Positions 1 through 52,738 of a DNA stretch of 52,738 nucleotides are shown piece after piece. The position numbers and the translations under genes are program-made. The notes under the pieces were generated by a model. That model had not been told where the DNA came from and made no database searches. It saw nothing but the letters and a program-made list of their open reading frames with translations. How positions within the stretch are numbered: the first letter of the stretch is position 1; the number at the start of each line of letters is the position of its first letter. This stretch comes from a virus, in IMG/VR virus record IMGVR_UViG_3300029821_000006, positions 1 to 52,738 of that record. One strand, 5' to 3'.

Positions 1-127
1 TGCCAGCTGCAAGCACGACGGTTCCAAGTAATCCATTCGGTGAAGGGCCTGGTACTGAATAATGCTGACCCCGGAACAATTAAAGATAATCCCGGAAGGT
101 ATGGTGGGCCTTTACCAAGATCTAGAA
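1..127. repeat. Terminal direct repeat, copy 1 (identical to 52612-52738); circular-contig overlap
   Basis: Read directly: both copies run tgccagctgcaagcacgacgg...ctttaccaagatctagaa. The portal stop and the next gene's start are duplicated. Confidence 0.9.
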
Positions 128-1270
128 GAATTCGTCATTAAAGACTTTGCCAGGCGGGTTGCCAAAGCCGGGAAAATTACAGCAACAGCCGAATGGCAGG
201 CTATCAGAGCCGAAGAAATTGGCATGGCCATGTTTGAACTCGAAAAAGAAATAAAACGGATCACAAAGCTGTCTCAAGACGAAATTGACGCATTGATGCA
301 TGACGTTGCAGAGTTATCTTTGCAGAATGATAACCCTATCTATGAACAGATGGGGAAAAAGGCGCCAAACATTGAAAAATCTGTCACGCTGCAGAGCTAC
401 ACTGCAGCGGCGGCTGAACAAACAAAGGGTGAGCTTTTCAATATGTCCCAGTCGCTCGGTTTTGCCAGAATGGTTGGTGGAAAAATTGAGTATCTGCCCA
501 TGTTTGAGTTTTACAACAAAGCTTTAGATTTAGCACAGTTTCAAGTATCAAGTGGTGTGCTGGATTACAATACCGCCACCCGGAATGCAGTTAAGCAGAT
601 TGCCCAAAGCGGTTTGAGATGGGTTGATTATGAATCAGGATGGCATAACCGGGTTGATGTGGCCGCCAGACGGGCAGTGATGACCGGCGTTAATCAGATG
701 TCAAGCAAGATGAATGACCAGGTCGCAAAAGATCTCGATGCTGATTATGTGGAAGTAACGGCCCATGCCGGCGCAAGGCCTGATCATGCTGAATGGCAAG
801 GGAAGGTGTTTAAGATACATGGCAGCGCAAAGGGATACCCGAATTTAGCAGCAACTACTGGTCTTGGAACAGTCACTGGATTATGTGGGGCAAATTGCCG
901 CCATAATTACTATGCGTTCTTCCCGGGGGTATCGGTTCCAACATATTCCGAAAAAGAGCTGAAAAAGATCGACCCGGAACCGTTCGAGTATGAAGGCAAT
1001 ACTTACAACCATTACGAAGCTACCCAGAAGCAAAGACAGATCGAGACGGCTATGCGGCAAAGCAAAAATGAATTGATCGGTTATGATGCGATGGGCGATA
1101 AAGATGCCTTTACGACGGCCAGCATAAAGCTTCAGAGACAAAAACAGTTTTATAAAGAGTTTAGTAAGGTGGCTGGGTTGCCGTTGCAGAATGAGCGGCA
1201 CCAGGTGCTTAAGTTTGATAAGAGCATTAGTCAGAAAGGGGTTTGGGCTGGTAAAAAGGCGCATAAATAG
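62..1270 (+). CDS. Head morphogenesis / minor capsid protein (SPP1 gp7 / Mu F-like)
   Basis: 402-aa ORF directly after the portal gene. Motif TAHAGARPDHAEWQGKVF and CGANCRH are typical of the Mu F/gp7 family. Confidence 0.85.
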   Translation: MLTPEQLKIIPEGMVGLYQDLEEFVIKDFARRVAKAGKITATAEWQAIRAEEIGMAMFELEKEIKRITKLSQDEIDALMHDVAELSLQNDNPIYEQMGKKAPNIEKSVTLQSYTAAAAEQTKGELFNMSQSLGFARMVGGKIEYLPMFEFYNKALDLAQFQVSSGVLDYNTATRNAVKQIAQSGLRWVDYESGWHNRVDVAARRAVMTGVNQMSSKMNDQVAKDLDADYVEVTAHAGARPDHAEWQGKVFKIHGSAKGYPNLAATTGLGTVTGLCGANCRHNYYAFFPGVSVPTYSEKELKKIDPEPFEYEGNTYNHYEATQKQRQIETAMRQSKNELIGYDAMGDKDAFTTASIKLQRQKQFYKEFSKVAGLPLQNERHQVLKFDKSISQKGVWAGKKAHK

Positions 1271-1279
1271 GAGGATCTT

Positions 1280-1456
1280 ATGAAGATACAGGATTTGCCC
1301 CATAAATTTTGCAAGAAAAATTGCCCATTGATTGATTTAAAAGTTCAAACAACAGAGTGGGGATATTTTAACGAGAAAACAACTGAGTATGAATTGGTTT
1401 GCTGCAATTATCCGAAGTGTCAAGAGTTTCTCGATTTAATGAATAAGGAGGATTAA
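1280..1456 (+). CDS. Small Cys-rich hypothetical protein (58 aa)
   Basis: AGGAGG 5 nt upstream of ATG. MKIQDLPHKFCKKNCP...CCNYPKCQEF. Below the ORF-track cutoff. Confidence 0.45.
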   Translation: MKIQDLPHKFCKKNCPLIDLKVQTTEWGYFNEKTTEYELVCCNYPKCQEFLDLMNKED

Positions 1457-1457
1457 C

Positions 1458-1577
1458 ATGCATCATTACATCACAAAATATTGGGAAGACGGTGTTCATT
1501 ATGCGGTTGCGTGGTTTCAGATTAATTTGTTTAACTGGTGTTTTTGCTTATGGCAACGAAAAATAGTAATTCCGTAG
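1458..1577 (+). CDS. Small hypothetical protein (39 aa)
   Basis: AAGGAGG 6 nt upstream of ATG; MHHYITKYWEDGVHYAVAWFQINLFNWCFCLWQRKIVIP. Confidence 0.35.
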   Translation: MHHYITKYWEDGVHYAVAWFQINLFNWCFCLWQRKIVIP

Positions 1578-1589
1578 GGAAAAAAGTTA

Positions 1590-1736
1590 ATGATATTTGC
1601 GAAAATTATATTAGTGATCATGGAATTAACGTTATTAGGCCTAATGATATGGCACGGTTTCGTTTTTAAGATCGGCTCGTTTATCGCTTTAGAAATTTAC
1701 CCAATGAGTCGATTTTTCAAAAAGAAGGAGGAATAA
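1590..1736 (+). CDS. Small hydrophobic membrane peptide (48 aa)
   Basis: MIFAKIILVIMELTLLGLMIWHGFVFKIGSFIALEIY...KKKEE: one or two TM segments, basic tail, weak RBS. Confidence 0.35.
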   Translation: MIFAKIILVIMELTLLGLMIWHGFVFKIGSFIALEIYPMSRFFKKKEE

Positions 1737-1741
1737 TAACA

Positions 1742-1921
1742 ATGGCTGATAAAGGATTAAATTATATCGCTGTTACTGACAGCAAAACCGGCGAGTTGTT
1801 GGGTTTTGTGAGCTTAACAGATGGCGAAACAATTCAAGCTGAGGGAGTCGATATCCGTATGGGATATGGCGAACCTGAGTTTATTGAACGTGATGGTAAA
1901 GTTTTTATGAAAGTTGGGTAG
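1742..1921 (+). CDS. Small hypothetical protein (59 aa)
   Basis: AAGGAGG upstream of ATG; MADKGLNYIAVTDSKTGELLGF... Confidence 0.5.
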   Translation: MADKGLNYIAVTDSKTGELLGFVSLTDGETIQAEGVDIRMGYGEPEFIERDGKVFMKVG

Positions 1922-1957
1922 AGCGAATAGTGCTTGCCAGAGAAAGGGATTAATAAT

Positions 1958-2170
1958 ATGACATTAAAAGAATTGTTTGTTAACGCTGCAAATGGTGCAG
2001 AAAATTGTAAGGTTATCTTGGGGATCAGAATGCCCGACGGAACAAAAGAAATTATCATCAACGATAATGTTCAAAACAAAGTCGATTATGTTTGTGTAAA
2101 ATATGACGATGATCTAAAAATGATCGGCGTCCCGATTTTCATTGAGGAATTTCTGTTCATCAAGAAGTAG
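1958..2170 (+). CDS. Hypothetical protein (70 aa; the track ORF starts at TTG 1934)
   Basis: ATG at 1958 inside track ORF 1934..2170, followed by a terminator. Confidence 0.5.
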   Translation: MTLKELFVNAANGAENCKVILGIRMPDGTKEIIINDNVQNKVDYVCVKYDDDLKMIGVPIFIEEFLFIKK

Positions 2171-2174
2171 CACT

Positions 2175-2197
2175 GCACCTTAACCGGTGTTTTTTTA
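2175..2197 (+). terminator. Rho-independent terminator (GCACC-ttaacc-GGTGT + T7)
   Basis: Hairpin plus T-run read directly. Near-identical to the terminator at 18392-18415. Confidence 0.6.
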
Positions 2198-2382
2198 TTG
2201 TCCAAAATCTTTAGTAAAGGAAGTGGTCGATAATCTCCCCTCGCCGGGGTTAAGGTGCGACCTGGATAAGTCGTTAAACGGTCTATTTTTAATACCTAAA
2301 ATTCGGCTACCCTGCAAGCCTACGAAAGCAGGACCATGGGTGACAGCGACCACCTAAAACGCTTAGTGGGAAAGGATAAGAG

Positions 2383-2991
2383 ATGAAAACAGAAGACTTA
2401 ACAGCATTAGGATTGTCAGAAGACCAGATTAAGAGCGTATTTGCGCTAAACGGAACAGATATCGAGAAATTTAAAACAGACGTCGAAAAGCATAAATTGG
2501 AAGTTGCTAAGGCAAAAGAAGAACTGGAAGGCGTTAAAACTCAACTAGGAGAAGCTAATACAGCGATCAAAGGATTTGAAGAATTGGACGTGGATGGGAT
2601 TAAAAAGGCCGCTGAAGAGTGGAAAACAAAGTATGAACAGGATACCGAAGCCCTTAAAACACAAATGTCTACCAAAGAGTATGAATTTGCAGTAGATAAG
2701 TTTTTGGGTGGGGTTGAGTTTAGCTCAGAGCTGGCCAAAAAGGCAGTGTTTGCAGAGTTTAAAGACAAGGGCTTCAAGCTGGAAGAAGGAAAGTTCTTAG
2801 GGGCTGATGATTATATCACATCCCTCAAAGCAAGTAACCCGGCTGCGTTTGTTATTGATACTACGCCTGAGCCAGAACCACCTGGTGTTGTTGTAAACAC
2901 CGGCGGAACCCATGGCGGCGGTATTCGGACCGTCGATCACAACGCTATTTCAGATGATCAATTCTTTGAAATGGCATTCGCAAAAAAATAA
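2383..2991 (+). CDS. Scaffolding protein (phage GP20-like)
   Basis: Coiled-coil, acidic 202-aa protein immediately upstream of the major capsid gene. The N-terminus MKTEDLTALGLSEDQIKSVFALNG is typical of the family. Confidence 0.8.
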   Translation: MKTEDLTALGLSEDQIKSVFALNGTDIEKFKTDVEKHKLEVAKAKEELEGVKTQLGEANTAIKGFEELDVDGIKKAAEEWKTKYEQDTEALKTQMSTKEYEFAVDKFLGGVEFSSELAKKAVFAEFKDKGFKLEEGKFLGADDYITSLKASNPAAFVIDTTPEPEPPGVVVNTGGTHGGGIRTVDHNAISDDQFFEMAFAKK

Positions 2992-3014
2992 ATTAAAATT
3001 TAAGGAGAAAAAAT

Positions 3015-4151
3015 ATGGCAAATGAATTTTTAGATGTAAAAGTAATTGCAAGACTTACCTTGCAGCGGTTAATTGAAAACATGGTGTTCCCAAACCTGAT
3101 TTATCGTGATTTCTCAAACGATTTTCAACCCGGTAAAGGAGCAAAGATTCAGGTTAAAAAGCCGGTTGTGTTGACTGCCAAAGATTTCGATGAAGAAACC
3201 GGAGTAACTGCACAGGATATCAAAGAGTCCAGCGTGGAAGTAACATTGGATAAATTGGCAACAGTTGATGCCGAATGGGGAGCAGTAGCCGGGGCGACAA
3301 GCATTGATGATCTCAATCGATTATTTATCGAACCTTCTGCAGTAGCTTTGGCAGAAAAGATTAACAGTGACGGATTATTTTTGTATAAGGATATCCCCTA
3401 TACAGCTGGTACGGCAGGAACTACGCCAGCATCACTGGATGTTATTGCCAACGCAAGAAAGGCGCTAAACATTAACAAGGTGCCACTGGCTGGCCGTGTG
3501 GCCGTATGGGACCCAGAAGCTGAGGCATCATTGAGTACCCTTGACGCAATTGCAAATGCCGAGAAATCAGCAAGCACTGCCGCACTTCGGGAAGGTGAAT
3601 TGGGACGGCTGTATTCGTTCAACAACTTCATGGCGCAGGGTATCAAAACGCACACTGCCGGAACTTTGGTGGTTGGTGGTGGAACATCTCCTAAGATTGT
3701 GCCTAAAGCGATTGTAGCCGAAGGCACTACTAGCATGACACTGGCCGTAACCGGCGGAACCAGCCCGACCTTAACCGGTACATTGGTTGTTGGTGACATC
3801 CTGACGATCAAAGGAAAAACCTATACCGTCGTAACCGGCGGAACTGCTGCCGCTAATGAACTAGCTGTGACTGTTTACCCGGCTTTACCGGATTTAGCAG
3901 TAACTGATGAAATCACCGTGGCCGCAAGCCACACAGCGAATCTTGGGTTTGCGCCTCAAGCGTTTGCATTTGTTACCCGTCCGCTGACATTGCCATCTGG
4001 TGTTGAAGCCTATGTTGTTTCTTACAATGGCGTTTCCATGCGTGTTGTTAAGGGGTACGACATCAAATATAAGAAAGAAACGATCTCCATGGACGTGCTC
4101 TATGGTTACAAAACCATGTATCAGGAGCTGGCTGTTCGTATCTTAGGTTAA
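3015..4151 (+). CDS. Major capsid protein
   Basis: 378 aa, strong RBS, position after the scaffold, Ala/Thr/Gly-rich composition typical of capsid proteins. Confidence 0.85.
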   Translation: MANEFLDVKVIARLTLQRLIENMVFPNLIYRDFSNDFQPGKGAKIQVKKPVVLTAKDFDEETGVTAQDIKESSVEVTLDKLATVDAEWGAVAGATSIDDLNRLFIEPSAVALAEKINSDGLFLYKDIPYTAGTAGTTPASLDVIANARKALNINKVPLAGRVAVWDPEAEASLSTLDAIANAEKSASTAALREGELGRLYSFNNFMAQGIKTHTAGTLVVGGGTSPKIVPKAIVAEGTTSMTLAVTGGTSPTLTGTLVVGDILTIKGKTYTVVTGGTAAANELAVTVYPALPDLAVTDEITVAASHTANLGFAPQAFAFVTRPLTLPSGVEAYVVSYNGVSMRVVKGYDIKYKKETISMDVLYGYKTMYQELAVRILG

Positions 4152-4155
4152 GATT

Positions 4156-4494
4156 ATGGTATATGTAGATTCTACTTACTACACCAACAATTACGGGGGA
4201 AAACTGGTAAAGTCTGATGATTTTATCCGGCTTTCCTCCATGGCTACGGCCTACATTAACCAGATAACCATGGGCAGAATCACAGACGATGTCATAGATC
4301 CCGTTAAAATGGCCACTTGTGCAGTAATGGATGAGCTATTCAAACAAGAAAAGGGGCCAGAGATTGCCAGTGAATCAGCTGGGAAAGAATCAAGGTCATA
4401 TGTGGCTTCGGGGAAGTCAAATGAACAAAAACTCAATGAAGCGGCTCGAGTATGGTTGGCGAGTACCGGGTTATTGTATCGAGGTCTGGAATGA
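4156..4494 (+). CDS. Head-tail connector / head completion protein (positional call)
   Basis: 112-aa ORF directly after the capsid gene, in the tightly packed structural operon. Confidence 0.6.
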   Translation: MVYVDSTYYTNNYGGKLVKSDDFIRLSSMATAYINQITMGRITDDVIDPVKMATCAVMDELFKQEKGPEIASESAGKESRSYVASGKSNEQKLNEAARVWLASTGLLYRGLE

Positions 4495-4910
4495 TTACCA
4501 ATGCTGATATGACAATCTATAACAAATATTATGACCGCGTATTGGAGAAAGATGTTTATTGTCGGGCGTATCTTTATGACATCAACTGGCAAGGATCAAG
4601 GGCCGTTACGGTAAGTGATAAAGGTTTGCTGACAGCAGATATTACAGAGGTTCTGATTGACCGGGACGTAACTACAGATAAGACTTACCTGAAACCTAAG
4701 GCATGGGCAAGATCTAATCAGAAGGATCAATATTTTACACTAAATGCCGGTGACATTATTGTCAAAGGGATTGTCGACTTTGATCTGACAGGGGTTAAGC
4801 CAAACAATCTGGAGGGCCTAAAAAATACCTACGATGATGCATTTACCATCATTTCCGTTGTTGATCTGACAGATGCATCACTTCCACACTGGGAGATTGG
4901 AGCGAAATAA
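4491..4910 (+). CDS. Head-tail joining protein (positional call)
   Basis: ATGA start/stop overlap with the upstream gene at 4491-4494. The track ORF 4452..4910 extends upstream without an RBS. Confidence 0.6.
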   Translation: MITNADMTIYNKYYDRVLEKDVYCRAYLYDINWQGSRAVTVSDKGLLTADITEVLIDRDVTTDKTYLKPKAWARSNQKDQYFTLNAGDIIVKGIVDFDLTGVKPNNLEGLKNTYDDAFTIISVVDLTDASLPHWEIGAK

Positions 4911-5290
4911 TGAGTATGAAAGTTAAGATCAATATTGATTCTGCACAAAAGATTCTATTGAAAAGGGGCCTTAACCAAGGGGGGGCGGTGCAGAGGAAAT
5001 TTACCCACGAGGTAAGGGACAAGGCTGATAAATACGTACCATACAGGACAGACACTTTAAAAAATACAGCCATTGAAAAAGTAGACAAAATTGAATATAT
5101 CCAACCGTATGCCCAATATTTATGGTATGGAAAAAAAATGGCAGGGAATCCTCTGAAAGTAACAGATACAGATTTGAATTTTTACGGTGCCCCGATGCGT
5201 GGGCGTTTTTGGGTTTTAAGGATGTGGGCAGACCGAGGCAATGATATTGTGAAGACTATGGAAAAATTCGTCGGAGGTAAGCCAGAATGA
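4910..5290 (+). CDS. Minor capsid / tail-completion protein (HK97 gp10-like, positional)
   Basis: 126 aa, translationally coupled in the structural operon. Confidence 0.6.
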   Translation: MSMKVKINIDSAQKILLKRGLNQGGAVQRKFTHEVRDKADKYVPYRTDTLKNTAIEKVDKIEYIQPYAQYLWYGKKMAGNPLKVTDTDLNFYGAPMRGRFWVLRMWADRGNDIVKTMEKFVGGKPE

Positions 5291-5712
5291 CGATCATTAA
5301 ATACATTCGAGATTTTATCAAGACCTGTCCATACCTCGACGAGTATCACCGGGGCATTGGTGTTGATTATCTCAAAGAAGACGCCACGGCCTACATGATT
5401 GAAAGTGTCCCGGTTGATCCAATCTTCAAGAAATACACAGATGGTGGATCCGTGCGACAGTTTGCTTTTAACTTTTGCAGTCGCGAGCCTTATGGCTCTG
5501 ATGTCTTAGAAAATCTCGACAACATCGGGTTCTTTGAGCACTTTTCAGAATGGTTAGAGATCTGGACGGATTCCGGTGATTTGCCAACCATGAATGAAAA
5601 CCAGATCCCGGTATCAATCCAGGCGACCACTCCGGGATATATGTTCAATAACGAATTGGACAAAGCACAGTACATCATACAGTGCAATTTTAAATATAAG
5701 CAGGAGGCTTAA
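5287..5712 (+). CDS. Tail terminator-like structural protein (positional)
   Basis: 141 aa; 4-nt overlap with the upstream gene; precedes the major tail gene. Confidence 0.55.
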   Translation: MTIIKYIRDFIKTCPYLDEYHRGIGVDYLKEDATAYMIESVPVDPIFKKYTDGGSVRQFAFNFCSREPYGSDVLENLDNIGFFEHFSEWLEIWTDSGDLPTMNENQIPVSIQATTPGYMFNNELDKAQYIIQCNFKYKQEA

Positions 5713-5715
5713 AAC

Positions 5716-6225
5716 ATGAGTGAAATATTAGTAAAAAGAAGTGACAAGCTTGCATTTTATGGAGTGCCGGCCGAAGGAGTTGGAACTATTGCCTATCATC
5801 GGATGAGAAGCTTTACGGATTCCAGCACTAGCAAAAATGCTAAAGAATACAATCGGCAATATATGGATGAGGATTTCGAGCGAACCGATTTAATTGGGTT
5901 TAGCCCGTCAATGGCTTATGGATTCGATCAATACACCGATAACCCCGTGCACGATGATATCGTGGCTTTGACTGACAGTGAAACGCTGGGAACGGCCGCT
6001 ATTCGCTCAATCATCATAGTGGATTTAACGGACTTTACTACAGTTGAAGAGATTACCACATACGCAGCGAGAAAGCGTGATTTTACAGTTATCCCTGACA
6101 GCGAGGGAGATTCTACGGATGCTTACACCTATAGCGGCACATTGAAATCGAATGGTGCTATGGCAAAAGGCACTGTTGTCTTGGATGCTGATAAAAAAAT
6201 CGCAACATTTACCGCTGCAGCCTAA
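5716..6225 (+). CDS. Major tail (tube) protein
   Basis: 169 aa, upstream of the chaperone and tape-measure genes. Confidence 0.65.
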   Translation: MSEILVKRSDKLAFYGVPAEGVGTIAYHRMRSFTDSSTSKNAKEYNRQYMDEDFERTDLIGFSPSMAYGFDQYTDNPVHDDIVALTDSETLGTAAIRSIIIVDLTDFTTVEEITTYAARKRDFTVIPDSEGDSTDAYTYSGTLKSNGAMAKGTVVLDADKKIATFTAAA

Positions 6226-6238
6226 GGAGGATTAACTA

Positions 6239-6622
6239 ATGATAGAAATTAATGGTGTTGAGCTTGAATTAGATTTAATGGATGCAGATGTGGCCGATTC
6301 CTTCCAGGACGCGATAAACGAATTAAGTATTAAAGCAGAAAAAACGGATCGGCTTGGCGATGCGATCAGACAGCAATGTGTGATTGTAAATGATTTCTTT
6401 GACAAGGTGTTTGGAGAAGGCGCGGCGGATGCAGTTTTTCAAGGTAAAATGAACCTAAAAAACTCACTCGCGGCATTTGAAAAAGTAATTAATGAAATAC
6501 CGAATGCACAAGAGAGCATTCACGAGCTTACGTCAAAATATGCAAAAAAAACAGCAAAACCAATGGATCATTTGCCCAAAACAAAGCCGGTCACTAGTAA
6601 GAAGTTTGTTCTGGCAAAATGA
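6239..6622 (+). CDS. Tail assembly chaperone
   Basis: 127-aa acidic protein between the major tail and tape-measure genes. Confidence 0.6.
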   Translation: MIEINGVELELDLMDADVADSFQDAINELSIKAEKTDRLGDAIRQQCVIVNDFFDKVFGEGAADAVFQGKMNLKNSLAAFEKVINEIPNAQESIHELTSKYAKKTAKPMDHLPKTKPVTSKKFVLAK

Positions 6623-7212
6623 ATCTACTGACAAAGGCGCTACCACAAACAGTGGCGGTTGATGGGATTGATTATCCAGTCGATACTGATTTTCGGTTGA
6701 TGGTAGAATTTGAAATTATCACAAATGGACCTGGGACAATGGAAGACAAAGGCGAAATGATAATGCCGCTTGTTGACCGTTTTTTTTGTGGCTACATTGG
6801 TTTTGATGTCAATCATGCCATTGAGCGATTCATGTGGTTTTACCGATGTGATGATCAACCCCAAAAATCCTACGAGAACAATGATGAAAAGGATAAAGCG
6901 CCAAGGCCTGTTTATTCATTCGATATTGATGCCCCGTTGATTTACGCGGCATTTATGGACCAATATAGCATTGATTTGGTGTGCATTAAATATTTGCATT
7001 GGTGGGCGTTCCGGTCGCTATTATCAGCATTGCGAGATGACCATGAGTTTAAAAAAATCGTGGGGTATCGGACGATGAAGATCACGAAAGATATGTCGCC
7101 GGAACAAAAGAAAGCTTATCGGGAATTAAAACGGATACACCGACTACCCGATTATCGGTCAGAAGAAGAAAAGGAAAGCGAATTTGCCAACAGCCTGGAC
7201 GCTTTGTTTTAG
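6619..7212 (+). CDS. Phage Gp15-family protein (second tail chaperone position)
   Basis: N-terminus LPQTVAVDGIDYPVDTDFRLMVEFEII resembles the Gp15 family; ATGA overlap with the upstream gene. Confidence 0.6.
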   Translation: MNLLTKALPQTVAVDGIDYPVDTDFRLMVEFEIITNGPGTMEDKGEMIMPLVDRFFCGYIGFDVNHAIERFMWFYRCDDQPQKSYENNDEKDKAPRPVYSFDIDAPLIYAAFMDQYSIDLVCIKYLHWWAFRSLLSALRDDHEFKKIVGYRTMKITKDMSPEQKKAYRELKRIHRLPDYRSEEEKESEFANSLDALF

Positions 7213-7218
7213 GAGGGG

Positions 7219-7374
7219 ATGGATATTGAAAAGAAAGTGAAGTGCCCATATTGCGGGTACGAGATGCCCATAACGTATGACGATGAATGCGCAGAAAGCA
7301 AAGGTGTTTTTGTCGTTTGCAAAGGGCGTAATTGTAAGAAAAAATTTGAAATTAAGATAGAAAAAGTCAAGTAG
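7219..7374 (+). CDS. Small zinc-ribbon protein (51 aa)
   Basis: AGGAGGGG RBS; MDIEKKVKCPYCGYEM...VVCKGRNCKKKF has CxxC plus CxxxxC. Confidence 0.5.
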   Translation: MDIEKKVKCPYCGYEMPITYDDECAESKGVFVVCKGRNCKKKFEIKIEKVK

Positions 7375-7422
7375 AGCCTGAGATGCCGATGACGAATCAC
7401 AACTAAAGGTGGTGAGAACTCA

Positions 7423-10400
7423 TTGGCTGATGGCAAAATTATTATTGAAACCGGTATTGATACCAGTGGTATCGATAAAGGAACTAAGAGTTTAAAGTCT
7501 CAAGCAGCGTCTTTAGCTGCTGAATACCGAAAAGCTGGAATGGATCAATCTGAGGCTATGAAAAAAGCGTGGTCTGAGATTGACCGGGCAAGCTCAAGCG
7601 GATCGAAAAAATTAAAAGATGACCTCGATGACGTAGGGAAACATTCTGATAATCTAAGCGGGAAGCTTTCATCCATGGGCAGCATTGCAGCAAAAGGGCT
7701 GACGATTGCTGCGTCTGCGGTAGCAGCGGCCGGGGCAGCTATGGCAGCTGCTGGCGGTTACGCTATAAAAATGGCTTCGGACTTGTCAGAAGTTCAGAAT
7801 GTTGTTGATACAACCTTTGGTGCCAATACAGAAACAATAAATAAGTGGTCAAAAGATGCTGGAACAGCTTTTGGACTTTCAGAGCTGGAAGCTAAAAAAT
7901 ACACATCAACACTTGGCGCTATGACTAAATCAATGGGGTTGACAGACACTCAGACACTTGAGATGTCTCAAGGTTTAGCGGGATTAACTGGGGATATGTC
8001 ATCGTTCTACAATCTGGATCATGATGAAGCATTTGACAAAATTAGATCAGGTATATCAGGCGAAACAGAGCCGCTAAAACAACTCGGAATCAACATGTCA
8101 GTCGCCAATCTTGAAGCTTATGCGTTGAGTCAAGGCATTACAACAGCTTATGATGCCATGTCAGAGGCTGAAAAGACAACGCTTCGATATAACTATCTGA
8201 TGCAGGTTACTGCTGATGCACAGGGAGATTTTGCTAAAACATCCGGTTCCCTTGCGAACCAGGTTCGAATTGCTCAACTACAAGTCACGAATTTAGCCAG
8301 CTCGGTAGGGTCAGCACTACTTCCAATGGCAACCGAAGCGATGACAAAGCTTGCCGGAATGGGCCAACAACTCAATGATGCATTTAATTCTGGTGGTATT
8401 GATGGGCTTGTGTCTGAAATTGGCACTGTATTAGCCGACCTAGTTCAGATGGTTGCTGAGTATTTGCCGGGTATGGTAGATATGGGCGTAAAAGTCATAC
8501 AGTCCCTTATTGATGGGCTTATTACGAATATGCCAGCGATTATGACGGCTGCCGTTACGGTGATCACAAGTCTGTTGACTGGTATATTAGGTATGCTTCC
8601 TTCCATTTTGGAATTAGGCATACAGATGATCGCTCAATTGGCCATTGGTTTGGCTCAGGCTTTGCCAACTCTGATACCAGTAGCTATTGAAACTATTTTA
8701 AATCTAATCACAACACTGCTTGATAACATCGATTTAATAATCAATGCTGGCATTGCGCTGATCGGCGGATTGGTGGAAGGGTTAATTGCAGCGATCCCGA
8801 TAATAATTGACAAACTACCTGAAATTATTGAAAAAGTAATTAATGCAATCGTCAAAAATGCACCAAAACTAATTGTTGCTGGGATAGAACTGATTATTCA
8901 AATGGCTATTGGATTGGTTAAGGCGATTCCACAACTGATTGCGGCGTTGCCAGAAATAATCATGGCATTGGTGACTGGTTTGATTGAAGCAGGGCCGGCT
9001 TTAGCTGAAGCAGGATTTACCATAATGCTAATGATCCAGGATGCGTTTGCTTCTGGTTGGCAGGCGATTAGCGAGTGGTTCGCACAGCTTCCAGAAACAA
9101 TAGGTACATTTCTTTATAATGCGCTCGTATCAATTGCTAAATGGGGATTACAAGTCCAGACTGATATGCAAAATGCGGCAATGAACGCCGTCAATGCGGT
9201 TGGTAAGTGGTTTAGTGAATTACCGGGAAATATTGCCTTTGCACTTGGCGTTGCCATCAGAAATATTATTGATTGGTGCATTGAAACACCTCAAAAAATG
9301 CAACAAGCAGCAGATGATGCTATCACAGCTATTGGGGAATGGTTTTCACAGTTGCCAGGAAACATCTGGAACTGGTTGACAGAAACCGTTGCTAATATGA
9401 TTCAATTCGCTGTTGACATGGGTGAAAATGCTACCACTGCCGGCAACAACGTGTTCGAAAATATTGTCAGCATAATCCAAGGACTACCCGGTGCACTTTA
9501 CACGCTGGCGACGAATATGATTTCCGAGATTGCGAGAGGAATCCAGGAGACTGCTTCTAATGTTTATGATGCCGTTACGGGTCTTGTCAATGACATCCTA
9601 ACAAAATTCAAAGAAGGGCTAGGAATTGCGTCACCGGCGAAGGAACTTATCGAGATAGGGAAGTACATGATTCAGGGGTTGATCAATGGATTAAACGGCG
9701 ACAGCCTGATGGCTTTTGTGAACAGCATGATTCAGGATTTAAAAGATAAATTCTCGTCCGGAAGTTTCAACCTCAAAGCGGCCATTGATTTTATCGGTAC
9801 CGGTGCAGCTGAGTTTTTTAAATCAATTGGAATTGGCGGATCTGATTTCGGCGGACTGACCGTTCCCGTTGATGGTGCGATCACATCCGGGTTCGGATAC
9901 AGGGACGATGTTGGTGACGTTGGAACGAAAGACCATGCAGGAATTGACATCGGAGTACCTGAAGGGACACCGGTTGGTGCAGCAGGAGCCGGTACAGTAA
10001 CTCAAGCGGGATGGAATGACGGATATGGTAATTCCGTAACAATCGACCACGGGAATGGGCTAGAAACATTATATGGGCATCTATCCGAAGTTTTAGTAAG
10101 CGTCGGGCAAATGGTTACCCAACTACAGACAATTGGTCTTTCCGGGAACACCGGAAACTCAACCGGCCCCCATCTCCATTTCGGCGTGTATCAAGACGGG
10201 GCAGCAATTGACCCTTCTTCTTTATTTGGCTTAGCTACTGGAACTAACCGGGTTCCACGAACAGCACCATATTTGCTTCATAAAGATGAGGCTGTTATAC
10301 CGAAGAAGTATAATCCGTATATAAACGGAGGTCCCGCTTTCTTTGCTGGTATCGCTGAGAAGATGCAGGCTGCGGTGGCCGAAGAATCATACAAATGGAT

Positions 10401-10632
10401 GAATAATAGCGCTGCAAAAGCAAATCTGAAAGCTTCGATTGAATCAACCTCTGTTACTGTTGGCAATGCTCAAGATAACAATTCCGGGGAGATCCTGGAT
10501 GCACTTAATCGCTTGATTACTGTTGCTGGCACTGGCGGTAATGTATTGATTGATGGAGACAAACTTGTGGGCATAATTGATAAAAAATTCGGCGCAATAG
10601 CCGGGATTAAGGGAAGGGGTGGAGTCATATGA
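7423..10632 (+). CDS. Tape measure protein with C-terminal M23 (LytM-type) peptidase domain
   Basis: 1069 aa; TTG start after AAAGGTGGTGAG; long hydrophobic/helical repeats. M23 motifs HAGIDIG...DHGNGLETLYGHL...GPHLHFGV. Confidence 0.9.
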   Translation: MADGKIIIETGIDTSGIDKGTKSLKSQAASLAAEYRKAGMDQSEAMKKAWSEIDRASSSGSKKLKDDLDDVGKHSDNLSGKLSSMGSIAAKGLTIAASAVAAAGAAMAAAGGYAIKMASDLSEVQNVVDTTFGANTETINKWSKDAGTAFGLSELEAKKYTSTLGAMTKSMGLTDTQTLEMSQGLAGLTGDMSSFYNLDHDEAFDKIRSGISGETEPLKQLGINMSVANLEAYALSQGITTAYDAMSEAEKTTLRYNYLMQVTADAQGDFAKTSGSLANQVRIAQLQVTNLASSVGSALLPMATEAMTKLAGMGQQLNDAFNSGGIDGLVSEIGTVLADLVQMVAEYLPGMVDMGVKVIQSLIDGLITNMPAIMTAAVTVITSLLTGILGMLPSILELGIQMIAQLAIGLAQALPTLIPVAIETILNLITTLLDNIDLIINAGIALIGGLVEGLIAAIPIIIDKLPEIIEKVINAIVKNAPKLIVAGIELIIQMAIGLVKAIPQLIAALPEIIMALVTGLIEAGPALAEAGFTIMLMIQDAFASGWQAISEWFAQLPETIGTFLYNALVSIAKWGLQVQTDMQNAAMNAVNAVGKWFSELPGNIAFALGVAIRNIIDWCIETPQKMQQAADDAITAIGEWFSQLPGNIWNWLTETVANMIQFAVDMGENATTAGNNVFENIVSIIQGLPGALYTLATNMISEIARGIQETASNVYDAVTGLVNDILTKFKEGLGIASPAKELIEIGKYMIQGLINGLNGDSLMAFVNSMIQDLKDKFSSGSFNLKAAIDFIGTGAAEFFKSIGIGGSDFGGLTVPVDGAITSGFGYRDDVGDVGTKDHAGIDIGVPEGTPVGAAGAGTVTQAGWNDGYGNSVTIDHGNGLETLYGHLSEVLVSVGQMVTQLQTIGLSGNTGNSTGPHLHFGVYQDGAAIDPSSLFGLATGTNRVPRTAPYLLHKDEAVIPKKYNPYINGGPAFFAGIAEKMQAAVAEESYKWMNNSAAKANLKASIESTSVTVGNAQDNNSGEILDALNRLITVAGTGGNVLIDGDKLVGIIDKKFGAIAGIKGRGGVI

Positions 10633-11324
10633 GTCGAGCTGACGTGCTTGTCAATACAACGTCTTTGGTAGAATTGTTTAAAATACGTATGTTATCGGTC
10701 AATATTTCGCCACCTAAACCAAAATTGATTCAAATACCGGTTACCGGGACAAGCGATGTTGTCGATATGTCGGAAGCGATCAGCGGCGATATTGAGTATG
10801 ACCAAAGAGAATTAACAGTTGTTTTTGAATATGTTGGAGCGAAAGAAAGCTTTCATGCGATGCATTCAAAAATATTAAATTTTTTACACGGCCGAAAGAT
10901 GCAAATTGTATTTTCGCAGGATTCTGGATTTTATTTCCTTGGCAGGATTTTGGTGGACGATTACAAGTGGGAAGTTTACGGCGGAACGCTGACGCTATCC
11001 GCCACTGTCGACCCGTATAAATACGAAACACAATCATCCATGGAGCCGTGGCTCTGGGATTCGTTCTCATTCGAGGACGGGATTATCAGGGATTATTACG
11101 ATATATCAGTTCCTGGAACCCTAACCATAACAGGACGTCGAAAAAGAGTTTGTCCGAAATTTATTTGCAGTGTAGCAATGACGGTTTCATATCTAGGTAA
11201 TACCTACAATCTGGCAATGGGTGAAAACATTGTACCTGATATTTTTCTGGGCGAAGGTGAACACTTGCTGGCGTTCGGGGGATCCGGTACCGTTGATGTC
11301 GATTATCGGGGGGGGAGCCTATGA
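10629..11324 (+). CDS. Distal tail protein (Dit)
   Basis: 231 aa directly after the tape-measure gene, with overlapping stop/start on both sides. Confidence 0.7.
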   Translation: MSRADVLVNTTSLVELFKIRMLSVNISPPKPKLIQIPVTGTSDVVDMSEAISGDIEYDQRELTVVFEYVGAKESFHAMHSKILNFLHGRKMQIVFSQDSGFYFLGRILVDDYKWEVYGGTLTLSATVDPYKYETQSSMEPWLWDSFSFEDGIIRDYYDISVPGTLTITGRRKRVCPKFICSVAMTVSYLGNTYNLAMGENIVPDIFLGEGEHLLAFGGSGTVDVDYRGGSL

Positions 11325-14300
11325 AAGCCAGCTATAAAACGCACATTGAAAACGAGGGTTGGAACATTGCGGTCGAGGACGGTAAAACGTCTGGGACCAC
11401 TGGCAAAGGATTAAGGCTTGAAGCCCTCATCATCGAATTGTTAGACAAAGGCGGTTTAGATATCGCCATCGAAGCGCAGGCCCACGTACAAAATGTTGGT
11501 TGGCAACCGCTTAAAACCGATGGCGAGATAATCGGGACAGTAGGCGAAAGTCTAAGGCTTGAAGCGGTACGGATTCGGTTAGTCGGAGCCGATGCTAAAA
11601 AATACAAAATTAAATACAGAGTTCACGTCGAGAATATCGGATGGCAAAACTGGAAAGTAGATGGCGAAACTGCCGGAACTGAAAGAGTCGCATTAAGAGC
11701 AGAAGCAATTGAAATCATGCTGGAACGCATCACAGAGGACGTTGTTGTAGTAGTACCTAATACACCCGCAGACGATCCGACACAAATAATTGTACCCCTG
11801 ACAGATCCTAACTCAGCGATACCACCCGAAAAAATCCTGTGTGCAAGTTACGCTACTCACGTTGAAAATTACGGATGGGGTGCAGATGTCACCGATGGCC
11901 GGTTGTCTGGTCGAATTGGTCAGGCGTTGCGATTAGAAGCAATCAGGATTGCATTAATTAATGTTGGAGCGTTAGATTTAGGTGTGGCCTACTCAACCCA
12001 CGTAGAGAATATCGGATGGCAACCCGAAGTTGCAAACGGTCAAACCGCAGGAACAACGGATCAGAGTTTGAGGTTAGAAGCCGTTAAAATGCACCTGACC
12101 GGAACCGATGCGGACAAGTATTCGATCTGGTACCGAGTCCATGTGCAAAACGAAGGATTCCAAGAGTGGTGTCGCGATGGCGATGTTGCCGGAACCGAGG
12201 GGCAATCATTACGAGCCGAAGCGATCCAGATCATTATAACTCTAAAATCCGAAAACATTATCCGGAACCCCGGCGATGCGCCTTTGATAGCGGTCAATTA
12301 CCGTTCACACATTCAAAATCTGGCATGGGCGCAATGGGTAAAGAATGGCGCTAAGTCCGGAACAACTGGTTTAGGACTTCGGATGGAAGCATTAGAAATA
12401 AATCTTTCATCGCTGGATGGCCTAGACATTGGCGTTTCATACCGGGTTCACGTTCAAAATATCGGTTGGCAACCGTGGTTTGCAGATGGTGCAACCTCCG
12501 GGACGGTCGGGCAAAGCCTGAGAATTGAAGCGGTCGAAATTGTTTTGACTGGAACTGATGCGGATAAATACACGGTGCAATATCGTGGACACCTTGAAAA
12601 TTCTGGCTGGACAAGCTGGTGTAAGAACGGCGCAACATTAGGCACAACAGGCGAAGAAATAAGGCTAGAAGCTGTGTCGATTGTACTGATAAAAAACGTA
12701 GACCTGAACGCAGTTGTCACAAACGAAATCAAAAACAAGGCACCAATCGTCCAGATCTGGGCATCTGATTTTCCCCGGGCTGATGTGTTATTGCACGACA
12801 TTCGAACGGACTACCGGCTGTTAAGTGCAAAAACGTCCGAAGGGATTAACAAATCCAGCGGGATGACATTCACGATTGACCCCACGCACCCGCACTATAG
12901 CAAATTGCGAAAAATGCACACGACTATATTGGTGTATGAGATTTATTCAAATACCCGAAAAGACATAATATTTGAGGGGCGGATTCTTAGCGATACCGAA
13001 GATATCTACAAAAAAAGAGTCGTCACCTGTGAGGGAGAATTAGGATATTTACTTGACAGCATCCAACGCCCTGCCCAGTATATCAATGTGACACCGGAAC
13101 AATGGTTGACGCAGGTATTGGATAACCACAATATGCAGGTAACATCCGATAAAAGACTTCATATGGGAATTTGTACAGTTCTGGGTGACGGTAGCGGGGT
13201 TAACATATCCACGAATTACCGAACGCACATCGAAAACCTATCCTGGCTATCATGGGTCAGAAACGGCGACGACAGCGGCACCACCGGTTCGGGATTGCGA
13301 ATGGAGGCGCTGGAACTAACGCTGGAAAATATCGGTAGCATGGATATTGGTGTGACCTACCGGGCACATCTGGCAGATACCGGGTGGCAGGAGTGGGTAG
13401 TTGATGGAGCCACGGCGGGAACGGTTGGATTAGCCGTTGAAATGCAAGCGGTTGAAATCAAACTGACCGGCGCTGATGCTGGATTATTTTCAATCCAATA
13501 CCGGGTTCATGTCGAAAATGAAGGCTGGCAGGATTGGAAACAGGATGGCGAAACCGCCGGGACAACGGGCCAATCACTGAGGGCTGAGTCAATCAGCATT
13601 ATTATTGTCTCGAAGGTCGATGGCACCAACGGAAAATTAAAAGACGGACTATTCCGGGAAAATGAATATGTCAATACGCTGGAATTAATCAAAACAACCA
13701 TGCTGGACACTCTGGGCGGAGTTATAGTGATTGAACGGATCGGCGGGATTAAGTTTCTGAATTACCTGGAAAACTACGGTTCGACAAACTCACAGCCTAT
13801 TAAGTTTGGCGTGAATTTGCTGGATTATTCCAAGATTACAGATGCAAGCGGGATCTATACTGCCCTGGTGCCGTATGGCAAGGAAATCGACGGGAAGAAA
13901 TTAACCATTGCAACAGCAAACAACGACTGTGATTATATTTACGATGAGTTAGCAGTTGCAGAATATGGTTGGATCTTTAAAGAATTTGAGTGGCCGGATA
14001 TCGACAGTCCTTCGGCGTTGATGTATGCGGCGAAATTAAAACTGGCCGGTGGGATTAAGCAGGGAATGTCCCTGGAACTGACCGCCATTGACCTAAGCGA
14101 AGTAAATATTGACATCCAAAAGTTTCAGGTTGGCGATATGGCAAGGAGTGTATCGAAACCGCATGACCTGGACACATTCCTATCAGTGAGTAAAAAAGAA
14201 CGAGATTTACTGAATCGCGGAAATGATCGGATTGTTTTAGGCGGCGTAACCCAATCCCTGACAGATCGGATCTCCGGGCCGCTGGGTGGTGGAATCATGG

Positions 14301-15469
14301 GGTTCGCCTTGACGACGGCCAACAGTGTTAAGAACATGGAGTATGTGGCGAATGAATTATCATTCCTAATCAAAATCACCGCTGAGACAGTAGAAGAACA
14401 AGGAACGACGATCAATGAGACAAAGCTGGAAATGGACGCATTTCATATTAGCTTGTCGGCATTGGAATCAAGGACAACGGCAACGGAGTCGTCTGTTAAT
14501 GAAACGGTGTTAGAAATGACAGCATTCGGGGCTAGTTTAACAGCGACACAAACAACAGTATCAAGTTTGGGAACACAAATAAATCAGGCTGGTTTAGACA
14601 TAAGTGCCTTGAGCGCCGGTCTGTCGGCAACACAGACAAGTTTGGACGGAAAAGTAAGTAAAGCGTCAATCATAGCGAGTATTAATGAAAGTGGGGAAAG
14701 CGGAGTTAAAATCAGCGCTGACAAAGTAAATATTACCGGCGTTGTAACATTTGCAAATCTGGCAACAGCTGGACAAACTGTTATAAATGGCGGGAATATA
14801 TCTGGTGGGACGTTAAATTTTGACAACATTACCGCTACGGGGTCTATTGTTTTAGATTCGTCATCCACATATGCTGGTATGGCATTTAGGCATACTCCTA
14901 GCGGCAAGTTTGGAGGCGTATACGCCAATTATTCGTATGGAGCAGTTTTATATGCTGGTTCTGGAGGCATCCAATTATCAACGACGGGAAGTGATGTAAC
15001 GGTTACTTATAGTTTAAAAGCAAATAATCTTATATATACAGCCACTAGTGGTACAGAGAAGGTATCAGATATTAAGTGGATATCATCAGGAGCATATGTC
15101 CAGGTAGGAACGGTCGCTGGGGCAAAAGGTGTTACGGTTTGGGATTCAGACAGGCGGTTAAAAACAAATATCAAAACCTCAACGTTGAATGCGACTGGTA
15201 AATTATCTATGGTTTCCACACGAGAGTTTAACTGGTTATCTGATTACCGCTTAGAAAAATGTGGTTTTATAGCCCAAGAAATTGAAAAAATATTAGGCAC
15301 AGAGTTTGTCTTAAAAGTAAAACAGGAAGACGGTTCATACAACTATCAGATTAAAGAATATCCATTTATACCATTATTAGTAAAAGCAGTACAAGAACTA
15401 AACGTAAAAGTCATGCGCCTTGAAAATGAGGTCGCGGTATTAAAACATAAAGGAGAACTACCATGTTAG
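11321..15469 (+). CDS. Tail-associated lysin-like / tail fibre protein (Tal) with 12 ChW repeats, coiled coil and C-terminal S74 intramolecular chaperone domain
   Basis: The ChW consensus Y+xHVxNxGWQxW...G..AGTxGxxLRLEAxxIxL recurs 12 times. The prophage-tail-endopeptidase-like core starts at about aa 480. C-terminal DSDRRLKTNI...GFIAQEIEKI is the S74 autoproteolytic motif. Confidence 0.85.
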   Translation: MKASYKTHIENEGWNIAVEDGKTSGTTGKGLRLEALIIELLDKGGLDIAIEAQAHVQNVGWQPLKTDGEIIGTVGESLRLEAVRIRLVGADAKKYKIKYRVHVENIGWQNWKVDGETAGTERVALRAEAIEIMLERITEDVVVVVPNTPADDPTQIIVPLTDPNSAIPPEKILCASYATHVENYGWGADVTDGRLSGRIGQALRLEAIRIALINVGALDLGVAYSTHVENIGWQPEVANGQTAGTTDQSLRLEAVKMHLTGTDADKYSIWYRVHVQNEGFQEWCRDGDVAGTEGQSLRAEAIQIIITLKSENIIRNPGDAPLIAVNYRSHIQNLAWAQWVKNGAKSGTTGLGLRMEALEINLSSLDGLDIGVSYRVHVQNIGWQPWFADGATSGTVGQSLRIEAVEIVLTGTDADKYTVQYRGHLENSGWTSWCKNGATLGTTGEEIRLEAVSIVLIKNVDLNAVVTNEIKNKAPIVQIWASDFPRADVLLHDIRTDYRLLSAKTSEGINKSSGMTFTIDPTHPHYSKLRKMHTTILVYEIYSNTRKDIIFEGRILSDTEDIYKKRVVTCEGELGYLLDSIQRPAQYINVTPEQWLTQVLDNHNMQVTSDKRLHMGICTVLGDGSGVNISTNYRTHIENLSWLSWVRNGDDSGTTGSGLRMEALELTLENIGSMDIGVTYRAHLADTGWQEWVVDGATAGTVGLAVEMQAVEIKLTGADAGLFSIQYRVHVENEGWQDWKQDGETAGTTGQSLRAESISIIIVSKVDGTNGKLKDGLFRENEYVNTLELIKTTMLDTLGGVIVIERIGGIKFLNYLENYGSTNSQPIKFGVNLLDYSKITDASGIYTALVPYGKEIDGKKLTIATANNDCDYIYDELAVAEYGWIFKEFEWPDIDSPSALMYAAKLKLAGGIKQGMSLELTAIDLSEVNIDIQKFQVGDMARSVSKPHDLDTFLSVSKKERDLLNRGNDRIVLGGVTQSLTDRISGPLGGGIMGFALTTANSVKNMEYVANELSFLIKITAETVEEQGTTINETKLEMDAFHISLSALESRTTATESSVNETVLEMTAFGASLTATQTTVSSLGTQINQAGLDISALSAGLSATQTSLDGKVSKASIIASINESGESGVKISADKVNITGVVTFANLATAGQTVINGGNISGGTLNFDNITATGSIVLDSSSTYAGMAFRHTPSGKFGGVYANYSYGAVLYAGSGGIQLSTTGSDVTVTYSLKANNLIYTATSGTEKVSDIKWISSGAYVQVGTVAGAKGVTVWDSDRRLKTNIKTSTLNATGKLSMVSTREFNWLSDYRLEKCGFIAQEIEKILGTEFVLKVKQEDGSYNYQIKEYPFIPLLVKAVQELNVKVMRLENEVAVLKHKGELPC
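11330..12690 (+). repeat. Nine tandem ChW (clostridial hydrophobic W) coding repeats, arranged as three triplets
   Basis: Read in the translation: triplets separated by a short Pro-rich or other linker. Confidence 0.8.
13211..13610 (+). repeat. Fourth ChW triplet inserted inside the Tal core domain
   Basis: NYRTHIENLSWLSW..., YRAHLADTGWQEW..., YRVHVENEGWQDW... Confidence 0.8.
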
Positions 15470-15708
15470 AAATAATAAAAACAACGACGTTCACAGGAAC
15501 TGCAAAAATTGGGGAAGTAGCAGCAAAGGTGTTTAGCGCCACGATAAATACCGCCAATCCAGAGGATATGTCGTTCAATCATTATGTTGTGAAATATGAT
15601 CTATATAAGGCAAACCGGGCAGCTATCGGGGCTGAACAGTCAGCATTTGAAGACGCGGCCTATACATTCCAAGATCAGCTGATTGCTGAAAAGGCGGTAC
15701 AGGCATGA
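15463..15708 (+). CDS. Hypothetical tail-module protein (81 aa)
   Basis: ORF coupled to the end of Tal (7-nt overlap). Confidence 0.6.
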   Translation: MLEIIKTTTFTGTAKIGEVAAKVFSATINTANPEDMSFNHYVVKYDLYKANRAAIGAEQSAFEDAAYTFQDQLIAEKAVQA

Positions 15709-16031
15709 TTATTACAAATGGTCAAATGGTCAACCATCTAAATAATATTCAGATGTTATCAAAGGTGGAATTACCGGTTCGAGTGGTACATGCGATTAAG
15801 AAAAACTATCGTAAGTTGGCGACTGAATACGCTGACTATGATGAGTCATTAAAAGAATTAAAGGCAAAATATCCAGTCCTTAAAGAAGACAATCCAGATC
15901 TTTTAGAATTGTTAAAACTTGAGATGGAGGTTGATGTGTACACGATCCCAGAATCAATATTTACATCATCAGACTTCAATCTCACAATAGAACAGTTCGA
16001 AATGTTGGAGTTCATGATCGAAACCGAATAG
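15705..16031 (+). CDS. Hypothetical tail-module protein (108 aa)
   Basis: ATGA overlap with the upstream ORF. Confidence 0.6.
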   Translation: MIITNGQMVNHLNNIQMLSKVELPVRVVHAIKKNYRKLATEYADYDESLKELKAKYPVLKEDNPDLLELLKLEMEVDVYTIPESIFTSSDFNLTIEQFEMLEFMIETE

Positions 16032-16043
16032 GAGGTATTTAAA

Positions 16044-18338
16044 ATGACAGCATTAGAGCAATATATTGCAGATGTCAAAGCCGCCACTAAAGGCGAGCCG
16101 ATGAAGGTCGCGCTCATGGGCGTGGCATCTGAGGTTCAAAAGCAAAGCATTGCGGTCGGGGAACAGATCGCAACAGTTGGTCCGGCTGTAACAGCAGCTA
16201 CTCAAAAAGCAGCAGATGCAGCGGCATCAGCTGACGATGCCGCTGATTCTGAGGTTGTAGCGACCACACAAGCAGGGATTGCGACAACAAAAGCAACTGA
16301 GGCTGCAGATGCAAAACTGGCGGCTGAAAATGCAAGAGCGGCAGCGGATGCAGCAAAGATTGCGGCGGAATTATCAGAAGCATATGCTGAAGACTCTGAA
16401 ATTAACAGCAAAGCATCAGAAGAAGCGGCCGATGCGTCGAAGGTCTCCGCGTCCGGATCGGCAAGCGTGGCCACAACCAAGGCCGGGGAATCATCATCCA
16501 GCGCGGCGGCGGCCCTGGCATCGGAAGAAGCGGCGGCACTGGCTGAAACACAAACACTAGCCTATAAAGACGCGACCGTTGCAGCGGTTGGCGCCACAAC
16601 CGATATGGCCGAGATCATCGAATCCAGAAAAGGAAAGGTAACTTTAGGCGAAAAGATAGGGGAAATTGATTCGCAATTGGCAGATATTGGATATTTAGGA
16701 GTTGCGAGTAAATATGGGGTGGATAGTACAATAGGAACGTCAGATGCAACAACATTACTAAATACATATTTCGCATCATTAAAAGCAAAAGGGCTAAAAT
16801 ATGCGTATTTTGATAAACCACACACCTATAAAGTAAATGGGGTTTTAAGCGGTGTGAGAGACTTAATTTTGATAGGAAATGCAAAAATCGAAAGTAGCAA
16901 TCTTGCTAATTATTTTATTAATATTTGCCAAACATTGACTGAATACAACGGAAAATACAATAAATCACCGTTGCGCAAAAATCAATTTTCTCAATTTAAT
17001 ACGGCATTAGGATCAAGTAGAAATATAAATATAACGATTTGGGGAGATAGTGTATCGACAGGCGGTTCTGATTGCTTAAATGTTGGTTATAATACAATCG
17101 ATGCAGGCGCATTAGAACAGGGCTCGAATTCAATAACCACAGGCGATTCGTATTATCAACGATTGATGGATATGATCACATCGCAGTTCAAGGATAATAT
17201 ATTTAATTTTTACAACCGATCATCCGGCGGCACTGTAATTCAAGATTACGGGTCAGATAAAACATTTGATTCGGTAACGAAATCATGGGTAGCGCACGTT
17301 AAAGACACAGCACCCGATTTATTAATAATCGGGTGGGGAATGAATCAAACAACAATTGCGAGTGCCAAGGCGTTTAAATATTATCTCAACGCTGTATTAA
17401 CGTATATTAATGCAAATTTTAGTCCAGTTCCGAGTATTGCATTGTTAACGTCCCCGCGGCCAAGTTATTCACTTGAGGATACGTGGGGGGCATTAGAAAT
17501 TCAGCAGGCGGTTGATATGTCGGCACATACAATCCGGACATTCGGGGAAGAAAAAGGATGTTATATCATTGATGTAAATAAAATTTCAAATCAAAAAAGA
17601 ACAGGGTTTATGTTTGAAAATCCCCGTATGAAAGCAATATCTGAAGATTACGCAACAACCGATGCGTTTATAACGGGAAACCATACTAAAGTTGGCTATA
17701 CCTATACAATTCAAACAGCTAATACAGAAATAATAATACCGATCAATTCAAAATCGTTTGTTGTGGCGTTTGATTTAAAATTCAGTGGATTCCCTGATGG
17801 TGTTGAAAATTTATCAATCAACTATAATTATTTAACTGGGTACATCCGAAATTGTCTGATGGTAAAACCGCTATCTGGTGGTGTTGCTGCGGTAGATAGT
17901 TTTGCTAATATTGGCGATGCTGCGCATTATACAACTGCAACAAAATCATATCTACCTGGGATATCGTGGAATGATGGCACATATCGCCGGATAACATTTG
18001 AAAAACGTGATGATATTATCGACGTATTTATTGACGGGGTAAGAATATTGCGTGATCGAGTACAGATAAACAATACTCCATCTGAAATTAGATTGAATAA
18101 AAATGGAGGAAGCGTTGGATTGATTACAATTCAAAACATTGTTTTATACAAAGGAGAATACAGGCTATTTTTACCAACATTAACGGAATCCGAAATGTTT
18201 GGAGATCATGTCAATTTAGACTATGCAACTAAAAAACCATATGGGGGAAATGGCGTAAATCATCCGTCGAGTATAGGATTAGAAGAAACTTACGTTCCCG
18301 CAATGAGGGAATTTGTGGAAGATTTAAGCAGGCTTTAA
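16044..18338 (+). CDS. Tail fibre / receptor-modifying protein with Ala-rich coiled-coil stalk and SGNH/GDSL-hydrolase-like domain
   Basis: 764 aa. Block I ITIWGDSVSTGG, a GG block NRSSGGTV, block III IIGWGMNQT and a C-terminal GVNHPS. The N-terminal ~190 aa is Ala/Glu/Ser-rich. Confidence 0.7.
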   Translation: MTALEQYIADVKAATKGEPMKVALMGVASEVQKQSIAVGEQIATVGPAVTAATQKAADAAASADDAADSEVVATTQAGIATTKATEAADAKLAAENARAAADAAKIAAELSEAYAEDSEINSKASEEAADASKVSASGSASVATTKAGESSSSAAAALASEEAAALAETQTLAYKDATVAAVGATTDMAEIIESRKGKVTLGEKIGEIDSQLADIGYLGVASKYGVDSTIGTSDATTLLNTYFASLKAKGLKYAYFDKPHTYKVNGVLSGVRDLILIGNAKIESSNLANYFINICQTLTEYNGKYNKSPLRKNQFSQFNTALGSSRNINITIWGDSVSTGGSDCLNVGYNTIDAGALEQGSNSITTGDSYYQRLMDMITSQFKDNIFNFYNRSSGGTVIQDYGSDKTFDSVTKSWVAHVKDTAPDLLIIGWGMNQTTIASAKAFKYYLNAVLTYINANFSPVPSIALLTSPRPSYSLEDTWGALEIQQAVDMSAHTIRTFGEEKGCYIIDVNKISNQKRTGFMFENPRMKAISEDYATTDAFITGNHTKVGYTYTIQTANTEIIIPINSKSFVVAFDLKFSGFPDGVENLSINYNYLTGYIRNCLMVKPLSGGVAAVDSFANIGDAAHYTTATKSYLPGISWNDGTYRRITFEKRDDIIDVFIDGVRILRDRVQINNTPSEIRLNKNGGSVGLITIQNIVLYKGEYRLFLPTLTESEMFGDHVNLDYATKKPYGGNGVNHPSSIGLEETYVPAMREFVEDLSRL

Positions 18339-18391
18339 TTGGGAATCGGACGATATTGCGAACTAAAAATGATTAGAAGAAATGGCCATGA

Positions 18392-18415
18392 GGCACCTTA
18401 ACTGGTGTCTTTTTT
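18392..18415 (+). terminator. Rho-independent terminator (GGCACC-ttaact-GGTGTC + T6)
   Basis: Read directly. Sequence family shared with 2175-2197. Confidence 0.65.
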
Positions 18416-18443
18416 AATGCGAAAAATCAGAAAGGGGCCGGTA

Positions 18444-18743
18444 ATGAATGGAAGCATAGATATTACAGTTGTGGCAAGTTTAATCTGCACTATAGGAGGT
18501 TTCGTGGTGGCGTGGTTAATGTTCGGAAGAACTAAAACAAAAGATGATAAGGCCGAAGGTGCTAGCATTGCGACGATCACATCCGATATGGGTTACATAA
18601 AGTCAAGTGTTGATGGGATTGATAAGAAATTAGAAAAACAGGCCGACAAGCATATAGAATTATTGGAGCGGGTCTGTGACGTGGAAGCATCGGCAAAACA
18701 AGCGCATAAGCGCATTGATAGTTTAGAAGGAGAAATAAAATGA
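18444..18743 (+). CDS. Holin-associated membrane protein (N-terminal TM + coiled coil, XhlA-like topology)
   Basis: ATG 18444 after AAAGGGG. The track start 18405 lies inside the terminator. TM segment ITVVASLICTIGGFVVAWLMF. Confidence 0.6.
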   Translation: MNGSIDITVVASLICTIGGFVVAWLMFGRTKTKDDKAEGASIATITSDMGYIKSSVDGIDKKLEKQADKHIELLERVCDVEASAKQAHKRIDSLEGEIK

Positions 18744-19120
18744 AACAAAAAGTAATTAGCTTTATTGATGGTTTAAGTTGTATGTCGGTTCGGGAGTGGG
18801 CTCAGATAATTGTTTTGGCGCTTGTTGTGATCAATGGAGCACTAACCATATTCGGGGTTAACCCGATTTCGGTGTCCGAGGATTTCCTGTATATCGCCAT
18901 TTCAGGCGCATTGGTGATTATCGTTCCATTCTATAACAAATGGAAAAACTGGAACGTCACCCCGGAAGCGGTAACTGCTCAAAATGTTTTGGATTTAATG
19001 AAAATGGGTTTTGCCTCAAAGGAACAAATTGAACAATTTATTAAGGACTTAAAAGCACAATCGGTTAAGGAAGAATGGTCGAATCCAACTTATCCAGCTG
19101 AAGATAGTAAAACCGAGTAA
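18740..19120 (+). CDS. Holin (phi-LC3 / Phage_holin_1-like)
   Basis: 126 aa, two TM segments, motif FYNKWKNWNVT, directly upstream of the endolysin. Confidence 0.75.
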   Translation: MKQKVISFIDGLSCMSVREWAQIIVLALVVINGALTIFGVNPISVSEDFLYIAISGALVIIVPFYNKWKNWNVTPEAVTAQNVLDLMKMGFASKEQIEQFIKDLKAQSVKEEWSNPTYPAEDSKTE

Positions 19121-19136
19121 GAACGGAGGTAGCAAT

Positions 19137-20651
19137 ATGCTGCAAATCGAAGGAATTGACGTTTCCCAGCACCAAGGCGATATCCAATGGCCACGCGTAA
19201 AGAATACAAATAAGAAGTTTTCAGGCGTCCGGATTGGATGGGGTGAAGCCAGGAATGCATCGGGCGGGGAGCTTGATGCAAAAGCCCTGGTAAATTTGGA
19301 TGGTTGCATTGCTAATGGTATCTCACCGCTGCCTTTTATATACTCATATGCTCAAACCGCAGATGAAGCAAGGATGGAAGCAAATTTTATTAAAACCATC
19401 TTATCCCGATATCCGCGTTCTACCTTTGCCTATCCAATCGCATTTGATATTGAGGATCAGCAGTATCAGGGAAACATCGATATTAATCCAATCATTGATG
19501 CATTTTGCACAGAAATCCATAATTCCGGGTATAAAGTCATTACTTATACTTCATTAGATTGGTATCAGAATAGAGTTAATGACACAAACAAAGGGAAATG
19601 GTTCACGTGGTTGGCTCAATGGGATGTCGATAAGCCAGAATTTTTACCAAGTATTTGGCAGTATTCAGACAAAGGATCCGTTGACGGGATTAGCGGGAAT
19701 GTTGATTTAGATATCTGCTATCAGGATTATGTCAATATCGATAACCCGTTTCCAACAAAAGCGGTTGAAGTGGTCGTTACTCAGCCATCAAATCCGTCAC
19801 AGGAAATCATTGCGCCAGTGGATCCATTAAGTGTCCAGGTGTTTTCTATTGTTGAAGAGCAAAGAGTTTTAAGACTTTTAAATTATGGAGACATTGAAGC
19901 GGATGGCCAGGCCGGTGATTTGACAAGATCCGCCAGAAATAATGCAAGAAGAGGTTATGGACTAGCTGAAAATGGAGAAGCAGGAATAGAACTGGAACGA
20001 TGTTTAAGAGGACAGCTCATGTCAGTGCAGGCCAGGCTAAATGAATTAGGTTATGTATGTGATATTGATGGTCGCCTTGGAGATGTCGGTACTCAAACAA
20101 CGGATCGAGTATTAAGCTTCCAAAAGGACAGAAGTCTGACAATTGATGGCATTATCGGAACAAACACATTTACGGCGTTGTTCGCGATCACGAATGCACC
20201 GGTCGCAGTAACGGCACCAGTAGTTACTTTACCTGAAGGAATGGCTTCAAAAAATTTTAGTTGGTACGAGTTGGCTTGTGGATGCATTAAGGGAGATCCG
20301 ACAAGCGGTTGCAACGGATATCCCGAAACAAATTATGGACAGATCATAGCGCAGCAGCTAATTGATAAACTGCAGCAGCTCCGGGACTATGTCGGGGCAA
20401 TTGTCATAACATGCGGTATCCGTTGCCCGGAGAACAATGCATTCTGGGGTGGCGTCTGGGATTCACTCCACATGCTGGGGGAAGCCGTAGACTGTTATTG
20501 CCCAGGAATGGATATCATCGAATTTGCGAGGATCGCTTGGCAGGTATTTGGCATTGCGGTTAGAGTATACCCATCACAGGAGTTTGCTCATTTGGAGTTA
20601 TCAGGTCTTGGGGGAGTGTATAACCAGGAAACAGGGAAGTTTATATACTGA
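19137..20651 (+). CDS. Endolysin: GH25 muramidase + PG_binding_1 repeat(s) + M15A (Peptidase_M15_3) peptidase
   Basis: IEGIDVSQHQGDIQW (GH25); LNELGYVCDIDGRLG...IDGIIGTNTFTAL (PG binding); ITCGIRCPENN...SLHMLGEAVD...FAHLE (M15 zinc ligands H/D/H). Confidence 0.9.
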   Translation: MLQIEGIDVSQHQGDIQWPRVKNTNKKFSGVRIGWGEARNASGGELDAKALVNLDGCIANGISPLPFIYSYAQTADEARMEANFIKTILSRYPRSTFAYPIAFDIEDQQYQGNIDINPIIDAFCTEIHNSGYKVITYTSLDWYQNRVNDTNKGKWFTWLAQWDVDKPEFLPSIWQYSDKGSVDGISGNVDLDICYQDYVNIDNPFPTKAVEVVVTQPSNPSQEIIAPVDPLSVQVFSIVEEQRVLRLLNYGDIEADGQAGDLTRSARNNARRGYGLAENGEAGIELERCLRGQLMSVQARLNELGYVCDIDGRLGDVGTQTTDRVLSFQKDRSLTIDGIIGTNTFTALFAITNAPVAVTAPVVTLPEGMASKNFSWYELACGCIKGDPTSGCNGYPETNYGQIIAQQLIDKLQQLRDYVGAIVITCGIRCPENNAFWGGVWDSLHMLGEAVDCYCPGMDIIEFARIAWQVFGIAVRVYPSQEFAHLELSGLGGVYNQETGKFIY

Positions 20652-20655
20652 AATT

Positions 20656-20681
20656 GGCCACCTCCGGGTGGTCTTTTTTTT
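20656..20681 (+). terminator. Rho-independent terminator ending the late operon
   Basis: GGCCACC-tccg-GGTGGTC followed by T8. Confidence 0.8.
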
Positions 20682-20701
20682 ATGCCTTTTTTCATTATCG
20701 A

Positions 20702-20730
20702 TTGTGATATTCTGGCAATTATGTTAGAAT
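20702..20730 (+). promoter_or_regulatory. Sigma-A-type promoter for the tyrosine recombinase gene
   Basis: TTGTGA, 17 nt, then TAGAAT with a TG extension. A ~110-nt leader with two hairpins follows (GCAAAGG/CCTTTGC at 20746-20767 and AAGTAGGG/CCTTACTT). Confidence 0.5.
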
Positions 20731-20843
20731 ATATGGGCAAGATAGCAAAGGCTTAATTACCCTTTGCGACAAGTAGGGCTTCCGAACCTTACTTCTTGCA
20801 GTAACATTAATTCGGAGAAAATACTATCGGAGGTGTTATTTTT

Positions 20844-21851
20844 ATGCACGAAAACGAAATTACTATCAAGATTATTGCAGAGGTCACAGACCGGTTCCCA
20901 GAGGTGGATGGAAATGTTTTAAGGGATATTATCGAAAGAGAGCTATACCAGTACGAGATCCAGCCAAAGTCCACGGCCCTGGTGGTTCAGTCGGACATGA
21001 ATGAAATGATTATGCTGTACCTGGCCACAAAGAAGCTGGACGGCCTGAGCGACAAGACCCTTAAAAATTATGCTCTGCATTTAAGACGATTCTCAAATTA
21101 TTTTCAAAAGAACGTGGCTGACATTACGGCCATGGATATCCGGATGTTTCTGGCGGATCTGATTAAGTATAAAAATCTGAAAAACTCGACATTGGAAAAT
21201 GAGAAATCAATTCTCAAGAGCTTCTTTGTTTGGTTGGAAAATGAGGATTATATCGTCAAGAGTCCTACCCGAAAGATCAAGTCGACAAAGGTGGAGAAGC
21301 GGGTTAGGAAATCATTGTCTGCTGAGGAACTGGAATTGATGCGGGATGCCTGCAGCACAAACCGGCAACGGGCGTTACTGGAATTTACCTTCAGTACCGG
21401 TGGCCGGCTGTCAGAAATCACCCAAGTCAATATCCAGGACATCAACTGGCATGAGAGATCAGTGAATATCATCGGAAAAGGGAATAAAGAAAGAACGATC
21501 TTCTTTTCTCCAAAAGCCAAGATTTATTTGCAGAAATATTTCAATGAGCGGAAAACATTCCCGATCGTGGACGATGCGCTGTTCGTATCCCAGAAAAAGC
21601 CGTATGGACGGTTAGGGAATCGAGCTGTAGAAAAAGAGATTGGGAAGATTGCTGTACAGGCCGGATTCGATAAGGTTGTATTTCCGCATTTACTCAGACA
21701 CACATTCGCCACCCTGGGTCATAAGGCGGGAATGCCGCTCAACGTGCTGCAGGAACTGATGGGACATTCAAACCCCGGGACGACTCAGATATATGCGGCA
21801 CTGGATAACGAGAGTGTGAAAGCAGAGTACCGGAAACGGATAATTCAATAA
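20844..21851 (+). CDS. Tyrosine recombinase, XerC/XerD-like
   Basis: Catalytic set visible: TGGRLSE (R), GKGNKER (K), HLLRHTFAT (HxxR), GHSNPGTTQIY (H..Y). Confidence 0.9.
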   Translation: MHENEITIKIIAEVTDRFPEVDGNVLRDIIERELYQYEIQPKSTALVVQSDMNEMIMLYLATKKLDGLSDKTLKNYALHLRRFSNYFQKNVADITAMDIRMFLADLIKYKNLKNSTLENEKSILKSFFVWLENEDYIVKSPTRKIKSTKVEKRVRKSLSAEELELMRDACSTNRQRALLEFTFSTGGRLSEITQVNIQDINWHERSVNIIGKGNKERTIFFSPKAKIYLQKYFNERKTFPIVDDALFVSQKKPYGRLGNRAVEKEIGKIAVQAGFDKVVFPHLLRHTFATLGHKAGMPLNVLQELMGHSNPGTTQIYAALDNESVKAEYRKRIIQ

Positions 21852-21908
21852 AAAAAGAGGGCCATCTCTTGATTGGGCGGTGGCCTTTATTATTTTATCT
21901 GTATTAAT

Positions 21909-21965
21909 GGCAATATATTGTCTTTTGTAAACAATATATTACCTTTTTATAACATAATATTACCT
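21909..21965. repeat. 13-9-13 palindrome GGCAATATATTGT/ACAATATATTACC plus a third half-site AACATAATATTACC
   Basis: Read directly. It overlaps a possible promoter (TTGTAA, 17 nt, TATAAC). The third box resembles the XerD arm of dif in reverse complement (TTATGTTAT). Confidence 0.6.
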
Positions 21966-22102
21966 ATCGCATGTAGTATAATTAAAGAGAATTAAAGCAA
22001 ATGCACTCAATCAGGGGGAATGACAATGTCAACTCCTCTGTTTTGTTTCTGACATTATCTCACAATGTTGGTTCATTTGATAATGCGATAGGGGGCTTTA
22101 AA

Positions 22103-22624
22103 ATGAGAAAATCATCAATAGACATAAATGGGCTAAAACTCGACGAATTTAAAAAAATTGAATTAGGAATCAGTAAAATAACTCGATATTTTTTATGCAA
22201 ACAATCAATGTCTCAAAAGAAATTGCAAAAACTTGCTTATTATTCTGTTGCTTGGCATTATGCGCTTTTTGATAAACCGTTTGCTGGAGTTGATTTACCT
22301 TTTGAAGCGTGGGTGCACGGTCCGGTATCAAGAAATTTATACAGCAAATACAAAGGTTTTAAATTTAATAATATACCTAAGATAAAAACAGAACCTGATT
22401 TCAGTAAATATAAAAATGATGAGCTTGAGATATTGGATTTTGTTTGGGAAAATTATGGAGAATTTACAGCAAATCAACTTGAAACTTTAACGCATACCGA
22501 AGACCCTTGGCAGAAGAAAAGAAGGGGTTATGGGGAGCTGGAATCATCGTCTGAAGTAATAGGGGTTGAGGATATGAAAAAATATTATAGGAAATTCATT
22601 AAGAACGATGGCGAAATCAACTGA
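22103..22624 (+). CDS. Panacea-domain (DUF4065, SocA/GepA-like) antitoxin-like protein
   Basis: KLQKLAYYSVAWHYALFDKPF...FEAWVHGPVSRNLYSKY. ATG 22103 follows GGGGG. The track start 22001 has no RBS. Confidence 0.75.
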   Translation: MRKSSIDINGLKLDEFKKIELGISKITRYFLCKQSMSQKKLQKLAYYSVAWHYALFDKPFAGVDLPFEAWVHGPVSRNLYSKYKGFKFNNIPKIKTEPDFSKYKNDELEILDFVWENYGEFTANQLETLTHTEDPWQKKRRGYGELESSSEVIGVEDMKKYYRKFIKNDGEIN

Positions 22625-22952
22625 CTCGATCAATATTACAGCGGCAACAGAATTTATTGACGAAATATCGTTTAGTTTAAAACACTTAAATTTTGGGAAT
22701 TGGGGCCTCGATAAACTTAAAAGTCATAGAAATGAGAAAGACTTTAATAACTTTTTAAGAAGATATTCCGGAAAGTCTGTGAAATATTTTCAAAGCACGG
22801 TTCAACCATGCAAAGACGACAAGCAGGATACTTTTGAAGGGCAGCATGTCCACCATTACAAAATCAATGAGAAGTTTAGAATACATGGGTTTTTCCTTGG
22901 CAATAGATTTAAAATAATTCGCATTGATCCTAACCATGAGTTTCATAAATAA
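22608..22952 (+). CDS. Unclassified 114-aa basic/His-rich protein, putative toxin partner
   Basis: 17-nt overlap with the upstream gene. C-terminus HVHHYKINEKFRIHGFFLGNRFKIIRIDPNHEFHK. No family recognised. Confidence 0.65.
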   Translation: MAKSTDSINITAATEFIDEISFSLKHLNFGNWGLDKLKSHRNEKDFNNFLRRYSGKSVKYFQSTVQPCKDDKQDTFEGQHVHHYKINEKFRIHGFFLGNRFKIIRIDPNHEFHK

Positions 22953-22957
22953 TATGA

Positions 22958-22986
22958 ACCAGCCAAACCGGGCTGGTCTTTTTTTA
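22958..22986 (+). terminator. Rho-independent terminator
   Basis: ACCAGCC-aaaccg-GGCTGGT followed by a T-run. Confidence 0.8.
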
Positions 22987-23000
22987 TTCATAATTTTACA

Positions 23001-23029
23001 TTGACCTCAACCAAGAACGGGTGTACCAT
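23001..23029 (+). promoter_or_regulatory. Candidate promoter overlapped by inverted repeat AGAACG(N17)CGTTCT
   Basis: TTGACC, 17 nt, TACCAT. The inverted repeat spans the -10 region. Confidence 0.4.
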
Positions 23030-23056
23030 AAAACAAACGTTCTCTGAGGTGGTAAA

Positions 23057-23305
23057 ATGAAAGTATTAAAAAAATTTGTCTCAGTTGTGGCAAAATTTGA
23101 TGAAGACGGCATAACCCCGTTGCGTGTTATCTGGCCAGATGGCCGGAGTTTTGAAATTGATCGAGTTATTGACGTCCGACCCGGCGCATCAATACCGGCT
23201 GGTGGGCTCGGGATAAAGTATACTTGTAAGATCGCAGGCAGGGAACGGCTGTTATTTTATGAAGAACCAAGGTGGTTTGTGGAAGCGAAAAGCCCAGGTG
23301 TTTAG
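23057..23305 (+). CDS. Conserved small hypothetical protein (82 aa)
   Basis: GAGGTGG RBS; ...PLRVIWPDGRSFEIDRVIDVRPGAS...KYTCKIAGRERLLFYEEPRWFVE. Confidence 0.65.
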   Translation: MKVLKKFVSVVAKFDEDGITPLRVIWPDGRSFEIDRVIDVRPGASIPAGGLGIKYTCKIAGRERLLFYEEPRWFVEAKSPGV

Positions 23306-23317
23306 CCTGGGCTTTTT
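23288..23317. terminator. Bidirectional terminator shared by convergent genes
   Basis: AAAGCCCAGG-tgtttag-CCTGGGCTTT, with A/T runs on both sides. Confidence 0.75.
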
Positions 23318-23325
23318 AAGTAGTT

Positions 23326-23484
23326 TTAGATATCTTGATAGGCTTTTAAATATTCCATAATCCGACATAGATCATCAACCCGGCTAGAATCCTGTTCAGA
23401 CAACCATAATACAGTTCCAACTTCCGAGGGGCTTAATTCCATCGACCCAATAACTGCAGTTATTTTTGATAGGTTTTCTTCCAT
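23326..23484 (-). CDS. Small helical hypothetical protein (52 aa)
   Basis: AAGGAG 7 nt upstream of ATG on the minus strand; MEENLSKITAVIGSMELSPSEVGTVLWLSEQDSSRVDDLCRIMEYLKAYQDI. Confidence 0.45.
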   Translation of the reverse strand: MEENLSKITAVIGSMELSPSEVGTVLWLSEQDSSRVDDLCRIMEYLKAYQDI

Positions 23485-23588
23485 AATATACTCCTTTAAA
23501 TCATTTATAAAACATTTTATCTTATGCTGTTTAGGTAATTAAAGCACTTTTTTAGGCGATAATCAATCTATTTGAATAATATTTACTG

Positions 23589-23618
23589 TTGAATTTTATT
23601 CATCAATAGGCGTATAAT
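23589..23618 (+). promoter_or_regulatory. Sigma-A-type promoter for the LRR-ChW gene
   Basis: TTGAAT, 18 nt, TATAAT. Confidence 0.6.
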
Positions 23619-23656
23619 CGTTATCATAAGATATAAATGTGAAGGAGGATGAAATT

Positions 23657-24997
23657 GTGAGGGAAAGTATTCGAAAATGTTTTTATATGTTGGCGGTATT
23701 GTCTATACTGTTTGGGATAGCATCGCCTGGTGTTATGGCCTATCATACCGATAATAATTTTACATATGAAATTGTTGGTGGCGGTGTTTCTGTTACTGAA
23801 TACTCTGGCTACAGTAAAGATGTAGTGATCCCAGATATATTGGGCGGGAGAAAAGTTATAGCTATTGGCGATTCAGCGTTTTCATATCGCGATGATTTAA
23901 CAAGCATTGTGATGCCTGACAGTATAGTTTCTATTGGCGAGGAAGCTTTTTTAAAGTGTCGCAGATTAACAGAATTAAAAATACCTGAAGGAGTAACATT
24001 TATTGATGAATGTGCGTTTGATCATTGCGACAAATTGACCAGCATTACACTTCCGGAAGGTATAACGTCTATTAGTTCTTATACATTTACGCAGTGTAGC
24101 GGGCTAACTAGCATCACAATCCCCAATGGCGTTACTTCCATTGAGTGGGCCGCTTTTTCATACTGCACGGGGCTGAATAGTATAATAATCCCGGAGAGCG
24201 TTACTTCTATTAGCGGTCTTGTATTTAAGGAACACAATGAAAGTTTTGTTATTTATGGTCTTGACGGCTCTTATGCAGAAACTTATGCAAATGAACAAGG
24301 TATACAGTTTTCGGTTATTAAAGATGACCAAATAGCCAAAGCAGTGCATGATCAAATCAATATACTACCGGCTGTGGGTAGCATAAAATTGACCGATAAA
24401 GTGGCTGTAACCGAAGCGCGAACAGCCTATAATAAATTAACGGCCGTGCAAAAAACTTTAGTTAATAACCTAGATATATTGAAAGAATTGGAAAAAAGAA
24501 TTGCTGATCTGGAAGCAGGTGAAAATACTCAAGGACCAATCATTTCCTATCAGACCCACGTTCAAAATATTGGCTGGCAAGAAGATGTCCTACAGGGGGG
24601 AATGTCTGGAACAGAAGGCATGGGATATAGACTTGAAAGTATCCGCATCAGTTTTGAAGATGATGCTAATTTCGATTTAGGCGTGTCTTATTCCACCCAC
24701 GTAGAGAACATCGGATGGCAATCAGAAGTTGCGAACGGCCGAACAGCGGGTACGACCGATCAGGGGTTAAGACTGGAAGCAATTAAAATCAGGCTGACTG
24801 GGGCTGATTCTGATAAATTCGACATCTACTATCAAGTCCATGCGCAAAATTTCGGGTGGCTGGATTGGGCCAAGAATGGAGATAACGCCGGAACTGCAGG
24901 CTTTGGTTTTCGATTGGAAGCAATCAGAATCTCGATTGTACCAAAAGGAGATCCGGCGCCAGGTGCAACATCGAGACCTTTTGTTCAAATGCAATAA
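23657..24997 (+). CDS. Secreted cell-surface protein: signal peptide + BspA-type leucine-rich repeats + three ChW repeats
   Basis: GTG 23657 lies 8 nt after GGAGG. Signal peptide CFYMLAVLSILFGIASPGVMA. LRR units ...LTSITIPNGVTSI... C-terminal ChW units YQTHVQNIGWQ / YSTHVENIGWQ / YQVHAQNFGWLDW. Confidence 0.8.
   Translation: MRESIRKCFYMLAVLSILFGIASPGVMAYHTDNNFTYEIVGGGVSVTEYSGYSKDVVIPDILGGRKVIAIGDSAFSYRDDLTSIVMPDSIVSIGEEAFLKCRRLTELKIPEGVTFIDECAFDHCDKLTSITLPEGITSISSYTFTQCSGLTSITIPNGVTSIEWAAFSYCTGLNSIIIPESVTSISGLVFKEHNESFVIYGLDGSYAETYANEQGIQFSVIKDDQIAKAVHDQINILPAVGSIKLTDKVAVTEARTAYNKLTAVQKTLVNNLDILKELEKRIADLEAGENTQGPIISYQTHVQNIGWQEDVLQGGMSGTEGMGYRLESIRISFEDDANFDLGVSYSTHVENIGWQSEVANGRTAGTTDQGLRLEAIKIRLTGADSDKFDIYYQVHAQNFGWLDWAKNGDNAGTAGFGFRLEAIRISIVPKGDPAPGATSRPFVQMQ
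24541..24940 (+). repeat. ChW triplet of the accessory surface protein
   Basis: The middle unit is near-identical at protein level, and in part at DNA level (acccacgtagagaaYatcggatggcaa), to Tal unit 5 at about 11990-12130. Confidence 0.8.
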
Positions 24998-25039
24998 AAA
25001 TTACAGGTGTTTAGCCTATGTTGATTACTTCAAAACAAA

Positions 25040-25077
25040 TTAACCAGTCCCGTGGTTTTACGCTCGGGGCTGGTTAA
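25040..25077. other. Imperfect 12-nt inverted repeat (TTAACCAGTCCC / GGGGCTGGTTAA, 14-nt spacer): attP candidate or T-less terminator
   Basis: Read directly. 11 of 12 positions are complementary. No T-run follows. Confidence 0.35.
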
Positions 25078-25214
25078 TAATTGACTGATTCATTAACGAA
25101 AATACGCCATATAAGCACAGGTTTTCGATAAAGCGCCCATATTTGCGTTTTAACCAGTTTTAGCTCGCACAGGTAATAAGTGACCTGTAAAAACCATATA
25201 TTAAGTCATTTTCG

Positions 25215-25243
25215 TTGGTTATTTGGTGGTTTTATGGTATAAT
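25215..25243 (+). promoter_or_regulatory. Orphan promoter-like element with no downstream ORF
   Basis: TTGGTT, 17 nt, TGgTATAAT (extended -10). Confidence 0.35.
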
Positions 25244-25340
25244 TCAATTAATCGTTCCAACTAGGCCGCTGGTTCATGCATAAATGAGGTTGGCCATAAT
25301 ATTGGGGGTCGCATTTCAATGACGTGGCCCTATTTTTGCG

Positions 25341-25369
25341 AAAAGAAAAGGCTCGGGGAAACCCGAGCC
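25341..25369 (-). terminator. Terminator of the immA-int operon
   Basis: GGCTCGGG-gaaa-CCCGAGCC, with a T-run on the minus strand. Confidence 0.75.
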
Positions 25370-25524
25370 ATAATTATTGAAACAGTTAACTGTCTATGAT
25401 TTATTTTTAGAAGGGATTATCCATCGCCGTTATACCATGTAAACATAAAATGCAAAGTCATGTGTTTTATGCGATACCACTGGGATTCGTGCGCTAAAAT
25501 TAAAATTTCGAAAAATCAGCAATT

Positions 25525-27444
25525 TCAAGATTTTTGTCCCTTGATGTAGTAACTTACCACTTTGCTGTTTTCTCTCTGTACTGGAACGATCTCACCTTGG
25601 TCAACCATTGCATGTAGTGTCTGGTAAACTGCATGGCTGGGATGACCAGTAGCGCGAATGAAATCAACGCCCTTCAATTTTCCATGTTCCCCGATAAAAC
25701 TTAATATCTTTTCTTTGCTCTCATATTGGCATATTTCGGCGCTCGTTGGCATTTTATTAGCACCCGGTTCCCATTCGAATTGGCTTACGAGTCCGTTAGT
25801 AAATGTTATTTCGACGGGCAGACCATTTTTAATAACAATTTTGCTGATTAAAGCATCTATTATTTGGCGCAAATTGCCAGTTCCGGAAGTTTTAACTAAA
25901 TAGTCATAATTAAAAGGTTGTCCTTTTGACATAACTGTCTTTTCGAATAAAACCATCCCCGCTTTAAATGACAAGTTGTCGAATTTTGCGGTTCCATCAA
26001 TCGTTTTGAGCTCATCTATTTGTGCTCCTTTTAGCTCCGTTATTTTTCTGTCGAGATCATTCTTCTTCAACATAAAATCTTTTCCGCTCATCGATTCAGG
26101 CGAGAACAAATAAAGTTCTTCCAGGCGCAAAATAGCAGTTTCATATTTTTTCAATTCATTCTCGATTTTATTCGACCTTTTCAGGGCGGGATCGTTGTTT
26201 CCACTTTTCGTTTTGTGCTTGATTTTAGGTTTCCCTTGATCTAAAAGCTGCCCAATTATGCGGTCGATCGTGCCACTTGAGATTGACTTGAGACGCATGA
26301 ATGGCCATCCGTCGGTTAATAAATTTTCTATTGTGCCGGATCTCATACTTGGCTTAATCAACTCAGATAGCCTACGAACGTTAGATAGATAGTTAAACAC
26401 AATCGGAACTAACAGGCCATCTCCAATGCACCCCTTGCACGAATTTATGCTGCCATAGCCGGAACAAGAGTAGGTCGCCGGACGTAAGCCGTTTGATTTT
26501 TTCCTCGCTCCTGTGCTGGCATTGTACGGCCTTAAGCAGTCTCCGCAAATCAATTTTCTCGAGAAAATGTTTATCTGAGCGTTTTCTCGATGGTATTGGC
26601 TATCGCCGTTTCGATTTGATTTAAGGAGATTCTGGACTCGGCTAAATTGTTCTTCGTCAATGATGGCGGGATGGCTATTTTCTATAACAATCCAGTCGTT
26701 CTCTTTTTTCATTTTTCTTGAAGTGTAGTCCCGATAATTGTATCGGTATGTCCCTTTATAAAAAGGGTTTTTTAGCATGCTAACAATTGTGCTATGATCC
26801 CATTCGCCGCCACGCTTTGTTTTTATACCTTTATCCGCGAGGCTGGTCGCGACATCATTGGACGACTTGGTTTCTTCATATAGGTTAAAGATGTATCTTA
26901 CGATTTCGGCTTCATGTTCGTCAATTACCGGGAATTTACATTTACTTTCGATTAGATATCCCATCGGCGGTTGGGCGCCATTATAAAGCCCTTTTGAAGC
27001 TCTATCGATCATCACGGATAATACTCTTTCAGCAGTCATCTTCCTTTCAAGTTCTGCAAAAATTAAAGTGATCCGCAGCATCGCTTCGCCCATGGGGGAA
27101 CTGGTATCAAATTGTTCATTCTTGGATATAAAAGCGGTATCATACTTTTTTATTTCCTCATACATTTCACAAAAGTCAATTAGGTTTCGACTGATCCGGT
27201 CAAGCTTCCAGACCAGAATATGAGAAAACTCACGGTTTCGGACCCGGGTCATCATTTCCTGGTATTTAGGTCGGTCTGTGTTTTTGGCAGAGAACCCGGC
27301 ATCTTCAAAGATCTCATAGTCATCGATGTTCAGAGCGTACCTGGCATAGTTTACCAGATCATCGCGCTGCAGGGGAAGACTGTCTTTGTCTGCCTGCATG
27401 GCCGTAGAGACCCGGATGTAGAGTGCTGCTTTTTTATTGGACAT
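25525..27444 (-). CDS. Large serine recombinase (phage integrase)
   Basis: AALYIRVSTAMQ...LPLQ catalytic Ser motif, recombinase domain, Cys cluster CGDCLRPY...CSGYGSINSCKGC, coiled coil. ATG 27444 follows GAAGGTG. Confidence 0.9.
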   Translation of the reverse strand: MSNKKAALYIRVSTAMQADKDSLPLQRDDLVNYARYALNIDDYEIFEDAGFSAKNTDRPKYQEMMTRVRNREFSHILVWKLDRISRNLIDFCEMYEEIKKYDTAFISKNEQFDTSSPMGEAMLRITLIFAELERKMTAERVLSVMIDRASKGLYNGAQPPMGYLIESKCKFPVIDEHEAEIVRYIFNLYEETKSSNDVATSLADKGIKTKRGGEWDHSTIVSMLKNPFYKGTYRYNYRDYTSRKMKKENDWIVIENSHPAIIDEEQFSRVQNLLKSNRNGDSQYHRENAQINIFSRKLICGDCLRPYNASTGARKKSNGLRPATYSCSGYGSINSCKGCIGDGLLVPIVFNYLSNVRRLSELIKPSMRSGTIENLLTDGWPFMRLKSISSGTIDRIIGQLLDQGKPKIKHKTKSGNNDPALKRSNKIENELKKYETAILRLEELYLFSPESMSGKDFMLKKNDLDRKITELKGAQIDELKTIDGTAKFDNLSFKAGMVLFEKTVMSKGQPFNYDYLVKTSGTGNLRQIIDALISKIVIKNGLPVEITFTNGLVSQFEWEPGANKMPTSAEICQYESKEKILSFIGEHGKLKGVDFIRATGHPSHAVYQTLHAMVDQGEIVPVQRENSKVVSYYIKGQKS

Positions 27445-27458
27445 GAGAACACCTTCTT

Positions 27459-27902
27459 TTACTGGTATTGGTAATGGCCGCACAGCTTCGCGCGGTTAAG
27501 CACTTGCTCTACTGGCATGCCATATTTTTCCGCTAAATCCCACTCATTCAATCGTTTTATATCTTTCTCAAATAAGTATGGGGGCATGGTGAAATAGAGT
27601 GCAAAAGCGTCCGCTGAGGCTTCGTGCTTTCCAGGGGTATCGATTGTGGTCTTTTGTCGCCCGTGGGAAACAATATGGCCAAGCTCATGCGCCAAGGCAA
27701 ATCTTTGATCTGAGATTGTTTCAAAACGTGGCAAAATAAGCTCATTTCTAAAAATGCATGGCCTATTGATCTCTGAGCAATTTATAAGGGAATAGCCTTT
27801 ATCGGTAATGATTTCTTCGATGTCGTGAATTGGGACCGGCAGTGTCAAAATAGGATATTTGTTTAGTGTTTTGATTACATGTTTCTGTGTCATTTTATAC
27901 AA
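27459..27902 (-). CDS. immA: ImmA/IrrE-family metallopeptidase (start uncertain: TTG 27902, ATG 27893 or TTG 27923)
   Basis: HEXXH motif ALAHELGHIVSH. GGAGG lies 7 nt before TTG 27902. Followed 14 nt downstream by the integrase gene. Confidence 0.8.
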   Translation of the reverse strand: MYKMTQKHVIKTLNKYPILTLPVPIHDIEEIITDKGYSLINCSEINRPCIFRNELILPRFETISDQRFALAHELGHIVSHGRQKTTIDTPGKHEASADAFALYFTMPPYLFEKDIKRLNEWDLAEKYGMPVEQVLNRAKLCGHYQYQ

Positions 27903-27936
27903 TGTTGAACCTCCGTTTATCAATGCAATGAAAAAT

Positions 27937-27950
27937 AGAACGTGTGTTCT
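27937..27950. promoter_or_regulatory. LexA (Cheo/SOS) box aGAACgtgtGTTCt upstream of immA-int
   Basis: Perfect GAAC-N4-GTTC, just downstream of a minus-strand TACAAT -10-like hexamer. Confidence 0.65.
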
Positions 27951-28026
27951 TTTATTGTAGCAGAAAATCAGAGGTAGCAGTGAATAATTTAGAGTAAAAA
28001 ATTGTGAAGAAAATTAAGGGGGAAGG

Positions 28027-28046
28027 CGGGGAGAAGGATCTCCCCG
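28027..28046. terminator. Hairpin terminator after the membrane-protein gene
   Basis: CGGGGAGA-agga-TCTCCCCG. Confidence 0.55.
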
Positions 28047-28089
28047 GGTAAAATATGGTTATTATTAGCAGATGTTAAGGAATTAATAA

Positions 28090-28626
28090 TTATTTTAATC
28101 CGTATTGGGTTTTCACAGAAAGGGTACCGTCTTGGAAAGACAGAATTACGTTTGCTCCAAAATCACCTTCGCCTTCAAATGTGTAGGTTTGGGTATAGTA
28201 CGGTTCGCCCTTAGTTCCAACTTCTGACGATAGCGTTCCTGGTCCGCCAACGATAGCAATAACTTCATCATAAGTCATTCCATTTTGAATAGCGGTGAAT
28301 TCGGCCATGTTCATTTTTGGCGAGTTTGCTGCTGCTTGTTTCGTAGTTTCTGTTTCAGCTGGCTTTGCCTCCTGTGAAGTTGAAGACGCTACCTCTGTTT
28401 GCGTCGTGGCTTGAGGTATTGTTTTGGCTGCATTACCACCGCCAGTTATCCCTGCGAACCACATAAGCGAGTAGAATGCCAGTATGATCGTTAAAAAAAT
28501 TCTAAGACCAATCCCACCCTTTCCGTTCACCCATAAAAGAGTAAGCCCTGCTGGGGGAATAAAGATACAAGCGAGAACAACCACCCACGTTTTTTGCCAC
28601 CACGGCACTTTTACATTTTCATCCAT
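28090..28626 (-). CDS. Membrane protein with C-terminal DUF3862/BLIP-like domain (superinfection-exclusion candidate)
   Basis: Three TM segments, a Thr/Ala/Glu linker, then MAEFTAIQNGMTYDEVIAIVGGPGTL...TYTFEGEG...SFQDGTLSVKTQYGL. Confidence 0.75.
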   Translation of the reverse strand: MDENVKVPWWQKTWVVVLACIFIPPAGLTLLWVNGKGGIGLRIFLTIILAFYSLMWFAGITGGGNAAKTIPQATTQTEVASSTSQEAKPAETETTKQAAANSPKMNMAEFTAIQNGMTYDEVIAIVGGPGTLSSEVGTKGEPYYTQTYTFEGEGDFGANVILSFQDGTLSVKTQYGLK

Positions 28627-28725
28627 TTTCTGTTACTCCTCCTAAATATAGTTTAGTTAAAGTATATACTGATCGGGAAGGTACTGTAAATCAATAGAAC
28701 GTGCAAATTTTAGATGAAATCATCA

Positions 28726-28759
28726 TGATTTATCAAAGTTCATCGAAAGTTTGATAAAT
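28726..28759. repeat. Perfect 10-bp inverted repeat ATTTATCAAA(N12)TTTGATAAAT between the nuclease-like and membrane genes
   Basis: Read directly. Either a terminator without a T-run or an operator. Confidence 0.5.
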
Positions 28760-28793
28760 GTAAAGTATGAAAAAAGTCTTTGATTGGCTCGGC

Positions 28794-29870
28794 CTAACTG
28801 ATTAAGCTGTTTAAGCGCGCAACCAGCTGGTCAGTATAGGCATATATATCGTCAAGTTTATCTAAGACAATCTTTTCATTGGCATCACCATTTGGAATGA
28901 TGATATATTTTGTATTTTCTTTCAAGAATATGCGACAAATCCACTTAGTAACTTTCCCGTCAATAATAATCGAGAAGTAGCTAGCCGTGTCCTTGTACCC
29001 GATCCGGTTTAAATCAACAGCATTATGCAAAAGCGATTTTACAATGAAAAAGCACTCGATTTCTTCGTCCGTAGTAATGATATTGGAAACACTTGCGATT
29101 AGAGCGGATTCATCAACTTCTTCAAACTGTTGAATGGCCTTGGGTTCAAACGATTCATCGCTTTTTAATGCGTTCTGAATTTTGTCATTGACCAGCTCAT
29201 TAATATACTGGGATATTGATTTCTTCACAGTGGGCCGGTATTTATCGACAGTGTTTTGAGTCTTCATTCCGTCGTATACGCCCTGGGTTAAAATAAAACG
29301 GATAAAATCATCGGATGGATTTGAAAACTCATCTTTCAAGACTTTCTTGATTAAACCGAGGTACTTGAGCTCCGAAGCGGTATCTAAGATCATGCTCAGG
29401 TCAAAGTTTTCTTTGCAGAACTTTTTGAGTTCAATTATCTCACTGTCGCTGATATCAAGCAAATTAATTTCGAAAAATGGGGAACTGTCCATTTTATTTT
29501 GCTCATCCAGGTCACTGTAGAACCGATAAATAAGACCATTCGTTAATATTGCAAATTTTGCCGCCGTTGTCCCAAAGTAGCGGAACAATTGGGAGTCATG
29601 TTTTTCTAACTGCTCATTGATCGATTTAGCTTCAATGAGTAAGGTAAGTTCTCCATTTAAAAGGATTGCATAATCCACTTTTTCGCCTTTTTTAATGCCA
29701 ACGTCAGCTGTGTATTCTGGTATAAACTCCGTCGGGTTGAATACATCATAACCCAGAATTTGGAAAAATGGCATTACTATGGACGTTTTCGTAGCTTCTT
29801 CCGTAGCAATGTTGTCCTTTGTCTTTTTTACTCGCTCAATAAACTCTCTCAACTTCTCCTCAAAACTCAT
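28794..29870 (-). CDS. Stand-alone HsdR-N-terminal-like PD-(D/E)xK nuclease-fold protein with conserved C-terminal domain
   Basis: EEATKTSIVMPFFQILGY...KVDYAILLNGELTLLIEAKS...FAILTNGLIYRFY gives E...D...ExK. ATG 29870 is 5 nt after AGGAGG. The track start 29903 lacks an RBS. Confidence 0.75.
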   Translation of the reverse strand: MSFEEKLREFIERVKKTKDNIATEEATKTSIVMPFFQILGYDVFNPTEFIPEYTADVGIKKGEKVDYAILLNGELTLLIEAKSINEQLEKHDSQLFRYFGTTAAKFAILTNGLIYRFYSDLDEQNKMDSSPFFEINLLDISDSEIIELKKFCKENFDLSMILDTASELKYLGLIKKVLKDEFSNPSDDFIRFILTQGVYDGMKTQNTVDKYRPTVKKSISQYINELVNDKIQNALKSDESFEPKAIQQFEEVDESALIASVSNIITTDEEIECFFIVKSLLHNAVDLNRIGYKDTASYFSIIIDGKVTKWICRIFLKENTKYIIIPNGDANEKIVLDKLDDIYAYTDQLVARLNSLIS

Positions 29871-29930
29871 GTTTTCCTCCTGTAGATTTGATTTTTTTGA
29901 CATATGTCAGACTTTCAATAAAATCTGACA

Positions 29931-29959
29931 AAATAAAAAACAGACTTGAATAAAGCCTG
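29931..29959 (-). terminator. Terminator immediately after the repressor gene
   Basis: Hairpin CAGaCTT-gaata-AAGcCTG plus a minus-strand T-run. Confidence 0.55.
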
Positions 29960-30349
29960 TTATTTTTCTTCGTTTATTTTCTTAAGTGCCTTTTGACCCT
30001 TTATGAAGTTCAAAAGATTTCTTTTTTCTTCTTCGGACCATTCGTCGTAATCCTGAAATTCTGTTCGAAGTGGTTCGTCGTCCAGCAGTGCTTCCAGTTC
30101 TTTTGCGTAATCATGTTCGTCGTAAAGATCTTGGTTGACGTCACGGGAAGGGATGGGATCGTCAGTTAGACAAAGAATATAATCGATGGATACCTCAAAT
30201 ATTAAAGCCAATGACTTCAAAACCTCGTTTGATATTTGAAGTAGCTCGTTTTCATATTTCGAAATAGCAGCACCTTGCACACCTATTTTCTTAGCAAGTT
30301 CGGCTTGTGTAATACCTTTTTTTATTCTTAGTTCTTTTATTCTATTCAT
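29960..30349 (-). CDS. XRE-family HTH repressor (CI/ImmR-like)
   Basis: MNRIKELRIKKGITQAELAKKIGVQGAAISKYENE; divergent from the cro-like gene. Confidence 0.85.
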   Translation of the reverse strand: MNRIKELRIKKGITQAELAKKIGVQGAAISKYENELLQISNEVLKSLALIFEVSIDYILCLTDDPIPSRDVNQDLYDEHDYAKELEALLDDEPLRTEFQDYDEWSEEEKRNLLNFIKGQKALKKINEEK

Positions 30350-30372
30350 TTGCTAACCCCCCTGATTTGTAC

Positions 30373-30401
30373 ATTATATTCTATCCAATATGGAAAAACA
30401 A
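30373..30401 (-). promoter_or_regulatory. Leftward (repressor) promoter
   Basis: Minus strand TTGTTT, 17 nt, TATAAT; operator O1 lies in the spacer. Confidence 0.55.
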
Positions 30402-30498
30402 CGGATGTATCCAATGTGGAAAAAATATTTTTAAAAAAGCGTTGACATTATCCATGGTGGAAAGTATAATGAATCTATAAATATTCCATGATGGAAAA
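30382..30498. promoter_or_regulatory. Four operator boxes, consensus TATCCA-N3-TGGAAAA (O1 30382-30397, O2 30408-30423, O3 30449-30464, O4 30482-30498)
   Basis: Read directly: tatccaatatggaaaa / tatccaatgtggaaaa / tatccatggtggaaag / tattccatgatggaaaa. Confidence 0.8.
30442..30470 (+). promoter_or_regulatory. Rightward early promoter (consensus)
   Basis: TTGACA, 17 nt, TATAAT, with O3 filling the spacer. Confidence 0.8.
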
Positions 30499-30526
30499 TG
30501 CGAGAAATAAGAAACGAGGTGATTAA

Positions 30527-30763
30527 GTGAGAAATTTAAGAGAAATTAGAACGAGCAAAAAAATATCGGCTATGGATATGGCGGCAGCGTTGGGCTTGAA
30601 AACAGAGGCGGCTTACTATAAAAAGGAAAGTGGCAGTATTAGAATTACGATTGATGAAGCTAAAATAATAGCCGATAAACTCGGAGAACCGATTGAATTA
30701 GTTTTTTTTAGCGACGAACTTTCCACCACGGAAAATCAAGCTAAAAAACCAAAAGCAAGCTAG
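30527..30763 (+). CDS. Cro-like XRE HTH protein
   Basis: GTG start after GAGGTG. 78 aa; first gene of the rightward operon. Confidence 0.75.
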   Translation: MRNLREIRTSKKISAMDMAAALGLKTEAAYYKKESGSIRITIDEAKIIADKLGEPIELVFFSDELSTTENQAKKPKAS

Positions 30764-30769
30764 GAAGGA

Positions 30770-31321
30770 GTGATTTACTTGGAACAACTGATATATGCAA
30801 AACAAGATGACTATATGGAGATCAGCAAAGATGAATACCTGAAAATGAAAAATAAATTAGTCGAATTGGAAAATAAGATCAATAAAATTGAAGATCGTGA
30901 CTATTGTACCAAAAACTTAAAATACATGGTCGCAGAGTTGCCAATAGACCATGTTCGCAATTCAGCTGATGACCACCCGATATTTGAGTATTCAACACTT
31001 GGCGGAGATACATGGACGATGTTTTTAAACTTGGCAAAGATAATTCACCGCGAAAACTGTAAATTTTATATGGATAACGCAGGGCCTTCTTATTACAGCA
31101 GACCATATATACGATCAACTGGTAAATGCCTATTACCAAAAGTTCACAGCATGGACAGAGACCAAAAGCGTATCTCAGTTGAAATGCTCAATGAGCTGAT
31201 CCCGATTTACAATAAGTATTACAAAATGGTCCATTCGCAAGTTTTATACAAACCATCTGGTTCAGAAACATTCGCACTTGTTGATGTAAATGAAGCAACG
31301 GCGGAAAGGAGAGCTATATGA
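30770..31321 (+). CDS. Hypothetical early protein (183 aa; start uncertain)
   Basis: ORF only; GTG start after AGGAAGGAG. Confidence 0.55.
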   Translation: MIYLEQLIYAKQDDYMEISKDEYLKMKNKLVELENKINKIEDRDYCTKNLKYMVAELPIDHVRNSADDHPIFEYSTLGGDTWTMFLNLAKIIHRENCKFYMDNAGPSYYSRPYIRSTGKCLLPKVHSMDRDQKRISVEMLNELIPIYNKYYKMVHSQVLYKPSGSETFALVDVNEATAERRAI

Positions 31322-32109
31322 ATAATTTAATGATTTTCGAAGGTCGTCAGGTGGAAGTATTCGAATTTGAAGGGGAGGTTTTATTTAACCCCAAGCATGT
31401 TGCTGATTGTCTGGATATTAAAAATGTTAATGACAATATCAGTAGAATGAACCGTAAGCAAGTAGTTAAACTCACAAATTCGGTTATCGGCAAAGCCGAC
31501 ATCCGAAAACTCAACAACGCTGGAGAAAACTTCCTCACTGAAAGCGGCGTCTACAAGCTAATTTTCAAATCGCACAAACCGGATGCCGAAAAATTCCAAG
31601 ACTGGGTGACGGACGAAGTCCTCCCAACCATCCGCAAACACGGGGCCTACATGACGCCAGAAAAAATTGAAGAAGTGCTTCTCAACCCGGATGTGATTAT
31701 TAATCTGGCGACCAGACTTAAAGAAGAGCAGGCACTTGTAATGAAATTAGAAGCCAAAATGTTTGAGGATCGGCCAAAAGTAATATTTGCAGAATCTGTC
31801 ACGGCAAGTGAAGATTCAATCCTTATTGGGGAAATGGCGAAACTTTTAAAACAGAACGGCTTCAATACCGGGCAAAACAGATTTTATGCTTTACTCCGCG
31901 AACAAGGGTTTTTAATTAAGAGGAAAGGTTCAGACTACAACCTCCCAACACAGAAAAGTATTGAAATGGGGCTGTTTGAGATTAAAGAGACTGCCATTGC
32001 TCATTCTGACGGGAGAATAAAGGTTGAAAAAACTGCGAAAGTAACAGGGAAAGGTCAATTGTATTTTATGAATCGATTTAAGCCAAGCGTTGACATTGCG
32101 GCGGAGTAG
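31318..32109 (+). CDS. Antirepressor (Bro-N + KilAC/ANT C-terminal domains)
   Basis: FLTESGVYKLIFKSHKPDAEKFQDWVTDEVLPTIRKHGAY (Bro-N); PKVIFAESVTAS...LLREQGFLIKRKG (KilAC). Confidence 0.85.
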   Translation: MNNLMIFEGRQVEVFEFEGEVLFNPKHVADCLDIKNVNDNISRMNRKQVVKLTNSVIGKADIRKLNNAGENFLTESGVYKLIFKSHKPDAEKFQDWVTDEVLPTIRKHGAYMTPEKIEEVLLNPDVIINLATRLKEEQALVMKLEAKMFEDRPKVIFAESVTASEDSILIGEMAKLLKQNGFNTGQNRFYALLREQGFLIKRKGSDYNLPTQKSIEMGLFEIKETAIAHSDGRIKVEKTAKVTGKGQLYFMNRFKPSVDIAAE

Positions 32110-32122
32110 AAAGGAGAACTAC

Positions 32123-32440
32123 ATGAAAGTTAAAATCGGCCAAGTGCTGGAGCTAAAAGAGGATGTTGAAACGACCAGTTTTTTAATTGACACGAAAACT
32201 GTTTATAAGGCCGGCACAGAAATACTTGTAACAGCGAGAGGGTTTGCGGTATATCCGGACGGGAGTATCCAAAAACTAGACCGCACTTATGATGTCGCAG
32301 GGTATGACATCGGCGCTATTTCTTCAAGAATAGCTAGTCGTTTAAGATGGCAATTTGATCTTGCGGATACTTTTAACGAAGACGAACTTGAAGTTTTTGA
32401 ATGCGAAATTGCGGCAATCCTTGATGAAATATTTGAATAA
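32123..32440 (+). CDS. Hypothetical protein (105 aa)
   Basis: ATG after GAAAGGAG, inside track ORF 32090..32440. Confidence 0.6.
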   Translation: MKVKIGQVLELKEDVETTSFLIDTKTVYKAGTEILVTARGFAVYPDGSIQKLDRTYDVAGYDIGAISSRIASRLRWQFDLADTFNEDELEVFECEIAAILDEIFE

Positions 32441-32450
32441 GGAGTGACCC

Positions 32451-32615
32451 ATGCAAATCATCATCGAATTCGTCACAGAACGTACCGCGGTCACGGACAA
32501 AGAGATGTTGATGCGATTCAGCTGCCCACATACCTACGGCCATGACCATGGTTATGCTTGGGGGAGGCCGGCCTACTCAACGGCAGCCGGCCAAGTAATG
32601 GAGAAAATCTTTTAA
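32451..32615 (+). CDS. Small hypothetical protein (54 aa)
   Basis: AAGGAG 6 nt upstream of ATG. Confidence 0.4.
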   Translation: MQIIIEFVTERTAVTDKEMLMRFSCPHTYGHDHGYAWGRPAYSTAAGQVMEKIF

Positions 32616-32656
32616 GAAGTGACGGGAGCGACCGATCGGGGAATCGGCCAAGAGTT

Positions 32657-32697
32657 AAGCGGGGAGTAAGCGGCAGAAAGCGGAAGAAAGCTTGCGG
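32657..32697. repeat. Helically phased AAGCGG boxes (three exact, one degenerate; 10-11 bp period)
   Basis: AAGCGG at 32657, 32668 and 32678; AAGCttGCGG at 32688. Non-coding gap upstream of the HTH gene. Confidence 0.6.
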
Positions 32698-32742
32698 TAA
32701 CTTTCCTTACTAAAAGTATACAACGAAAGGAGAAATTTAAGA

Positions 32743-33342
32743 ATGAACGATAATTGCAAGAACGTCCTTAAAATGTTCAGACTTCGTGCCGGAATCAGCC
32801 AGGAAGAAGCGGCTAGTGCACTAAGCATATCGATTCATACCCTTTACAACTATGAAACATACTCAAATTATTCACGTAAAAACATGCCACCCGAGGAGAT
32901 TGTATTGGAAATGATGGATCTCTACATTACTGATCCTGATCCGGCCCGCCGGAAGATGCGACAGTTTTACATGGGGATCATGTATCTCTGTGAAACAAAC
33001 CAAATTTTTAGTGGAATATTCTGCGGCGTTAAATCCCGGAACCTGTCCGAGGCATTTATCAACTATCAGATGGAGTTGGAAGATGTCCAGATCATGGAAC
33101 AGCAGATGCGGCGGGTAATCGTTGATGACCAGATCGACGACCATGAAACCGATGTTGCCGGGGCCTTCCTCAAGGAGTTGCTTGAGAGCACCTTCGCCAA
33201 TGTTGTATTTGCGGTATCGGCCATGGAGAAGACGATTGTTCCGAAAAAAATAGCAAAAAAAACACAACCAAGGAAACATCTGATCATGAACGAAAGGAGG
33301 CCTGCGAACTATGAGGGAGAAAGATTATTCGCTCGGGGTTGA
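32743..33342 (+). CDS. HTH (XRE-like N-terminus) protein, 199 aa
   Basis: LKMFRLRAGISQEEAASALSISIHTLYNYE. Confidence 0.65.
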   Translation: MNDNCKNVLKMFRLRAGISQEEAASALSISIHTLYNYETYSNYSRKNMPPEEIVLEMMDLYITDPDPARRKMRQFYMGIMYLCETNQIFSGIFCGVKSRNLSEAFINYQMELEDVQIMEQQMRRVIVDDQIDDHETDVAGAFLKELLESTFANVVFAVSAMEKTIVPKKIAKKTQPRKHLIMNERRPANYEGERLFARG

Positions 33343-33493
33343 TTTAGAAGCACAGAAAAAAGCACTCGCGGAGTTTGGTATTTTTTCTAATGAGCAAGTT
33401 AAAAAAGCAGCGGGAATGGATCTAAACATCGCCGCATTCGTTATCCCGTATGACGAAGTAATGAAAAATGCAAAGGAAGACAAAAGTGCATAA
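33311..33493 (+). CDS. Small hypothetical protein (60 aa), overlapping the upstream ORF end
   Basis: AAGGAGG 11 nt upstream of ATG. Confidence 0.35.
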   Translation: MREKDYSLGVDLEAQKKALAEFGIFSNEQVKKAAGMDLNIAAFVIPYDEVMKNAKEDKSA

Positions 33494-33603
33494 AAAAAGA
33501 AAAACACCCGTTACAGCAGGAGTTTTTCAAGAAGCATTACAAATAGTATACATCAATTTTATCACAGCAAACAACATAAATCAAGAATAACAGGGAGAAA
33601 CCA

Positions 33604-33888
33604 ATGGACAAATTAGAAGCAGTTCAAGAAATCATGCGATTAAGCATCGAAATTAATGGAGTAGAAGAAGATCGATTTGCAATGGGAAGAAAGCCATGTG
33701 TGATGATCCACTTCGCCGGGCATGTAACCGGCCTAATGGTGAATGTTTATTACACTGGCATGAATTACAACAAAAAACCGGATTATGTTTTCGATGCATA
33801 TATCAGCGACACCGAGGTGGCCAAGCTGTTGAAATGTGTCAGATACCTTGAAAAACTTAAGGAAAAGGTGCTGGAAGAGGCAGCGTAA
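33604..33888 (+). CDS. Hypothetical protein (94 aa)
   Basis: ORF with GGGAGA RBS. Confidence 0.6.
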   Translation: MDKLEAVQEIMRLSIEINGVEEDRFAMGRKPCVMIHFAGHVTGLMVNVYYTGMNYNKKPDYVFDAYISDTEVAKLLKCVRYLEKLKEKVLEEAA

Positions 33889-33900
33889 CGGTGGAGGATC

Positions 33901-34077
33901 ATGGACCAGAAAGAAGTTGAGTTACGAATTGCTGTCTTACTCGGTCAGGAATCAGTTCTCAAAAAAGTGACAGATAGATGGTATGTCGTTGGCGGTTTCT
34001 GGAAGGGGTGGCTAAAAGGCGTCCAGTCTGAGATTCGGTGCCTGGAGCAGGCACGAAAAACATTTGTGGAGGATTAA
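33901..34077 (+). CDS. Small hypothetical protein (58 aa)
   Basis: GGTGGAGG RBS upstream of ATG. Confidence 0.45.
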   Translation: MDQKEVELRIAVLLGQESVLKKVTDRWYVVGGFWKGWLKGVQSEIRCLEQARKTFVED

Positions 34078-34080
34078 AAA

Positions 34081-34239
34081 ATGCACGAAAGACAATGCAC
34101 GTTATGCGGAATGATATTTGATGTGGACCAGCCAGTCGATGTTAACAGTTTTGTTTGCTGTTATTGCTGGCCAACGAGCCCGAACAGGGCCATGCGTTCA
34201 CTGATGCGCGTCAAGGCCAGGCTGTATGTAGGAAATTAG
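34081..34239 (+). CDS. Small zinc-ribbon protein (52 aa)
   Basis: MHERQCTLCGM...FVCCYCWP. Confidence 0.45.
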   Translation: MHERQCTLCGMIFDVDQPVDVNSFVCCYCWPTSPNRAMRSLMRVKARLYVGN

Positions 34240-34247
34240 GAGGGGTT

Positions 34248-36221
34248 ATGAAATTACTATCTTTAAACTTAGAAAACTTTCAGGGAATCAAGTCACTGGA
34301 AATCACGTCGGATGGCACAGACATTGAAGTCCGGGGCGACAATGCCACCGGCAAGACAACAATCGGCAATGCCATTACCTGGTTGCTTTATAGCAAGCCG
34401 TTGGGCGGGGAAAAGAACTTCTCCCCTAAAACTTTAAACGGGAACGGAGAAGAAGTCCACAACCTTAACCATGGTGTTGAAGCAATCTTCATGGATGCCG
34501 GGCAGCGGTTAAAGCTTAAAAAAGAATTCAAGGAAATTTGGACCAAGAAGCGGGGCACTGCAAAGAATACCTTCACTGGCCATACGACTGAATATTACTT
34601 GAATGATATTCCGGTCAGTGCTGGTGATTATGGAAGAAGGATCGAACAGATCTGCAACCCTGAAATGGCAAAGGTCTTAACCAACCCCTTCTACTTCCCA
34701 GTGGATATGAAATGGACGGATCGCCGGGAGTTACTACTATCAGTTTGTGGAGATGTCACGGATGAACAAGTGATCGCATTCAGTGAAGAACTGGCGCCAC
34801 TGGGAACTATCATCAACAGTGAAAGTGGCCGGATCACCATCGACGATTACCTCAAGATTTCAAAATCATCAATGACCAAGATCAACGAGGACTTGAAAAG
34901 CATTCCTTCCCGGATCGATGAAGCGACCAAGGCAAAGCCTGACGTTGCTGATATTTATCCAAAGGTTTTTGAAAAAGAAATCATCGAGCATGAAGCAGCG
35001 ATTGTTGAATTGGAAAAGCAAAAGCTGAATCTGGAAAACGGCAAGGTCGACGATGCCCTAATCGAAAAGAAAAAAGAGATCAATAATAAACTCATTCAGA
35101 AATCAACTGATTATGCCAGATTGCAGAATCAAGAGTGCTCTGAACAGGCGGAGGCACTGACAAAAAGTGCGCAGTTGGTAAGGAATGCCGAGATAAAGTT
35201 AACCGGTCAAGATGCTGTTGTGGAAGGTATAAAAAAAGCCATCGCAAACAAGCGAGAAATGCAAGCAAGTTTAACAGAAAATTATAAATCAACAGTTGCT
35301 AAACAATGGGACGGCGACACAATTTGCCCGACATGCGGGCAAGAACTGCAGCCGGAAAAGATCGAGGAAGCGAAATCAGCATTTAACCTCGGCAAGTCAA
35401 AAAAACTTGAAGAAATTAACAAGATTGGATCTGAAAAATGCAGTAAAGCGATTCTGGAAAAGTTGGCAGCCGATCTGAAATTAGAAGAAACGAACCTCAT
35501 TAAAGCCAATGAAGAACTCAAAGAACTACAACAAGCCCACCAGGCAGCTCTTGGATTGGTCAAAGATACGGTCCCATTCTCAGAAACGAAAATGGGCAAG
35601 ACGTTGCAGTCGGAACTGGATGAAATCACCAATAAAATCAACGCCCCGAATGCTGATATCGCCCCACAGATTGCCAAATTAAACAGCGAAATCAGTGAGA
35701 TCAAAGCAAAAGTATCCGGCTTGAACGATAAGCTTTCGGATTATAAAACGGCTGAAAAGCAAGAAGTTCGGATCGCAGAGCTGAAGCTTCAAGAAGAAAC
35801 TTTAGCAGCTGAATACGAAAAGCTGGAAGCCAATGTTTTCCTTTTCGAACAGTTTATAAAGACCAAGGTGTCCATGTTGACCGAGAGCATTAATAACCGG
35901 TTTAAAAACGTCCGGTTCAAGTTATTCGAGGATCAGATCAATGGTGGCCTGAAAGAGTGCTGTGAGGTTCTGGTGCCGTGTGCCGAGGGGTTGATACCAT
36001 TCGCCACAGCGAATAATGCCGGCAAGATAAACGCCGGTATCGAGATCATTGATGCACTGTCAAAACATTGGGGCGTGGAGATGCCGTTGATTGTGGACAA
36101 TGCTGAAAGTGTCACCCAGTTATTAGAAACCGAGTTGCAAGTGATTAAATTAGTAGTTGACGAAAAATACAAAGAATTACAAATAAATGGAGGTAAAGAA
36201 GAATGGCAGAAAACAGCATAG
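34248..36221 (+). CDS. SMC/Rad50/SbcC-like AAA ATPase (recombination module)
   Basis: Walker A GDNATGKTT, long coiled coil with CPTCGQEL hook-like CxxC, Walker B LIVDNAES. ATG 34248 follows AGGAGGGG. Confidence 0.85.
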   Translation: MKLLSLNLENFQGIKSLEITSDGTDIEVRGDNATGKTTIGNAITWLLYSKPLGGEKNFSPKTLNGNGEEVHNLNHGVEAIFMDAGQRLKLKKEFKEIWTKKRGTAKNTFTGHTTEYYLNDIPVSAGDYGRRIEQICNPEMAKVLTNPFYFPVDMKWTDRRELLLSVCGDVTDEQVIAFSEELAPLGTIINSESGRITIDDYLKISKSSMTKINEDLKSIPSRIDEATKAKPDVADIYPKVFEKEIIEHEAAIVELEKQKLNLENGKVDDALIEKKKEINNKLIQKSTDYARLQNQECSEQAEALTKSAQLVRNAEIKLTGQDAVVEGIKKAIANKREMQASLTENYKSTVAKQWDGDTICPTCGQELQPEKIEEAKSAFNLGKSKKLEEINKIGSEKCSKAILEKLAADLKLEETNLIKANEELKELQQAHQAALGLVKDTVPFSETKMGKTLQSELDEITNKINAPNADIAPQIAKLNSEISEIKAKVSGLNDKLSDYKTAEKQEVRIAELKLQEETLAAEYEKLEANVFLFEQFIKTKVSMLTESINNRFKNVRFKLFEDQINGGLKECCEVLVPCAEGLIPFATANNAGKINAGIEIIDALSKHWGVEMPLIVDNAESVTQLLETELQVIKLVVDEKYKELQINGGKEEWQKTA

Positions 36222-36991
36222 AAAAACGTGAATTGAAGGATGTTAATTTAGGAGCGAACATTTTTTCAGGGAGCAATGAATTTTCCCTGGCCCTCAAAAT
36301 GGCAAACGCCTTATCCAGCAGCACAATTGTCCCAAAAGATTACCAGGGTAATATCGGCAATGCATTGATTGCTTTGGAGATGTCAAACCGGTTAGGGACA
36401 AGCCCCCTGATGGTCATGCAAAACCTGTATATCGTCAATGGCAGACCGGCTTGGTCATCCCAGTATATTATCGCCATGATCAACAGCAGCAAGAAATATA
36501 AAACCGAGCTGCAATACTGTTTCGAGGGAAAAGGCGACAATCTGAGCTGCTATGCCTTTGCGGAAGACTATAACGGTCACGAAGTAAAGGGCCCGACAAT
36601 CACCATGGAAATGGCAAGGGCCGAGGGTTGGGTCAGTAAAACTGGCTCTAAGTGGAAAACCATGCCAGAGGTTATGATCCGCTACCGTGCCGCTTCTTTC
36701 TTTGGCCGATTAAATTGTCCAGACATGATTATGGGGATTTATTCCACGGAGGAAGTGGTTGACGGCATCGTTGATTATCAGATTTTAGACCCCGAGGAAA
36801 CTGTTAAACAAGAAATTAAAGAAAATGCGAACATTCAGGCACTGGACTTTACGGCGCCCGATCCCGAACCTCAGGAAGAAATAAAAAAAGACCCAGTTAC
36901 CGCCAATGAACCATCTGAAGCAGAAAAACAACAGATTCTAGCAGCAGAGCAAGCCGAAGCCGATGAGGATCTGCCAAGCTTCATGCAGTAA
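36203..36991 (+). CDS. recT: RecT-family single-strand annealing recombinase
   Basis: ALIALEMSNRLGTSPLMVMQNLYIVNGRPAWSSQYII..., with an acidic C-terminal tail. Confidence 0.85.
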   Translation: MAENSIEKRELKDVNLGANIFSGSNEFSLALKMANALSSSTIVPKDYQGNIGNALIALEMSNRLGTSPLMVMQNLYIVNGRPAWSSQYIIAMINSSKKYKTELQYCFEGKGDNLSCYAFAEDYNGHEVKGPTITMEMARAEGWVSKTGSKWKTMPEVMIRYRAASFFGRLNCPDMIMGIYSTEEVVDGIVDYQILDPEETVKQEIKENANIQALDFTAPDPEPQEEIKKDPVTANEPSEAEKQQILAAEQAEADEDLPSFMQ

Positions 36992-36994
36992 TCC

Positions 36995-37700
36995 ATGGAA
37001 ATATTAGTTATCGCCAGTAGCAGCCGAGGGAACGCCTATCGCATTAGTGATGGGCAAACCTCCCTGCTACTGGAATGTGGGGTACCTGTTCGGGAAATTC
37101 AGAAAGCGTTGCAATTTCAATTGCATAAAATCGATGGGTGTCTGATCACTCACGAACACCTTTGACCATTCAAAAGCGGCTAAGGATCTGATGAAAAAGG
37201 GCGTGGAGATTTACAGTAGCAAAGGAACGTTGGAAATATTGGGGTTATCCCAACAGCACCGGGCGAATATTCTTTGCGACAGGGTTACTCAAATGATCGG
37301 GACTTTCCAGGTATTGCCCTTTGATGTCCAACACGATGCGGCGGAGCCGTTGGGGTTCCTGATCGAAAGTATAGTAACAGGTGAACGACTATTATTCTTC
37401 ACCGACACCTATTATTTGAAATACACCTTTGATCGACTGTCCATCATTATGGGCGAATGCAATTATTCGACGGAAATCATCAAAGAAAACGTAAATAACG
37501 GAAGTATTCCCGAAGCACATAAAAATCGTGTTATACGGTCGCATATGAGCATCGAAACATTATTGGAATTTATAAAGGCGAATGATACCAGCCATTTAAA
37601 AAAGATTTACCTGTTGCACATGAGTGATGGAAATTCGAATGAGGACGAGTTTAAGCGGCGGGTTCAGGAGATCACAGGCGTGGAGGTTGAAGTATGCTAA
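36995..37700 (+). pseudogene. Metallo-beta-lactamase-fold nuclease/hydrolase interrupted by a +1 frameshift inside the HxHxDH motif
   Basis: Frame 1 reads MEILVIASSSRGNAY...CLITHEHL then stops at 37163-37165. The next frame continues DHSKAAKDLMKKGVEIY into track ORF 37191..37700. The break is at the T-run ctttga. Confidence 0.7.
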
Positions 37701-37846
37701 AAAATGAAAAGAAGCGGCATTGCCTGGTCTTAGGCGACCAGTGCCCATACCATCCAGACAAAGTTTGTTTGACGTGTACGGTCATAACTACCCCGGTAAC
37801 GGGGCGACCAATTGAAATAAAGAAGGAGAAAAATAAATGGGACTAG
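37694..37846 (+). CDS. Small Cys-rich hypothetical protein (50 aa)
   Basis: GGAGGT 5 nt upstream of ATG; weak call. Confidence 0.3.
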   Translation: MLKNEKKRHCLVLGDQCPYHPDKVCLTCTVITTPVTGRPIEIKKEKNKWD

Positions 37847-38235
37847 ATATATCACATGACGCATTTTGTGGGGCGTATAGCGCATTCAATAGATTTAGAC
37901 AAGCAGCTTTAAAGGCTTTTGGTGGGAGTTGGCCACCGCACGATAATGAGAGTTTAGAACCTGGACGGTGGTACTGGGAAAGTTCTAAAGAAGAAAATCC
38001 AGGGCTTTATGAATTCTTTTGCCATTCCGATTGCGACGGAGAAATCGAACCTGAATTGTGCGGAAAGTTAGCGGATGAATTAGAATTACTTCTTCCGAAA
38101 ATTGAAGAACTTGAAGGGATGTTCCCGGCAGGTGGGCATATCGAACGAAACGGCGGATATGCTCAAGTGACTAAGGATTTCATCGCCGGGTGCAGAGAAG
38201 CGCATTCGCTTAATGAGCCGTTGGAGTTTTGTTAA
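37837..38235 (+). CDS. Hypothetical protein (132 aa)
   Basis: AAGGAG RBS; MGLDISHDAFCGAYSAFNRF... Confidence 0.6.
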   Translation: MGLDISHDAFCGAYSAFNRFRQAALKAFGGSWPPHDNESLEPGRWYWESSKEENPGLYEFFCHSDCDGEIEPELCGKLADELELLLPKIEELEGMFPAGGHIERNGGYAQVTKDFIAGCREAHSLNEPLEFC

Positions 38236-38310
38236 AGAAAGAAGGTAATCACTATCAATAAAGTAACTAAGGAAGATCTACAAAAGCTTTATGTAACGGA
38301 ACAAAAACCA

Positions 38311-38799
38311 ATGCATAAAATAGCCAAGGAATTGGATGTTTCGGTAACAACAGTTTTTAATTATATGAAAAAGTACGGTATCGAATCGCGTGATCACAAA
38401 GAAACATTCACAATGAAGGGGCATAAATTATCGCTTGAAAATTGCAAACGAATAGGCGATCTACACCGCGGGAAAGTGCTATCAGAAGAAACAAAATTAA
38501 AGATATCTGAAGGCCATAAAGTTGGTGGGATCGGTCACAAGAAAGTTAGAAGTGATGGGTACATTTATGTTTATTTCATAGATCACCCGAAAAGCAGTGC
38601 GGAAGGATACATCATGGAACATATTTTAGTAATGGAAGCAATCATTGGAAGACATTTACTCGATAACGAGTGTGTTCATCACAAAAATGAAAAACGATCT
38701 GATAATCGGAAAGAAAACCTGGAATTGATGACAAAAAGTGAACATATGTCATACCATGCGCATAAGCGTCATGATGAAAAGAAAAGGAGAACGGCATGA
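38311..38799 (+). CDS. HNH endonuclease with N-terminal HTH (true start probably upstream of 38311)
   Basis: CVHHKNEKRSDNRKENLELMTKSEHMSYH. The frame is open from 38236 and reads INKVTKEDLQKLYVTEQKP before the first ATG. Confidence 0.8.
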   Translation: MHKIAKELDVSVTTVFNYMKKYGIESRDHKETFTMKGHKLSLENCKRIGDLHRGKVLSEETKLKISEGHKVGGIGHKKVRSDGYIYVYFIDHPKSSAEGYIMEHILVMEAIIGRHLLDNECVHHKNEKRSDNRKENLELMTKSEHMSYHAHKRHDEKKRRTA

Positions 38800-39236
38800 A
38801 TCGCGTGATCCTCGTCGGCCGCCTAACTCGCGATCCCGACATCAAAAACACCACATCCGGTAAATCAGTGGCCAGCTTCACATTGGCCGTGGACCGTCGC
38901 TTCAAGAACAAGGACGGCCAGAAGGAAGCAGACTTTGTCCCAATCGTTGTCTGGGGAAAACAGGCAGAATTTGCCGGACAATATTTGTCAAAGGGTAGCC
39001 AAATTGGCGTATCAGGACGACTACAAGTAAGAAGTTACGACGCACAGGATGGTCAACGACGTTATGTGACCGAGGTTGTGGCGGATGAGATCACATTCCT
39101 AAGCAGCAAGAAGGATGGTGGCAATGCTGCCAATACCCAGCAGCAGAGCAACAGCGAACCTATGTCGACAATGGACCTGGACGAAGACTTCCACCTCATG
39201 GCGGACGACGATGATCCGAACGACATACCATTTTAA
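38796..39236 (+). CDS. ssb: Single-stranded DNA-binding protein
   Basis: MNRVILVGRLTRDPD...FVPIVVWGKQAE..., C-terminal DDDPNDIPF. Confidence 0.95.
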   Translation: MNRVILVGRLTRDPDIKNTTSGKSVASFTLAVDRRFKNKDGQKEADFVPIVVWGKQAEFAGQYLSKGSQIGVSGRLQVRSYDAQDGQRRYVTEVVADEITFLSSKKDGGNAANTQQQSNSEPMSTMDLDEDFHLMADDDDPNDIPF

Positions 39237-39328
39237 TCGCTTTTTATAAATTTAAATATAGAAAGATCAGTATTCTAAATCCAGCGGAAGGGCGGGGCTT
39301 AACGGCCCCGTAAAGGTTCTAAAATTGA

Positions 39329-40297
39329 ATGGCTGATAGAAGAATGTTTGCAAAAACAATAATTGACAGTGACGCATTCCTGGATATGCCCATCACCACA
39401 CAGGTTTTATATTTTCATTTATGCATGAGAGCTGATGATGAAGGATTTATAAATAATCCTAAAAAGATACAACGTATGGTTGGGTGTAATGATGATGACC
39501 TTAAATTACTGATAGTAAAAAGCTTTGTTATCCCATTTGAAACGGGGATTATCGTCATTAAGCATTGGAAATTACACAACTATATTCGGAAAGATAGATT
39601 TAAAGCGACGGTGTACAAAGAAGAAAGATCAGTTTTATTTGAAAAAGAAAATGGTGTTTATGCGTTTGAATCACCTGAAGATAAAAATCAAATCAATGAA
39701 ACCGAAAATTTCAATAATTGCAATGAAGATGCTCCGTGCGGTTATGAAGAAATATCAAGCGGTAACCAACCGACAACCAAGTGTCAACCAAGTGACGACC
39801 AGTCGGCAACCAACTGCCAACCAAACGGGGACAAATGTGTAACCCAGGTTAGGTTAGGTAAGGTTAGGTTAGGTAAGGATAGTATAGGTAAAGAAGATAT
39901 ATTGCACGGAGCTGATGACTCAGCATCCATGCAGGAGGAAGATTCACCCATAATTATCAGTCTTATGCTTAACGATAAAACCCATTATCACGTAAATAAG
40001 TTACAGGTAGACGAATGGAAAGAGCTTTACCCGGCTGTTGATGTTGAACAACAATTGCGAAATATGAAAGGCTGGCTTGACAGTAACCCTAAGAGACGTA
40101 AAACAAAATCCGGGATACTCAAGTTCATTACCAGCTGGCTTGCTAGGGAACAGGACAGAGGCGGGACGTATCGTGGGCAAGGAAAGTCAAAGTCCAATAT
40201 GCCGGAAATGTCGCCTGAGCGCCAAAAAGCGTATGAGGAAATGGAAGTGACGGCAGCTGTGGATTTGTGGCCGGAATTGGAGGCAGAACATGACTGA
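39329..40297 (+). CDS. Replisome organizer / replication initiator (Phage_rep_org_N-like)
   Basis: RRMFAKTIIDSDAFLDMPITTQVLYFHLCMRADDEGFINNPKKI...HWKLHNYIRKDR. Confidence 0.8.
   Translation: MADRRMFAKTIIDSDAFLDMPITTQVLYFHLCMRADDEGFINNPKKIQRMVGCNDDDLKLLIVKSFVIPFETGIIVIKHWKLHNYIRKDRFKATVYKEERSVLFEKENGVYAFESPEDKNQINETENFNNCNEDAPCGYEEISSGNQPTTKCQPSDDQSATNCQPNGDKCVTQVRLGKVRLGKDSIGKEDILHGADDSASMQEEDSPIIISLMLNDKTHYHVNKLQVDEWKELYPAVDVEQQLRNMKGWLDSNPKRRKTKSGILKFITSWLAREQDRGGTYRGQGKSKSNMPEMSPERQKAYEEMEVTAAVDLWPELEAEHD
39847..39891. repeat. Tandem 15-bp iterons GGTTAGGTTAGGTAA (two exact copies and one 12/15 copy) inside the organizer gene; candidate ori
   Basis: Read directly. Preceded by five CAACCAA-type boxes at about 39766-39826. 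Confidence 0.75.
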
Positions 40298-40670
40298 TGA
40301 CATGAGCATGGTTAAAGTAAGAGAATTTATGACATTGCCATCCGACGTAAGAAAAAAGATATCGGATTTTATACAGGAATACATCGATGTAGATAAGGTC
40401 AAAGGGTTCGATCAAAACGGAGAGCTGATTGAGAAAGTATATAGACAAGCATTCGTGGTTCTTGTCACCGAAGAAGTATTCACAGTGAAAGAGTTAAGAA
40501 AAACGCTATTTGAAGATTACCATGTTCTATTGCCGATTGAGTGGTTTTCTGAACCAGAAAAAACATGCTCAAATTGCCTTTTATTAAAGACTGACGGTAA
40601 AAGTAATAATTGCGCAATGTGCCGCCAAAGAAATGATAAAAGTGGATGGAGAAAAGGAGAAAGATCATGA
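40290..40670 (+). CDS. Hypothetical protein (126 aa) with C-terminal CxxC...CxxC
   Basis: ORF overlaps the upstream stop; CSNCLLLKTDGKSNNCAMC. Confidence 0.6.
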   Translation: MTDDMSMVKVREFMTLPSDVRKKISDFIQEYIDVDKVKGFDQNGELIEKVYRQAFVVLVTEEVFTVKELRKTLFEDYHVLLPIEWFSEPEKTCSNCLLLKTDGKSNNCAMCRQRNDKSGWRKGERS

Positions 40671-41260
40671 GTAAATCAAAAGGATTAGATTCATTAATCG
40701 AAGCAACTATAAAGGGGCTAAGAGAAAAAAGCGATTTTTCAAGCAGATGGTGCGAACACTACACCGAGGATTGCGTTGAAAAACTAAAAGATTACGCTCA
40801 TAAAAGTGAGGATTGCGGACAAACATGTGAATTCTGTCAGACATTCAAGTGGGCGATCGATCGTGCAAAACATTATGAAAAAAATCTCGGTATTGGCTGG
40901 GAGGATGTTCTTGCGTCGTGGGAGGAAGATAGAAATTACTGGTATATGAATTACTACCAGGGAAGTAATCAGCGAGAAATTAAAAGCGGGAAAACCAAAG
41001 TATTTGAGAATATCGATGAATTCCGTAAATCTGTCGGGAACGAAGGGTTCAGATGCCCGTCGTGCGGATCGATAACAAGCGACCCATACAAATGCGGAGA
41101 TTGTGATTGGAAAGTTTTCGGACTGCTTGGTGATCTAGGGAAAGGTATATTCGTATATATCAAAGATGAAATACGAGGGCAAACTATATTTATGCCAGTG
41201 GCATGGGAGATTGCCGATTCGATCCACGACAATCCGGAATTATTGGAGGTGCAGGGATGA
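40667..41260 (+). CDS. Hypothetical Cys-rich protein (197 aa)
   Basis: ATG after AAAGGAGAAAG; CPSCGSITSDPYKCGDCDW. Confidence 0.6.
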   Translation: MSKSKGLDSLIEATIKGLREKSDFSSRWCEHYTEDCVEKLKDYAHKSEDCGQTCEFCQTFKWAIDRAKHYEKNLGIGWEDVLASWEEDRNYWYMNYYQGSNQREIKSGKTKVFENIDEFRKSVGNEGFRCPSCGSITSDPYKCGDCDWKVFGLLGDLGKGIFVYIKDEIRGQTIFMPVAWEIADSIHDNPELLEVQG

Positions 41261-41508
41261 ATGAAGAAGTTGGAACCATAACAGTATTTTACAAAGACAG
41301 CTCACGAAACACGATCCTTAGTGGGATAGACAAAGACGTTTTTGAGCACTTGAATGAATGTTTGCTTAACTACACTAAGAAAAGATTTTTCAAGCCAATT
41401 GATCGGACATATCGTTTAAATGCTAAAAAATACGAAATGGTTTTGGTGCTGTCTGATATTTCATCGATCCAATGGGTTGGGGATAATGCGGAGGTTGGTA
41501 ATGATTAA
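41257..41508 (+). CDS. Hypothetical protein (83 aa)
   Basis: ATGA overlap with the upstream stop. Confidence 0.55.
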   Translation: MNEEVGTITVFYKDSSRNTILSGIDKDVFEHLNECLLNYTKKRFFKPIDRTYRLNAKKYEMVLVLSDISSIQWVGDNAEVGND

Positions 41509-41812
41509 GATTGATATGAAAATGCCGGTAAGCTGTATGGAATGCCCAATAAAGCAAAAACACATATCTCATAATTGGAATTATAGATGCGTCGTAGCAA
41601 GGGCTGTTTTTAATAATAACATAAGCATACGCCATCCGGCTTGTCCCTTGATCGAGGCGAAAAACTGCACATTTACCCTGTGGGACGACTATTCAAATAC
41701 ATATGAGTGCAGCGAATGCGGGCTGTTGTGGAATTTGACCGAAGGCGATCCAGAAGACAATGAAATGAAGTTTTGCCCGAAATGCGGGAGTAAGATCGAG
41801 GTGAAAGAATGA
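41501..41812 (+). CDS. Cys-rich zinc-finger protein (103 aa)
   Basis: GGAGGTTGG RBS; CMECP...CSECG...CPKCG. Confidence 0.6.
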   Translation: MIKIDMKMPVSCMECPIKQKHISHNWNYRCVVARAVFNNNISIRHPACPLIEAKNCTFTLWDDYSNTYECSECGLLWNLTEGDPEDNEMKFCPKCGSKIEVKE

Positions 41813-41973
41813 AAAATTTTATAGGTTGCGGAACGTGCAAGCACCGGCTAGACAACCCAAATAGAAATCCAGAAAAATGCAGTTCGTGCATTGCTGAATG
41901 GGTGGAATACGGGGAACTACCTAACTGGGAAGATGCATTACCGTGTTGCAAGAATAAGGGGGCGGAGAAATGA
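41809..41973 (+). CDS. Small Cys-rich protein (54 aa)
   Basis: ATGA overlaps at both ends; GCGTCKH...CSSC...CC. Confidence 0.45.
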   Translation: MKNFIGCGTCKHRLDNPNRNPEKCSSCIAEWVEYGELPNWEDALPCCKNKGAEK

Positions 41974-42293
41974 GTGAAAAAATAGGCGATATGAATTCCC
42001 ATTGTGGTGAATGCGACCTGATCGACTGGTGCAGTGAGCCGTACGGAAGCCCATATCTATGCACAGATGGAAGATTCGAAGATGTGGAAGTAGCTAAATA
42101 CATCACTCTTGCCGAAACGAGCGCCGTAGATCTTGATACGTCAAAAATTACACCCGAGATAAATCGCGATGATTTTGATTGTGCAAGTGATTATGAAGAC
42201 GCCGTTGATACGGCCGTTTTAAATGTTTATAAGGTTTTGGTTGCTGATGACGTTGAAAAGCGACTAGAAGAGGTGCCCAATGACTTTGTTTAA
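41970..42293 (+). CDS. Hypothetical acidic protein (107 aa)
   Basis: ORF coupled to both neighbours. Confidence 0.6.
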   Translation: MSEKIGDMNSHCGECDLIDWCSEPYGSPYLCTDGRFEDVEVAKYITLAETSAVDLDTSKITPEINRDDFDCASDYEDAVDTAVLNVYKVLVADDVEKRLEEVPNDFV

Positions 42294-42441
42294 TGACCAT
42301 GCAGAGCGGATATATTGCCGAGATTGTGAAAACCACACCGACAACAACGGGAAGTGCCATGGCGTCGTCATTAACACTGAGGTGCTGATGTGTACGGATT
42401 TTTATTTGAAGGAGGAATTGCGGGATGAACAGCTTCAGTAA
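42280..42441 (+). CDS. Small Cys-rich protein (53 aa)
   Basis: GAAGAGGTG RBS; MTLFNDHAERIYCRDCENHTDNNGKCHG... Confidence 0.4.
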   Translation: MTLFNDHAERIYCRDCENHTDNNGKCHGVVINTEVLMCTDFYLKEELRDEQLQ

Positions 42442-42862
42442 CGGAATTCATACTTTCTTCATCCCCGGGAAGCTGCCCGGACTGAATGAATACACCAGGG
42501 CCAACCGAACCCATCGCCAAAAGGGGGCAAAGCTTAAAGATGAAACGGATCAATACGTCGCATATTGTGTGATGAATAAGCTTAGGGGCCTTGAGATCAA
42601 GAACCCGGTGCATATCAAATACACCTGGATTGAGGAAAATCAAAAGCGGGATCTTGATAATATCGCATTTGCCAAGAAATTTATCCAGGATGCTCTGGTA
42701 AATCTTGGTGTTCTGGAAAACGACGGGTGGAAGAACATCACCGGGTTCGAAGATCATTTTGAGGTGAATAAAAAAGAGCCTGGGGTATTGGTTGAGATTG
42801 TGGAGGTGGACAATGATCAAAAACCTACGAAAGATCCACAACAAGAAGTTTTACAACAATGA
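42425..42862 (+). CDS. rusA: RusA-family Holliday junction resolvase
   Basis: IPGKLPGLNEYTRANRTH...KRDLDNIAFAKKFIQDALVNLGVLENDGW. Confidence 0.8.
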   Translation: MNSFSNGIHTFFIPGKLPGLNEYTRANRTHRQKGAKLKDETDQYVAYCVMNKLRGLEIKNPVHIKYTWIEENQKRDLDNIAFAKKFIQDALVNLGVLENDGWKNITGFEDHFEVNKKEPGVLVEIVEVDNDQKPTKDPQQEVLQQ

Positions 42863-43049
42863 TCGGGCCGAAGGGCTGCCAATTGAATCGAAAGAGTTCG
42901 AAGGTATTGCGAGATATATCGTATTTGAGGACTCAATGGCCATTACAACGAAAAATAACGGAGTTTTGACCGGGAATATGGGTAAGCTGGAAAAACTCTT
43001 TAAAGAGGCTTTAAACGTGATAGAAATTTATAGGAGGGATGAGAAATGA
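42813..43049 (+). CDS. Hypothetical protein (78 aa)
   Basis: ATG after GTGGAGGTGG, inside track ORF 42792..43049. Confidence 0.5.
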   Translation: MIKNLRKIHNKKFYNNDRAEGLPIESKEFEGIARYIVFEDSMAITTKNNGVLTGNMGKLEKLFKEALNVIEIYRRDEK

Positions 43050-43546
43050 ATTTATCAGAGAAAGTAATTACAGAAATTGAAAAAAGAAAAACAAAGCAGT
43101 CTGATTTGGCCAGGCTCATTGGCGTCGATTCAACGGTTGTCAGCAGCATAATCAAGGGCAGAAGGGTTGGAAATCTGACGATCAGCAGATTAGTCAAAGC
43201 GCTTGGGCCTGAATATGAACAATACTACGAATACCAGGTGTGCGAGATTTGCGGTAAAAAGTTTTTGCCGAAAAATAACAGAATAAAAACCTGCTCGCCA
43301 GAATGCTCAAGGCTTAATGTCAATAAAATATGCGCCAAATGGGCAAAATCAAACCGTAGCCGGAATGTTGCCAAAGATACGGACGCCCAACGGTTTGGGT
43401 GGGGCGCTAAAGTTAAAGGGCCGGCAGTAAGCATTGCCGAGTATAACAGCGTCGCCCGGAAAGAGCATGGTAGTTACGGCCAACGTGGAGCGGCCGAACG
43501 ACTGGCTCAAAGCGGGACGATGCGGGAAAGTATGGGGATGGGATGA
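43046..43546 (+). CDS. HTH DNA-binding protein (166 aa) with CxxC...CxxC
   Basis: KQSDLARLIGVDSTVVSSIIKG; CEICGKKF...CSPEC. Confidence 0.65.
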   Translation: MNLSEKVITEIEKRKTKQSDLARLIGVDSTVVSSIIKGRRVGNLTISRLVKALGPEYEQYYEYQVCEICGKKFLPKNNRIKTCSPECSRLNVNKICAKWAKSNRSRNVAKDTDAQRFGWGAKVKGPAVSIAEYNSVARKEHGSYGQRGAAERLAQSGTMRESMGMG

Positions 43547-43647
43547 AATTGAAATGTGAAAACTGCGAGTATTATAGCGAGAGTATTTATTATTGCATTT
43601 TTAGATGTATGAAAAAAGAGGCTATAAAAACAAAACCGTCCTGTTAA
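43543..43647 (+). CDS. Tiny Cys-rich peptide (34 aa)
   Basis: ATGA overlap; MKLKCENCEYYSESIYYCIFRC. Confidence 0.3.
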   Translation: MKLKCENCEYYSESIYYCIFRCMKKEAIKTKPSC

Positions 43648-43766
43648 TTCAGGTTTCGAGGGTGACGGATGTATGCAGCATCTGAATAGACAGCCAGTCC
43701 GCAATGATGCGCCCGGATCAGGTGAAAAACAAAAGAATAAAATAGTGAGATTATAGCGTAAGCCGG

Positions 43767-44573
43767 GTGGCGCCGGCGAGCATGGGAAGCCTATCGCTAT
43801 TACCTACTCAAGTAACTGTAAATACAGTGAAAAAGTGGGTGCGGTTTTTGAAAGTAGTATGGTTCAGTGCAGGAGTAAGCAGTTTTATAGCTGCTTACCT
43901 GGCAAAAAATGTGGATAAGATTATTTATACACATATTGGCGATCAACATGAGGATTCAATGAGATTCGTCAAAGAATGTGAAAAGTTTTTAAATAAAGAA
44001 ATTGAAATAATACAAAGCAAATATAAGTCTGTTGACGAAGTGATTCGGGTCAGCGGATATGTAAAGGCTCCTTATGGTGCACCGTGTACGAATTTATTAA
44101 AGCGACGGGTAAGGAAGGGTTGGGAGAGATTAAACCCTGGACGACACACCTATATTTGGGGGCTAGACCTGACAGAACGAGATAGAGCTGAACGACTAGC
44201 TGAGAATATGCCTGAATATGATCACGAATTCCCACTGATAGCTAAAATGGTGACCAAAGAAGACGCACATGGTATTTGCGGACGGTTGGGGATTAAAAGA
44301 CCTAAAATGTACGATTTGGGCTATCGGAATAACAACTGTATCGGATGTGTCAAAGGTGGCATGGGATATTGGAATGCGATCAGGCGAGATTTTCCGGATG
44401 TTTTCAATGAAAGAGCGATTCGGGAAAGAGAAATCGGGTTTGCGATTTTAAAAGATCAGGATGGGCCGGTGTGGTTGGATGAACTCGATCCAAACCGTGG
44501 GAGATTAGAAGATGAGATTATGGAAAATTGCGGAATCATGTGTGAGATCAATTACCAGGATTCACAGAAATAA
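43767..44573 (+). CDS. PP-loop ATPase / PAPS-reductase-family protein (start uncertain)
   Basis: VVWFSAGVSSFIAAYL is an SGGxDS-type PP-loop variant; C-terminal NNCIGCVKGGMGYW. Confidence 0.7.
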   Translation: MAPASMGSLSLLPTQVTVNTVKKWVRFLKVVWFSAGVSSFIAAYLAKNVDKIIYTHIGDQHEDSMRFVKECEKFLNKEIEIIQSKYKSVDEVIRVSGYVKAPYGAPCTNLLKRRVRKGWERLNPGRHTYIWGLDLTERDRAERLAENMPEYDHEFPLIAKMVTKEDAHGICGRLGIKRPKMYDLGYRNNNCIGCVKGGMGYWNAIRRDFPDVFNERAIREREIGFAILKDQDGPVWLDELDPNRGRLEDEIMENCGIMCEINYQDSQK

Positions 44574-44588
44574 ATCTTAGGAGGAATC

Positions 44589-44735
44589 ATGAATTGTTAT
44601 AAATGCCCGGAACGAATCGGGAATATATGTAAGCCGCTGGACGTGCGGTTGGAACTGGAAAGCGTGGAGCGGAATGAGTTGGTGTTTTATGTGCCGAAGG
44701 AGTGCCAGGAGGGGAAATCATGCACGGAGATATAA
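44589..44735 (+). CDS. Small Cys-rich protein (48 aa)
   Basis: AGGAGG RBS; MNCYKCPERIGNIC... Confidence 0.4.
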   Translation: MNCYKCPERIGNICKPLDVRLELESVERNELVFYVPKECQEGKSCTEI

Positions 44736-45355
44736 AGAGAAAGCCGATTTTGTTTAATACGGCGATGGTCCAGGCGATTCTGGATGGGCGGAAGACGGTG
44801 ACGCGGCGGGCGATAAAGCCGCAACCAACGACGGTTCATGGTGGTAAAAAAGGGTGTGTTCCACTTGCTTTTTACTTTGATTGTAACCGTTGGGTTAAAC
44901 CACCATATCAAGTCGGCGATGTCCTTTGGGTGCGAGAGACATGGTGGGATCAAACAGATCGGGACGAATACGGATGCGATACCGTTGTTGGCTATACGTA
45001 CAAAGCTGATTTTAGTGAAGAGTTTGTAAAGGAACATCGATGGCGGCCATCAATCCACATGCCAAAAGAAGCCGCCAGAATCTTCCTGAAAGTTACGGAC
45101 GTTCGGGTGGAGCGGTTGCAAGATATAACAAATGATCAGGCTGATAAAGAAGGGTTTAAATCTGTTCCATGCGCTAACTGTCACGGATTAGGGTGTTCTG
45201 ATTGTGCCGGCAGTGGCATGCAAGAACCGGGGTTGGTAGATTTTATGTATATGTGGGACTCCACCATCAAGAAAAAAGACCTTGATCAGTTTGGGTGGGA
45301 TGCTAACCCATTCGCATGGGTGATTGAATTTGAGAGGTGCGAAAATGCCGTTTGA
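44720..45355 (+). CDS. ASCH/PUA-like domain protein
   Basis: ATG after AGGAGGGG; KPILFNTAMVQAILDGRKTVTRRAIKPQP...; C-terminal CANCHGLGCSDCAGSG. Confidence 0.65.
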   Translation: MHGDIKRKPILFNTAMVQAILDGRKTVTRRAIKPQPTTVHGGKKGCVPLAFYFDCNRWVKPPYQVGDVLWVRETWWDQTDRDEYGCDTVVGYTYKADFSEEFVKEHRWRPSIHMPKEAARIFLKVTDVRVERLQDITNDQADKEGFKSVPCANCHGLGCSDCAGSGMQEPGLVDFMYMWDSTIKKKDLDQFGWDANPFAWVIEFERCENAV

Positions 45356-45437
45356 AGTAATGGCTATAATCCTGGCATTTGTTACTGGTTCGGTTTGGGG
45401 ATGGTGCTGTAGGAAATATGGTGAGGGTAAGGGATGA
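45345..45437 (+). CDS. Tiny TM peptide (30 aa)
   Basis: GAGAGGTG RBS; MPFEVMAIILAFVTGSVWGWCCRKYGEGKG. Confidence 0.35.
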   Translation: MPFEVMAIILAFVTGSVWGWCCRKYGEGKG

Positions 45438-45568
45438 CTGATTTAGCACTCGGCGCATTTACACTCATCGCCATGGGATCAGTGGTCACGGCTGTGATTG
45501 CTGGGGTCGCATTAGCTGGGCTTGGTCTGGTAGAGTGGTTCAAGTATGGGAGGAGCCGGAATGAATGA
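45434..45568 (+). CDS. Tiny TM peptide (44 aa)
   Basis: ATGA coupling; MTDLALGAFTLIAMGSVVTAVIAGVALAGLGLVEWFKYGRSRNE. Confidence 0.35.
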   Translation: MTDLALGAFTLIAMGSVVTAVIAGVALAGLGLVEWFKYGRSRNE

Positions 45569-47162
45569 ATACTACCCAACGCCACACCAAATCGTAATGG
45601 GGATGTACGAAAAATTAAATAAAAACAACAGAAATATGTCGATTTTAGAACCTTCTGCAGGGAAAGGACATATCTACAATGGGATAAAACAAATTTATGA
45701 AACTGAATACCGGAATCGTTCAATTAATATCGATGCCATCGAGGTTGAAACAGAGTTCCAGCACATCTTAAAAGGCCAAGGCATTAAAGTGATCCACGAT
45801 GACTTCCTGACATTTGAGACGTTCAAAAGTTACGACTGCATTATAATGAACCCGCCGTTTTCATGCGGAGATAAGCACCTCATGAAGGCTATTGAGATCC
45901 AGCAGCGACGGGGTGGCCAGGTGATTTGCATTTTAAATGCCGAAACCATCCGTAACCCACATAGCTTCTTAAGAAAAAAGATAATCAGGACGCTTGAGGA
46001 ATATAAAGCTGAAATTGATTTTATTGAAGATGGGTTTGTCGACGCCGAAAGGAAAACAGGGGTTGAGGTTGCGCTGATTAATGTTACATTCCCAGAAATT
46101 ATCAAAACTGACACCAGTCTGATTTTGGATAAAATGAAAAAGGCCGAGAAGTACGAAGACCTGGTTAAAGATTACGCTTCTTTAATCAGCGGCGACCCAG
46201 TAATGGGCATCATTGATTCGTATGAGTATGAAATAAAAGTCGGTGTTGAGTTTATCGAGGAATATTTCAGAATTTCACCGGTTCTATTATCAGGCGACGA
46301 GATTCAGAACAAGGAGTGCTTTATCCTCCTGTCGGTCGGAAAAGAAAACGGTAGGCCAGTTTTTGAGGATGATCGGGCCACGACGATTAATAAATTTATC
46401 AAGCGGACCCGGCACAAGTATTGGAAAACAATCTTTAATTTAAAGGCGATCACCGAAATTGTGACAACTGATGCTTATTATGACCTAAACAGCAAGATTG
46501 AAGAATTTTCAGACTATGATGTGACCTTATTCAATATCCGGCAATTGCAACAGCAACTTTACCAGAACCTTGGATCAAACATTGAAGCCGGTATCGAAGC
46601 TTTTTTCGATGATGTGACCACCAAAGCCTATGATGGGAAAAATACACTTTATTATGACGCCTGGAAGACCAACAAGGCCTGGAAGATTGGGAAGAAAGCG
46701 ATTATCTGGCTGGATGCTTATGATAAATACTGGGGTCGATTTGAGCCGGATAGACAAGCTTTTGACCGGGTGATTGAGATGGAAAAGATATTGAGCTACT
46801 TGAGTAAAGGGAAAAAGACGGTTGTAAAAGACGGTGTTTATGAAGCCCTTATTAAAGCGAAAACTGAAGGGAAAACAAAAAATATCGAGTTTGAATATTT
46901 CAACCTCACATTCTACAAGAAAGGCACCTGTCATATTGAGTTTACCGATGAAAAAGCGATTGAGTTATTAAATATCTTTGTGGCGAAAAAGCGGAACTGG
47001 TTGCCGCCGGCGTATGGGAAGAAGGAATACTACAACTTAACCCCGGAGGAAAAGGAAGCGATCAACAACTTCCAAGGAGAAAAAAACTACGAGCGATGCC
47101 GAATGGATAGCGAAGTTCAGAATGTGCTGAAAGATAATGGGTTATTGAGGTTGAGTGCATGA
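45561..47162 (+). CDS. N6-adenine DNA methyltransferase (gamma-type motif order) with long C-terminal domain
   Basis: Motif I ILEPSAGKGHI and motif IV IIMNPPFSCG. ATG 45561 follows GGGAGGAG. Confidence 0.85.
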   Translation: MNEYYPTPHQIVMGMYEKLNKNNRNMSILEPSAGKGHIYNGIKQIYETEYRNRSINIDAIEVETEFQHILKGQGIKVIHDDFLTFETFKSYDCIIMNPPFSCGDKHLMKAIEIQQRRGGQVICILNAETIRNPHSFLRKKIIRTLEEYKAEIDFIEDGFVDAERKTGVEVALINVTFPEIIKTDTSLILDKMKKAEKYEDLVKDYASLISGDPVMGIIDSYEYEIKVGVEFIEEYFRISPVLLSGDEIQNKECFILLSVGKENGRPVFEDDRATTINKFIKRTRHKYWKTIFNLKAITEIVTTDAYYDLNSKIEEFSDYDVTLFNIRQLQQQLYQNLGSNIEAGIEAFFDDVTTKAYDGKNTLYYDAWKTNKAWKIGKKAIIWLDAYDKYWGRFEPDRQAFDRVIEMEKILSYLSKGKKTVVKDGVYEALIKAKTEGKTKNIEFEYFNLTFYKKGTCHIEFTDEKAIELLNIFVAKKRNWLPPAYGKKEYYNLTPEEKEAINNFQGEKNYERCRMDSEVQNVLKDNGLLRLSA

Positions 47163-47515
47163 TTTGTTTGTGGTACAAAGCTCACGTTGAAGATACTGGA
47201 TGGTCTGATTGGATCGTGGAAGAAGTAGATATGTCAGTAATAAGTGAAGCATTTGAAAAATTAGGAAACAGTATCAAAGAAGTGGCAGAAGCGGTGGCCC
47301 AAGCATGGGAAAGAGCTTCAAAAGCGCTAACCCCTACGATTGAGTTTGTGAATGAAATAGCATTCGAATACTTCAATGATTATCTTCCAGAGAAAAAGAA
47401 AATCTACCAGGCCGAATGCCGGATGAAAAGTAATCTGAAAAATTATAGATACATGCCAAATTACAGAGGCAGGATGTTTTGTGTTGGGAATAGAGGGAAT
47501 TATAGGAGGTTTTGA
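47159..47515 (+). CDS. Hypothetical protein (start uncertain: 47159 or ATG 47231)
   Basis: ORF only. The first 20 codons look like half of a ChW repeat (WYKAHVEDTGWSDW). Confidence 0.5.
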   Translation: MICLWYKAHVEDTGWSDWIVEEVDMSVISEAFEKLGNSIKEVAEAVAQAWERASKALTPTIEFVNEIAFEYFNDYLPEKKKIYQAECRMKSNLKNYRYMPNYRGRMFCVGNRGNYRRF

Positions 47516-47593
47516 GATGTGAAATGACATAAAAAAAGGGCTTTCGCCCCGGATAGAATACTCGCAAATTCATTTTATCAGAGGGGGAAGCGG

Positions 47594-48025
47594 ATGTCAA
47601 ATAAAGCGGTTTGTCGACCGAAAGATAAGCGGAAAGATGAAATACTCAGGGGATATGAGTATCAAATGGAGTTGGCTCACAGCTTGGAAAACGAGCTGGA
47701 AACATTGATCGCAGGGGCCACCAAAGTGACCAGCATTATTACAGACATGCCACGGGGAGGCGGCGGTCTGGATTCTGGCGACTGGATAGCGAAGTGGGAA
47801 CCCCTACAATTGCAAATTAAAGCTGAAATCGAAGAATCTGTCAAGGTTCGGGCTGAAATAATGAAACATTTGGACCAAGTGAAAACACCGAAATTGCGGA
47901 CGGTGTTGCAGCTAACCTATGTTGAATGCTTGAGCCAGGGCGAGATTGCGGAGAGAATGAACTACAGTGTTAAACAGGTGTACAACCTGACAAATAAAGC
48001 ACTGGGCCTGATAAAGTTGGCATGA
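47594..48025 (+). CDS. Late-gene transcriptional regulator, sigma-70 region-4-like HTH (ArpU/DUF1492-like)
   Basis: LRTVLQLTYVECLSQGEIAERMNYSVKQVYNLTNKALGLI; located upstream of the packaging genes. Confidence 0.65.
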   Translation: MSNKAVCRPKDKRKDEILRGYEYQMELAHSLENELETLIAGATKVTSIITDMPRGGGGLDSGDWIAKWEPLQLQIKAEIEESVKVRAEIMKHLDQVKTPKLRTVLQLTYVECLSQGEIAERMNYSVKQVYNLTNKALGLIKLA

Positions 48026-48181
48026 TCAAAACATTGCTGACAATTTCAAAGAAACACATGATAAAATTTATAATGCGGAGGTTCCAATTAAAGCCGCATT
48101 TAACGAATTAGTCATCCTTAAACAGAGCGTCGCTATAAACCGGCACGATGATCAGTGCGCAGGCTCAAACGGCGCTCGCAT

Positions 48182-48257
48182 TCTCACATAGCACAATTCG
48201 TAGTGCAGTTGGCTGTTAACCAAAAGGTTACAGGTTCGAGTCCTGTTGTGAGAGCCA
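48182..48257 (+). tRNA. tRNA-Asn (anticodon GTT), CCA encoded
   Basis: Manual cloverleaf: acceptor TCTCACA/TGTGAGA, D stem GCAC/GTGC, anticodon loop CTGTTAA, T arm ACAGG-TTCGAGT-CCTGT. The D loop lacks GG. Confidence 0.75.
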
Positions 48258-48258
48258 T

Positions 48259-48345
48259 GGAAATTTGCCGGAACGGTAACGGGCTTGGTTGCTAACCAAA
48301 GGCAGGGTAACACCTAAGAAGGTTCGACTCCTTCAATTTCCGCCA
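48259..48345 (+). tRNA. tRNA-Ser (anticodon GCT), long variable arm, CCA encoded
   Basis: Acceptor GGAAATT/AATTTCC, anticodon loop TTGCTAA, 17-nt variable arm, T arm GAAGG-TTCGACT-CCTTC. Confidence 0.72.
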
Positions 48346-48356
48346 TACGATTATAT

Positions 48357-48381
48357 AGGCGTCCGAAAGGGCGTCTTTTTT
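48357..48381 (+). terminator. Weak terminator-like hairpin after the tRNAs
   Basis: GCGUCC-gaaa-GGGCGU (two G-U pairs) followed by T6. Confidence 0.4.
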
Positions 48382-48407
48382 ATACCCAAAAATCAAAGGA
48401 GAGTCAA

Positions 48408-48545
48408 ATGCCAGATAACAAATGTGATAAAAAAGAATGCCAATATTGCCGAGACGGTGAGTGTTTGGACAAGCAGACTTTAAAAGACCCCGGGAAACAA
48501 ACTGGGTGCCTGATCTGTAAAGGGTGTACACATGACGACCCATAA
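48408..48545 (+). CDS. Small Cys-rich protein (45 aa)
   Basis: AAAGGAGAG RBS; MPDNKCDKKECQYCRDGEC...CLICKGC. Confidence 0.4.
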   Translation: MPDNKCDKKECQYCRDGECLDKQTLKDPGKQTGCLICKGCTHDDP

Positions 48546-48714
48546 GACGGAGGTTATGACGCTTTGTAATCGGTGCGCTGATGTTATTCAAGAGGATGAG
48601 GAGCAGACGATCATGCGATTTGATGGAAGACAGAAGATCCAAGAGCCCTGTTTTATTTGCGGACATAAAGGCTGGGACTATGAGGTTAAACCCAAGGAGG
48701 TAAACCATGGCTAG
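48532..48714 (+). CDS. Small zinc-ribbon protein (60 aa)
   Basis: LCNRCADV...CFICGHKG. Confidence 0.5.
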   Translation: MTTHKTEVMTLCNRCADVIQEDEEQTIMRFDGRQKIQEPCFICGHKGWDYEVKPKEVNHG

Positions 48715-48973
48715 TTATGCGAGAAAACCACAAACTATTGAAGCGTACCAATGGAATGGCGATGTTACCGAGAAAATGCCAACATGGTTATATGTTGCGA
48801 TTATGAATGGAGACAATCTTGTTTTTACCGGGCGGAGGTTGTTTCTAAATAACCAAGATGGGGAAGAAGCGTATCAGATCAATGATGGGGATTATATTGT
48901 CCGGGAAGGCGATGGGAGTTTATCGACCAGGCATCCAGGGGTTTTTGAGAGTGAGTGGTATTTGTTGAAGTAG
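48707..48973 (+). CDS. Hypothetical protein (88 aa)
   Basis: AAGGAGG RBS. Confidence 0.6.
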   Translation: MASYARKPQTIEAYQWNGDVTEKMPTWLYVAIMNGDNLVFTGRRLFLNNQDGEEAYQINDGDYIVREGDGSLSTRHPGVFESEWYLLK

Positions 48974-49003
48974 GAAAACTGTTTACAAAACGACGAATGA
49001 GAG

Positions 49004-49897
49004 GTGGTGAGATTGCCCAGAGCTAGAAGTCCTAACCGGGATAAGGCGTACGAATTATGGAACAACAGCGGTCAGAAGAAGCCGCTTAAAGATATTGCCA
49101 AAGAGCTCGGCGTGTCTGAATCACAGATCAGAAAGTGGAAAAATCAAGATCATTGGGGAAAAGTAACGTTACCAAACACGATTAGTAACGTTACTAATAA
49201 AAAAACAACCAAAAGCAAGAAGGACAAGACTGTTATACCGGAGGTTGAATCAGTTATTAACAATCCCGACCTAACAGATGAGCAACGGCTTTTCTGCCTG
49301 TATTACAGCAAGTCGTTTAATGCGACAAGGAGCTACCAGAAAGCGTATAGGTGCGACTATCTTACGGCAAATGCTTCCGGGCCCAGATTGTTAGTAAAAG
49401 ATAGTATAAGAGATGAAATCATGCACCTCAAACAAGAGCGTTACGTTCGGTCCTTCATAAGCGAGGAAGACGTCTTCCAGAAGTATTGGGACATCGCCTT
49501 TGCTGACATTACTGACTTTTTATCCTTTGGCCGCCGTGAAGTTCAAGTCATGGGAGCTTTTGGCCCTGTTGAGGTTGACGATGGATTTGGCAATAAAGTC
49601 CCGCTCATGAAAGAAATCAACGTCGTTGAGTTCCGGGAGTCTTCCGAAGTAGATGGATCAATCCTTGCCGAAGTTAAGCAGGGCAAAGACGGTGCCAGTA
49701 TCAAACTGGCTGATCGCATGAAAGCCCTTCAATGGTTATCGGATCATATGGACCTTGCAACGACCGAACAGCAGGCCAGAATCAATAAGATAAATACCGA
49801 AGTCGCAAAAATGTCTGATGGCGGGGAATCGTTTGAAGATGACGGTTTCATTGAAGCTTTATCTGGGAAGATCGGTGAAGTATGGGAAGACGAATAA
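49004..49897 (+). CDS. terS: Terminase small subunit
   Basis: N-terminal HTH LKDIAKELGVSESQIRKWKN plus Terminase_2-like LFCLYYSKSFNATRSYQKAY. Confidence 0.85.
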   Translation: MVRLPRARSPNRDKAYELWNNSGQKKPLKDIAKELGVSESQIRKWKNQDHWGKVTLPNTISNVTNKKTTKSKKDKTVIPEVESVINNPDLTDEQRLFCLYYSKSFNATRSYQKAYRCDYLTANASGPRLLVKDSIRDEIMHLKQERYVRSFISEEDVFQKYWDIAFADITDFLSFGRREVQVMGAFGPVEVDDGFGNKVPLMKEINVVEFRESSEVDGSILAEVKQGKDGASIKLADRMKALQWLSDHMDLATTEQQARINKINTEVAKMSDGGESFEDDGFIEALSGKIGEVWEDE

Positions 49898-51222
49898 AAC
49901 AAGCGATCTTCAAGTTTAAGGCGTTCTCGAAAAAACAAATGAAGGTCTTGACCTGGTGGATGCCAGAAAGCCCAATGCATGACAAAGAAGGCATTATAGC
50001 CGATGGAGCGATCCGGTCAGGTAAAACGCTGTCGATGTCACTGTCATTCGTGATATGGGCCATGACGTCATTTAACAACCAAAACTTTGGGATGTGCGGA
50101 AAGACCATTGGTTCATTCCGGAGAAATGTTTTGTTCTGGCTGAAATTAATGCTCAAGTCCAGGGGCTATAAAGTCCAGGATCATCGGGCCGACAACTTGG
50201 TGACGATATCCCGCGGGGGCGTAACGAATTACTTTTACGTGTTCGGCGGGAAAGATGAACGATCGCAGGATCTCATCCAGGGGATCACCTTGGCCGGGAT
50301 CTTCTTTGATGAAGTGGCGTTAATGCCTGAATCATTCGTGAATCAAGCAACCGGTCGTTGTTCGGTTGAAGGTTCGAAGTTCTGGTTCAACTGTAATCCG
50401 AGCAATCCACAGCATTGGTTTAAGATCAATTGGATCGATAAGAAAGATGAAAAGCAGTACCTATATCTCCACTTCACCATGGATGATAATCTTAGCCTAA
50501 CTGAAAAGATAAAAGCCAGATACCGCTCAATGTACAGCGGTGTTTTTTATGAACGGTTTATACTGGGTCTCTGGAAAGCAGCTGAGGGTATTATATATCG
50601 GCAATTCGCCGACAACCCAAGTAAGTACATCATTGAACTGACCGACGAATTAAAAGAGCAATTAAGGCGTGATCTTGAGTTTATATCAATTGGCATGGAC
50701 TTTGGGGGGAATCGGTCCCTGACAACGTTCGTGGCCACTGGTTTTACTCATAGCTTTAGAATGGTCTATGTTCTGGCTGATCATGCGATAGAAGGCCAAA
50801 AGGGCGATATTGATAGTGATCTGGTCAATCAGGAATTTATTACGTTTTACCGGGAATTAGAGCAGCTTTTCCCAGGCGTCCCAATCCGATATTGTTTTGC
50901 TGATAATGAGGCTCAGTATTTGATTAATGGATTGTATAAGGCGTGTAAGAATGCAGGGCTGTCGATTAAGATCGGAGACAGTGCCAAGATCAGGATTGTT
51001 GAGCGGATCCGATGTTGTAACACGCTATTAAACCGGGAACGTATTAAGATATTAAGTTGTTGCACAGCTTTGATAGGTGGCCTGTCATCGGCGGTCTGGG
51101 ACAAGAAAGCCAGCGATGCCGGCAAAGACGTGCGGTTGGATAACTTTAGTACAGATATAGATATCTTGGACGCTTTTGAGTATTCATTTGAGCAGTTTAT
51201 TAATAAGTTGATTGGAGGTTAA
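49882..51222 (+). CDS. terL: Terminase large subunit (PBSX-type)
   Basis: Walker A GAIRSGKT, Walker B GIFFDEV; 446 aa. Overlaps the end of terS. Confidence 0.9.
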   Translation: MGRRIKQAIFKFKAFSKKQMKVLTWWMPESPMHDKEGIIADGAIRSGKTLSMSLSFVIWAMTSFNNQNFGMCGKTIGSFRRNVLFWLKLMLKSRGYKVQDHRADNLVTISRGGVTNYFYVFGGKDERSQDLIQGITLAGIFFDEVALMPESFVNQATGRCSVEGSKFWFNCNPSNPQHWFKINWIDKKDEKQYLYLHFTMDDNLSLTEKIKARYRSMYSGVFYERFILGLWKAAEGIIYRQFADNPSKYIIELTDELKEQLRRDLEFISIGMDFGGNRSLTTFVATGFTHSFRMVYVLADHAIEGQKGDIDSDLVNQEFITFYRELEQLFPGVPIRYCFADNEAQYLINGLYKACKNAGLSIKIGDSAKIRIVERIRCCNTLLNRERIKILSCCTALIGGLSSAVWDKKASDAGKDVRLDNFSTDIDILDAFEYSFEQFINKLIGG

Positions 51223-51224
51223 CC

Positions 51225-52673
51225 GTGAACATAAACGCAGTAGTAGATTATTTAAACAAAGCGAACGGCTATGACGTGCCGACCAGCTATTATGCCTACA
51301 TTCAAGAGTGGGAAGACTGGTGGAAGGGGTACTATAAACCGTTCCATGATTTCACTGAGACAGGGTACAGCGGGAAAACGAAAAAGCGTCAGATCTATTC
51401 CCTGAAAATGGCAAAGAAAGTATGTGAAGATTGGGCCAGTATTCTGCTTAATGAGAAAACCGAGATAGTAGTTGATAAGAATAAGAACAACGATTTTGTT
51501 GATTCTGTTTTTGAACTCAACAATTTCTGGCAATCAGCAAATGAATTGATTGAGAAAACATTCTATTCAGGAACCGGCGCCTTTGTTTTGCGCTTTGAAA
51601 ACCTTATGCTGGTTGGTGAAAAAGCCATCGGCGATAAGAATACAGAGATCCGCATTGAATTCCTGGACGCTTTAAACATCATCCCATTATCGATTAAATA
51701 TGGGAATATTGTTGATGTAGCCTTTGTTTCAGACGTGATGCTGGGAGGCAAAAACTACGTTTACGTCGAGACGCACATTTTGACTGACGCCGGCTATGAT
51801 GTTACGAACCGATATTTTAAAGAAGATGCCGGAACATTAAACCCGATCCCGTTACCGGAAGGGATGATTGAAGGGTTCTCGACCCAGTCAGACATCCCAT
51901 TATTTTCAATCATCAAGCCGAACATCGTCAACACAATTGATGGAGCCAATGGACTGGGAATGTCGGTGTTTGCAAACTCTATCGATAACCTCCAGGGCGT
52001 GGATCTGTGCTATAACAACTTCAATCGAGATTTTAAGCTGGGCGGGAAAAAGGTCTTTATCAATGCTTCGCTTGTGACGACAAGCGACAGCGGGGAGAAA
52101 ATTACCCCGGATGATACGGCGCAACAGCTGTTCATTCAGTTCGGCGACGACTTCCTTGATAAGAATGGCAGCAACAAACTGATTCAAGAGTTTAACCCGT
52201 CGCTGAGGGTTCAGGAAAACATTGACGGCTTACAGGCCCAGTTGGACTACCTGAGTTTTAAGTGCGGGTTTGGAACCAAGCATTATCAATTTAATGCCGG
52301 CACGATTATCACAGCGACTCAGTACGTCGGTGATAAACAGGAACTGATGCAGAATGCCAGCAAGAATTACATCGTCGTTGAGCGGTCATTGAAAACATTG
52401 GTCAGATCAATCATGTGGGCTGGTAAAAACATTTGTGGAATTGCGCTGGATGAAGACCCAGATATCAAGGTGATCTTTGATGACAGCTATATTGTTGACA
52501 AAGAGTCGGAACTATTGGCCATGCAGCAAGACGTTGCCAGCGGATTGGTTCGGCCAGAGCTGTACATTGCCAAGAAATACGGCGTGACTGAAGAAGAAGC
52601 GCTTAAGATGATGCCAGCTGCAAGCACGACGGTTCCAAGTAATCCATTCGGTGAAGGGCCTGGTACTGAATAA
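51225..52673 (+). CDS. Portal protein (SPP1 gp6-like)
   Basis: 482 aa directly after terL, with a GTG start. Its 3' end lies in the terminal repeat. Confidence 0.9.
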   Translation: MNINAVVDYLNKANGYDVPTSYYAYIQEWEDWWKGYYKPFHDFTETGYSGKTKKRQIYSLKMAKKVCEDWASILLNEKTEIVVDKNKNNDFVDSVFELNNFWQSANELIEKTFYSGTGAFVLRFENLMLVGEKAIGDKNTEIRIEFLDALNIIPLSIKYGNIVDVAFVSDVMLGGKNYVYVETHILTDAGYDVTNRYFKEDAGTLNPIPLPEGMIEGFSTQSDIPLFSIIKPNIVNTIDGANGLGMSVFANSIDNLQGVDLCYNNFNRDFKLGGKKVFINASLVTTSDSGEKITPDDTAQQLFIQFGDDFLDKNGSNKLIQEFNPSLRVQENIDGLQAQLDYLSFKCGFGTKHYQFNAGTIITATQYVGDKQELMQNASKNYIVVERSLKTLVRSIMWAGKNICGIALDEDPDIKVIFDDSYIVDKESELLAMQQDVASGLVRPELYIAKKYGVTEEEALKMMPAASTTVPSNPFGEGPGTE

Positions 52674-52738
52674 TGCTGACCCCGGAACAATTAAAGATAA
52701 TCCCGGAAGGTATGGTGGGCCTTTACCAAGATCTAGAA
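52612..52738. repeat. Terminal direct repeat, copy 2 (identical to 1-127)
   Basis: Exact 127-nt identity with the window start. Confidence 0.9.

Follow-up and report, generated by a model that had tools for sequence, protein, structure and literature searches.

The stretch of DNA analysed here, referred to as the window, comprises 52,738 nucleotides of a virus record from IMG/VR (IMGVR_UViG_3300029821_000006) and harbours on its + strand two overlapping genes, panA and panT. The panA gene (22103..22624) starts with an ATG at 22103 and encodes a standalone Panacea-domain protein of 173 residues, and panT (22608..22952) codes for a 114-residue predicted toxin of the RelE/YafQ fold (BECR) that belongs to the MAG6450 family. 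Both ORFs lie where the first-pass annotation had placed them, share 17 nt as it had reported, and contain the peptides it had quoted. A Shine-Dalgarno sequence, AGGGGG (22090..22095, + strand), is located 7 nt 5' of the panA ATG; that of panT is weak, and the 17-nt overlap suggests translational coupling. The start of panA varies among public gene calls, being placed at 22001 by metagenome callers (207 residues) or at about 22208 by NCBI (138 residues, contig PHBV01000283.1). Position 22103 has the best support as start, since the AGGGGG precedes it by 7 nt and since the homologues require the helix that precedes KKLQKL; the partner PanAs of other loci align through this helix, which rules out the 138-residue call. 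With regard to panT, the existence of relatives with 71% and 68% identity and of 84 clusters of relatives indicates that the 114-residue ORF is a real gene.

The window ends in an exact 127-nt direct repeat (1-127 and 52612-52738) and therefore represents a complete temperate phage of about 52.6 kb, assembled as a circle. Structural genes occupy positions 62 to 18300, approximately, and are followed by an SPP1-type holin (18740-19120), a GH25/M15 endolysin (19137-20651), an integrase (20844-21851), the panA-panT pair (22103-22952), an ORF of 82 residues (23057-23305) with a strong terminator of its own (23287-23317, 13-bp stem), and a 452-residue protein (23639-24997) that carries leucine-rich repeats of the BspA type (LRR_5) along with three ChW repeats. 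The 82-residue ORF, which every copy of this phage has next to the pair, has no match in Pfam, PHROGs, NCBIfam or PADLOC. The BspA-LRR/ChW protein is a surface or cell-wall-binding protein, probably encoded by a lysogenic-conversion gene, and ChW is also found in a phage tail protein (11321-15469). An integrated copy of the phage (L023; ENA ERZ27239242 k141_213769) is 99.99% identical to window positions 12608-25431, beyond which (L023 12824) it continues into host genes coding for an ABC transporter, a GDPD and a TetR protein; no tRNA gene is present at this attachment junction. The departure from phage sequence at this point places the attachment site near 25431, so that the pair, downstream of the integrase, sits in the cargo region between int and att. 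Its GC content is 33%, compared with 42% for the phage, and several of its homologues are located just after phage lysis genes. The proposal that the pair is carried as a moron in a prophage accessory island is thus supported. NCBI files the contig under the MAG 'Chloroflexi bacterium HGW-Chloroflexi-5'; the SPP1-type holin, the ChW domains and the GH25/M15 endolysin suggest a Clostridia/Firmicutes host, and for this reason the contig was probably mis-binned.

The pair is preceded by an AT-rich spacer of 251 nt (21852..22102, + strand) that separates it from the integrase and constitutes a candidate regulatory region. It contains an inverted repeat with 16-nt arms (21906-21921 and 21931-21946, 88% complementary), as well as a 21-nt direct repeat (21911-21952), each copy of which carries the palindrome CAATATATTG. 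These repeats may not be taken for attP, a possibility that we rejected because the integrated copy is collinear with the phage on through to window position 25431. The segment 21909-21965 had been described as a palindrome-bearing promoter region: the palindromic repeats are there, but the scan located no convincing sigma-70 promoter upstream of panA. It returned 11 promoter-like sites versus 6.3 +/- 2.0 in shuffled sequences, and the best-scoring one overlaps the panA start codon. As the number of sites does not stand out clearly from background and the best of them covers the start codon, a promoter in the spacer upstream of panA is no more than plausible. In the leader (22013-22052), a second AGGGGG is followed by an ORF of eight codons (ATG at 22026, MSTPLFCF, stop at 22050-22052) out of frame with panA, which may encode a leader peptide or be a chance occurrence. 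An Rfam scan of positions 20600-25600 gave nothing credible. Downstream, the two-gene unit is closed by an intrinsic terminator (22958..22986, + strand), made of a hairpin (22958-22977) with a 7-bp stem including five GC pairs and a 6-nt loop, then a T run, as had been noticed at first sight.

The panA product matches the Pfam family PF13274 (SocA_Panacea) over the entire profile (positions 1-113 of 113, residues 41-137) with E=1e-20 and 75.1 bits (cutoff 25.7), which bears out its by-eye assignment to the Panacea proteins, and it also matches PHROG 1281 (E=5e-37). The Pfam search revealed no helix-turn-helix or other N-terminal domain. Following the Panacea domain, and outside the Pfam model, a conserved C-terminal tail with the pattern PW..R.G...S..I...M..YY is present, and the protein shares 48% identity with PanA of Lentibacillus. 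SocA, the founding Panacea protein, is the antitoxin of the type VI SocAB system of Caulobacter, and PanA resembles it in possessing this domain. It could then be asked whether PanA acts like SocA, as a proteolytic adaptor handing the toxin to ClpXP rather than as a stoichiometric inhibitor. A weak match to the NCBIfam model SocA_antitoxin (E=4e-9) goes in this direction, but its 36.4 bits are far below the equivalog cutoff of 190, PanT is unrelated to SocB, and validated PanAT pairs form stable complexes (PMC8832971). We consequently rejected membership of SocAB, and consider an adaptor role of this kind very improbable.

The 114-residue partner had been regarded as unclassifiable and perhaps as a new toxin domain. 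It passes the NCBIfam model NF046006 (MAG6450 family) with 53.5 bits (cutoff 40), residues 21-114 aligning with positions 2-103 of the 103-position profile. This model takes its name from MAG6450, an uncharacterised conserved hypothetical protein of Mycoplasma agalactiae, and NCBI likewise names the Lentibacillus homologue 'MAG6450 family protein'. An exhaustive profile search of 1.84 billion representative proteins retrieved 84 relatives at E<=1e-3, nearly all 100-150 residues long, and relatives score 41-107 bits with NF046006. Across 67 aligned relatives, His83 and His110 are invariant, and Asp74, Arg91, His93, Asp107 and Pro108 are conserved in at least 90% of the sequences, giving the family signature H[YF]-x6-FRIHG-x10-RIDPNH. 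The position of His93 is occupied by Phe in the homologue of Streptococcus phage Javan59, which reduces the core triad to His83, Arg91 and His110. These three residues are the candidate catalytic residues of PanT, by a putative mapping onto YafQ.

The AlphaFold2 model of PanT built from the family alignment (mean pLDDT 86.6, pTM 0.75) displays helices within residues 29-64 and strands at 82-85, 91-97 and 100-107. When this model was compared with the PDB using Foldseek, nearly all of the top 50 hits belonged to the RelE/ParE superfamily (YoeB, YafQ, RelE, HigB, the RelE domain of Cami1, and ParE), and two chains of the insecticidal toxin Txp40 made up the remainder. Probabilities reached 1.00 and target-normalised TM-scores 0.67 (0.64 for the top hit), with E-values of only about 1e-2; an earlier model derived from a shallow alignment retrieved the same families. 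By sequence, neither PanT nor its 67 relatives matched Pfam, the RelE, YafQ and ParE families included, and PanT had no match in a search of PDB sequences and nothing useful in PHROGs. The BFVD fold search was uninformative. Since hhalign detected no similarity between the family profile and the single YafQ and YoeB sequences, the link of PanT to RelE rests on its fold and on profiles of PADLOC. Among the latter, window PanT matches NsnC (PDLC03891) at positions 240-280 of 284 through its last 40 residues (E=1.9e-4), and 58 of the 67 family members match this profile, with a best E-value of 2.7e-10; the CARF7--CARF_RelE profile is matched by 19 of the 67 (best E-value 6.3e-6). The fold search and these profile matches agree, and on this basis PanT has, as judged from model and sequence comparison, a BECR fold of the RelE/YafQ type and a conserved set of His, Arg and His residues. 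The impression that its C-terminus was loosely RelE/YoeB-like was therefore well founded, whereas the suggestion of an unclassifiable protein no longer holds, PanT having a named family, a RelE/ParE (BECR) fold, and sequence kin in NsnC and CARF-RelE.

The similarities with RelE, YoeB, YafQ and HigB extend to several features. PanT is predicted to comprise N-terminal helices followed by an antiparallel sheet, it is basic, its conserved His and Arg residues being placed on the predicted sheet and a further His close to the C-terminus, and its gene lies downstream of that of the antitoxin. It differs from these toxins in lacking a sequence-level match to their Pfam or PDB members, in having an N-terminus about 25 residues longer, and in being associated with a Panacea antitoxin instead of RelB, YefM, DinJ or HigA. 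With NsnC and CARF-RelE/Cami1, PanT shares the C-terminal 40 residues that match the profiles, including the RIDPNH motif, and Cami1 is also among its structural matches. Unlike these effectors, PanT stands alone, without an inactive PIN or CARF domain, and would be controlled by a separate antitoxin protein. NsnC's C-terminal domain, PB-BECR1, has been described as a BECR RNase domain that resembles YafQ and bears an H-R-H triad (Li et al. 2025, PMC12065111). The conserved His83, Arg91 and His110 of the PanT family agree with this triad. We rejected membership of the Menshen (NsnABC) system, as the match is confined to positions 240-280 of the 284 of NsnC, with no N-terminal inactive PIN domain, and as NsnA (ParB-DUF262) and NsnB (ABC ATPase) are absent from the neighbourhood, made up of the integrase, the small ORF and the LRR/ChW protein.

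The RelE/ParE fold also includes gyrase poisons that are not RNases, and in RelE-type RNases a histidine is typically found near the C-terminus (H87 in YafQ, H83 in YoeB). PanT could thus conceivably act in the manner of ParE, by poisoning DNA gyrase and not by cleaving mRNA: the ParE structures 6n90, 6xrw and 8c26 appear among the lower Foldseek hits, and at this level RelE and ParE folds are indistinguishable. The conserved His/Arg/His set and the near-C-terminal His are nevertheless typical of RelE-type RNases, and the relatives recognisable by sequence, NsnC PB-BECR1 and CARF-RelE, are RNase effectors, so that gyrase poisoning appears highly unlikely.

The association of panT with panA is strict. 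Wherever DNA upstream of a MAG6450-family member could be examined, i.e. in 14 of 14 independent loci, the gene immediately upstream and in the same orientation is a Panacea gene, whether in bacteria, an archaeon or a phage. Besides the window, these loci comprise metagenome contigs (L001/2, L003, L004, L005/6 and L007/8), genome assemblies (L009, L011, L014, L015 and L022), Lentibacillus saliphilus (L012), Streptococcus phage Javan59 (L018), in which the toxin ORF is unannotated, and the archaeon Methanimicrococcus hongohii (L019). Where scored, the upstream genes match PF13274 with E-values of about 1e-20, and the spacing between the two genes ranges from a 17-nt overlap to a 20-nt gap. By the FlaGs criterion of Kurata et al. 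2022, with the partner at less than 100 nt, the two-gene architecture is conserved and the flanking genes differ among loci. The partner PanAs align from end to end, C-terminal tail included, with a mean identity of 45%, and pairwise identities of PanA and PanT co-vary (r=0.70, for 55 pairs that are not independent). As far as these comparisons indicate, panA and panT are inherited as a unit, and their presence side by side in 14 of 14 loci makes of them a conserved module. The initial description of a coupled, autonomous unit is supported, and the coupling of the two genes is tight.

The module is rare. Two scans of 185,579 species genomes with a degenerate DNA pattern retrieved eight true loci in total, in addition to three chance matches (L010, L013 and L020). 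A tblastn search with the window toxin gave no match in 50,697 phage and 72,556 plasmid records; with the Lentibacillus homologue, the same phage records yielded a single match, Javan59, and the plasmid records none. A search for related loci with the Javan59 protein as query found no relatives. The Javan59 ORF (L018 4001-4348; MK448817.1 40415-40762) is located downstream of the lysin and directly follows a PF13274 gene annotated as 'putative prophage protein (ps3)'. In Methanimicrococcus hongohii, a methanogenic archaeon (NZ_CP131059.1), the pair was recognised by a match at L019 5438-5521 on the minus strand. A further copy of a MAG6450-family gene occurs in a Candidatus Saccharimonas MAG (L021), and the same protein adjoins PanA in L022. 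The copies in the methanogenic archaeon and in the Candidatus Saccharimonas MAG indicate, from sequence distribution, that this rare module of PanA and a MAG6450-family protein has spread widely by horizontal transfer.

The pair had been presented as a candidate new type. However, Kurata et al. predicted 1,268 PanAT pairs and already catalogued combinations of Panacea with a RelE-like 'mRNase' (Kurata et al. 2022, PMC8832971, Dataset S1), which removes this claim to novelty. Their toxin clusters T14, T28 and T59 have HHpred or CDD matches to RelE, ParE, HigB, YoeB or YafQ (PMC8832971). The largest PanT cluster, T1 (pT1 is mentioned 217 times), bears the label 'mRNase', has the gene order A|T, and counts among its members a pair of Mycoplasma agalactiae and one of Helicobacter whose genes overlap by 17 nt (PMC8832971). 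The module described here shares with the PanAT pairs, and T1 in particular, a standalone Panacea antitoxin encoded upstream (A|T), tight or overlapping spacing, and a frequent phage or prophage location. In addition, T1 contains an M. agalactiae pair and NF046006 is named after MAG6450 of M. agalactiae. When T1 toxins were assayed in E. coli, the members from Salmonella phage Emek and from E. coli MOD1 were not toxic, and that of Clostridium cadaveris was toxic but was not neutralised by its PanA, so that none of the three pairs tested was validated as toxin-antitoxin (PMC8832971).

These results raise the question of whether PanT is a toxin in its host at all, or a harmless partner of PanA that binds RNA or the ribosome, or a regulator of PanA, in which case the pair would not be a toxin-antitoxin system. 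Two of the three T1 members tested in E. coli being non-toxic and the third not neutralised are in keeping with this proposal, as is PanA, which has no DNA-binding domain and therefore gives no evident sign of classical autoregulation. A comparison with the Emek pair (L017; PanA 14764-15213, PanT orf161 15152-15637) sheds light on the matter. Emek PanA is 35% identical to window PanA over its full length, and Emek PanT is a remote homologue that hhalign aligns collinearly to the profile of the family (probability 78%, E=1.8e-5) but reaches only 13.6 bits with NF046006, below the cutoff of 40. At the positions of Arg91, His93 and His110, it carries Ala, Val and Phe, whereas these residues are kept, and strongly conserved, in the family of the window protein. 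Emek PanT may thus be a catalytically dead relative, and the lack of equivalents of Arg91, His93 and His110 would make its negative toxicity assay explicable. Furthermore, the domains of NsnC and CARF-RelE that are akin to PanT serve as effector nucleases, and the C. cadaveris member was indeed toxic. We therefore regard a non-toxic PanT as unlikely, although less so than the ParE-like and SocA-like modes of action, and all three readings are less likely than a toxin-antitoxin pair. From the same alignments, the MAG6450 family is probably either that part of T1 in which the catalytic residues are intact or a closely related sister group.

The most probable explanation, which we hold with reasonable though far from complete confidence, is that a temperate phage carries at this locus, as accessory cargo, a PanA-PanT cassette, i.e. 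a type II toxin-antitoxin pair composed of a ribosome-dependent, mRNA-cleaving BECR toxin and a standalone Panacea antitoxin. Panacea antitoxins have been found to assemble into complexes with the cognate toxins, and standalone Panacea proteins neutralise directly (PMC8832971, PMC10440598). From known RelE-family toxins and this work on PanAT pairs (PMC8832971, PMC10440598), we infer the mechanism and, with it, that PanT is a toxic, ribosome-dependent RNase neutralised by PanA, as well as the biological role of the pair. Free PanT would enter the ribosomal A site and cleave mRNA by means of the putative catalytic residues His83, Arg91 and His110, thereby stopping translation. PanA would bind PanT directly and hold it inactive in type II fashion, with either its Panacea core or its conserved tail at the C-terminus as the putative contact surface. 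Owing to the weakness of its ribosome-binding site and to its overlap of 17 nt with panA, panT would be translated in dependence on panA and at a lower level. Loss or inactivation of PanA would then set PanT free, possible triggers being loss of the element, stress or superinfection.

The same components could serve mainly in abortive infection or superinfection exclusion, PanA sensing a component of an incoming phage and, once triggered, releasing or activating the RNase, with the result that translation is shut down in the infected lysogen. This proposal, which differs from the toxin-antitoxin pair only in role and trigger, is compatible with all data, and we consider it possible but clearly less probable. 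Several observations are in favour of it, namely, the location of the pair in the accessory region between integrase and att site, the difference in GC content from the rest of the phage noted above, the recurrence of homologues beside phage lysis genes and in Javan59, and a toxin domain also found in NsnC (Menshen) and CARF-RelE, the effectors of two defence systems; in addition, Ernits et al. 2023 propose Panacea as a sensor. On the other hand, the pair as such matches no PADLOC system, the effector domain alone doing so, and neither NsnA/NsnB nor CRISPR genes are found nearby. In its most specific form, still more tentative, PanA would be a sensor rather than a passive antidote, and the cassette a phage-borne abortive-infection switch equipped with the RNase domain of Menshen NsnC and CARF-RelE/Cami1. 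If this were true, one effector domain would shuttle between toxin-antitoxin modules, Menshen and type III CRISPR-signalling immunity, temperate phages would deploy it against rival phages, and the failed heterologous toxicity-neutralisation tests of related T1 pairs would be explained.

Returning to the toxin-antitoxin pair as the preferred explanation, the advance is incremental, as neither the type of system nor the kind of pairing is new to the literature: Panacea antitoxins with RelE-fold toxins are a known combination, of which the present locus is a further example and not a new toxin domain. For the MAG6450 family, formerly only a name, the analysis nevertheless predicts a fold, proposes His83/Arg91/His110 as candidate active site and reveals a strict partnership with Panacea proteins. 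The family probably belongs to T1, the largest cluster of predicted PanTs, and the comparison with Emek offers a testable reason for the earlier failures with this cluster. Finally, the kinship of PanT with the RNase domains of NsnC and CARF-RelE is another instance of an effector shared by toxin-antitoxin modules and anti-phage systems.

What the first reader, a model, noticed from the sequence alone, without database searches (positions are those of the whole stretch)
23657..24997. Prophage-encoded secreted LRR protein carries the same ChW wall-binding triplet as the phage tail tip: possible receptor masking or lysogenic conversion
Seen: this is an autonomous unit (promoter TTGAAT-18-TATAAT, GGAGG RBS, signal peptide, BspA-type LRRs) ending in three ChW repeats. 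Its middle repeat (DLGVSYSTHVENIGWQSEVANGRTAGTTDQGLRLEAIKIRLTGADSDKF) is almost identical to Tal repeat 5 (DLGVAYSTHVENIGWQPEVANGQTAGTTDQSLRLEAVKMHLTGTDADKY). The two also share DNA stretches such as acccacgtagagaaYatcggatggcaa. Established: ChW repeats are cell-surface or cell-wall-associated modules of Clostridia. Inference: the lysogen may decorate its wall with a protein that occupies the ligand recognised by the virion's ChW modules, which would be an exclusion-by-decoy mechanism. Alternatively the LRR part may act as an adhesin (lysogenic conversion). The shared sequence also offers a substrate for tail/host-protein domain shuffling.
Basis: partly seen in the sequence, partly recalled or inferred. 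Interest (0 to 1): 0.62.

Follow-up and report, generated by a model that had tools for sequence, protein, structure and literature searches.

The report
Phage cargo gene: wall-anchored LRR protein
A temperate phage of the acetogen Acetobacterium carries an optional, self-contained gene for a secreted leucine-rich-repeat protein. Its cell-wall anchor is mostly host-like but holds a 28-residue patch of the type found in the phage's tail tip, so it is most likely a surface-remodelling cargo gene, and a receptor decoy is unproven.

Summary
The described features are real. Gene 23657-24997 has its own promoter-like site and RBS, a signal peptide, BspA-type LRRs and three ChW repeats. The Tal (11321-15469) has twelve ChW repeats.

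"Same triplet" and "almost identical" overstate the likeness:
- Only a 28-aa patch of the middle repeat is tail-like: 84% to Tal unit 5, 48% to host units.
- The rest of repeat 2 and repeat 3 are host-like (75%). Repeat 1 matches neither.
- Unit 5 is the best match in more than 30 Tal orthologues (71-90%). About 280 ChW units in three Acetobacterium genomes reach at most 69%.

New finding: the patch is an island of deep DNA divergence among otherwise near-identical orthologues (64-91% against 91-100%; dS about 1.4 against 0.2-0.3). Tal and cargo alleles intermix in a tree, but no pair exceeds 83% DNA identity and own-genome pairs are no closer.

The gene is optional. It is present in 4 related phages, absent from 4, and also found outside phages. 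In an integrated relative it is the last prophage gene.

The host already makes about 30 ChW proteins, which argues against masking. Best reading: a lysogenic-conversion surface protein. The decoy idea is untested.

The parts
23287..23317 (+). Terminator-like hairpin with a T-run that ends the upstream 82-aa ORF and insulates the cassette on its 5' side
   Evidence: 13-bp stem followed by a T-run. Homology with the non-phage copy L019 begins here.
23589..23618 (+). Sigma-70-like promoter TTGAAT-18-TATAAT
   Evidence: matches 10 of 12 positions. This is a consensus match only. Homology with the copy in degraded provirus G2 starts at about 23563.
23644..23648 (+). GGAGG ribosome-binding site, 8 nt upstream of the GTG start
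   Evidence: Read directly from the sequence.
23657..24997 (+). Cargo gene for a 446-aa secreted LRR-ChW protein
23657..23740 (+). Sec-type signal peptide, residues 1-28, with predicted cleavage VMA|YH
   Evidence: Sequence inspection. The AXA-type site is conserved in 7 orthologues. AF2 gives a helix at residues 3-21 followed by a low-confidence stretch.
23741..24322 (+). BspA-type LRR domain, residues 29-222. Its N-terminal half occurs as two deeply diverged allelic types.
   Evidence: Pfam LRR_5, E 5.8e-37. PDB sequence matches 4gt6, 6mlx and 4cp6. Foldseek E 6.6e-11 to 1e-6. The stretch 23742-23975 is only 50-70% nt identical to orthologues.
24323..24535 (+). Helical spacer, present in 446-448-aa forms and absent from 382-383-aa forms
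   Evidence: Alignment. AF2 predicts helices with pLDDT below 50. No Pfam match.
24536..24676 (+). ChW unit 1, private to this gene family and 91-100% nt identical among most orthologues
24677..24817 (+). ChW unit 2, the middle unit
   Evidence: 67.8 bits.
24683..24781 (+). Tail-type patch and island of divergence. The 28-aa patch VSYSTHVENIGWQSEVANGRTAGTTDQG (24683-24766) is 84% identical to Tal unit 5 and 48% to host units. The nt divergence island was measured at 24686-24781.
   Evidence: Against the closest relative, 28 of 78 nt differences fall in 24677-24796 (binomial P = 6e-11).
24818..24994 (+). ChW unit 3 and C-terminal tail, host-like (75-85% to C-terminal units of Acetobacterium surface proteins)
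25042..25075 (+). 11-bp hairpin without a T-run; 3' limit of the cassette
   Evidence: Read from the sequence. Homology with L019 ends at about 25074-25095.
25350..25369 (.). Bidirectional terminator-like hairpin just before the putative attP
   Evidence: Homology with integrated relative L017 ends at about 25379, after which L017 continues with host genes.
11321..15469 (+). Tal (tail-tip protein) with twelve ChW units in four triplets, a Prophage_tail core and an S74 chaperone
11837..12259 (+). Tal ChW triplet 2 (units 4-6). Unit 5 carries the patch shared with the cargo gene (about 11984-12067).

Best explanation
Gene 23657-24997 is an optional, self-contained cargo cassette ('moron') of a temperate Acetobacterium siphophage. 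It sits next to attP, so in the lysogen it is the outermost prophage gene.

Proposed working:
- It is transcribed from its own promoter.
- The product is exported by the Sec pathway and cleaved after VMA.
- The protein is held non-covalently on the cell wall by its C-terminal ChW triplet and displays a BspA-type LRR domain outward.
- The LRR domain is the working part. Its most likely role is a surface binder or adhesin that changes how the lysogen sticks to cells, surfaces or partners (lysogenic conversion). The ChW triplet is the anchor.

The likeness to the tail tip comes from a chimeric anchor. A host-type ChW triplet carries a 28-aa patch of the subtype found in unit 5 of the Tal in this phage lineage. 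The patch is old. Its alleles are as diverged as the Tal genes themselves and occur in types shared by both genes, while the flanking anchor DNA has been spread recently by recombination.

Shown here: the architecture, the optional and mobile nature of the cassette, the host, the chimeric make-up and the divergence island. Inferred: export, wall binding, expression in the lysogen and the adhesin role.
For: Architecture:
- Pfam LRR_5 plus three ChW repeats.
- The LRR is close to the solved cell-surface LRR proteins 4gt6, TpLRR and PcpA.
- AF2 is confident for both domains.

Cargo nature:
- The gene lies inside a complete DTR phage genome.
- It is flanked by terminator-like hairpins and has its own promoter-like site.
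- Homology breakpoints match the limits of the unit.
- It is present in G0, G1, L017 and L090.
- It is absent from the complete relative G006 and from L091, L092 and G007.
- It also lies next to IS and Mob genes outside a tail module.
- In integrated relative L017 it is the last gene before the host genes.

ChW as the host's wall anchor:
- All genome hits are Acetobacterium or Eubacteriaceae.
- There are 90-97 ChW units per genome.
- Relatives' endolysins use ChW as their binding domain.
- ChW binding domains display proteins on cells and bind the wall (PMC6700490, PMC10610939).

Chimeric anchor: the patch is 84% identical to Tal unit 5 and 48% to host units, while the rest of unit 2 plus unit 3 is 75% to host and 54% to Tal. 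The tree agrees.

LRR as the effector: an intact LRR is kept in all 9 alleles, with deeply diverged allelic types in its N-terminal half.
Against: - There is no expression, localisation or binding data.
- The promoter and terminators are consensus matches only.
- No ligand is known for ChW in any organism (PMC5817068), and the ChW triplet model has no structural relative in the PDB.
- An adhesin role rests on analogy alone (BspA, PcpA, TpLRR).
- This reading does not explain why a tail-type patch sits in the anchor, or why that patch is the most diverged part of the gene.
Confidence: 0.55

Rival explanations
1. Receptor masking. The secreted protein occupies, through its tail-type ChW unit, the wall ligand that the Tal ChW modules of this or related phages need. 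This would block superinfection of the lysogen, or loss of progeny virions on cell debris.
For: - The cargo gene and Tal unit 5 share a ChW subtype that about 280 host units lack: at most 69% against 71-90%.
- The shared patch is the hotspot of allelic divergence, with variable loop residues at the same positions in both genes, as expected for a contested binding site.
- Patch allele types cross the gene boundary.
- Precedent, from my own knowledge and not checked in a paper here: phage T5 Llp masks FhuA.
Against: - The host already displays about 30 ChW proteins, so the ligand is probably an abundant wall polymer that one more protein can hardly saturate.
- Only 28 aa of one unit in three are tail-like.
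- Patch types match within a genome in only 1 of 3 cases: G0 is A/A, G1 has Tal B with cargo A, and L090 has Tal A with cargo B.
- The gene is optional and also occurs without any ChW-bearing Tal nearby.
- A masking role would not need an intact, diversifying LRR domain.
- The phage has a separate fibre gene (16044-18338) that may be the main receptor binder. In S. thermophilus phages the Tal carbohydrate-binding modules bind more weakly than the receptor-binding protein (PMC7533335).
Confidence: 0.15
2. Phage exclusion through the displayed LRR domain, in the manner of CwpV. The wall-anchored protein interferes with incoming phages after adsorption, for example at tail-tip opening or DNA entry. 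The ChW triplet would be only the anchor.
For: - C. difficile CwpV, a wall-anchored protein with variable repeat domains, blocks siphophage infection without affecting adsorption (PMC4737114).
- The N-terminal half of the LRR occurs as deeply diverged allelic types, as in an arms race.
Against: - There is no homology to CwpV or to any known Sie protein.
- PHROGs gives only families of unknown function.
- PADLOC was not searched.
- dN/dS of the LRR is about 0.2, which is purifying overall.
Confidence: 0.12
3. Neutral hitch-hiker. A host-derived surface-protein cassette that moves between mobile elements, with no phage-related role. Its likeness to the Tal would be a relic of one old recombination between two ChW-bearing genes in the same genome.
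For: - The cassette is found in IS- and Mob-rich contexts and on short non-phage contigs.
- LRR_5 plus ChW is a common host architecture, with dozens of hits.
- No nt identity above 83% links any L2 and T05 pair.
Against: - The cassette is kept intact, with strong purifying selection on the anchor (dN/dS about 0.1), in at least 9 diverged alleles.
- It recurs in the same slot of four diverged phages.
- The island of divergence at the patch needs some form of selection or repeated exchange.
Confidence: 0.13

Closest known systems
PcpA of Streptococcus pneumoniae (PDB 4cp6) and similar non-covalently anchored LRR surface proteins such as InlB of Listeria
   Same: Signal peptide, N-terminal LRR domain and C-terminal tandem wall-binding repeats that hold the protein on the wall without a covalent link. 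The LRR domains match by sequence (E 4e-11) and by fold (E 1e-6).
   Different: The anchor is ChW, not choline-binding (PcpA) or GW (InlB) repeats. The gene is carried by a phage of an environmental acetogen. The InlB comparison rests on my own knowledge.
BspA-type LRR cell-surface proteins (Pfam LRR_5; F. prausnitzii 4gt6, T. pallidum TpLRR 6mlx)
   Same: Member by Pfam score (126.9 bits against a cut-off of 27.7). 31% identity and a Foldseek E of 6.6e-11 to 4gt6.
   Different: Shorter, with about 6 repeats. It is fused to a ChW triplet, with an optional helical spacer.
Carbohydrate-binding modules of 'evolved' Tal and Dit proteins of siphophages that infect Gram-positive bacteria (PMC6669499, PMC7533335, PMC7291167)
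   Same: The Tal here is decorated with extra wall-binding modules, twelve ChW units. The cargo gene's patch is of the subtype of one of them.
   Different: The modules are ChW, a fold with no PDB relative, not the BppA-type or other carbohydrate-binding modules described in those papers. A searched paper describing a paralogous module on a secreted lysogen protein was not found.
ChW cell-wall binding domains of endolysins (lactococcal phage AM12, Lacticaseibacillus phage CL1; PMC6700490, PMC10610939)
   Same: The same repeat family, shown in those papers to display fused proteins on cells. Relatives of this phage use ChW in their endolysins.
   Different: Here the passenger is an LRR binder, not a lytic enzyme. 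This phage's own endolysin has no ChW.
Receptor-masking and surface-protein exclusion systems (T5 Llp; C. difficile CwpV, PMC4737114)
   Same: A surface-located protein made by the protected cell. CwpV is wall-anchored by repeats and has variable effector domains.
   Different: No homology. No evidence here for any effect on phage infection.

Membership tests
ChW repeat proteins (Pfam PF07538) | Repeats of about 47 aa with a conserved GW, scoring above the Pfam cut-off | tested here: met
   Three units score 50-68 bits each against a cut-off of 22.
ChW repeat proteins (Pfam PF07538) | Units organised in triplets with position-specific subtypes | tested here: met
   The period is 47 aa. In a tree of 139 units, the units group by position within the triplet. 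AF2 folds the triplet as one confident module, pTM 0.86.
ChW repeat proteins (Pfam PF07538) | Binding to the cell wall or cell surface | not testable with these tools
   Supported only by context: relatives' endolysins use ChW as a binding domain and by the literature (PMC6700490, PMC10610939). The ligand is unknown (PMC5817068).
BspA-type LRR (Pfam LRR_5, PF13306) | Profile match above the cut-off and the LRR solenoid fold | tested here: met
   126.9 bits against 27.7. Foldseek gives 4gt6 at E 6.6e-11 and TpLRR at E 1.6e-10. pLDDT is above 90.
Phage moron or lysogenic-conversion cassette | Own promoter and terminator, separate from the phage operons | tested here: inconclusive
   Consensus promoter, flanking hairpins and homology breakpoints at the limits of the unit.
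Phage moron or lysogenic-conversion cassette | Present in some and absent from other closely related phages, in a variable slot | tested here: met
   Present in G0, G1, L017 and L090. Absent from G006 (complete genome), L091, L092 and G007.
Phage moron or lysogenic-conversion cassette | Base composition differs from the rest of the phage | tested here: not met
   GC is 0.37-0.43 in the gene against 0.40-0.45 around it. This feature is not obligatory for the class.
Sec-exported protein | N-terminal n-h-c signal peptide with an AXA-type cleavage site and no lipobox | tested here: met
   By inspection only: MRESIRK, then a 15-residue hydrophobic core, then VMA|Y. The pattern is conserved in 7 orthologues. 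No predictor was available.
Receptor-masking or superinfection-exclusion protein | Binds or blocks the receptor of the excluded phage and lowers adsorption or entry | not testable with these tools
   Needs adsorption, plating-efficiency and competition assays.
Receptor-masking or superinfection-exclusion protein | Binding module matched to the tail module of the same phage (co-variation) | tested here: not met
   Own-genome patch identity is 77%, 69% and 75% nt against 61-83% for foreign pairs. Allele types match in 1 of 3 genomes. The sample is small.
DGR variable region (considered for the divergent patch) | Variation confined to template adenines, with an RT and template repeat nearby | tested here: not met
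   Many invariant adenines, and substitutions of all kinds, mostly synonymous. The window has no RT. Relatives have a DGR, but it sits next to a DUF6273 gene, the likely target.

The most novel reading that the evidence does not exclude
The 28-aa tail-type patch in the anchor is a specificity cassette shared and exchanged between the virion's tail tip and a protein that the lysogen puts on its own wall. The lysogen would thereby compete for the very wall site the tail tip uses. That would be receptor masking by a paralogue of the phage's own adhesion module. The deep, allele-rich divergence of the patch would be the trace of an arms race between related phages.
Probability: 0.15. Interest if true: 0.75.

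Novelty: new variant of a known kind. Interest (0 to 1): 0.45.

Why it matters
Phage cargo genes for surface proteins are a known way for prophages to change their hosts, but almost nothing is known for acetogens such as Acetobacterium, which are used in gas fermentation and electrosynthesis.

Three points are of wider use:
- ChW is shown to be the general wall anchor of this genus and is used by its phages in three roles: tail tip, endolysin and cargo protein. The ChW ligand has never been identified. A phage-specific subtype with a sharply bounded variable patch points to the residues to test.
- The patch is a clean natural example of an island of ancient alleles inside recently spread DNA, shared between a virion gene and a lysogen gene.
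- If the decoy reading were true, it would be a new form of superinfection exclusion in Gram-positive bacteria.

Tried and rejected
1. Recent gene conversion between the cargo gene and its own Tal is rejected.
   - Patch nt identity to the own Tal is 77% (window), 69% (G1) and 75% (L090), no higher than for foreign pairs (61-83%).
   - The 26-of-27 nt run matches at 7 of 8 synonymous sites against about 4 of 8 for the others. I estimate P of about 0.035 before multiple testing, so the evidence is weak.
2. A DGR as the cause of the divergent patch is rejected.
3. Monophyly of the cargo patches against the Tal patches is undecided. The best tree intermixes them, and no bootstrap tree separates them, but the AU test does not reject monophyly (p = 0.18).
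4. The fold search of the ChW triplet model (pLDDT 91) against the PDB found nothing (best E 0.55), so it gives no lead to the ligand. The PDB sequence search also found no ChW structure.
5. The large ChW proteins of A. paludosum and A. bakii (1457 and 1410 aa) looked like Tal genes of related prophages. They are host surface proteins that share only the ChW units.
6. GC content does not set the cassette apart.
8. The phage GenBank collection holds no close relative of this region.
9. Literature searches found no paper on ChW in tail proteins or on LRR-ChW cargo genes.
Full report
WHAT THE WINDOW IS

The 52,738-bp window is a whole IMG/VR virus record with a 127-bp direct terminal repeat, rated complete. 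It is a temperate siphophage. The gene order is:
- tape measure, 7423-10632
- Dit, 10629-11324
- Tal, 11321-15469
- a fibre-like 764-aa protein, 16044-18338
- holin
- an endolysin without ChW, 19137-20651
- a tyrosine recombinase, 20844-21851
- a Panacea toxin-antitoxin pair, 22001-22952
- an 82-aa ORF
- the gene in question, 23657-24997
- a large serine recombinase on the minus strand, 25525-27483

The host is Acetobacterium. Every genome hit of the protein lies in Acetobacterium or Eubacteriaceae, and named Tal homologues come from A. wieringae and A. carbinolicum.

THE OBSERVATION

All the listed features are present:
- the promoter-like site at 23589-23618, matching 10 of 12 positions
- GGAGG 8 nt before the GTG start
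- a plausible Sec signal peptide, cleaved VMA|Y
- Pfam LRR_5 (E 5.8e-37)
- three ChW units in this gene, and twelve in the Tal

Among the 105 pairs of the 15 units, cargo unit 2 against Tal unit 5 is the clear outlier. It reaches 80% aa and 75% nt identity, while all other pairs lie at 29-66% aa. The quoted DNA stretch is real, with 26 of 27 bases identical.

'Almost identical' and 'the same triplet' are too strong. Units 1 and 3 are only 46% and 49% identical to Tal units 4 and 6. The whole triplet is 59% identical to Tal triplet 2, no closer than to chromosomal ChW triplets of Acetobacterium (55-65%).

THE ANCHOR IS A CHIMERA

I split the triplet into three segments and compared each with five Tal triplet-2 sequences and eleven host triplets.

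| Segment | Identity to Tal triplet 2 | Identity to host triplets |
|---|---|---|
| Unit 1 plus linker | 45% | 45% |
| 28-aa patch VSYSTHVENIGWQSEVANGRTAGTTDQG | 84% (71-89) | 48% (39-61) |
| Rest of unit 2 plus unit 3 | 54% | 75% (68-82) |

A tree of 139 units agrees:
- Units group by their position in the triplet.
- Cargo unit 2 falls with Tal unit 5, with weak to moderate support (84/14, and 98/76 one node up).
- Unit 3 falls among the C-terminal units of host proteins (98/84).
- Unit 1 forms its own clade (96/99).

The link to the Tal is specific and general:
- In each of more than 30 Tal orthologues with twelve units, unit 5 is the best match to cargo unit 2, at 71-90%.
- In five related phage records, Tal triplet 2 matches the cargo triplet at 57-60%, against 42-48% for their other ChW triplets, Tal or endolysin.
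- Among roughly 280 ChW units of three Acetobacterium genomes, the best match reaches 69%.

So the patch is a phage-lineage subtype shared by the tail tip and the cargo gene.

AN ISLAND OF DIVERGENCE

Nine alleles of the cargo gene were compared: the window, L063, L088, L019, G1, G2, L017, L050 and L023.

| Segment | nt identity among alleles |
|---|---|
| Unit 1 | mostly 91-100% |
| Patch (window 24686-24781) | 64-91% |
| Rest of the anchor | mostly 89-98% |

The only exception in the patch is one near-clonal pair at 98%.

Median dS is 0.18 for unit 1, 1.42 for unit 2, 0.30 for unit 3 and 0.53 for the LRR. dN/dS is 0.05-0.12 throughout the anchor.

Even against the closest relative (94% aa identity), 28 of 78 nt differences fall in 120 nt. 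The binomial P is 6e-11.

The Tal genes show no such island. Their patch (65-86%) is as diverged as its flanks (68-79%).

The patch of the cargo gene is thus as old as the phage lineage, while its flanks are recent. Relationships also differ between flank and patch. L019 is the outlier in unit 1 but close to L017 in the patch. That means recombination has occurred.

The patch is not a DGR variable region. Many adenines are invariant, and substitutions are of all kinds.

EXCHANGE WITH THE TAL?

A DNA tree of the patch intermixes 9 cargo and 14 Tal sequences. At least 4 changes of label are needed, and no bootstrap tree separates the two genes. Two allele types, 'NG(Q/R)T' and 'NGAT', each contain both genes and share synonymous states, for example GCC ACG GCT. 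This points to more than one transfer of the patch between the two genes.

The case is not closed:
- The AU test does not reject a single origin (p = 0.18).
- No cargo-Tal pair exceeds 83% nt identity.
- The three own-genome pairs (77%, 69%, 75%) are no closer than foreign ones.
- Allele types match in only one of three genomes.

So there is no recent or within-genome homogenisation.

THE GENE IS OPTIONAL, MOBILE CARGO

- It occupies the same slot, after the lysis genes and the tyrosine recombinase, in G1, L017 and the window. In L090 it follows the endolysin directly.
- It is absent from a complete 53.7-kb relative (G006). It is also absent from L091 and L092, whose slots hold other genes, and from G007.
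- It also lies next to a Y-family polymerase, Mob_Pre and IS21 genes in a provirus truncated after Dit (G2), and next to a DDE transposase (L019).
- Homology between these copies starts at the promoter or the upstream terminator and ends at the stop codon or the downstream hairpin.
- In the integrated relative L017, homology to the window ends at about 25379. L017 then continues with a truncated Mg-chelatase/ComM-like gene and other host genes. attP therefore lies just past the gene, and in a lysogen the gene is the outermost prophage gene.

WHAT IT MOST LIKELY DOES

The architecture is signal peptide, LRR, then wall-binding repeats. That is the architecture of non-covalently anchored surface binders such as pneumococcal PcpA. 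Its LRR is a detectable relative, as are a Faecalibacterium cell-surface protein (4gt6) and TpLRR.

ChW is the wall anchor of choice in this host. There are 90-97 units per genome, or about 30 proteins. Related phages use it as the binding domain of their endolysins. ChW binding domains have been shown to hold fused proteins on cells (PMC6700490, PMC10610939), although the ligand is unknown (PMC5817068).

I therefore read the gene as a lysogenic-conversion surface protein, with the LRR as the working part and the ChW triplet as the anchor.

THE DECOY IDEA

Points against masking:
- The abundance of host ChW proteins.
- The small share of tail-like sequence in the anchor.
- The gene's optional presence.
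- Its occurrence without a ChW-bearing Tal.
- The lack of allele matching within genomes.
- The retained, diversifying LRR.

Points for it:
- A tail-type patch that host proteins lack.
- That patch is the allelic hotspot.

The idea stays open at about 15%. A CwpV-like exclusion through the LRR (PMC4737114) is a further rival.

LIMITS

- The confident ChW triplet model (pLDDT 91, pTM 0.86) has no relative in the PDB, so it gives no hint of the ligand.
- Model coordinates could not be read, so the variable residues could not be mapped.
- Only three genomes hold both genes.

Noticed in passing
window 24323-24535: A 63-64-aa helical spacer between the LRR and ChW domains is present in the window, L063, L088 and L019 (446-448 aa forms). 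It is cleanly absent from G1, G2, L017, L023 and L050 (382-383 aa forms). It has no Pfam match and low AF2 confidence.
   Followed up: partly
window 23742-23975 and 23657-23740: The first LRR repeats and the signal peptide each occur as two deeply diverged allelic types, 50-70% nt for the LRR part. These types assort independently of the ChW segments, so the gene is a mosaic of at least five segments.
   Followed up: partly
window 19137-20651, compared with L017, L090, L091, L092 and L093: The endolysin here is GH25 + PG_binding_1 + Peptidase_M15_3, without ChW. Relatives have ChW + M15_3 or ChW + Amidase_3. This is a swap of both the binding and the catalytic modules within one phage lineage.
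   Followed up: no
L090 16572-19308; L093 17881-20610; L091 about 17136; L092 about 16921: Relatives carry a diversity-generating retroelement between the fibre gene and the lysis genes. L090 and L093 have bAvd, a reverse transcriptase and a DUF6273 gene, the likely target. L091 and L092 show the reverse transcriptase only. The window has none in this position.
   Followed up: no
window 23057-23305 (+) and 23326-23484 (-): An 82-aa ORF and a convergent 52-aa ORF, neither with a family match, travel with the cargo gene in the phage copies (76% aa identity in G1 and L017; also in L063 and L088). They are missing from the non-phage copies G2 and L019.
   Followed up: partly
L017 11524-12210 and window about 25380-25525: The related prophage appears to be inserted in a Mg-chelatase/ComM-like gene. 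Only 228 aa of that gene remain next to the junction. This places attP between the cargo gene and the serine recombinase gene.
   Followed up: partly
L088 (Ga0074199_1001185), reverse strand 1-7131: A copy of the island (tyrosine recombinase, 82-aa ORF, LRR-ChW at 87% nt) lies only 2 kb from a homologue of window gene 62-1270, with no tail or lysis module between them. It is either a rearranged or satellite-like element, or a degraded prophage.
   Followed up: no
window 24536-24676: ChW unit 1 is 91-100% nt identical (dS 0.00-0.30) among phages whose Tal and integrase genes are only 77-86% identical. The reason for this extreme DNA conservation is open: a recent sweep, or a constraint at the nucleotide level.
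   Followed up: partly

What the first reader, a model, noticed from the sequence alone, without database searches (positions are those of the whole stretch)
28794..29870. Transcriptionally insulated stand-alone HsdR-N-like PD-(D/E)xK nuclease gene inside the lysogeny block: single-gene defence candidate
Seen: a 358-aa minus-strand ORF lies between the repressor and immA-int. It has a strong own RBS (AGGAGG), a terminator directly upstream (29931-29959, after the repressor stop) and a perfect 10-bp inverted repeat downstream (28726-28759). The N-terminal half reads EEATKTS...KVDYAILLNGELTLLIEAKS...FAILTNGLIYRFY, matching the E...D...ExK nuclease core of the type I restriction HsdR N-terminal domain. 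No helicase, methylase or specificity genes are nearby. The C-terminal half (IITTDEEIECFFIVKSLLH...YKDTASYFSIIIDGKVTKWICRIFL) is a second conserved-looking domain of unknown role. Established: genes in this position (expressed from the prophage, between cI and int) are frequently superinfection-immunity or defence genes. Inference: this is a lysogen-expressed nuclease effector whose sensing mechanism is unknown.
Basis: partly seen in the sequence, partly recalled or inferred. Interest (0 to 1): 0.65.

Follow-up and report, generated by a model that had tools for sequence, protein, structure and literature searches.

The report
Prophage cargo-slot HsdR-type nuclease gene
A temperate phage of Acetobacterium carries, in a swappable slot just after its repressor gene, a stand-alone DNA-cutting enzyme from a very large but untested family that most likely protects the lysogen against other phages.

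Summary
A 358-aa minus-strand gene (28794-29870) with an AGGAGG ribosome-binding site lies between the repressor and a membrane-protein/ImmA/serine-integrase block. Its N-terminal domain is an HsdR-type PD-(D/E)xK nuclease. E24, D66, E80, K82, Q94 and Y98 are invariant in 47 relatives of 36-61% identity.

There is no helicase, and no methylase or specificity gene nearby, so the database name "type I restriction endonuclease" is wrong.

The family is very large, with at least 1187 clusters at 50% identity. It sits directly after the immunity repressor in prophages of Bacillota, Actinomycetota and Enterobacteria, and has no conserved partner gene.

Sibling phages with the same repressor/ImmA scaffold carry a candidate defence system (PDC-M24) or other cargo in exactly this slot. 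The cassette is 28765-29934.

"Transcriptionally insulated" is not supported. The upstream terminator belongs to the scaffold, and sibling cargo abuts it without a promoter. The downstream inverted repeat is not terminator-like and is not conserved.

The C-terminal domain folds confidently but matches no known structure. PADLOC v2 does not hit the protein, and I found no experimental paper.

Verdict: a credible, unproven single-gene defence nuclease. It is a new variant of a known kind and of moderate interest.

The parts
28794..29870 (-). 358-aa stand-alone HsdR-N-type nuclease gene (stop codon 28794-28796)
   Evidence: ORF and translation. Pfam HSDR_N and HSDR_N_2. Full-length match to phrog_4225 'endonuclease', E=1.8e-132. 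More than 7700 homologues.
29451..29870 (-). Residues 1-140: PD-(D/E)xK nuclease domain. E24/E25, D66, E80-x-K82 and Q94-xxx-Y98 form the active site.
   Evidence: All of these residues except E25 (45 of 47) are invariant in 47 relatives of 36-61% identity. AF2 pLDDT is mostly 86-95. The best Foldseek hit is the DrdV nuclease domain 7lvv_D, TM 0.60.
29160..29450 (-). Residues 141-237: all-helical middle domain
   Evidence: AF2 helices 142-149, 158-183, 187-198 and 205-236. It is conserved across the family and has no Pfam match.
29082..29159 (-). Residues 238-263: acidic, disordered linker of variable length
   Evidence: pLDDT below 50. Length is 13-33 aa and the median acidic fraction is 0.27 in alignment A3.
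28797..29081 (-). Residues 264-358: C-terminal alpha-beta5-alpha domain of unassigned fold. Conserved residues are T267, E270, D294, Y298, D304, K309, C312 and R313.
   Evidence: The domain model has pLDDT 90.7 and pTM 0.81. No Foldseek hit with E<=1e-3 in PDB or BFVD. No sequence-profile hit in PDB. Conservation.
29876..29881 (-). Ribosome-binding site AGGAGG, 5 nt before the ATG
   Evidence: Read directly from the sequence.
29929..29961 (-). Intrinsic terminator after the repressor stop codon. It is a scaffold element, probably leaky.
   Evidence: Terminator scan. RNA fold z=-3.95. It is conserved in five sibling phages whatever their cargo, and in L100/L102 the cargo RBS abuts the T tract.
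28765..29934 (-). Exchangeable cargo cassette. DNA homology to sibling phages L100/L102 stops at 29935 and resumes at 28764.
   Evidence: blastn breakpoints. The same slot holds PDC-M24A/B in L100/L102, and two unknown genes in L101.
28728..28759 (.). Perfect 10-bp inverted repeat with a 12-nt loop, lying in the conserved promoter region of the next gene. It is not terminator-like.
28661..28736 (-). Two promoter-like sites for the downstream membrane-protein gene: TTGATA-18-TAAAAT and TTTACA-18-TATACT
   Evidence: Promoter scan, 10 of 12 positions each. The block is conserved in the siblings.
29960..30349 (-). HTH_3 (XRE/CI-type) repressor, the first gene of the lysogenic transcript
   Evidence: Pfam match. 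Divergent from a Cro-like gene at 30527-30763, with three direct repeats in between.
25525..28626 (-). Rest of the lysogeny block: 178-aa membrane protein (28090-28626), ImmA/Peptidase_M78 (27459-27923) and large serine integrase (25525-27483)
   Evidence: Pfam matches. The same order is found integrated in the Acetobacterium wieringae chromosome.

Best explanation
The gene is accessory cargo (a 'moron') in the lysogeny module of a temperate Acetobacterium phage. It encodes an active single-chain DNA endonuclease that most likely protects the lysogen against superinfecting phages or other foreign DNA.

Shown:
- An HsdR/RecB-type PD-(D/E)xK active site is fully conserved.
- There is no translocase, no methylase partner and no conserved neighbour.
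- The gene occupies a sharply bounded exchangeable slot directly after the repressor. Sibling phages hold a candidate defence system in that slot.

Inferred:
- The gene is transcribed in the lysogen from the repressor promoter by read-through of a leaky terminator, which keeps its level low.
- The helical and C-terminal domains decide what is cut. Because the gene is tolerated alone in hundreds of species, host DNA cannot be a substrate.
- The most likely logic is type IV-like direct restriction: the enzyme recognises a modification or DNA form that the host lacks (about 0.35).
- The alternative is an autoinhibited nuclease released by an infection cue (about 0.25).
For: Nuclease domain:
- Pfam HSDR_N at 57.9 bits.
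- E24, D66, E80, K82, Q94 and Y98 are invariant in 47 diverse relatives.
- The structural best match is the DrdV restriction nuclease domain.

Position:
- The repressor (or repressor plus ImmA) is followed by the nuclease in Acetoanaerobium, Enterococcus and Streptococcus phages and in gut prophages.
- The same order is seen in Klebsiella phage KpF5, Corynebacterium phage Juicebox and an E. coli lambdoid prophage.
- 34 of 80 genomic loci carry lysogeny markers, and 24 have an integrase within 8 genes.

Cargo slot:
- Breakpoints lie at 29935 and 28764.
- L100 and L102 carry PDC-M24A/B there, with PADLOC E=5e-41 and 4e-90.
- One gut prophage has an Mrr-type nuclease directly upstream of the gene.

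Expression: the terminator is conserved, and sibling cargo abuts it without room for a promoter.

No partner: the neighbours of 32 non-prophage loci fall into 142 Pfam families, none seen more than twice.

Lysogeny: the same module is integrated in the A. wieringae chromosome.
Against: - There are no experimental data for any family member in the papers I could search.
- No PADLOC v2 model hits the protein.
- About 40% of the genomic copies examined (32 of 80 loci) show no prophage marker. Their neighbours are mostly ordinary metabolic or regulatory genes, with only a few defence-like ones.
- The family is unusually well conserved for a defence gene: 45-50% identity between phyla.
- The C-terminal domain resembles no known modified-base reader.
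- Read-through expression is inferred from anatomy and has not been measured.
- The phage's own methyltransferase-like gene (45546-47162) would conflict with a methyl-adenine-dependent specificity.
Confidence: 0.58

Rival explanations
1. The nuclease serves the phage's own life cycle and not defence. It might degrade or process host or phage DNA during induction, recombination or excision.
For: PD-(D/E)xK nucleases are common in phage recombination and repair modules. The family is strongly conserved. It lies next to ImmA and the integrase.
Against: Sibling phages with 93-97% identical ImmA lack the gene and carry unrelated cargo in its place, so it is dispensable. It is oriented with the repressor, not with the lytic genes. 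It also occurs between baseplate genes and next to HicAB in other phages, and alone in non-phage chromosomal sites.
Confidence: 0.12
2. It is a selfish, homing-type free-standing endonuclease cassette that spreads by cutting cognate sites in related phages that lack it.
For: It is a single nuclease gene with sharp cassette boundaries. It is found at different positions in different phages, including between baseplate genes. Its phylogenetic spread is wide and implies horizontal transfer.
Against: Sibling phages do not have an empty target site. They carry alternative cargo in the slot. The position directly after the repressor recurs across phyla, which fits a lysogen-expressed cargo slot better than homing. 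Many copies lie in non-phage chromosomal contexts.
Confidence: 0.08
3. It is the restriction half of a split restriction-modification pair whose methylase is the methyltransferase-like/DUF4942 gene at 45546-47162.
For: That ORF has the motifs xPxxGxG and NPPF, plus Pfam MTS (22.3 bits, below the 23-bit cut-off) and DUF4942.
Against: The two genes are 16 kb apart, on opposite strands and in different transcription programmes. No methylase recurs near the nuclease in 80 loci. A lysogen expressing the nuclease without the methylase would be killed.
Confidence: 0.04
4. It is an inactive or regulatory relic that binds DNA without cutting it.
For: The protein is acidic overall, with pI 4.7-6.2 per domain. 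No activity data exist.
Against: Every catalytic residue is invariant over thousands of sequences. That argues for selection on catalysis.
Confidence: 0.05

Closest known systems
N-terminal nuclease domain of type I restriction subunit HsdR (e.g. EcoR124I; Pfam HSDR_N PF04313)
   Same: It has the same domain family and the same motif set D...ExK...QxxxY. The spacing D66-14-E80-2-K82-12-Q94-4-Y98 matches what I recall for EcoR124I (D151, E165, K167, Q179, Y183). That comparison is from memory and was not tested here.
   Different: There are no SF2 translocase domains and no HsdM/HsdS partners. At 358 aa it is about a third of the roughly 1000 aa of HsdR. It has its own helical and C-terminal domains.
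Prophage-encoded type IV (modification-dependent) restriction enzymes, such as McrA of prophage e14, or Mrr (from general knowledge)
   Same: It is a single-chain nuclease without a cognate methylase, carried by a prophage and tolerated by the host. One database source labels a homologue 'predicted type IV restriction endonuclease'.
   Different: It has a different nuclease family or architecture. No recognisable modified-base reader domain is present. Dependence on modification is untested.
Lambda rexAB and other genes co-transcribed with the prophage repressor
   Same: The position and presumed expression match: the gene lies directly downstream of the repressor on the lysogenic transcript. 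In an E. coli lambdoid prophage and in Klebsiella phage KpF5 the homologue lies directly after the repressor, the place that, from general knowledge, rexAB holds after cI in lambda.
   Different: RexAB is a two-protein membrane-depolarising abortive-infection system, not a nuclease.
Shedu (SduA, DUF4263) and similar single-gene PD-(D/E)xK defence nucleases
   Same: It is a single protein that combines a PD-(D/E)xK nuclease with variable regulatory or sensor domains.
   Different: It is not homologous at the level PADLOC detects. SduA models are in PADLOC and did not hit the protein. The domain order is reversed, with the nuclease at the N terminus.
PDC-M24 (PADLOC candidate system; DUF6978 plus DUF1828/DUF1829)
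   Same: It occupies exactly the same slot in sibling phages L100 and L102.
   Different: The proteins are unrelated, and it is a two-gene system.
DrdV (type IIL restriction-modification enzyme) nuclease domain, PDB 7lvv/7lo5
   Same: It is the best structural match to the N-terminal domain (E=0.013, TM 0.60 on the target).
   Different: DrdV is a 1013-aa fused nuclease-methylase-specificity enzyme. Only the nuclease domain corresponds.

Membership tests
Type I restriction enzyme R subunit (HsdR) | N-terminal PD-(D/E)xK nuclease domain | tested here: met
   HSDR_N at 57.9 bits and HSDR_N_2 at 25.8 bits. The catalytic residues are invariant.
Type I restriction enzyme R subunit (HsdR) | SF2 helicase/translocase motor (ResIII/DEAD plus Helicase_C) | tested here: not met
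   The protein has only 358 aa, and Pfam shows no helicase domain even at E<=1. The AF2 model shows nuclease, helical bundle and a small alpha/beta domain.
Type I restriction enzyme R subunit (HsdR) | Encoded with hsdM and hsdS | tested here: not met
   None are present in the window's lysogeny block. None recur among the neighbours of the 80 loci.
Pfam HSDR_N / PD-(D/E)xK superfamily (domain level) | Profile match above the gathering score and an intact D...(D/E)xK motif | tested here: met
PHROG 4225 ('endonuclease') | Full-length profile match | tested here: met
   E=1.8e-132, residues 1-354 against profile positions 2-352 of 357.
Type IV modification-dependent restriction enzymes | Nuclease with no cognate methyltransferase | tested here: met
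   No methylase is adjacent in the window or recurrent in 80 loci. The only methyltransferase-like gene in the window is 16 kb away.
Type IV modification-dependent restriction enzymes | Recognisable modified-base reader domain (SRA, winged helix, DUF3427 and similar) | tested here: inconclusive
   The C-terminal domain folds confidently but has no Pfam, PDB-sequence or Foldseek match. One relative has a sub-threshold SeqA_C-like extension (20.2 bits against a cut-off of 25.5).
Type IV modification-dependent restriction enzymes | Cleavage requires modified DNA | not testable with these tools
   This needs biochemistry.
Catalogued anti-phage defence systems (PADLOC-DB v2.0.0, 2023) | Match to any model | tested here: not met
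   0 families at E<=1.
DefenseFinder 'FS_HsdR_like' (PICI-encoded; recalled from memory, Fillol-Salom et al. 2022) | Homology to that system's protein | not testable with these tools
   The model and paper are not available here. This is a lead only.
Prophage lysogeny-module cargo ('moron') genes | Presence or absence, or replacement, among otherwise syntenic related phages, with sharp boundaries | tested here: met

The most novel reading that the evidence does not exclude
This could be the founding example of a major unrecognised class of single-protein anti-phage nucleases. In this class the HsdR nuclease module is detached from the type I machinery and governed by a new alpha-beta5-alpha sensor domain. 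In some relatives that domain is exchanged for, or supplemented by, a TerD domain. The class would be spread by temperate phages of at least four bacterial phyla, in the slot directly after the repressor, and would discriminate self from non-self by a mechanism not yet described.
Probability: 0.2. Interest if true: 0.8.

Novelty: new variant of a known kind. Interest (0 to 1): 0.5.

Why it matters
If the family is a defence nuclease, thousands of genes now labelled "type I restriction endonuclease" or "endonuclease" are mis-described. One of the commonest cargo genes of the repressor-proximal slot of temperate phages would also gain a function. Those phages infect gut Clostridia, streptococci, enterococci, Porphyromonas and E. 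coli. The unassigned C-terminal domain and its TerD-fused relatives would offer a tractable single-protein model for how a nuclease without a methylase spares host DNA. The sibling-phage comparison also defines a precise cargo slot, from terminator to promoter, that can be mined for further candidates.

Tried and rejected
- Sequence search of the PDB with the protein and with family profiles found nothing significant.
- Foldseek with the whole model found only the nuclease domain, matching DrdV and weakly EcoR124I.
- Foldseek with the C-terminal domain against PDB and BFVD gave no hit with E<=1e-3. There were only weak frataxin- or PH-like resemblances with TM below 0.4 to 0.6, which I do not trust.
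- NCBIfam and PADLOC gave no hit.
- I considered the C-terminal domain as a second, degenerate PD-(D/E)xK domain (E270...D294...D304xK306). I rejected this because K306 is Asn in most relatives and the topology is alpha-beta5-alpha, not alpha-beta3-alpha-beta.
- I considered the downstream inverted repeat as a terminator or operator and rejected it.
- GC content does not mark the gene as foreign: about 37%, against 34-46% in its surroundings.
- Ten literature searches found no characterisation of the family. I could not obtain the Fillol-Salom 2022 paper.
- A search for a conserved partner gene by all-against-all clustering of 1375 neighbour ORFs found only lysogeny genes.

Full report
**1. 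Observation**

The minus strand carries an ORF at 28794..29903. The ATG at 29870 is preceded by AGGAGG (29876-29881) with a 5-nt spacer. Homologues begin at this Met, so the product has 358 aa.

The neighbours on the same strand are:
- an HTH_3 repressor (29960-30349);
- a 178-aa membrane protein with a DUF3862/BLIP-like C terminus (28090-28626);
- a Peptidase_M78/ImmA protein (27459-27923);
- a large serine recombinase (25525-27483).

A Cro-like HTH gene and a Bro-N/ANT antirepressor run divergently from 30527.

A terminator follows the repressor stop codon. Its stem is 29961-29939, followed by a T tract. It folds at -13.2 kcal/mol with z=-3.95.

The downstream inverted repeat is perfect (10-bp arms, 12-nt loop) but lies at 28728-28759.

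**2. The protein**

Database matches:
- Pfam gives HSDR_N (E=1.7e-15, 57.9 bits) and HSDR_N_2, and nothing for the rest of the chain.
- PHROGs gives a full-length match to phrog_4225 'endonuclease' (E=1.8e-132).
- NCBIfam and PADLOC v2 give nothing.

Conservation:
- In 58 relatives of at least 58% identity, and in 47 cluster representatives of 36-61% identity, E24, D66, E80, K82, Q94 and Y98 never vary.
- These residues form the D...ExK core plus the QxxxY motif of RecB/HsdR-type nucleases.
- The spacing equals what I recall for EcoR124I HsdR. That is from memory and was not tested.

AlphaFold2 with the alignment (mean pLDDT 82) gives four parts:
- a nuclease domain (residues 1-136);
- a helical domain (142-236);
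- a disordered acidic linker (238-263);
- an alpha-beta5-alpha domain (268-357).

Structural comparisons:
- The whole model matches the nuclease domain of the type IIL enzyme DrdV best (7lvv_D, E=0.013, TM 0.60). It matches EcoR124I HsdR only weakly.
- The C-terminal domain modelled alone is confident (pLDDT 90.7, pTM 0.81).
- That domain has no Foldseek hit at E<=1e-3 in PDB or BFVD and no sequence-profile hit in PDB.
- Its conserved polar residues (T267, E270, D294, Y298, D304, K309, C312, R313) suggest a binding site. They do not suggest a second active site.

**3. Size and spread of the family**

- The word-indexed search was saturated, with 7773 hits among 8000 candidates.
- The exhaustive search of 50%-identity representatives found 5831 clusters at E<=1e-3 and 1187 at E<=1e-30. 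Almost all are full length at about 350-370 aa.
- A capped scan of one genome per species found at least 596 loci. The best 80 come from Bacillota, Bacteroidota, Proteobacteria and Nitrospirae.
- The nearest relatives (93-99% identity) are from Acetobacterium.
- The gene is also in 19 deposited phages, in 51 plasmid records, and in about 40 of 5426 complete E. coli genomes.
- Four of ten longer relatives carry a TerD domain. In three it is N-terminal, and in one it replaces the C-terminal domain.

**4. Genomic context**

In phages the gene lies directly after the immunity repressor, or after repressor plus ImmA, on the same strand. This holds for:
- Acetoanaerobium phage ANDSL2_ph1, Enterococcus phage EG-TP1 and Streptococcus phage IPP25;
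- human-gut prophages;
- Klebsiella phage KpF5 and Corynebacterium phage Juicebox;
- an E. coli lambdoid prophage.

Elsewhere it sits next to HicAB in a Porphyromonas phage and between baseplate genes in an E. coli prophage. An Acetobacterium wieringae chromosome carries the same module integrated beside a truncated Mg-chelatase/ComM-like gene.

I called ORFs in the 80 genomic loci and clustered 1375 neighbour proteins. The only recurrent neighbours are HTH or LexA-like repressors at positions -1 and -2, tyrosine or serine integrases at +1 to +4, and ImmA.
- 34 of 80 loci have a lysogeny marker, and 24 have an integrase within 8 genes.
- In 32 well-flanked loci without markers, the four nearest genes hit 142 Pfam families, none more than twice. 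A few are defence-like: mREase_IV, PbeA, PDC-S07.
- There is no conserved partner and no methylase.

**5. The slot**

I retrieved four sibling phages through the serine integrase. They share ImmA at 93-97% identity and a related repressor.
- L099 has the nuclease.
- L100 and L102 have a 147-aa plus a 263-aa gene in its place. These are PADLOC PDC-M24A (E=5e-41) and PDC-M24B (E=4e-90), carrying Pfam DUF6978 and DUF1828/DUF1829.
- L101 has a 314-aa gene and a 158-aa membrane-protein gene of unknown family.

DNA homology between the window and L100/L102 ends at 29935, just past the terminator, and resumes at 28764. The cassette is therefore 28765-29934.

The terminator is conserved in all five phages. 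In L100 and L102 the cargo RBS follows its T tract directly, leaving no room for a promoter. The cargo there must be expressed by read-through from the repressor promoter.

In the window, the 45 nt after the terminator are shared with L101, which carries different cargo. The only minus-strand promoter-like site there is weak, matching 9 of 12 positions.

The block downstream of the cassette is conserved. It holds two promoter-like sites for the membrane-protein gene. The inverted repeat lies within this block and fails as a terminator on four counts:
- it matches only 7 of 10 positions in the siblings;
- it has no U tract;
- it folds no better than shuffled sequence;
- about one such repeat per window is expected by chance.

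'Transcriptional insulation' is thus a property of the scaffold around a cargo slot and not of this gene. The downstream 'insulator' is not real.

In other phages the spacer between the upstream repressor or ImmA gene and the nuclease gene is at most 60 nt in 10 of 22 cases. That again fits an operon.

**6. Mechanism**

Shown:
- The protein has a catalytically intact restriction-type nuclease domain.
- It has no motor, no methylase and no partner.
- It is dispensable, exchangeable cargo in a slot that also receives a candidate defence system.
- It is placed on the lysogenic side across phyla.

Inferred:
- It is expressed at a low level in the lysogen by terminator read-through.
- It cuts incoming DNA.

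Because the gene is carried alone by hundreds of species, host DNA cannot be a substrate. Two explanations follow:
- The non-catalytic domains recognise a feature absent from the host. This is type IV-like logic. From general knowledge, prophage-encoded type IV enzymes such as McrA of e14 are a precedent.
- The nuclease is autoinhibited until infection.

I favour the first slightly. I put overall confidence that this is a defence nuclease at about 0.6.

Rivals:
- a role in the phage's own DNA metabolism (0.12);
- a homing-type selfish nuclease (0.08);
- an inactive relic (0.05);
- a split restriction-modification pair with the methyltransferase-like/DUF4942 gene at 45546-47162 (0.04).

The sibling comparison argues against the first two, because the gene is dispensable and the slot is never empty. 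Family-wide context argues against the split R-M pair.

**7. Comparison and novelty**

- It is not a type I R subunit, despite the database name. The motor and the M/S partners were tested and are absent.
- At domain level it is a member of HSDR_N, and it belongs to phrog_4225.
- It works most like a prophage-borne type IV or single-gene nuclease defence.
- It holds the position directly after the repressor, which from general knowledge is where rexAB sits in lambda.
- It is absent from PADLOC v2, and ten literature searches found no experimental work.
- A DefenseFinder entry that I recall as 'FS_HsdR_like' could be related, but I could not check it.

I rate it a new variant of a known kind. 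The family is already catalogued but functionally untested, and it has an unassigned sensor-like domain.

Interest is moderate (0.5). The inference is conventional, but the family's size, its consistent position and the clean cargo-slot evidence make it a good experimental target.

Noticed in passing
window 28090-28626 (-): The 178-aa protein has N-terminal transmembrane segments and a DUF3862/BLIP-like C-terminal domain. It has its own conserved promoter-like sites. In sibling phages the N-terminal part is conserved (DNA homology 28764-28457) but the C-terminal domain is replaced. L099 has unrelated DNA at this position, with a 180-aa ORF, so this is a second variable slot. The protein may be a superinfection-exclusion candidate.
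   Followed up: partly
window 45546-47162 (+): This 538-aa ORF has the motifs EPSAGKG and NPPF, a sub-threshold Pfam MTS match and a DUF4942 domain. It looks like an orphan phage DNA adenine methyltransferase in the lytic region.
   Followed up: partly
L100 6229-7453 and L102 (IMG/VR sibling phages): The PADLOC candidate system PDC-M24 (DUF6978 plus DUF1828/DUF1829) sits in the same repressor-proximal slot. Its RBS directly abuts the conserved terminator.
   Followed up: yes
L101 5322-6761: A third cargo variant in the same slot: a 314-aa protein and a 158-aa multi-pass membrane protein, with no Pfam or PADLOC match. This may be an uncatalogued two-gene system.
   Followed up: partly
proteins P0122, P0214, P0241, P0188 (family relatives): TerD domains are fused to the nuclease family. 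In three proteins the TerD domain is N-terminal, and in P0188 it replaces the C-terminal domain. P0189 has a sub-threshold SeqA_C-like C-terminal extension.
   Followed up: partly
window 29897-29924 (+): A near-consensus promoter-like site, TTGACA-16-TAAAAT (11 of 12 positions), lies on the opposite strand within the segment after the terminator. It points antisense into the terminator and the 3' end of the repressor gene. It could drive an antisense RNA or be chance in AT-rich DNA.
   Followed up: no
window 30382-30499: Three direct copies of TATCCAAT(A/G)TGGAAAAA-like sequence, plus related TTCCATGATGGAAAAT elements, lie between the divergent repressor and Cro-like genes. They overlap a perfect TTGACA-17-TATAAT promoter at 30442-30470. 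They are probably operators.
   Followed up: no
window 20844-21851 (+) and 23639-24997 (+): A second recombinase, a tyrosine type with a SAM-like N-terminal domain, lies after the tail genes. It is followed by a protein with BspA-type leucine-rich repeats and ChW repeats. This could be a tail-fibre or host-range switching module, or surface-protein cargo.
   Followed up: no
L104 (Acetobacterium wieringae CP113903.1) 9426-12276: The related prophage is integrated next to a truncated Mg_chelatase/ComM-like gene of 279-296 aa. This suggests that gene is the attachment site of the serine integrase. L105 has the identical nuclease but a different repressor/Cro pair.
   Followed up: no
L011 6741-7967 (gut prophage): An Mrr_cat/NA-iREase1 nuclease, with PADLOC PDC-S02 and ZorD-like hits, lies between the repressor and the HsdR-N nuclease gene. 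Two nuclease cargo genes are therefore stacked in one lysogeny module.
   Followed up: partly
plasmid collection hits: 21 of the 51 plasmid records with a homologue are from Borreliella or Borrelia. Several records labelled as plasmids are chromosome-sized.
   Followed up: no
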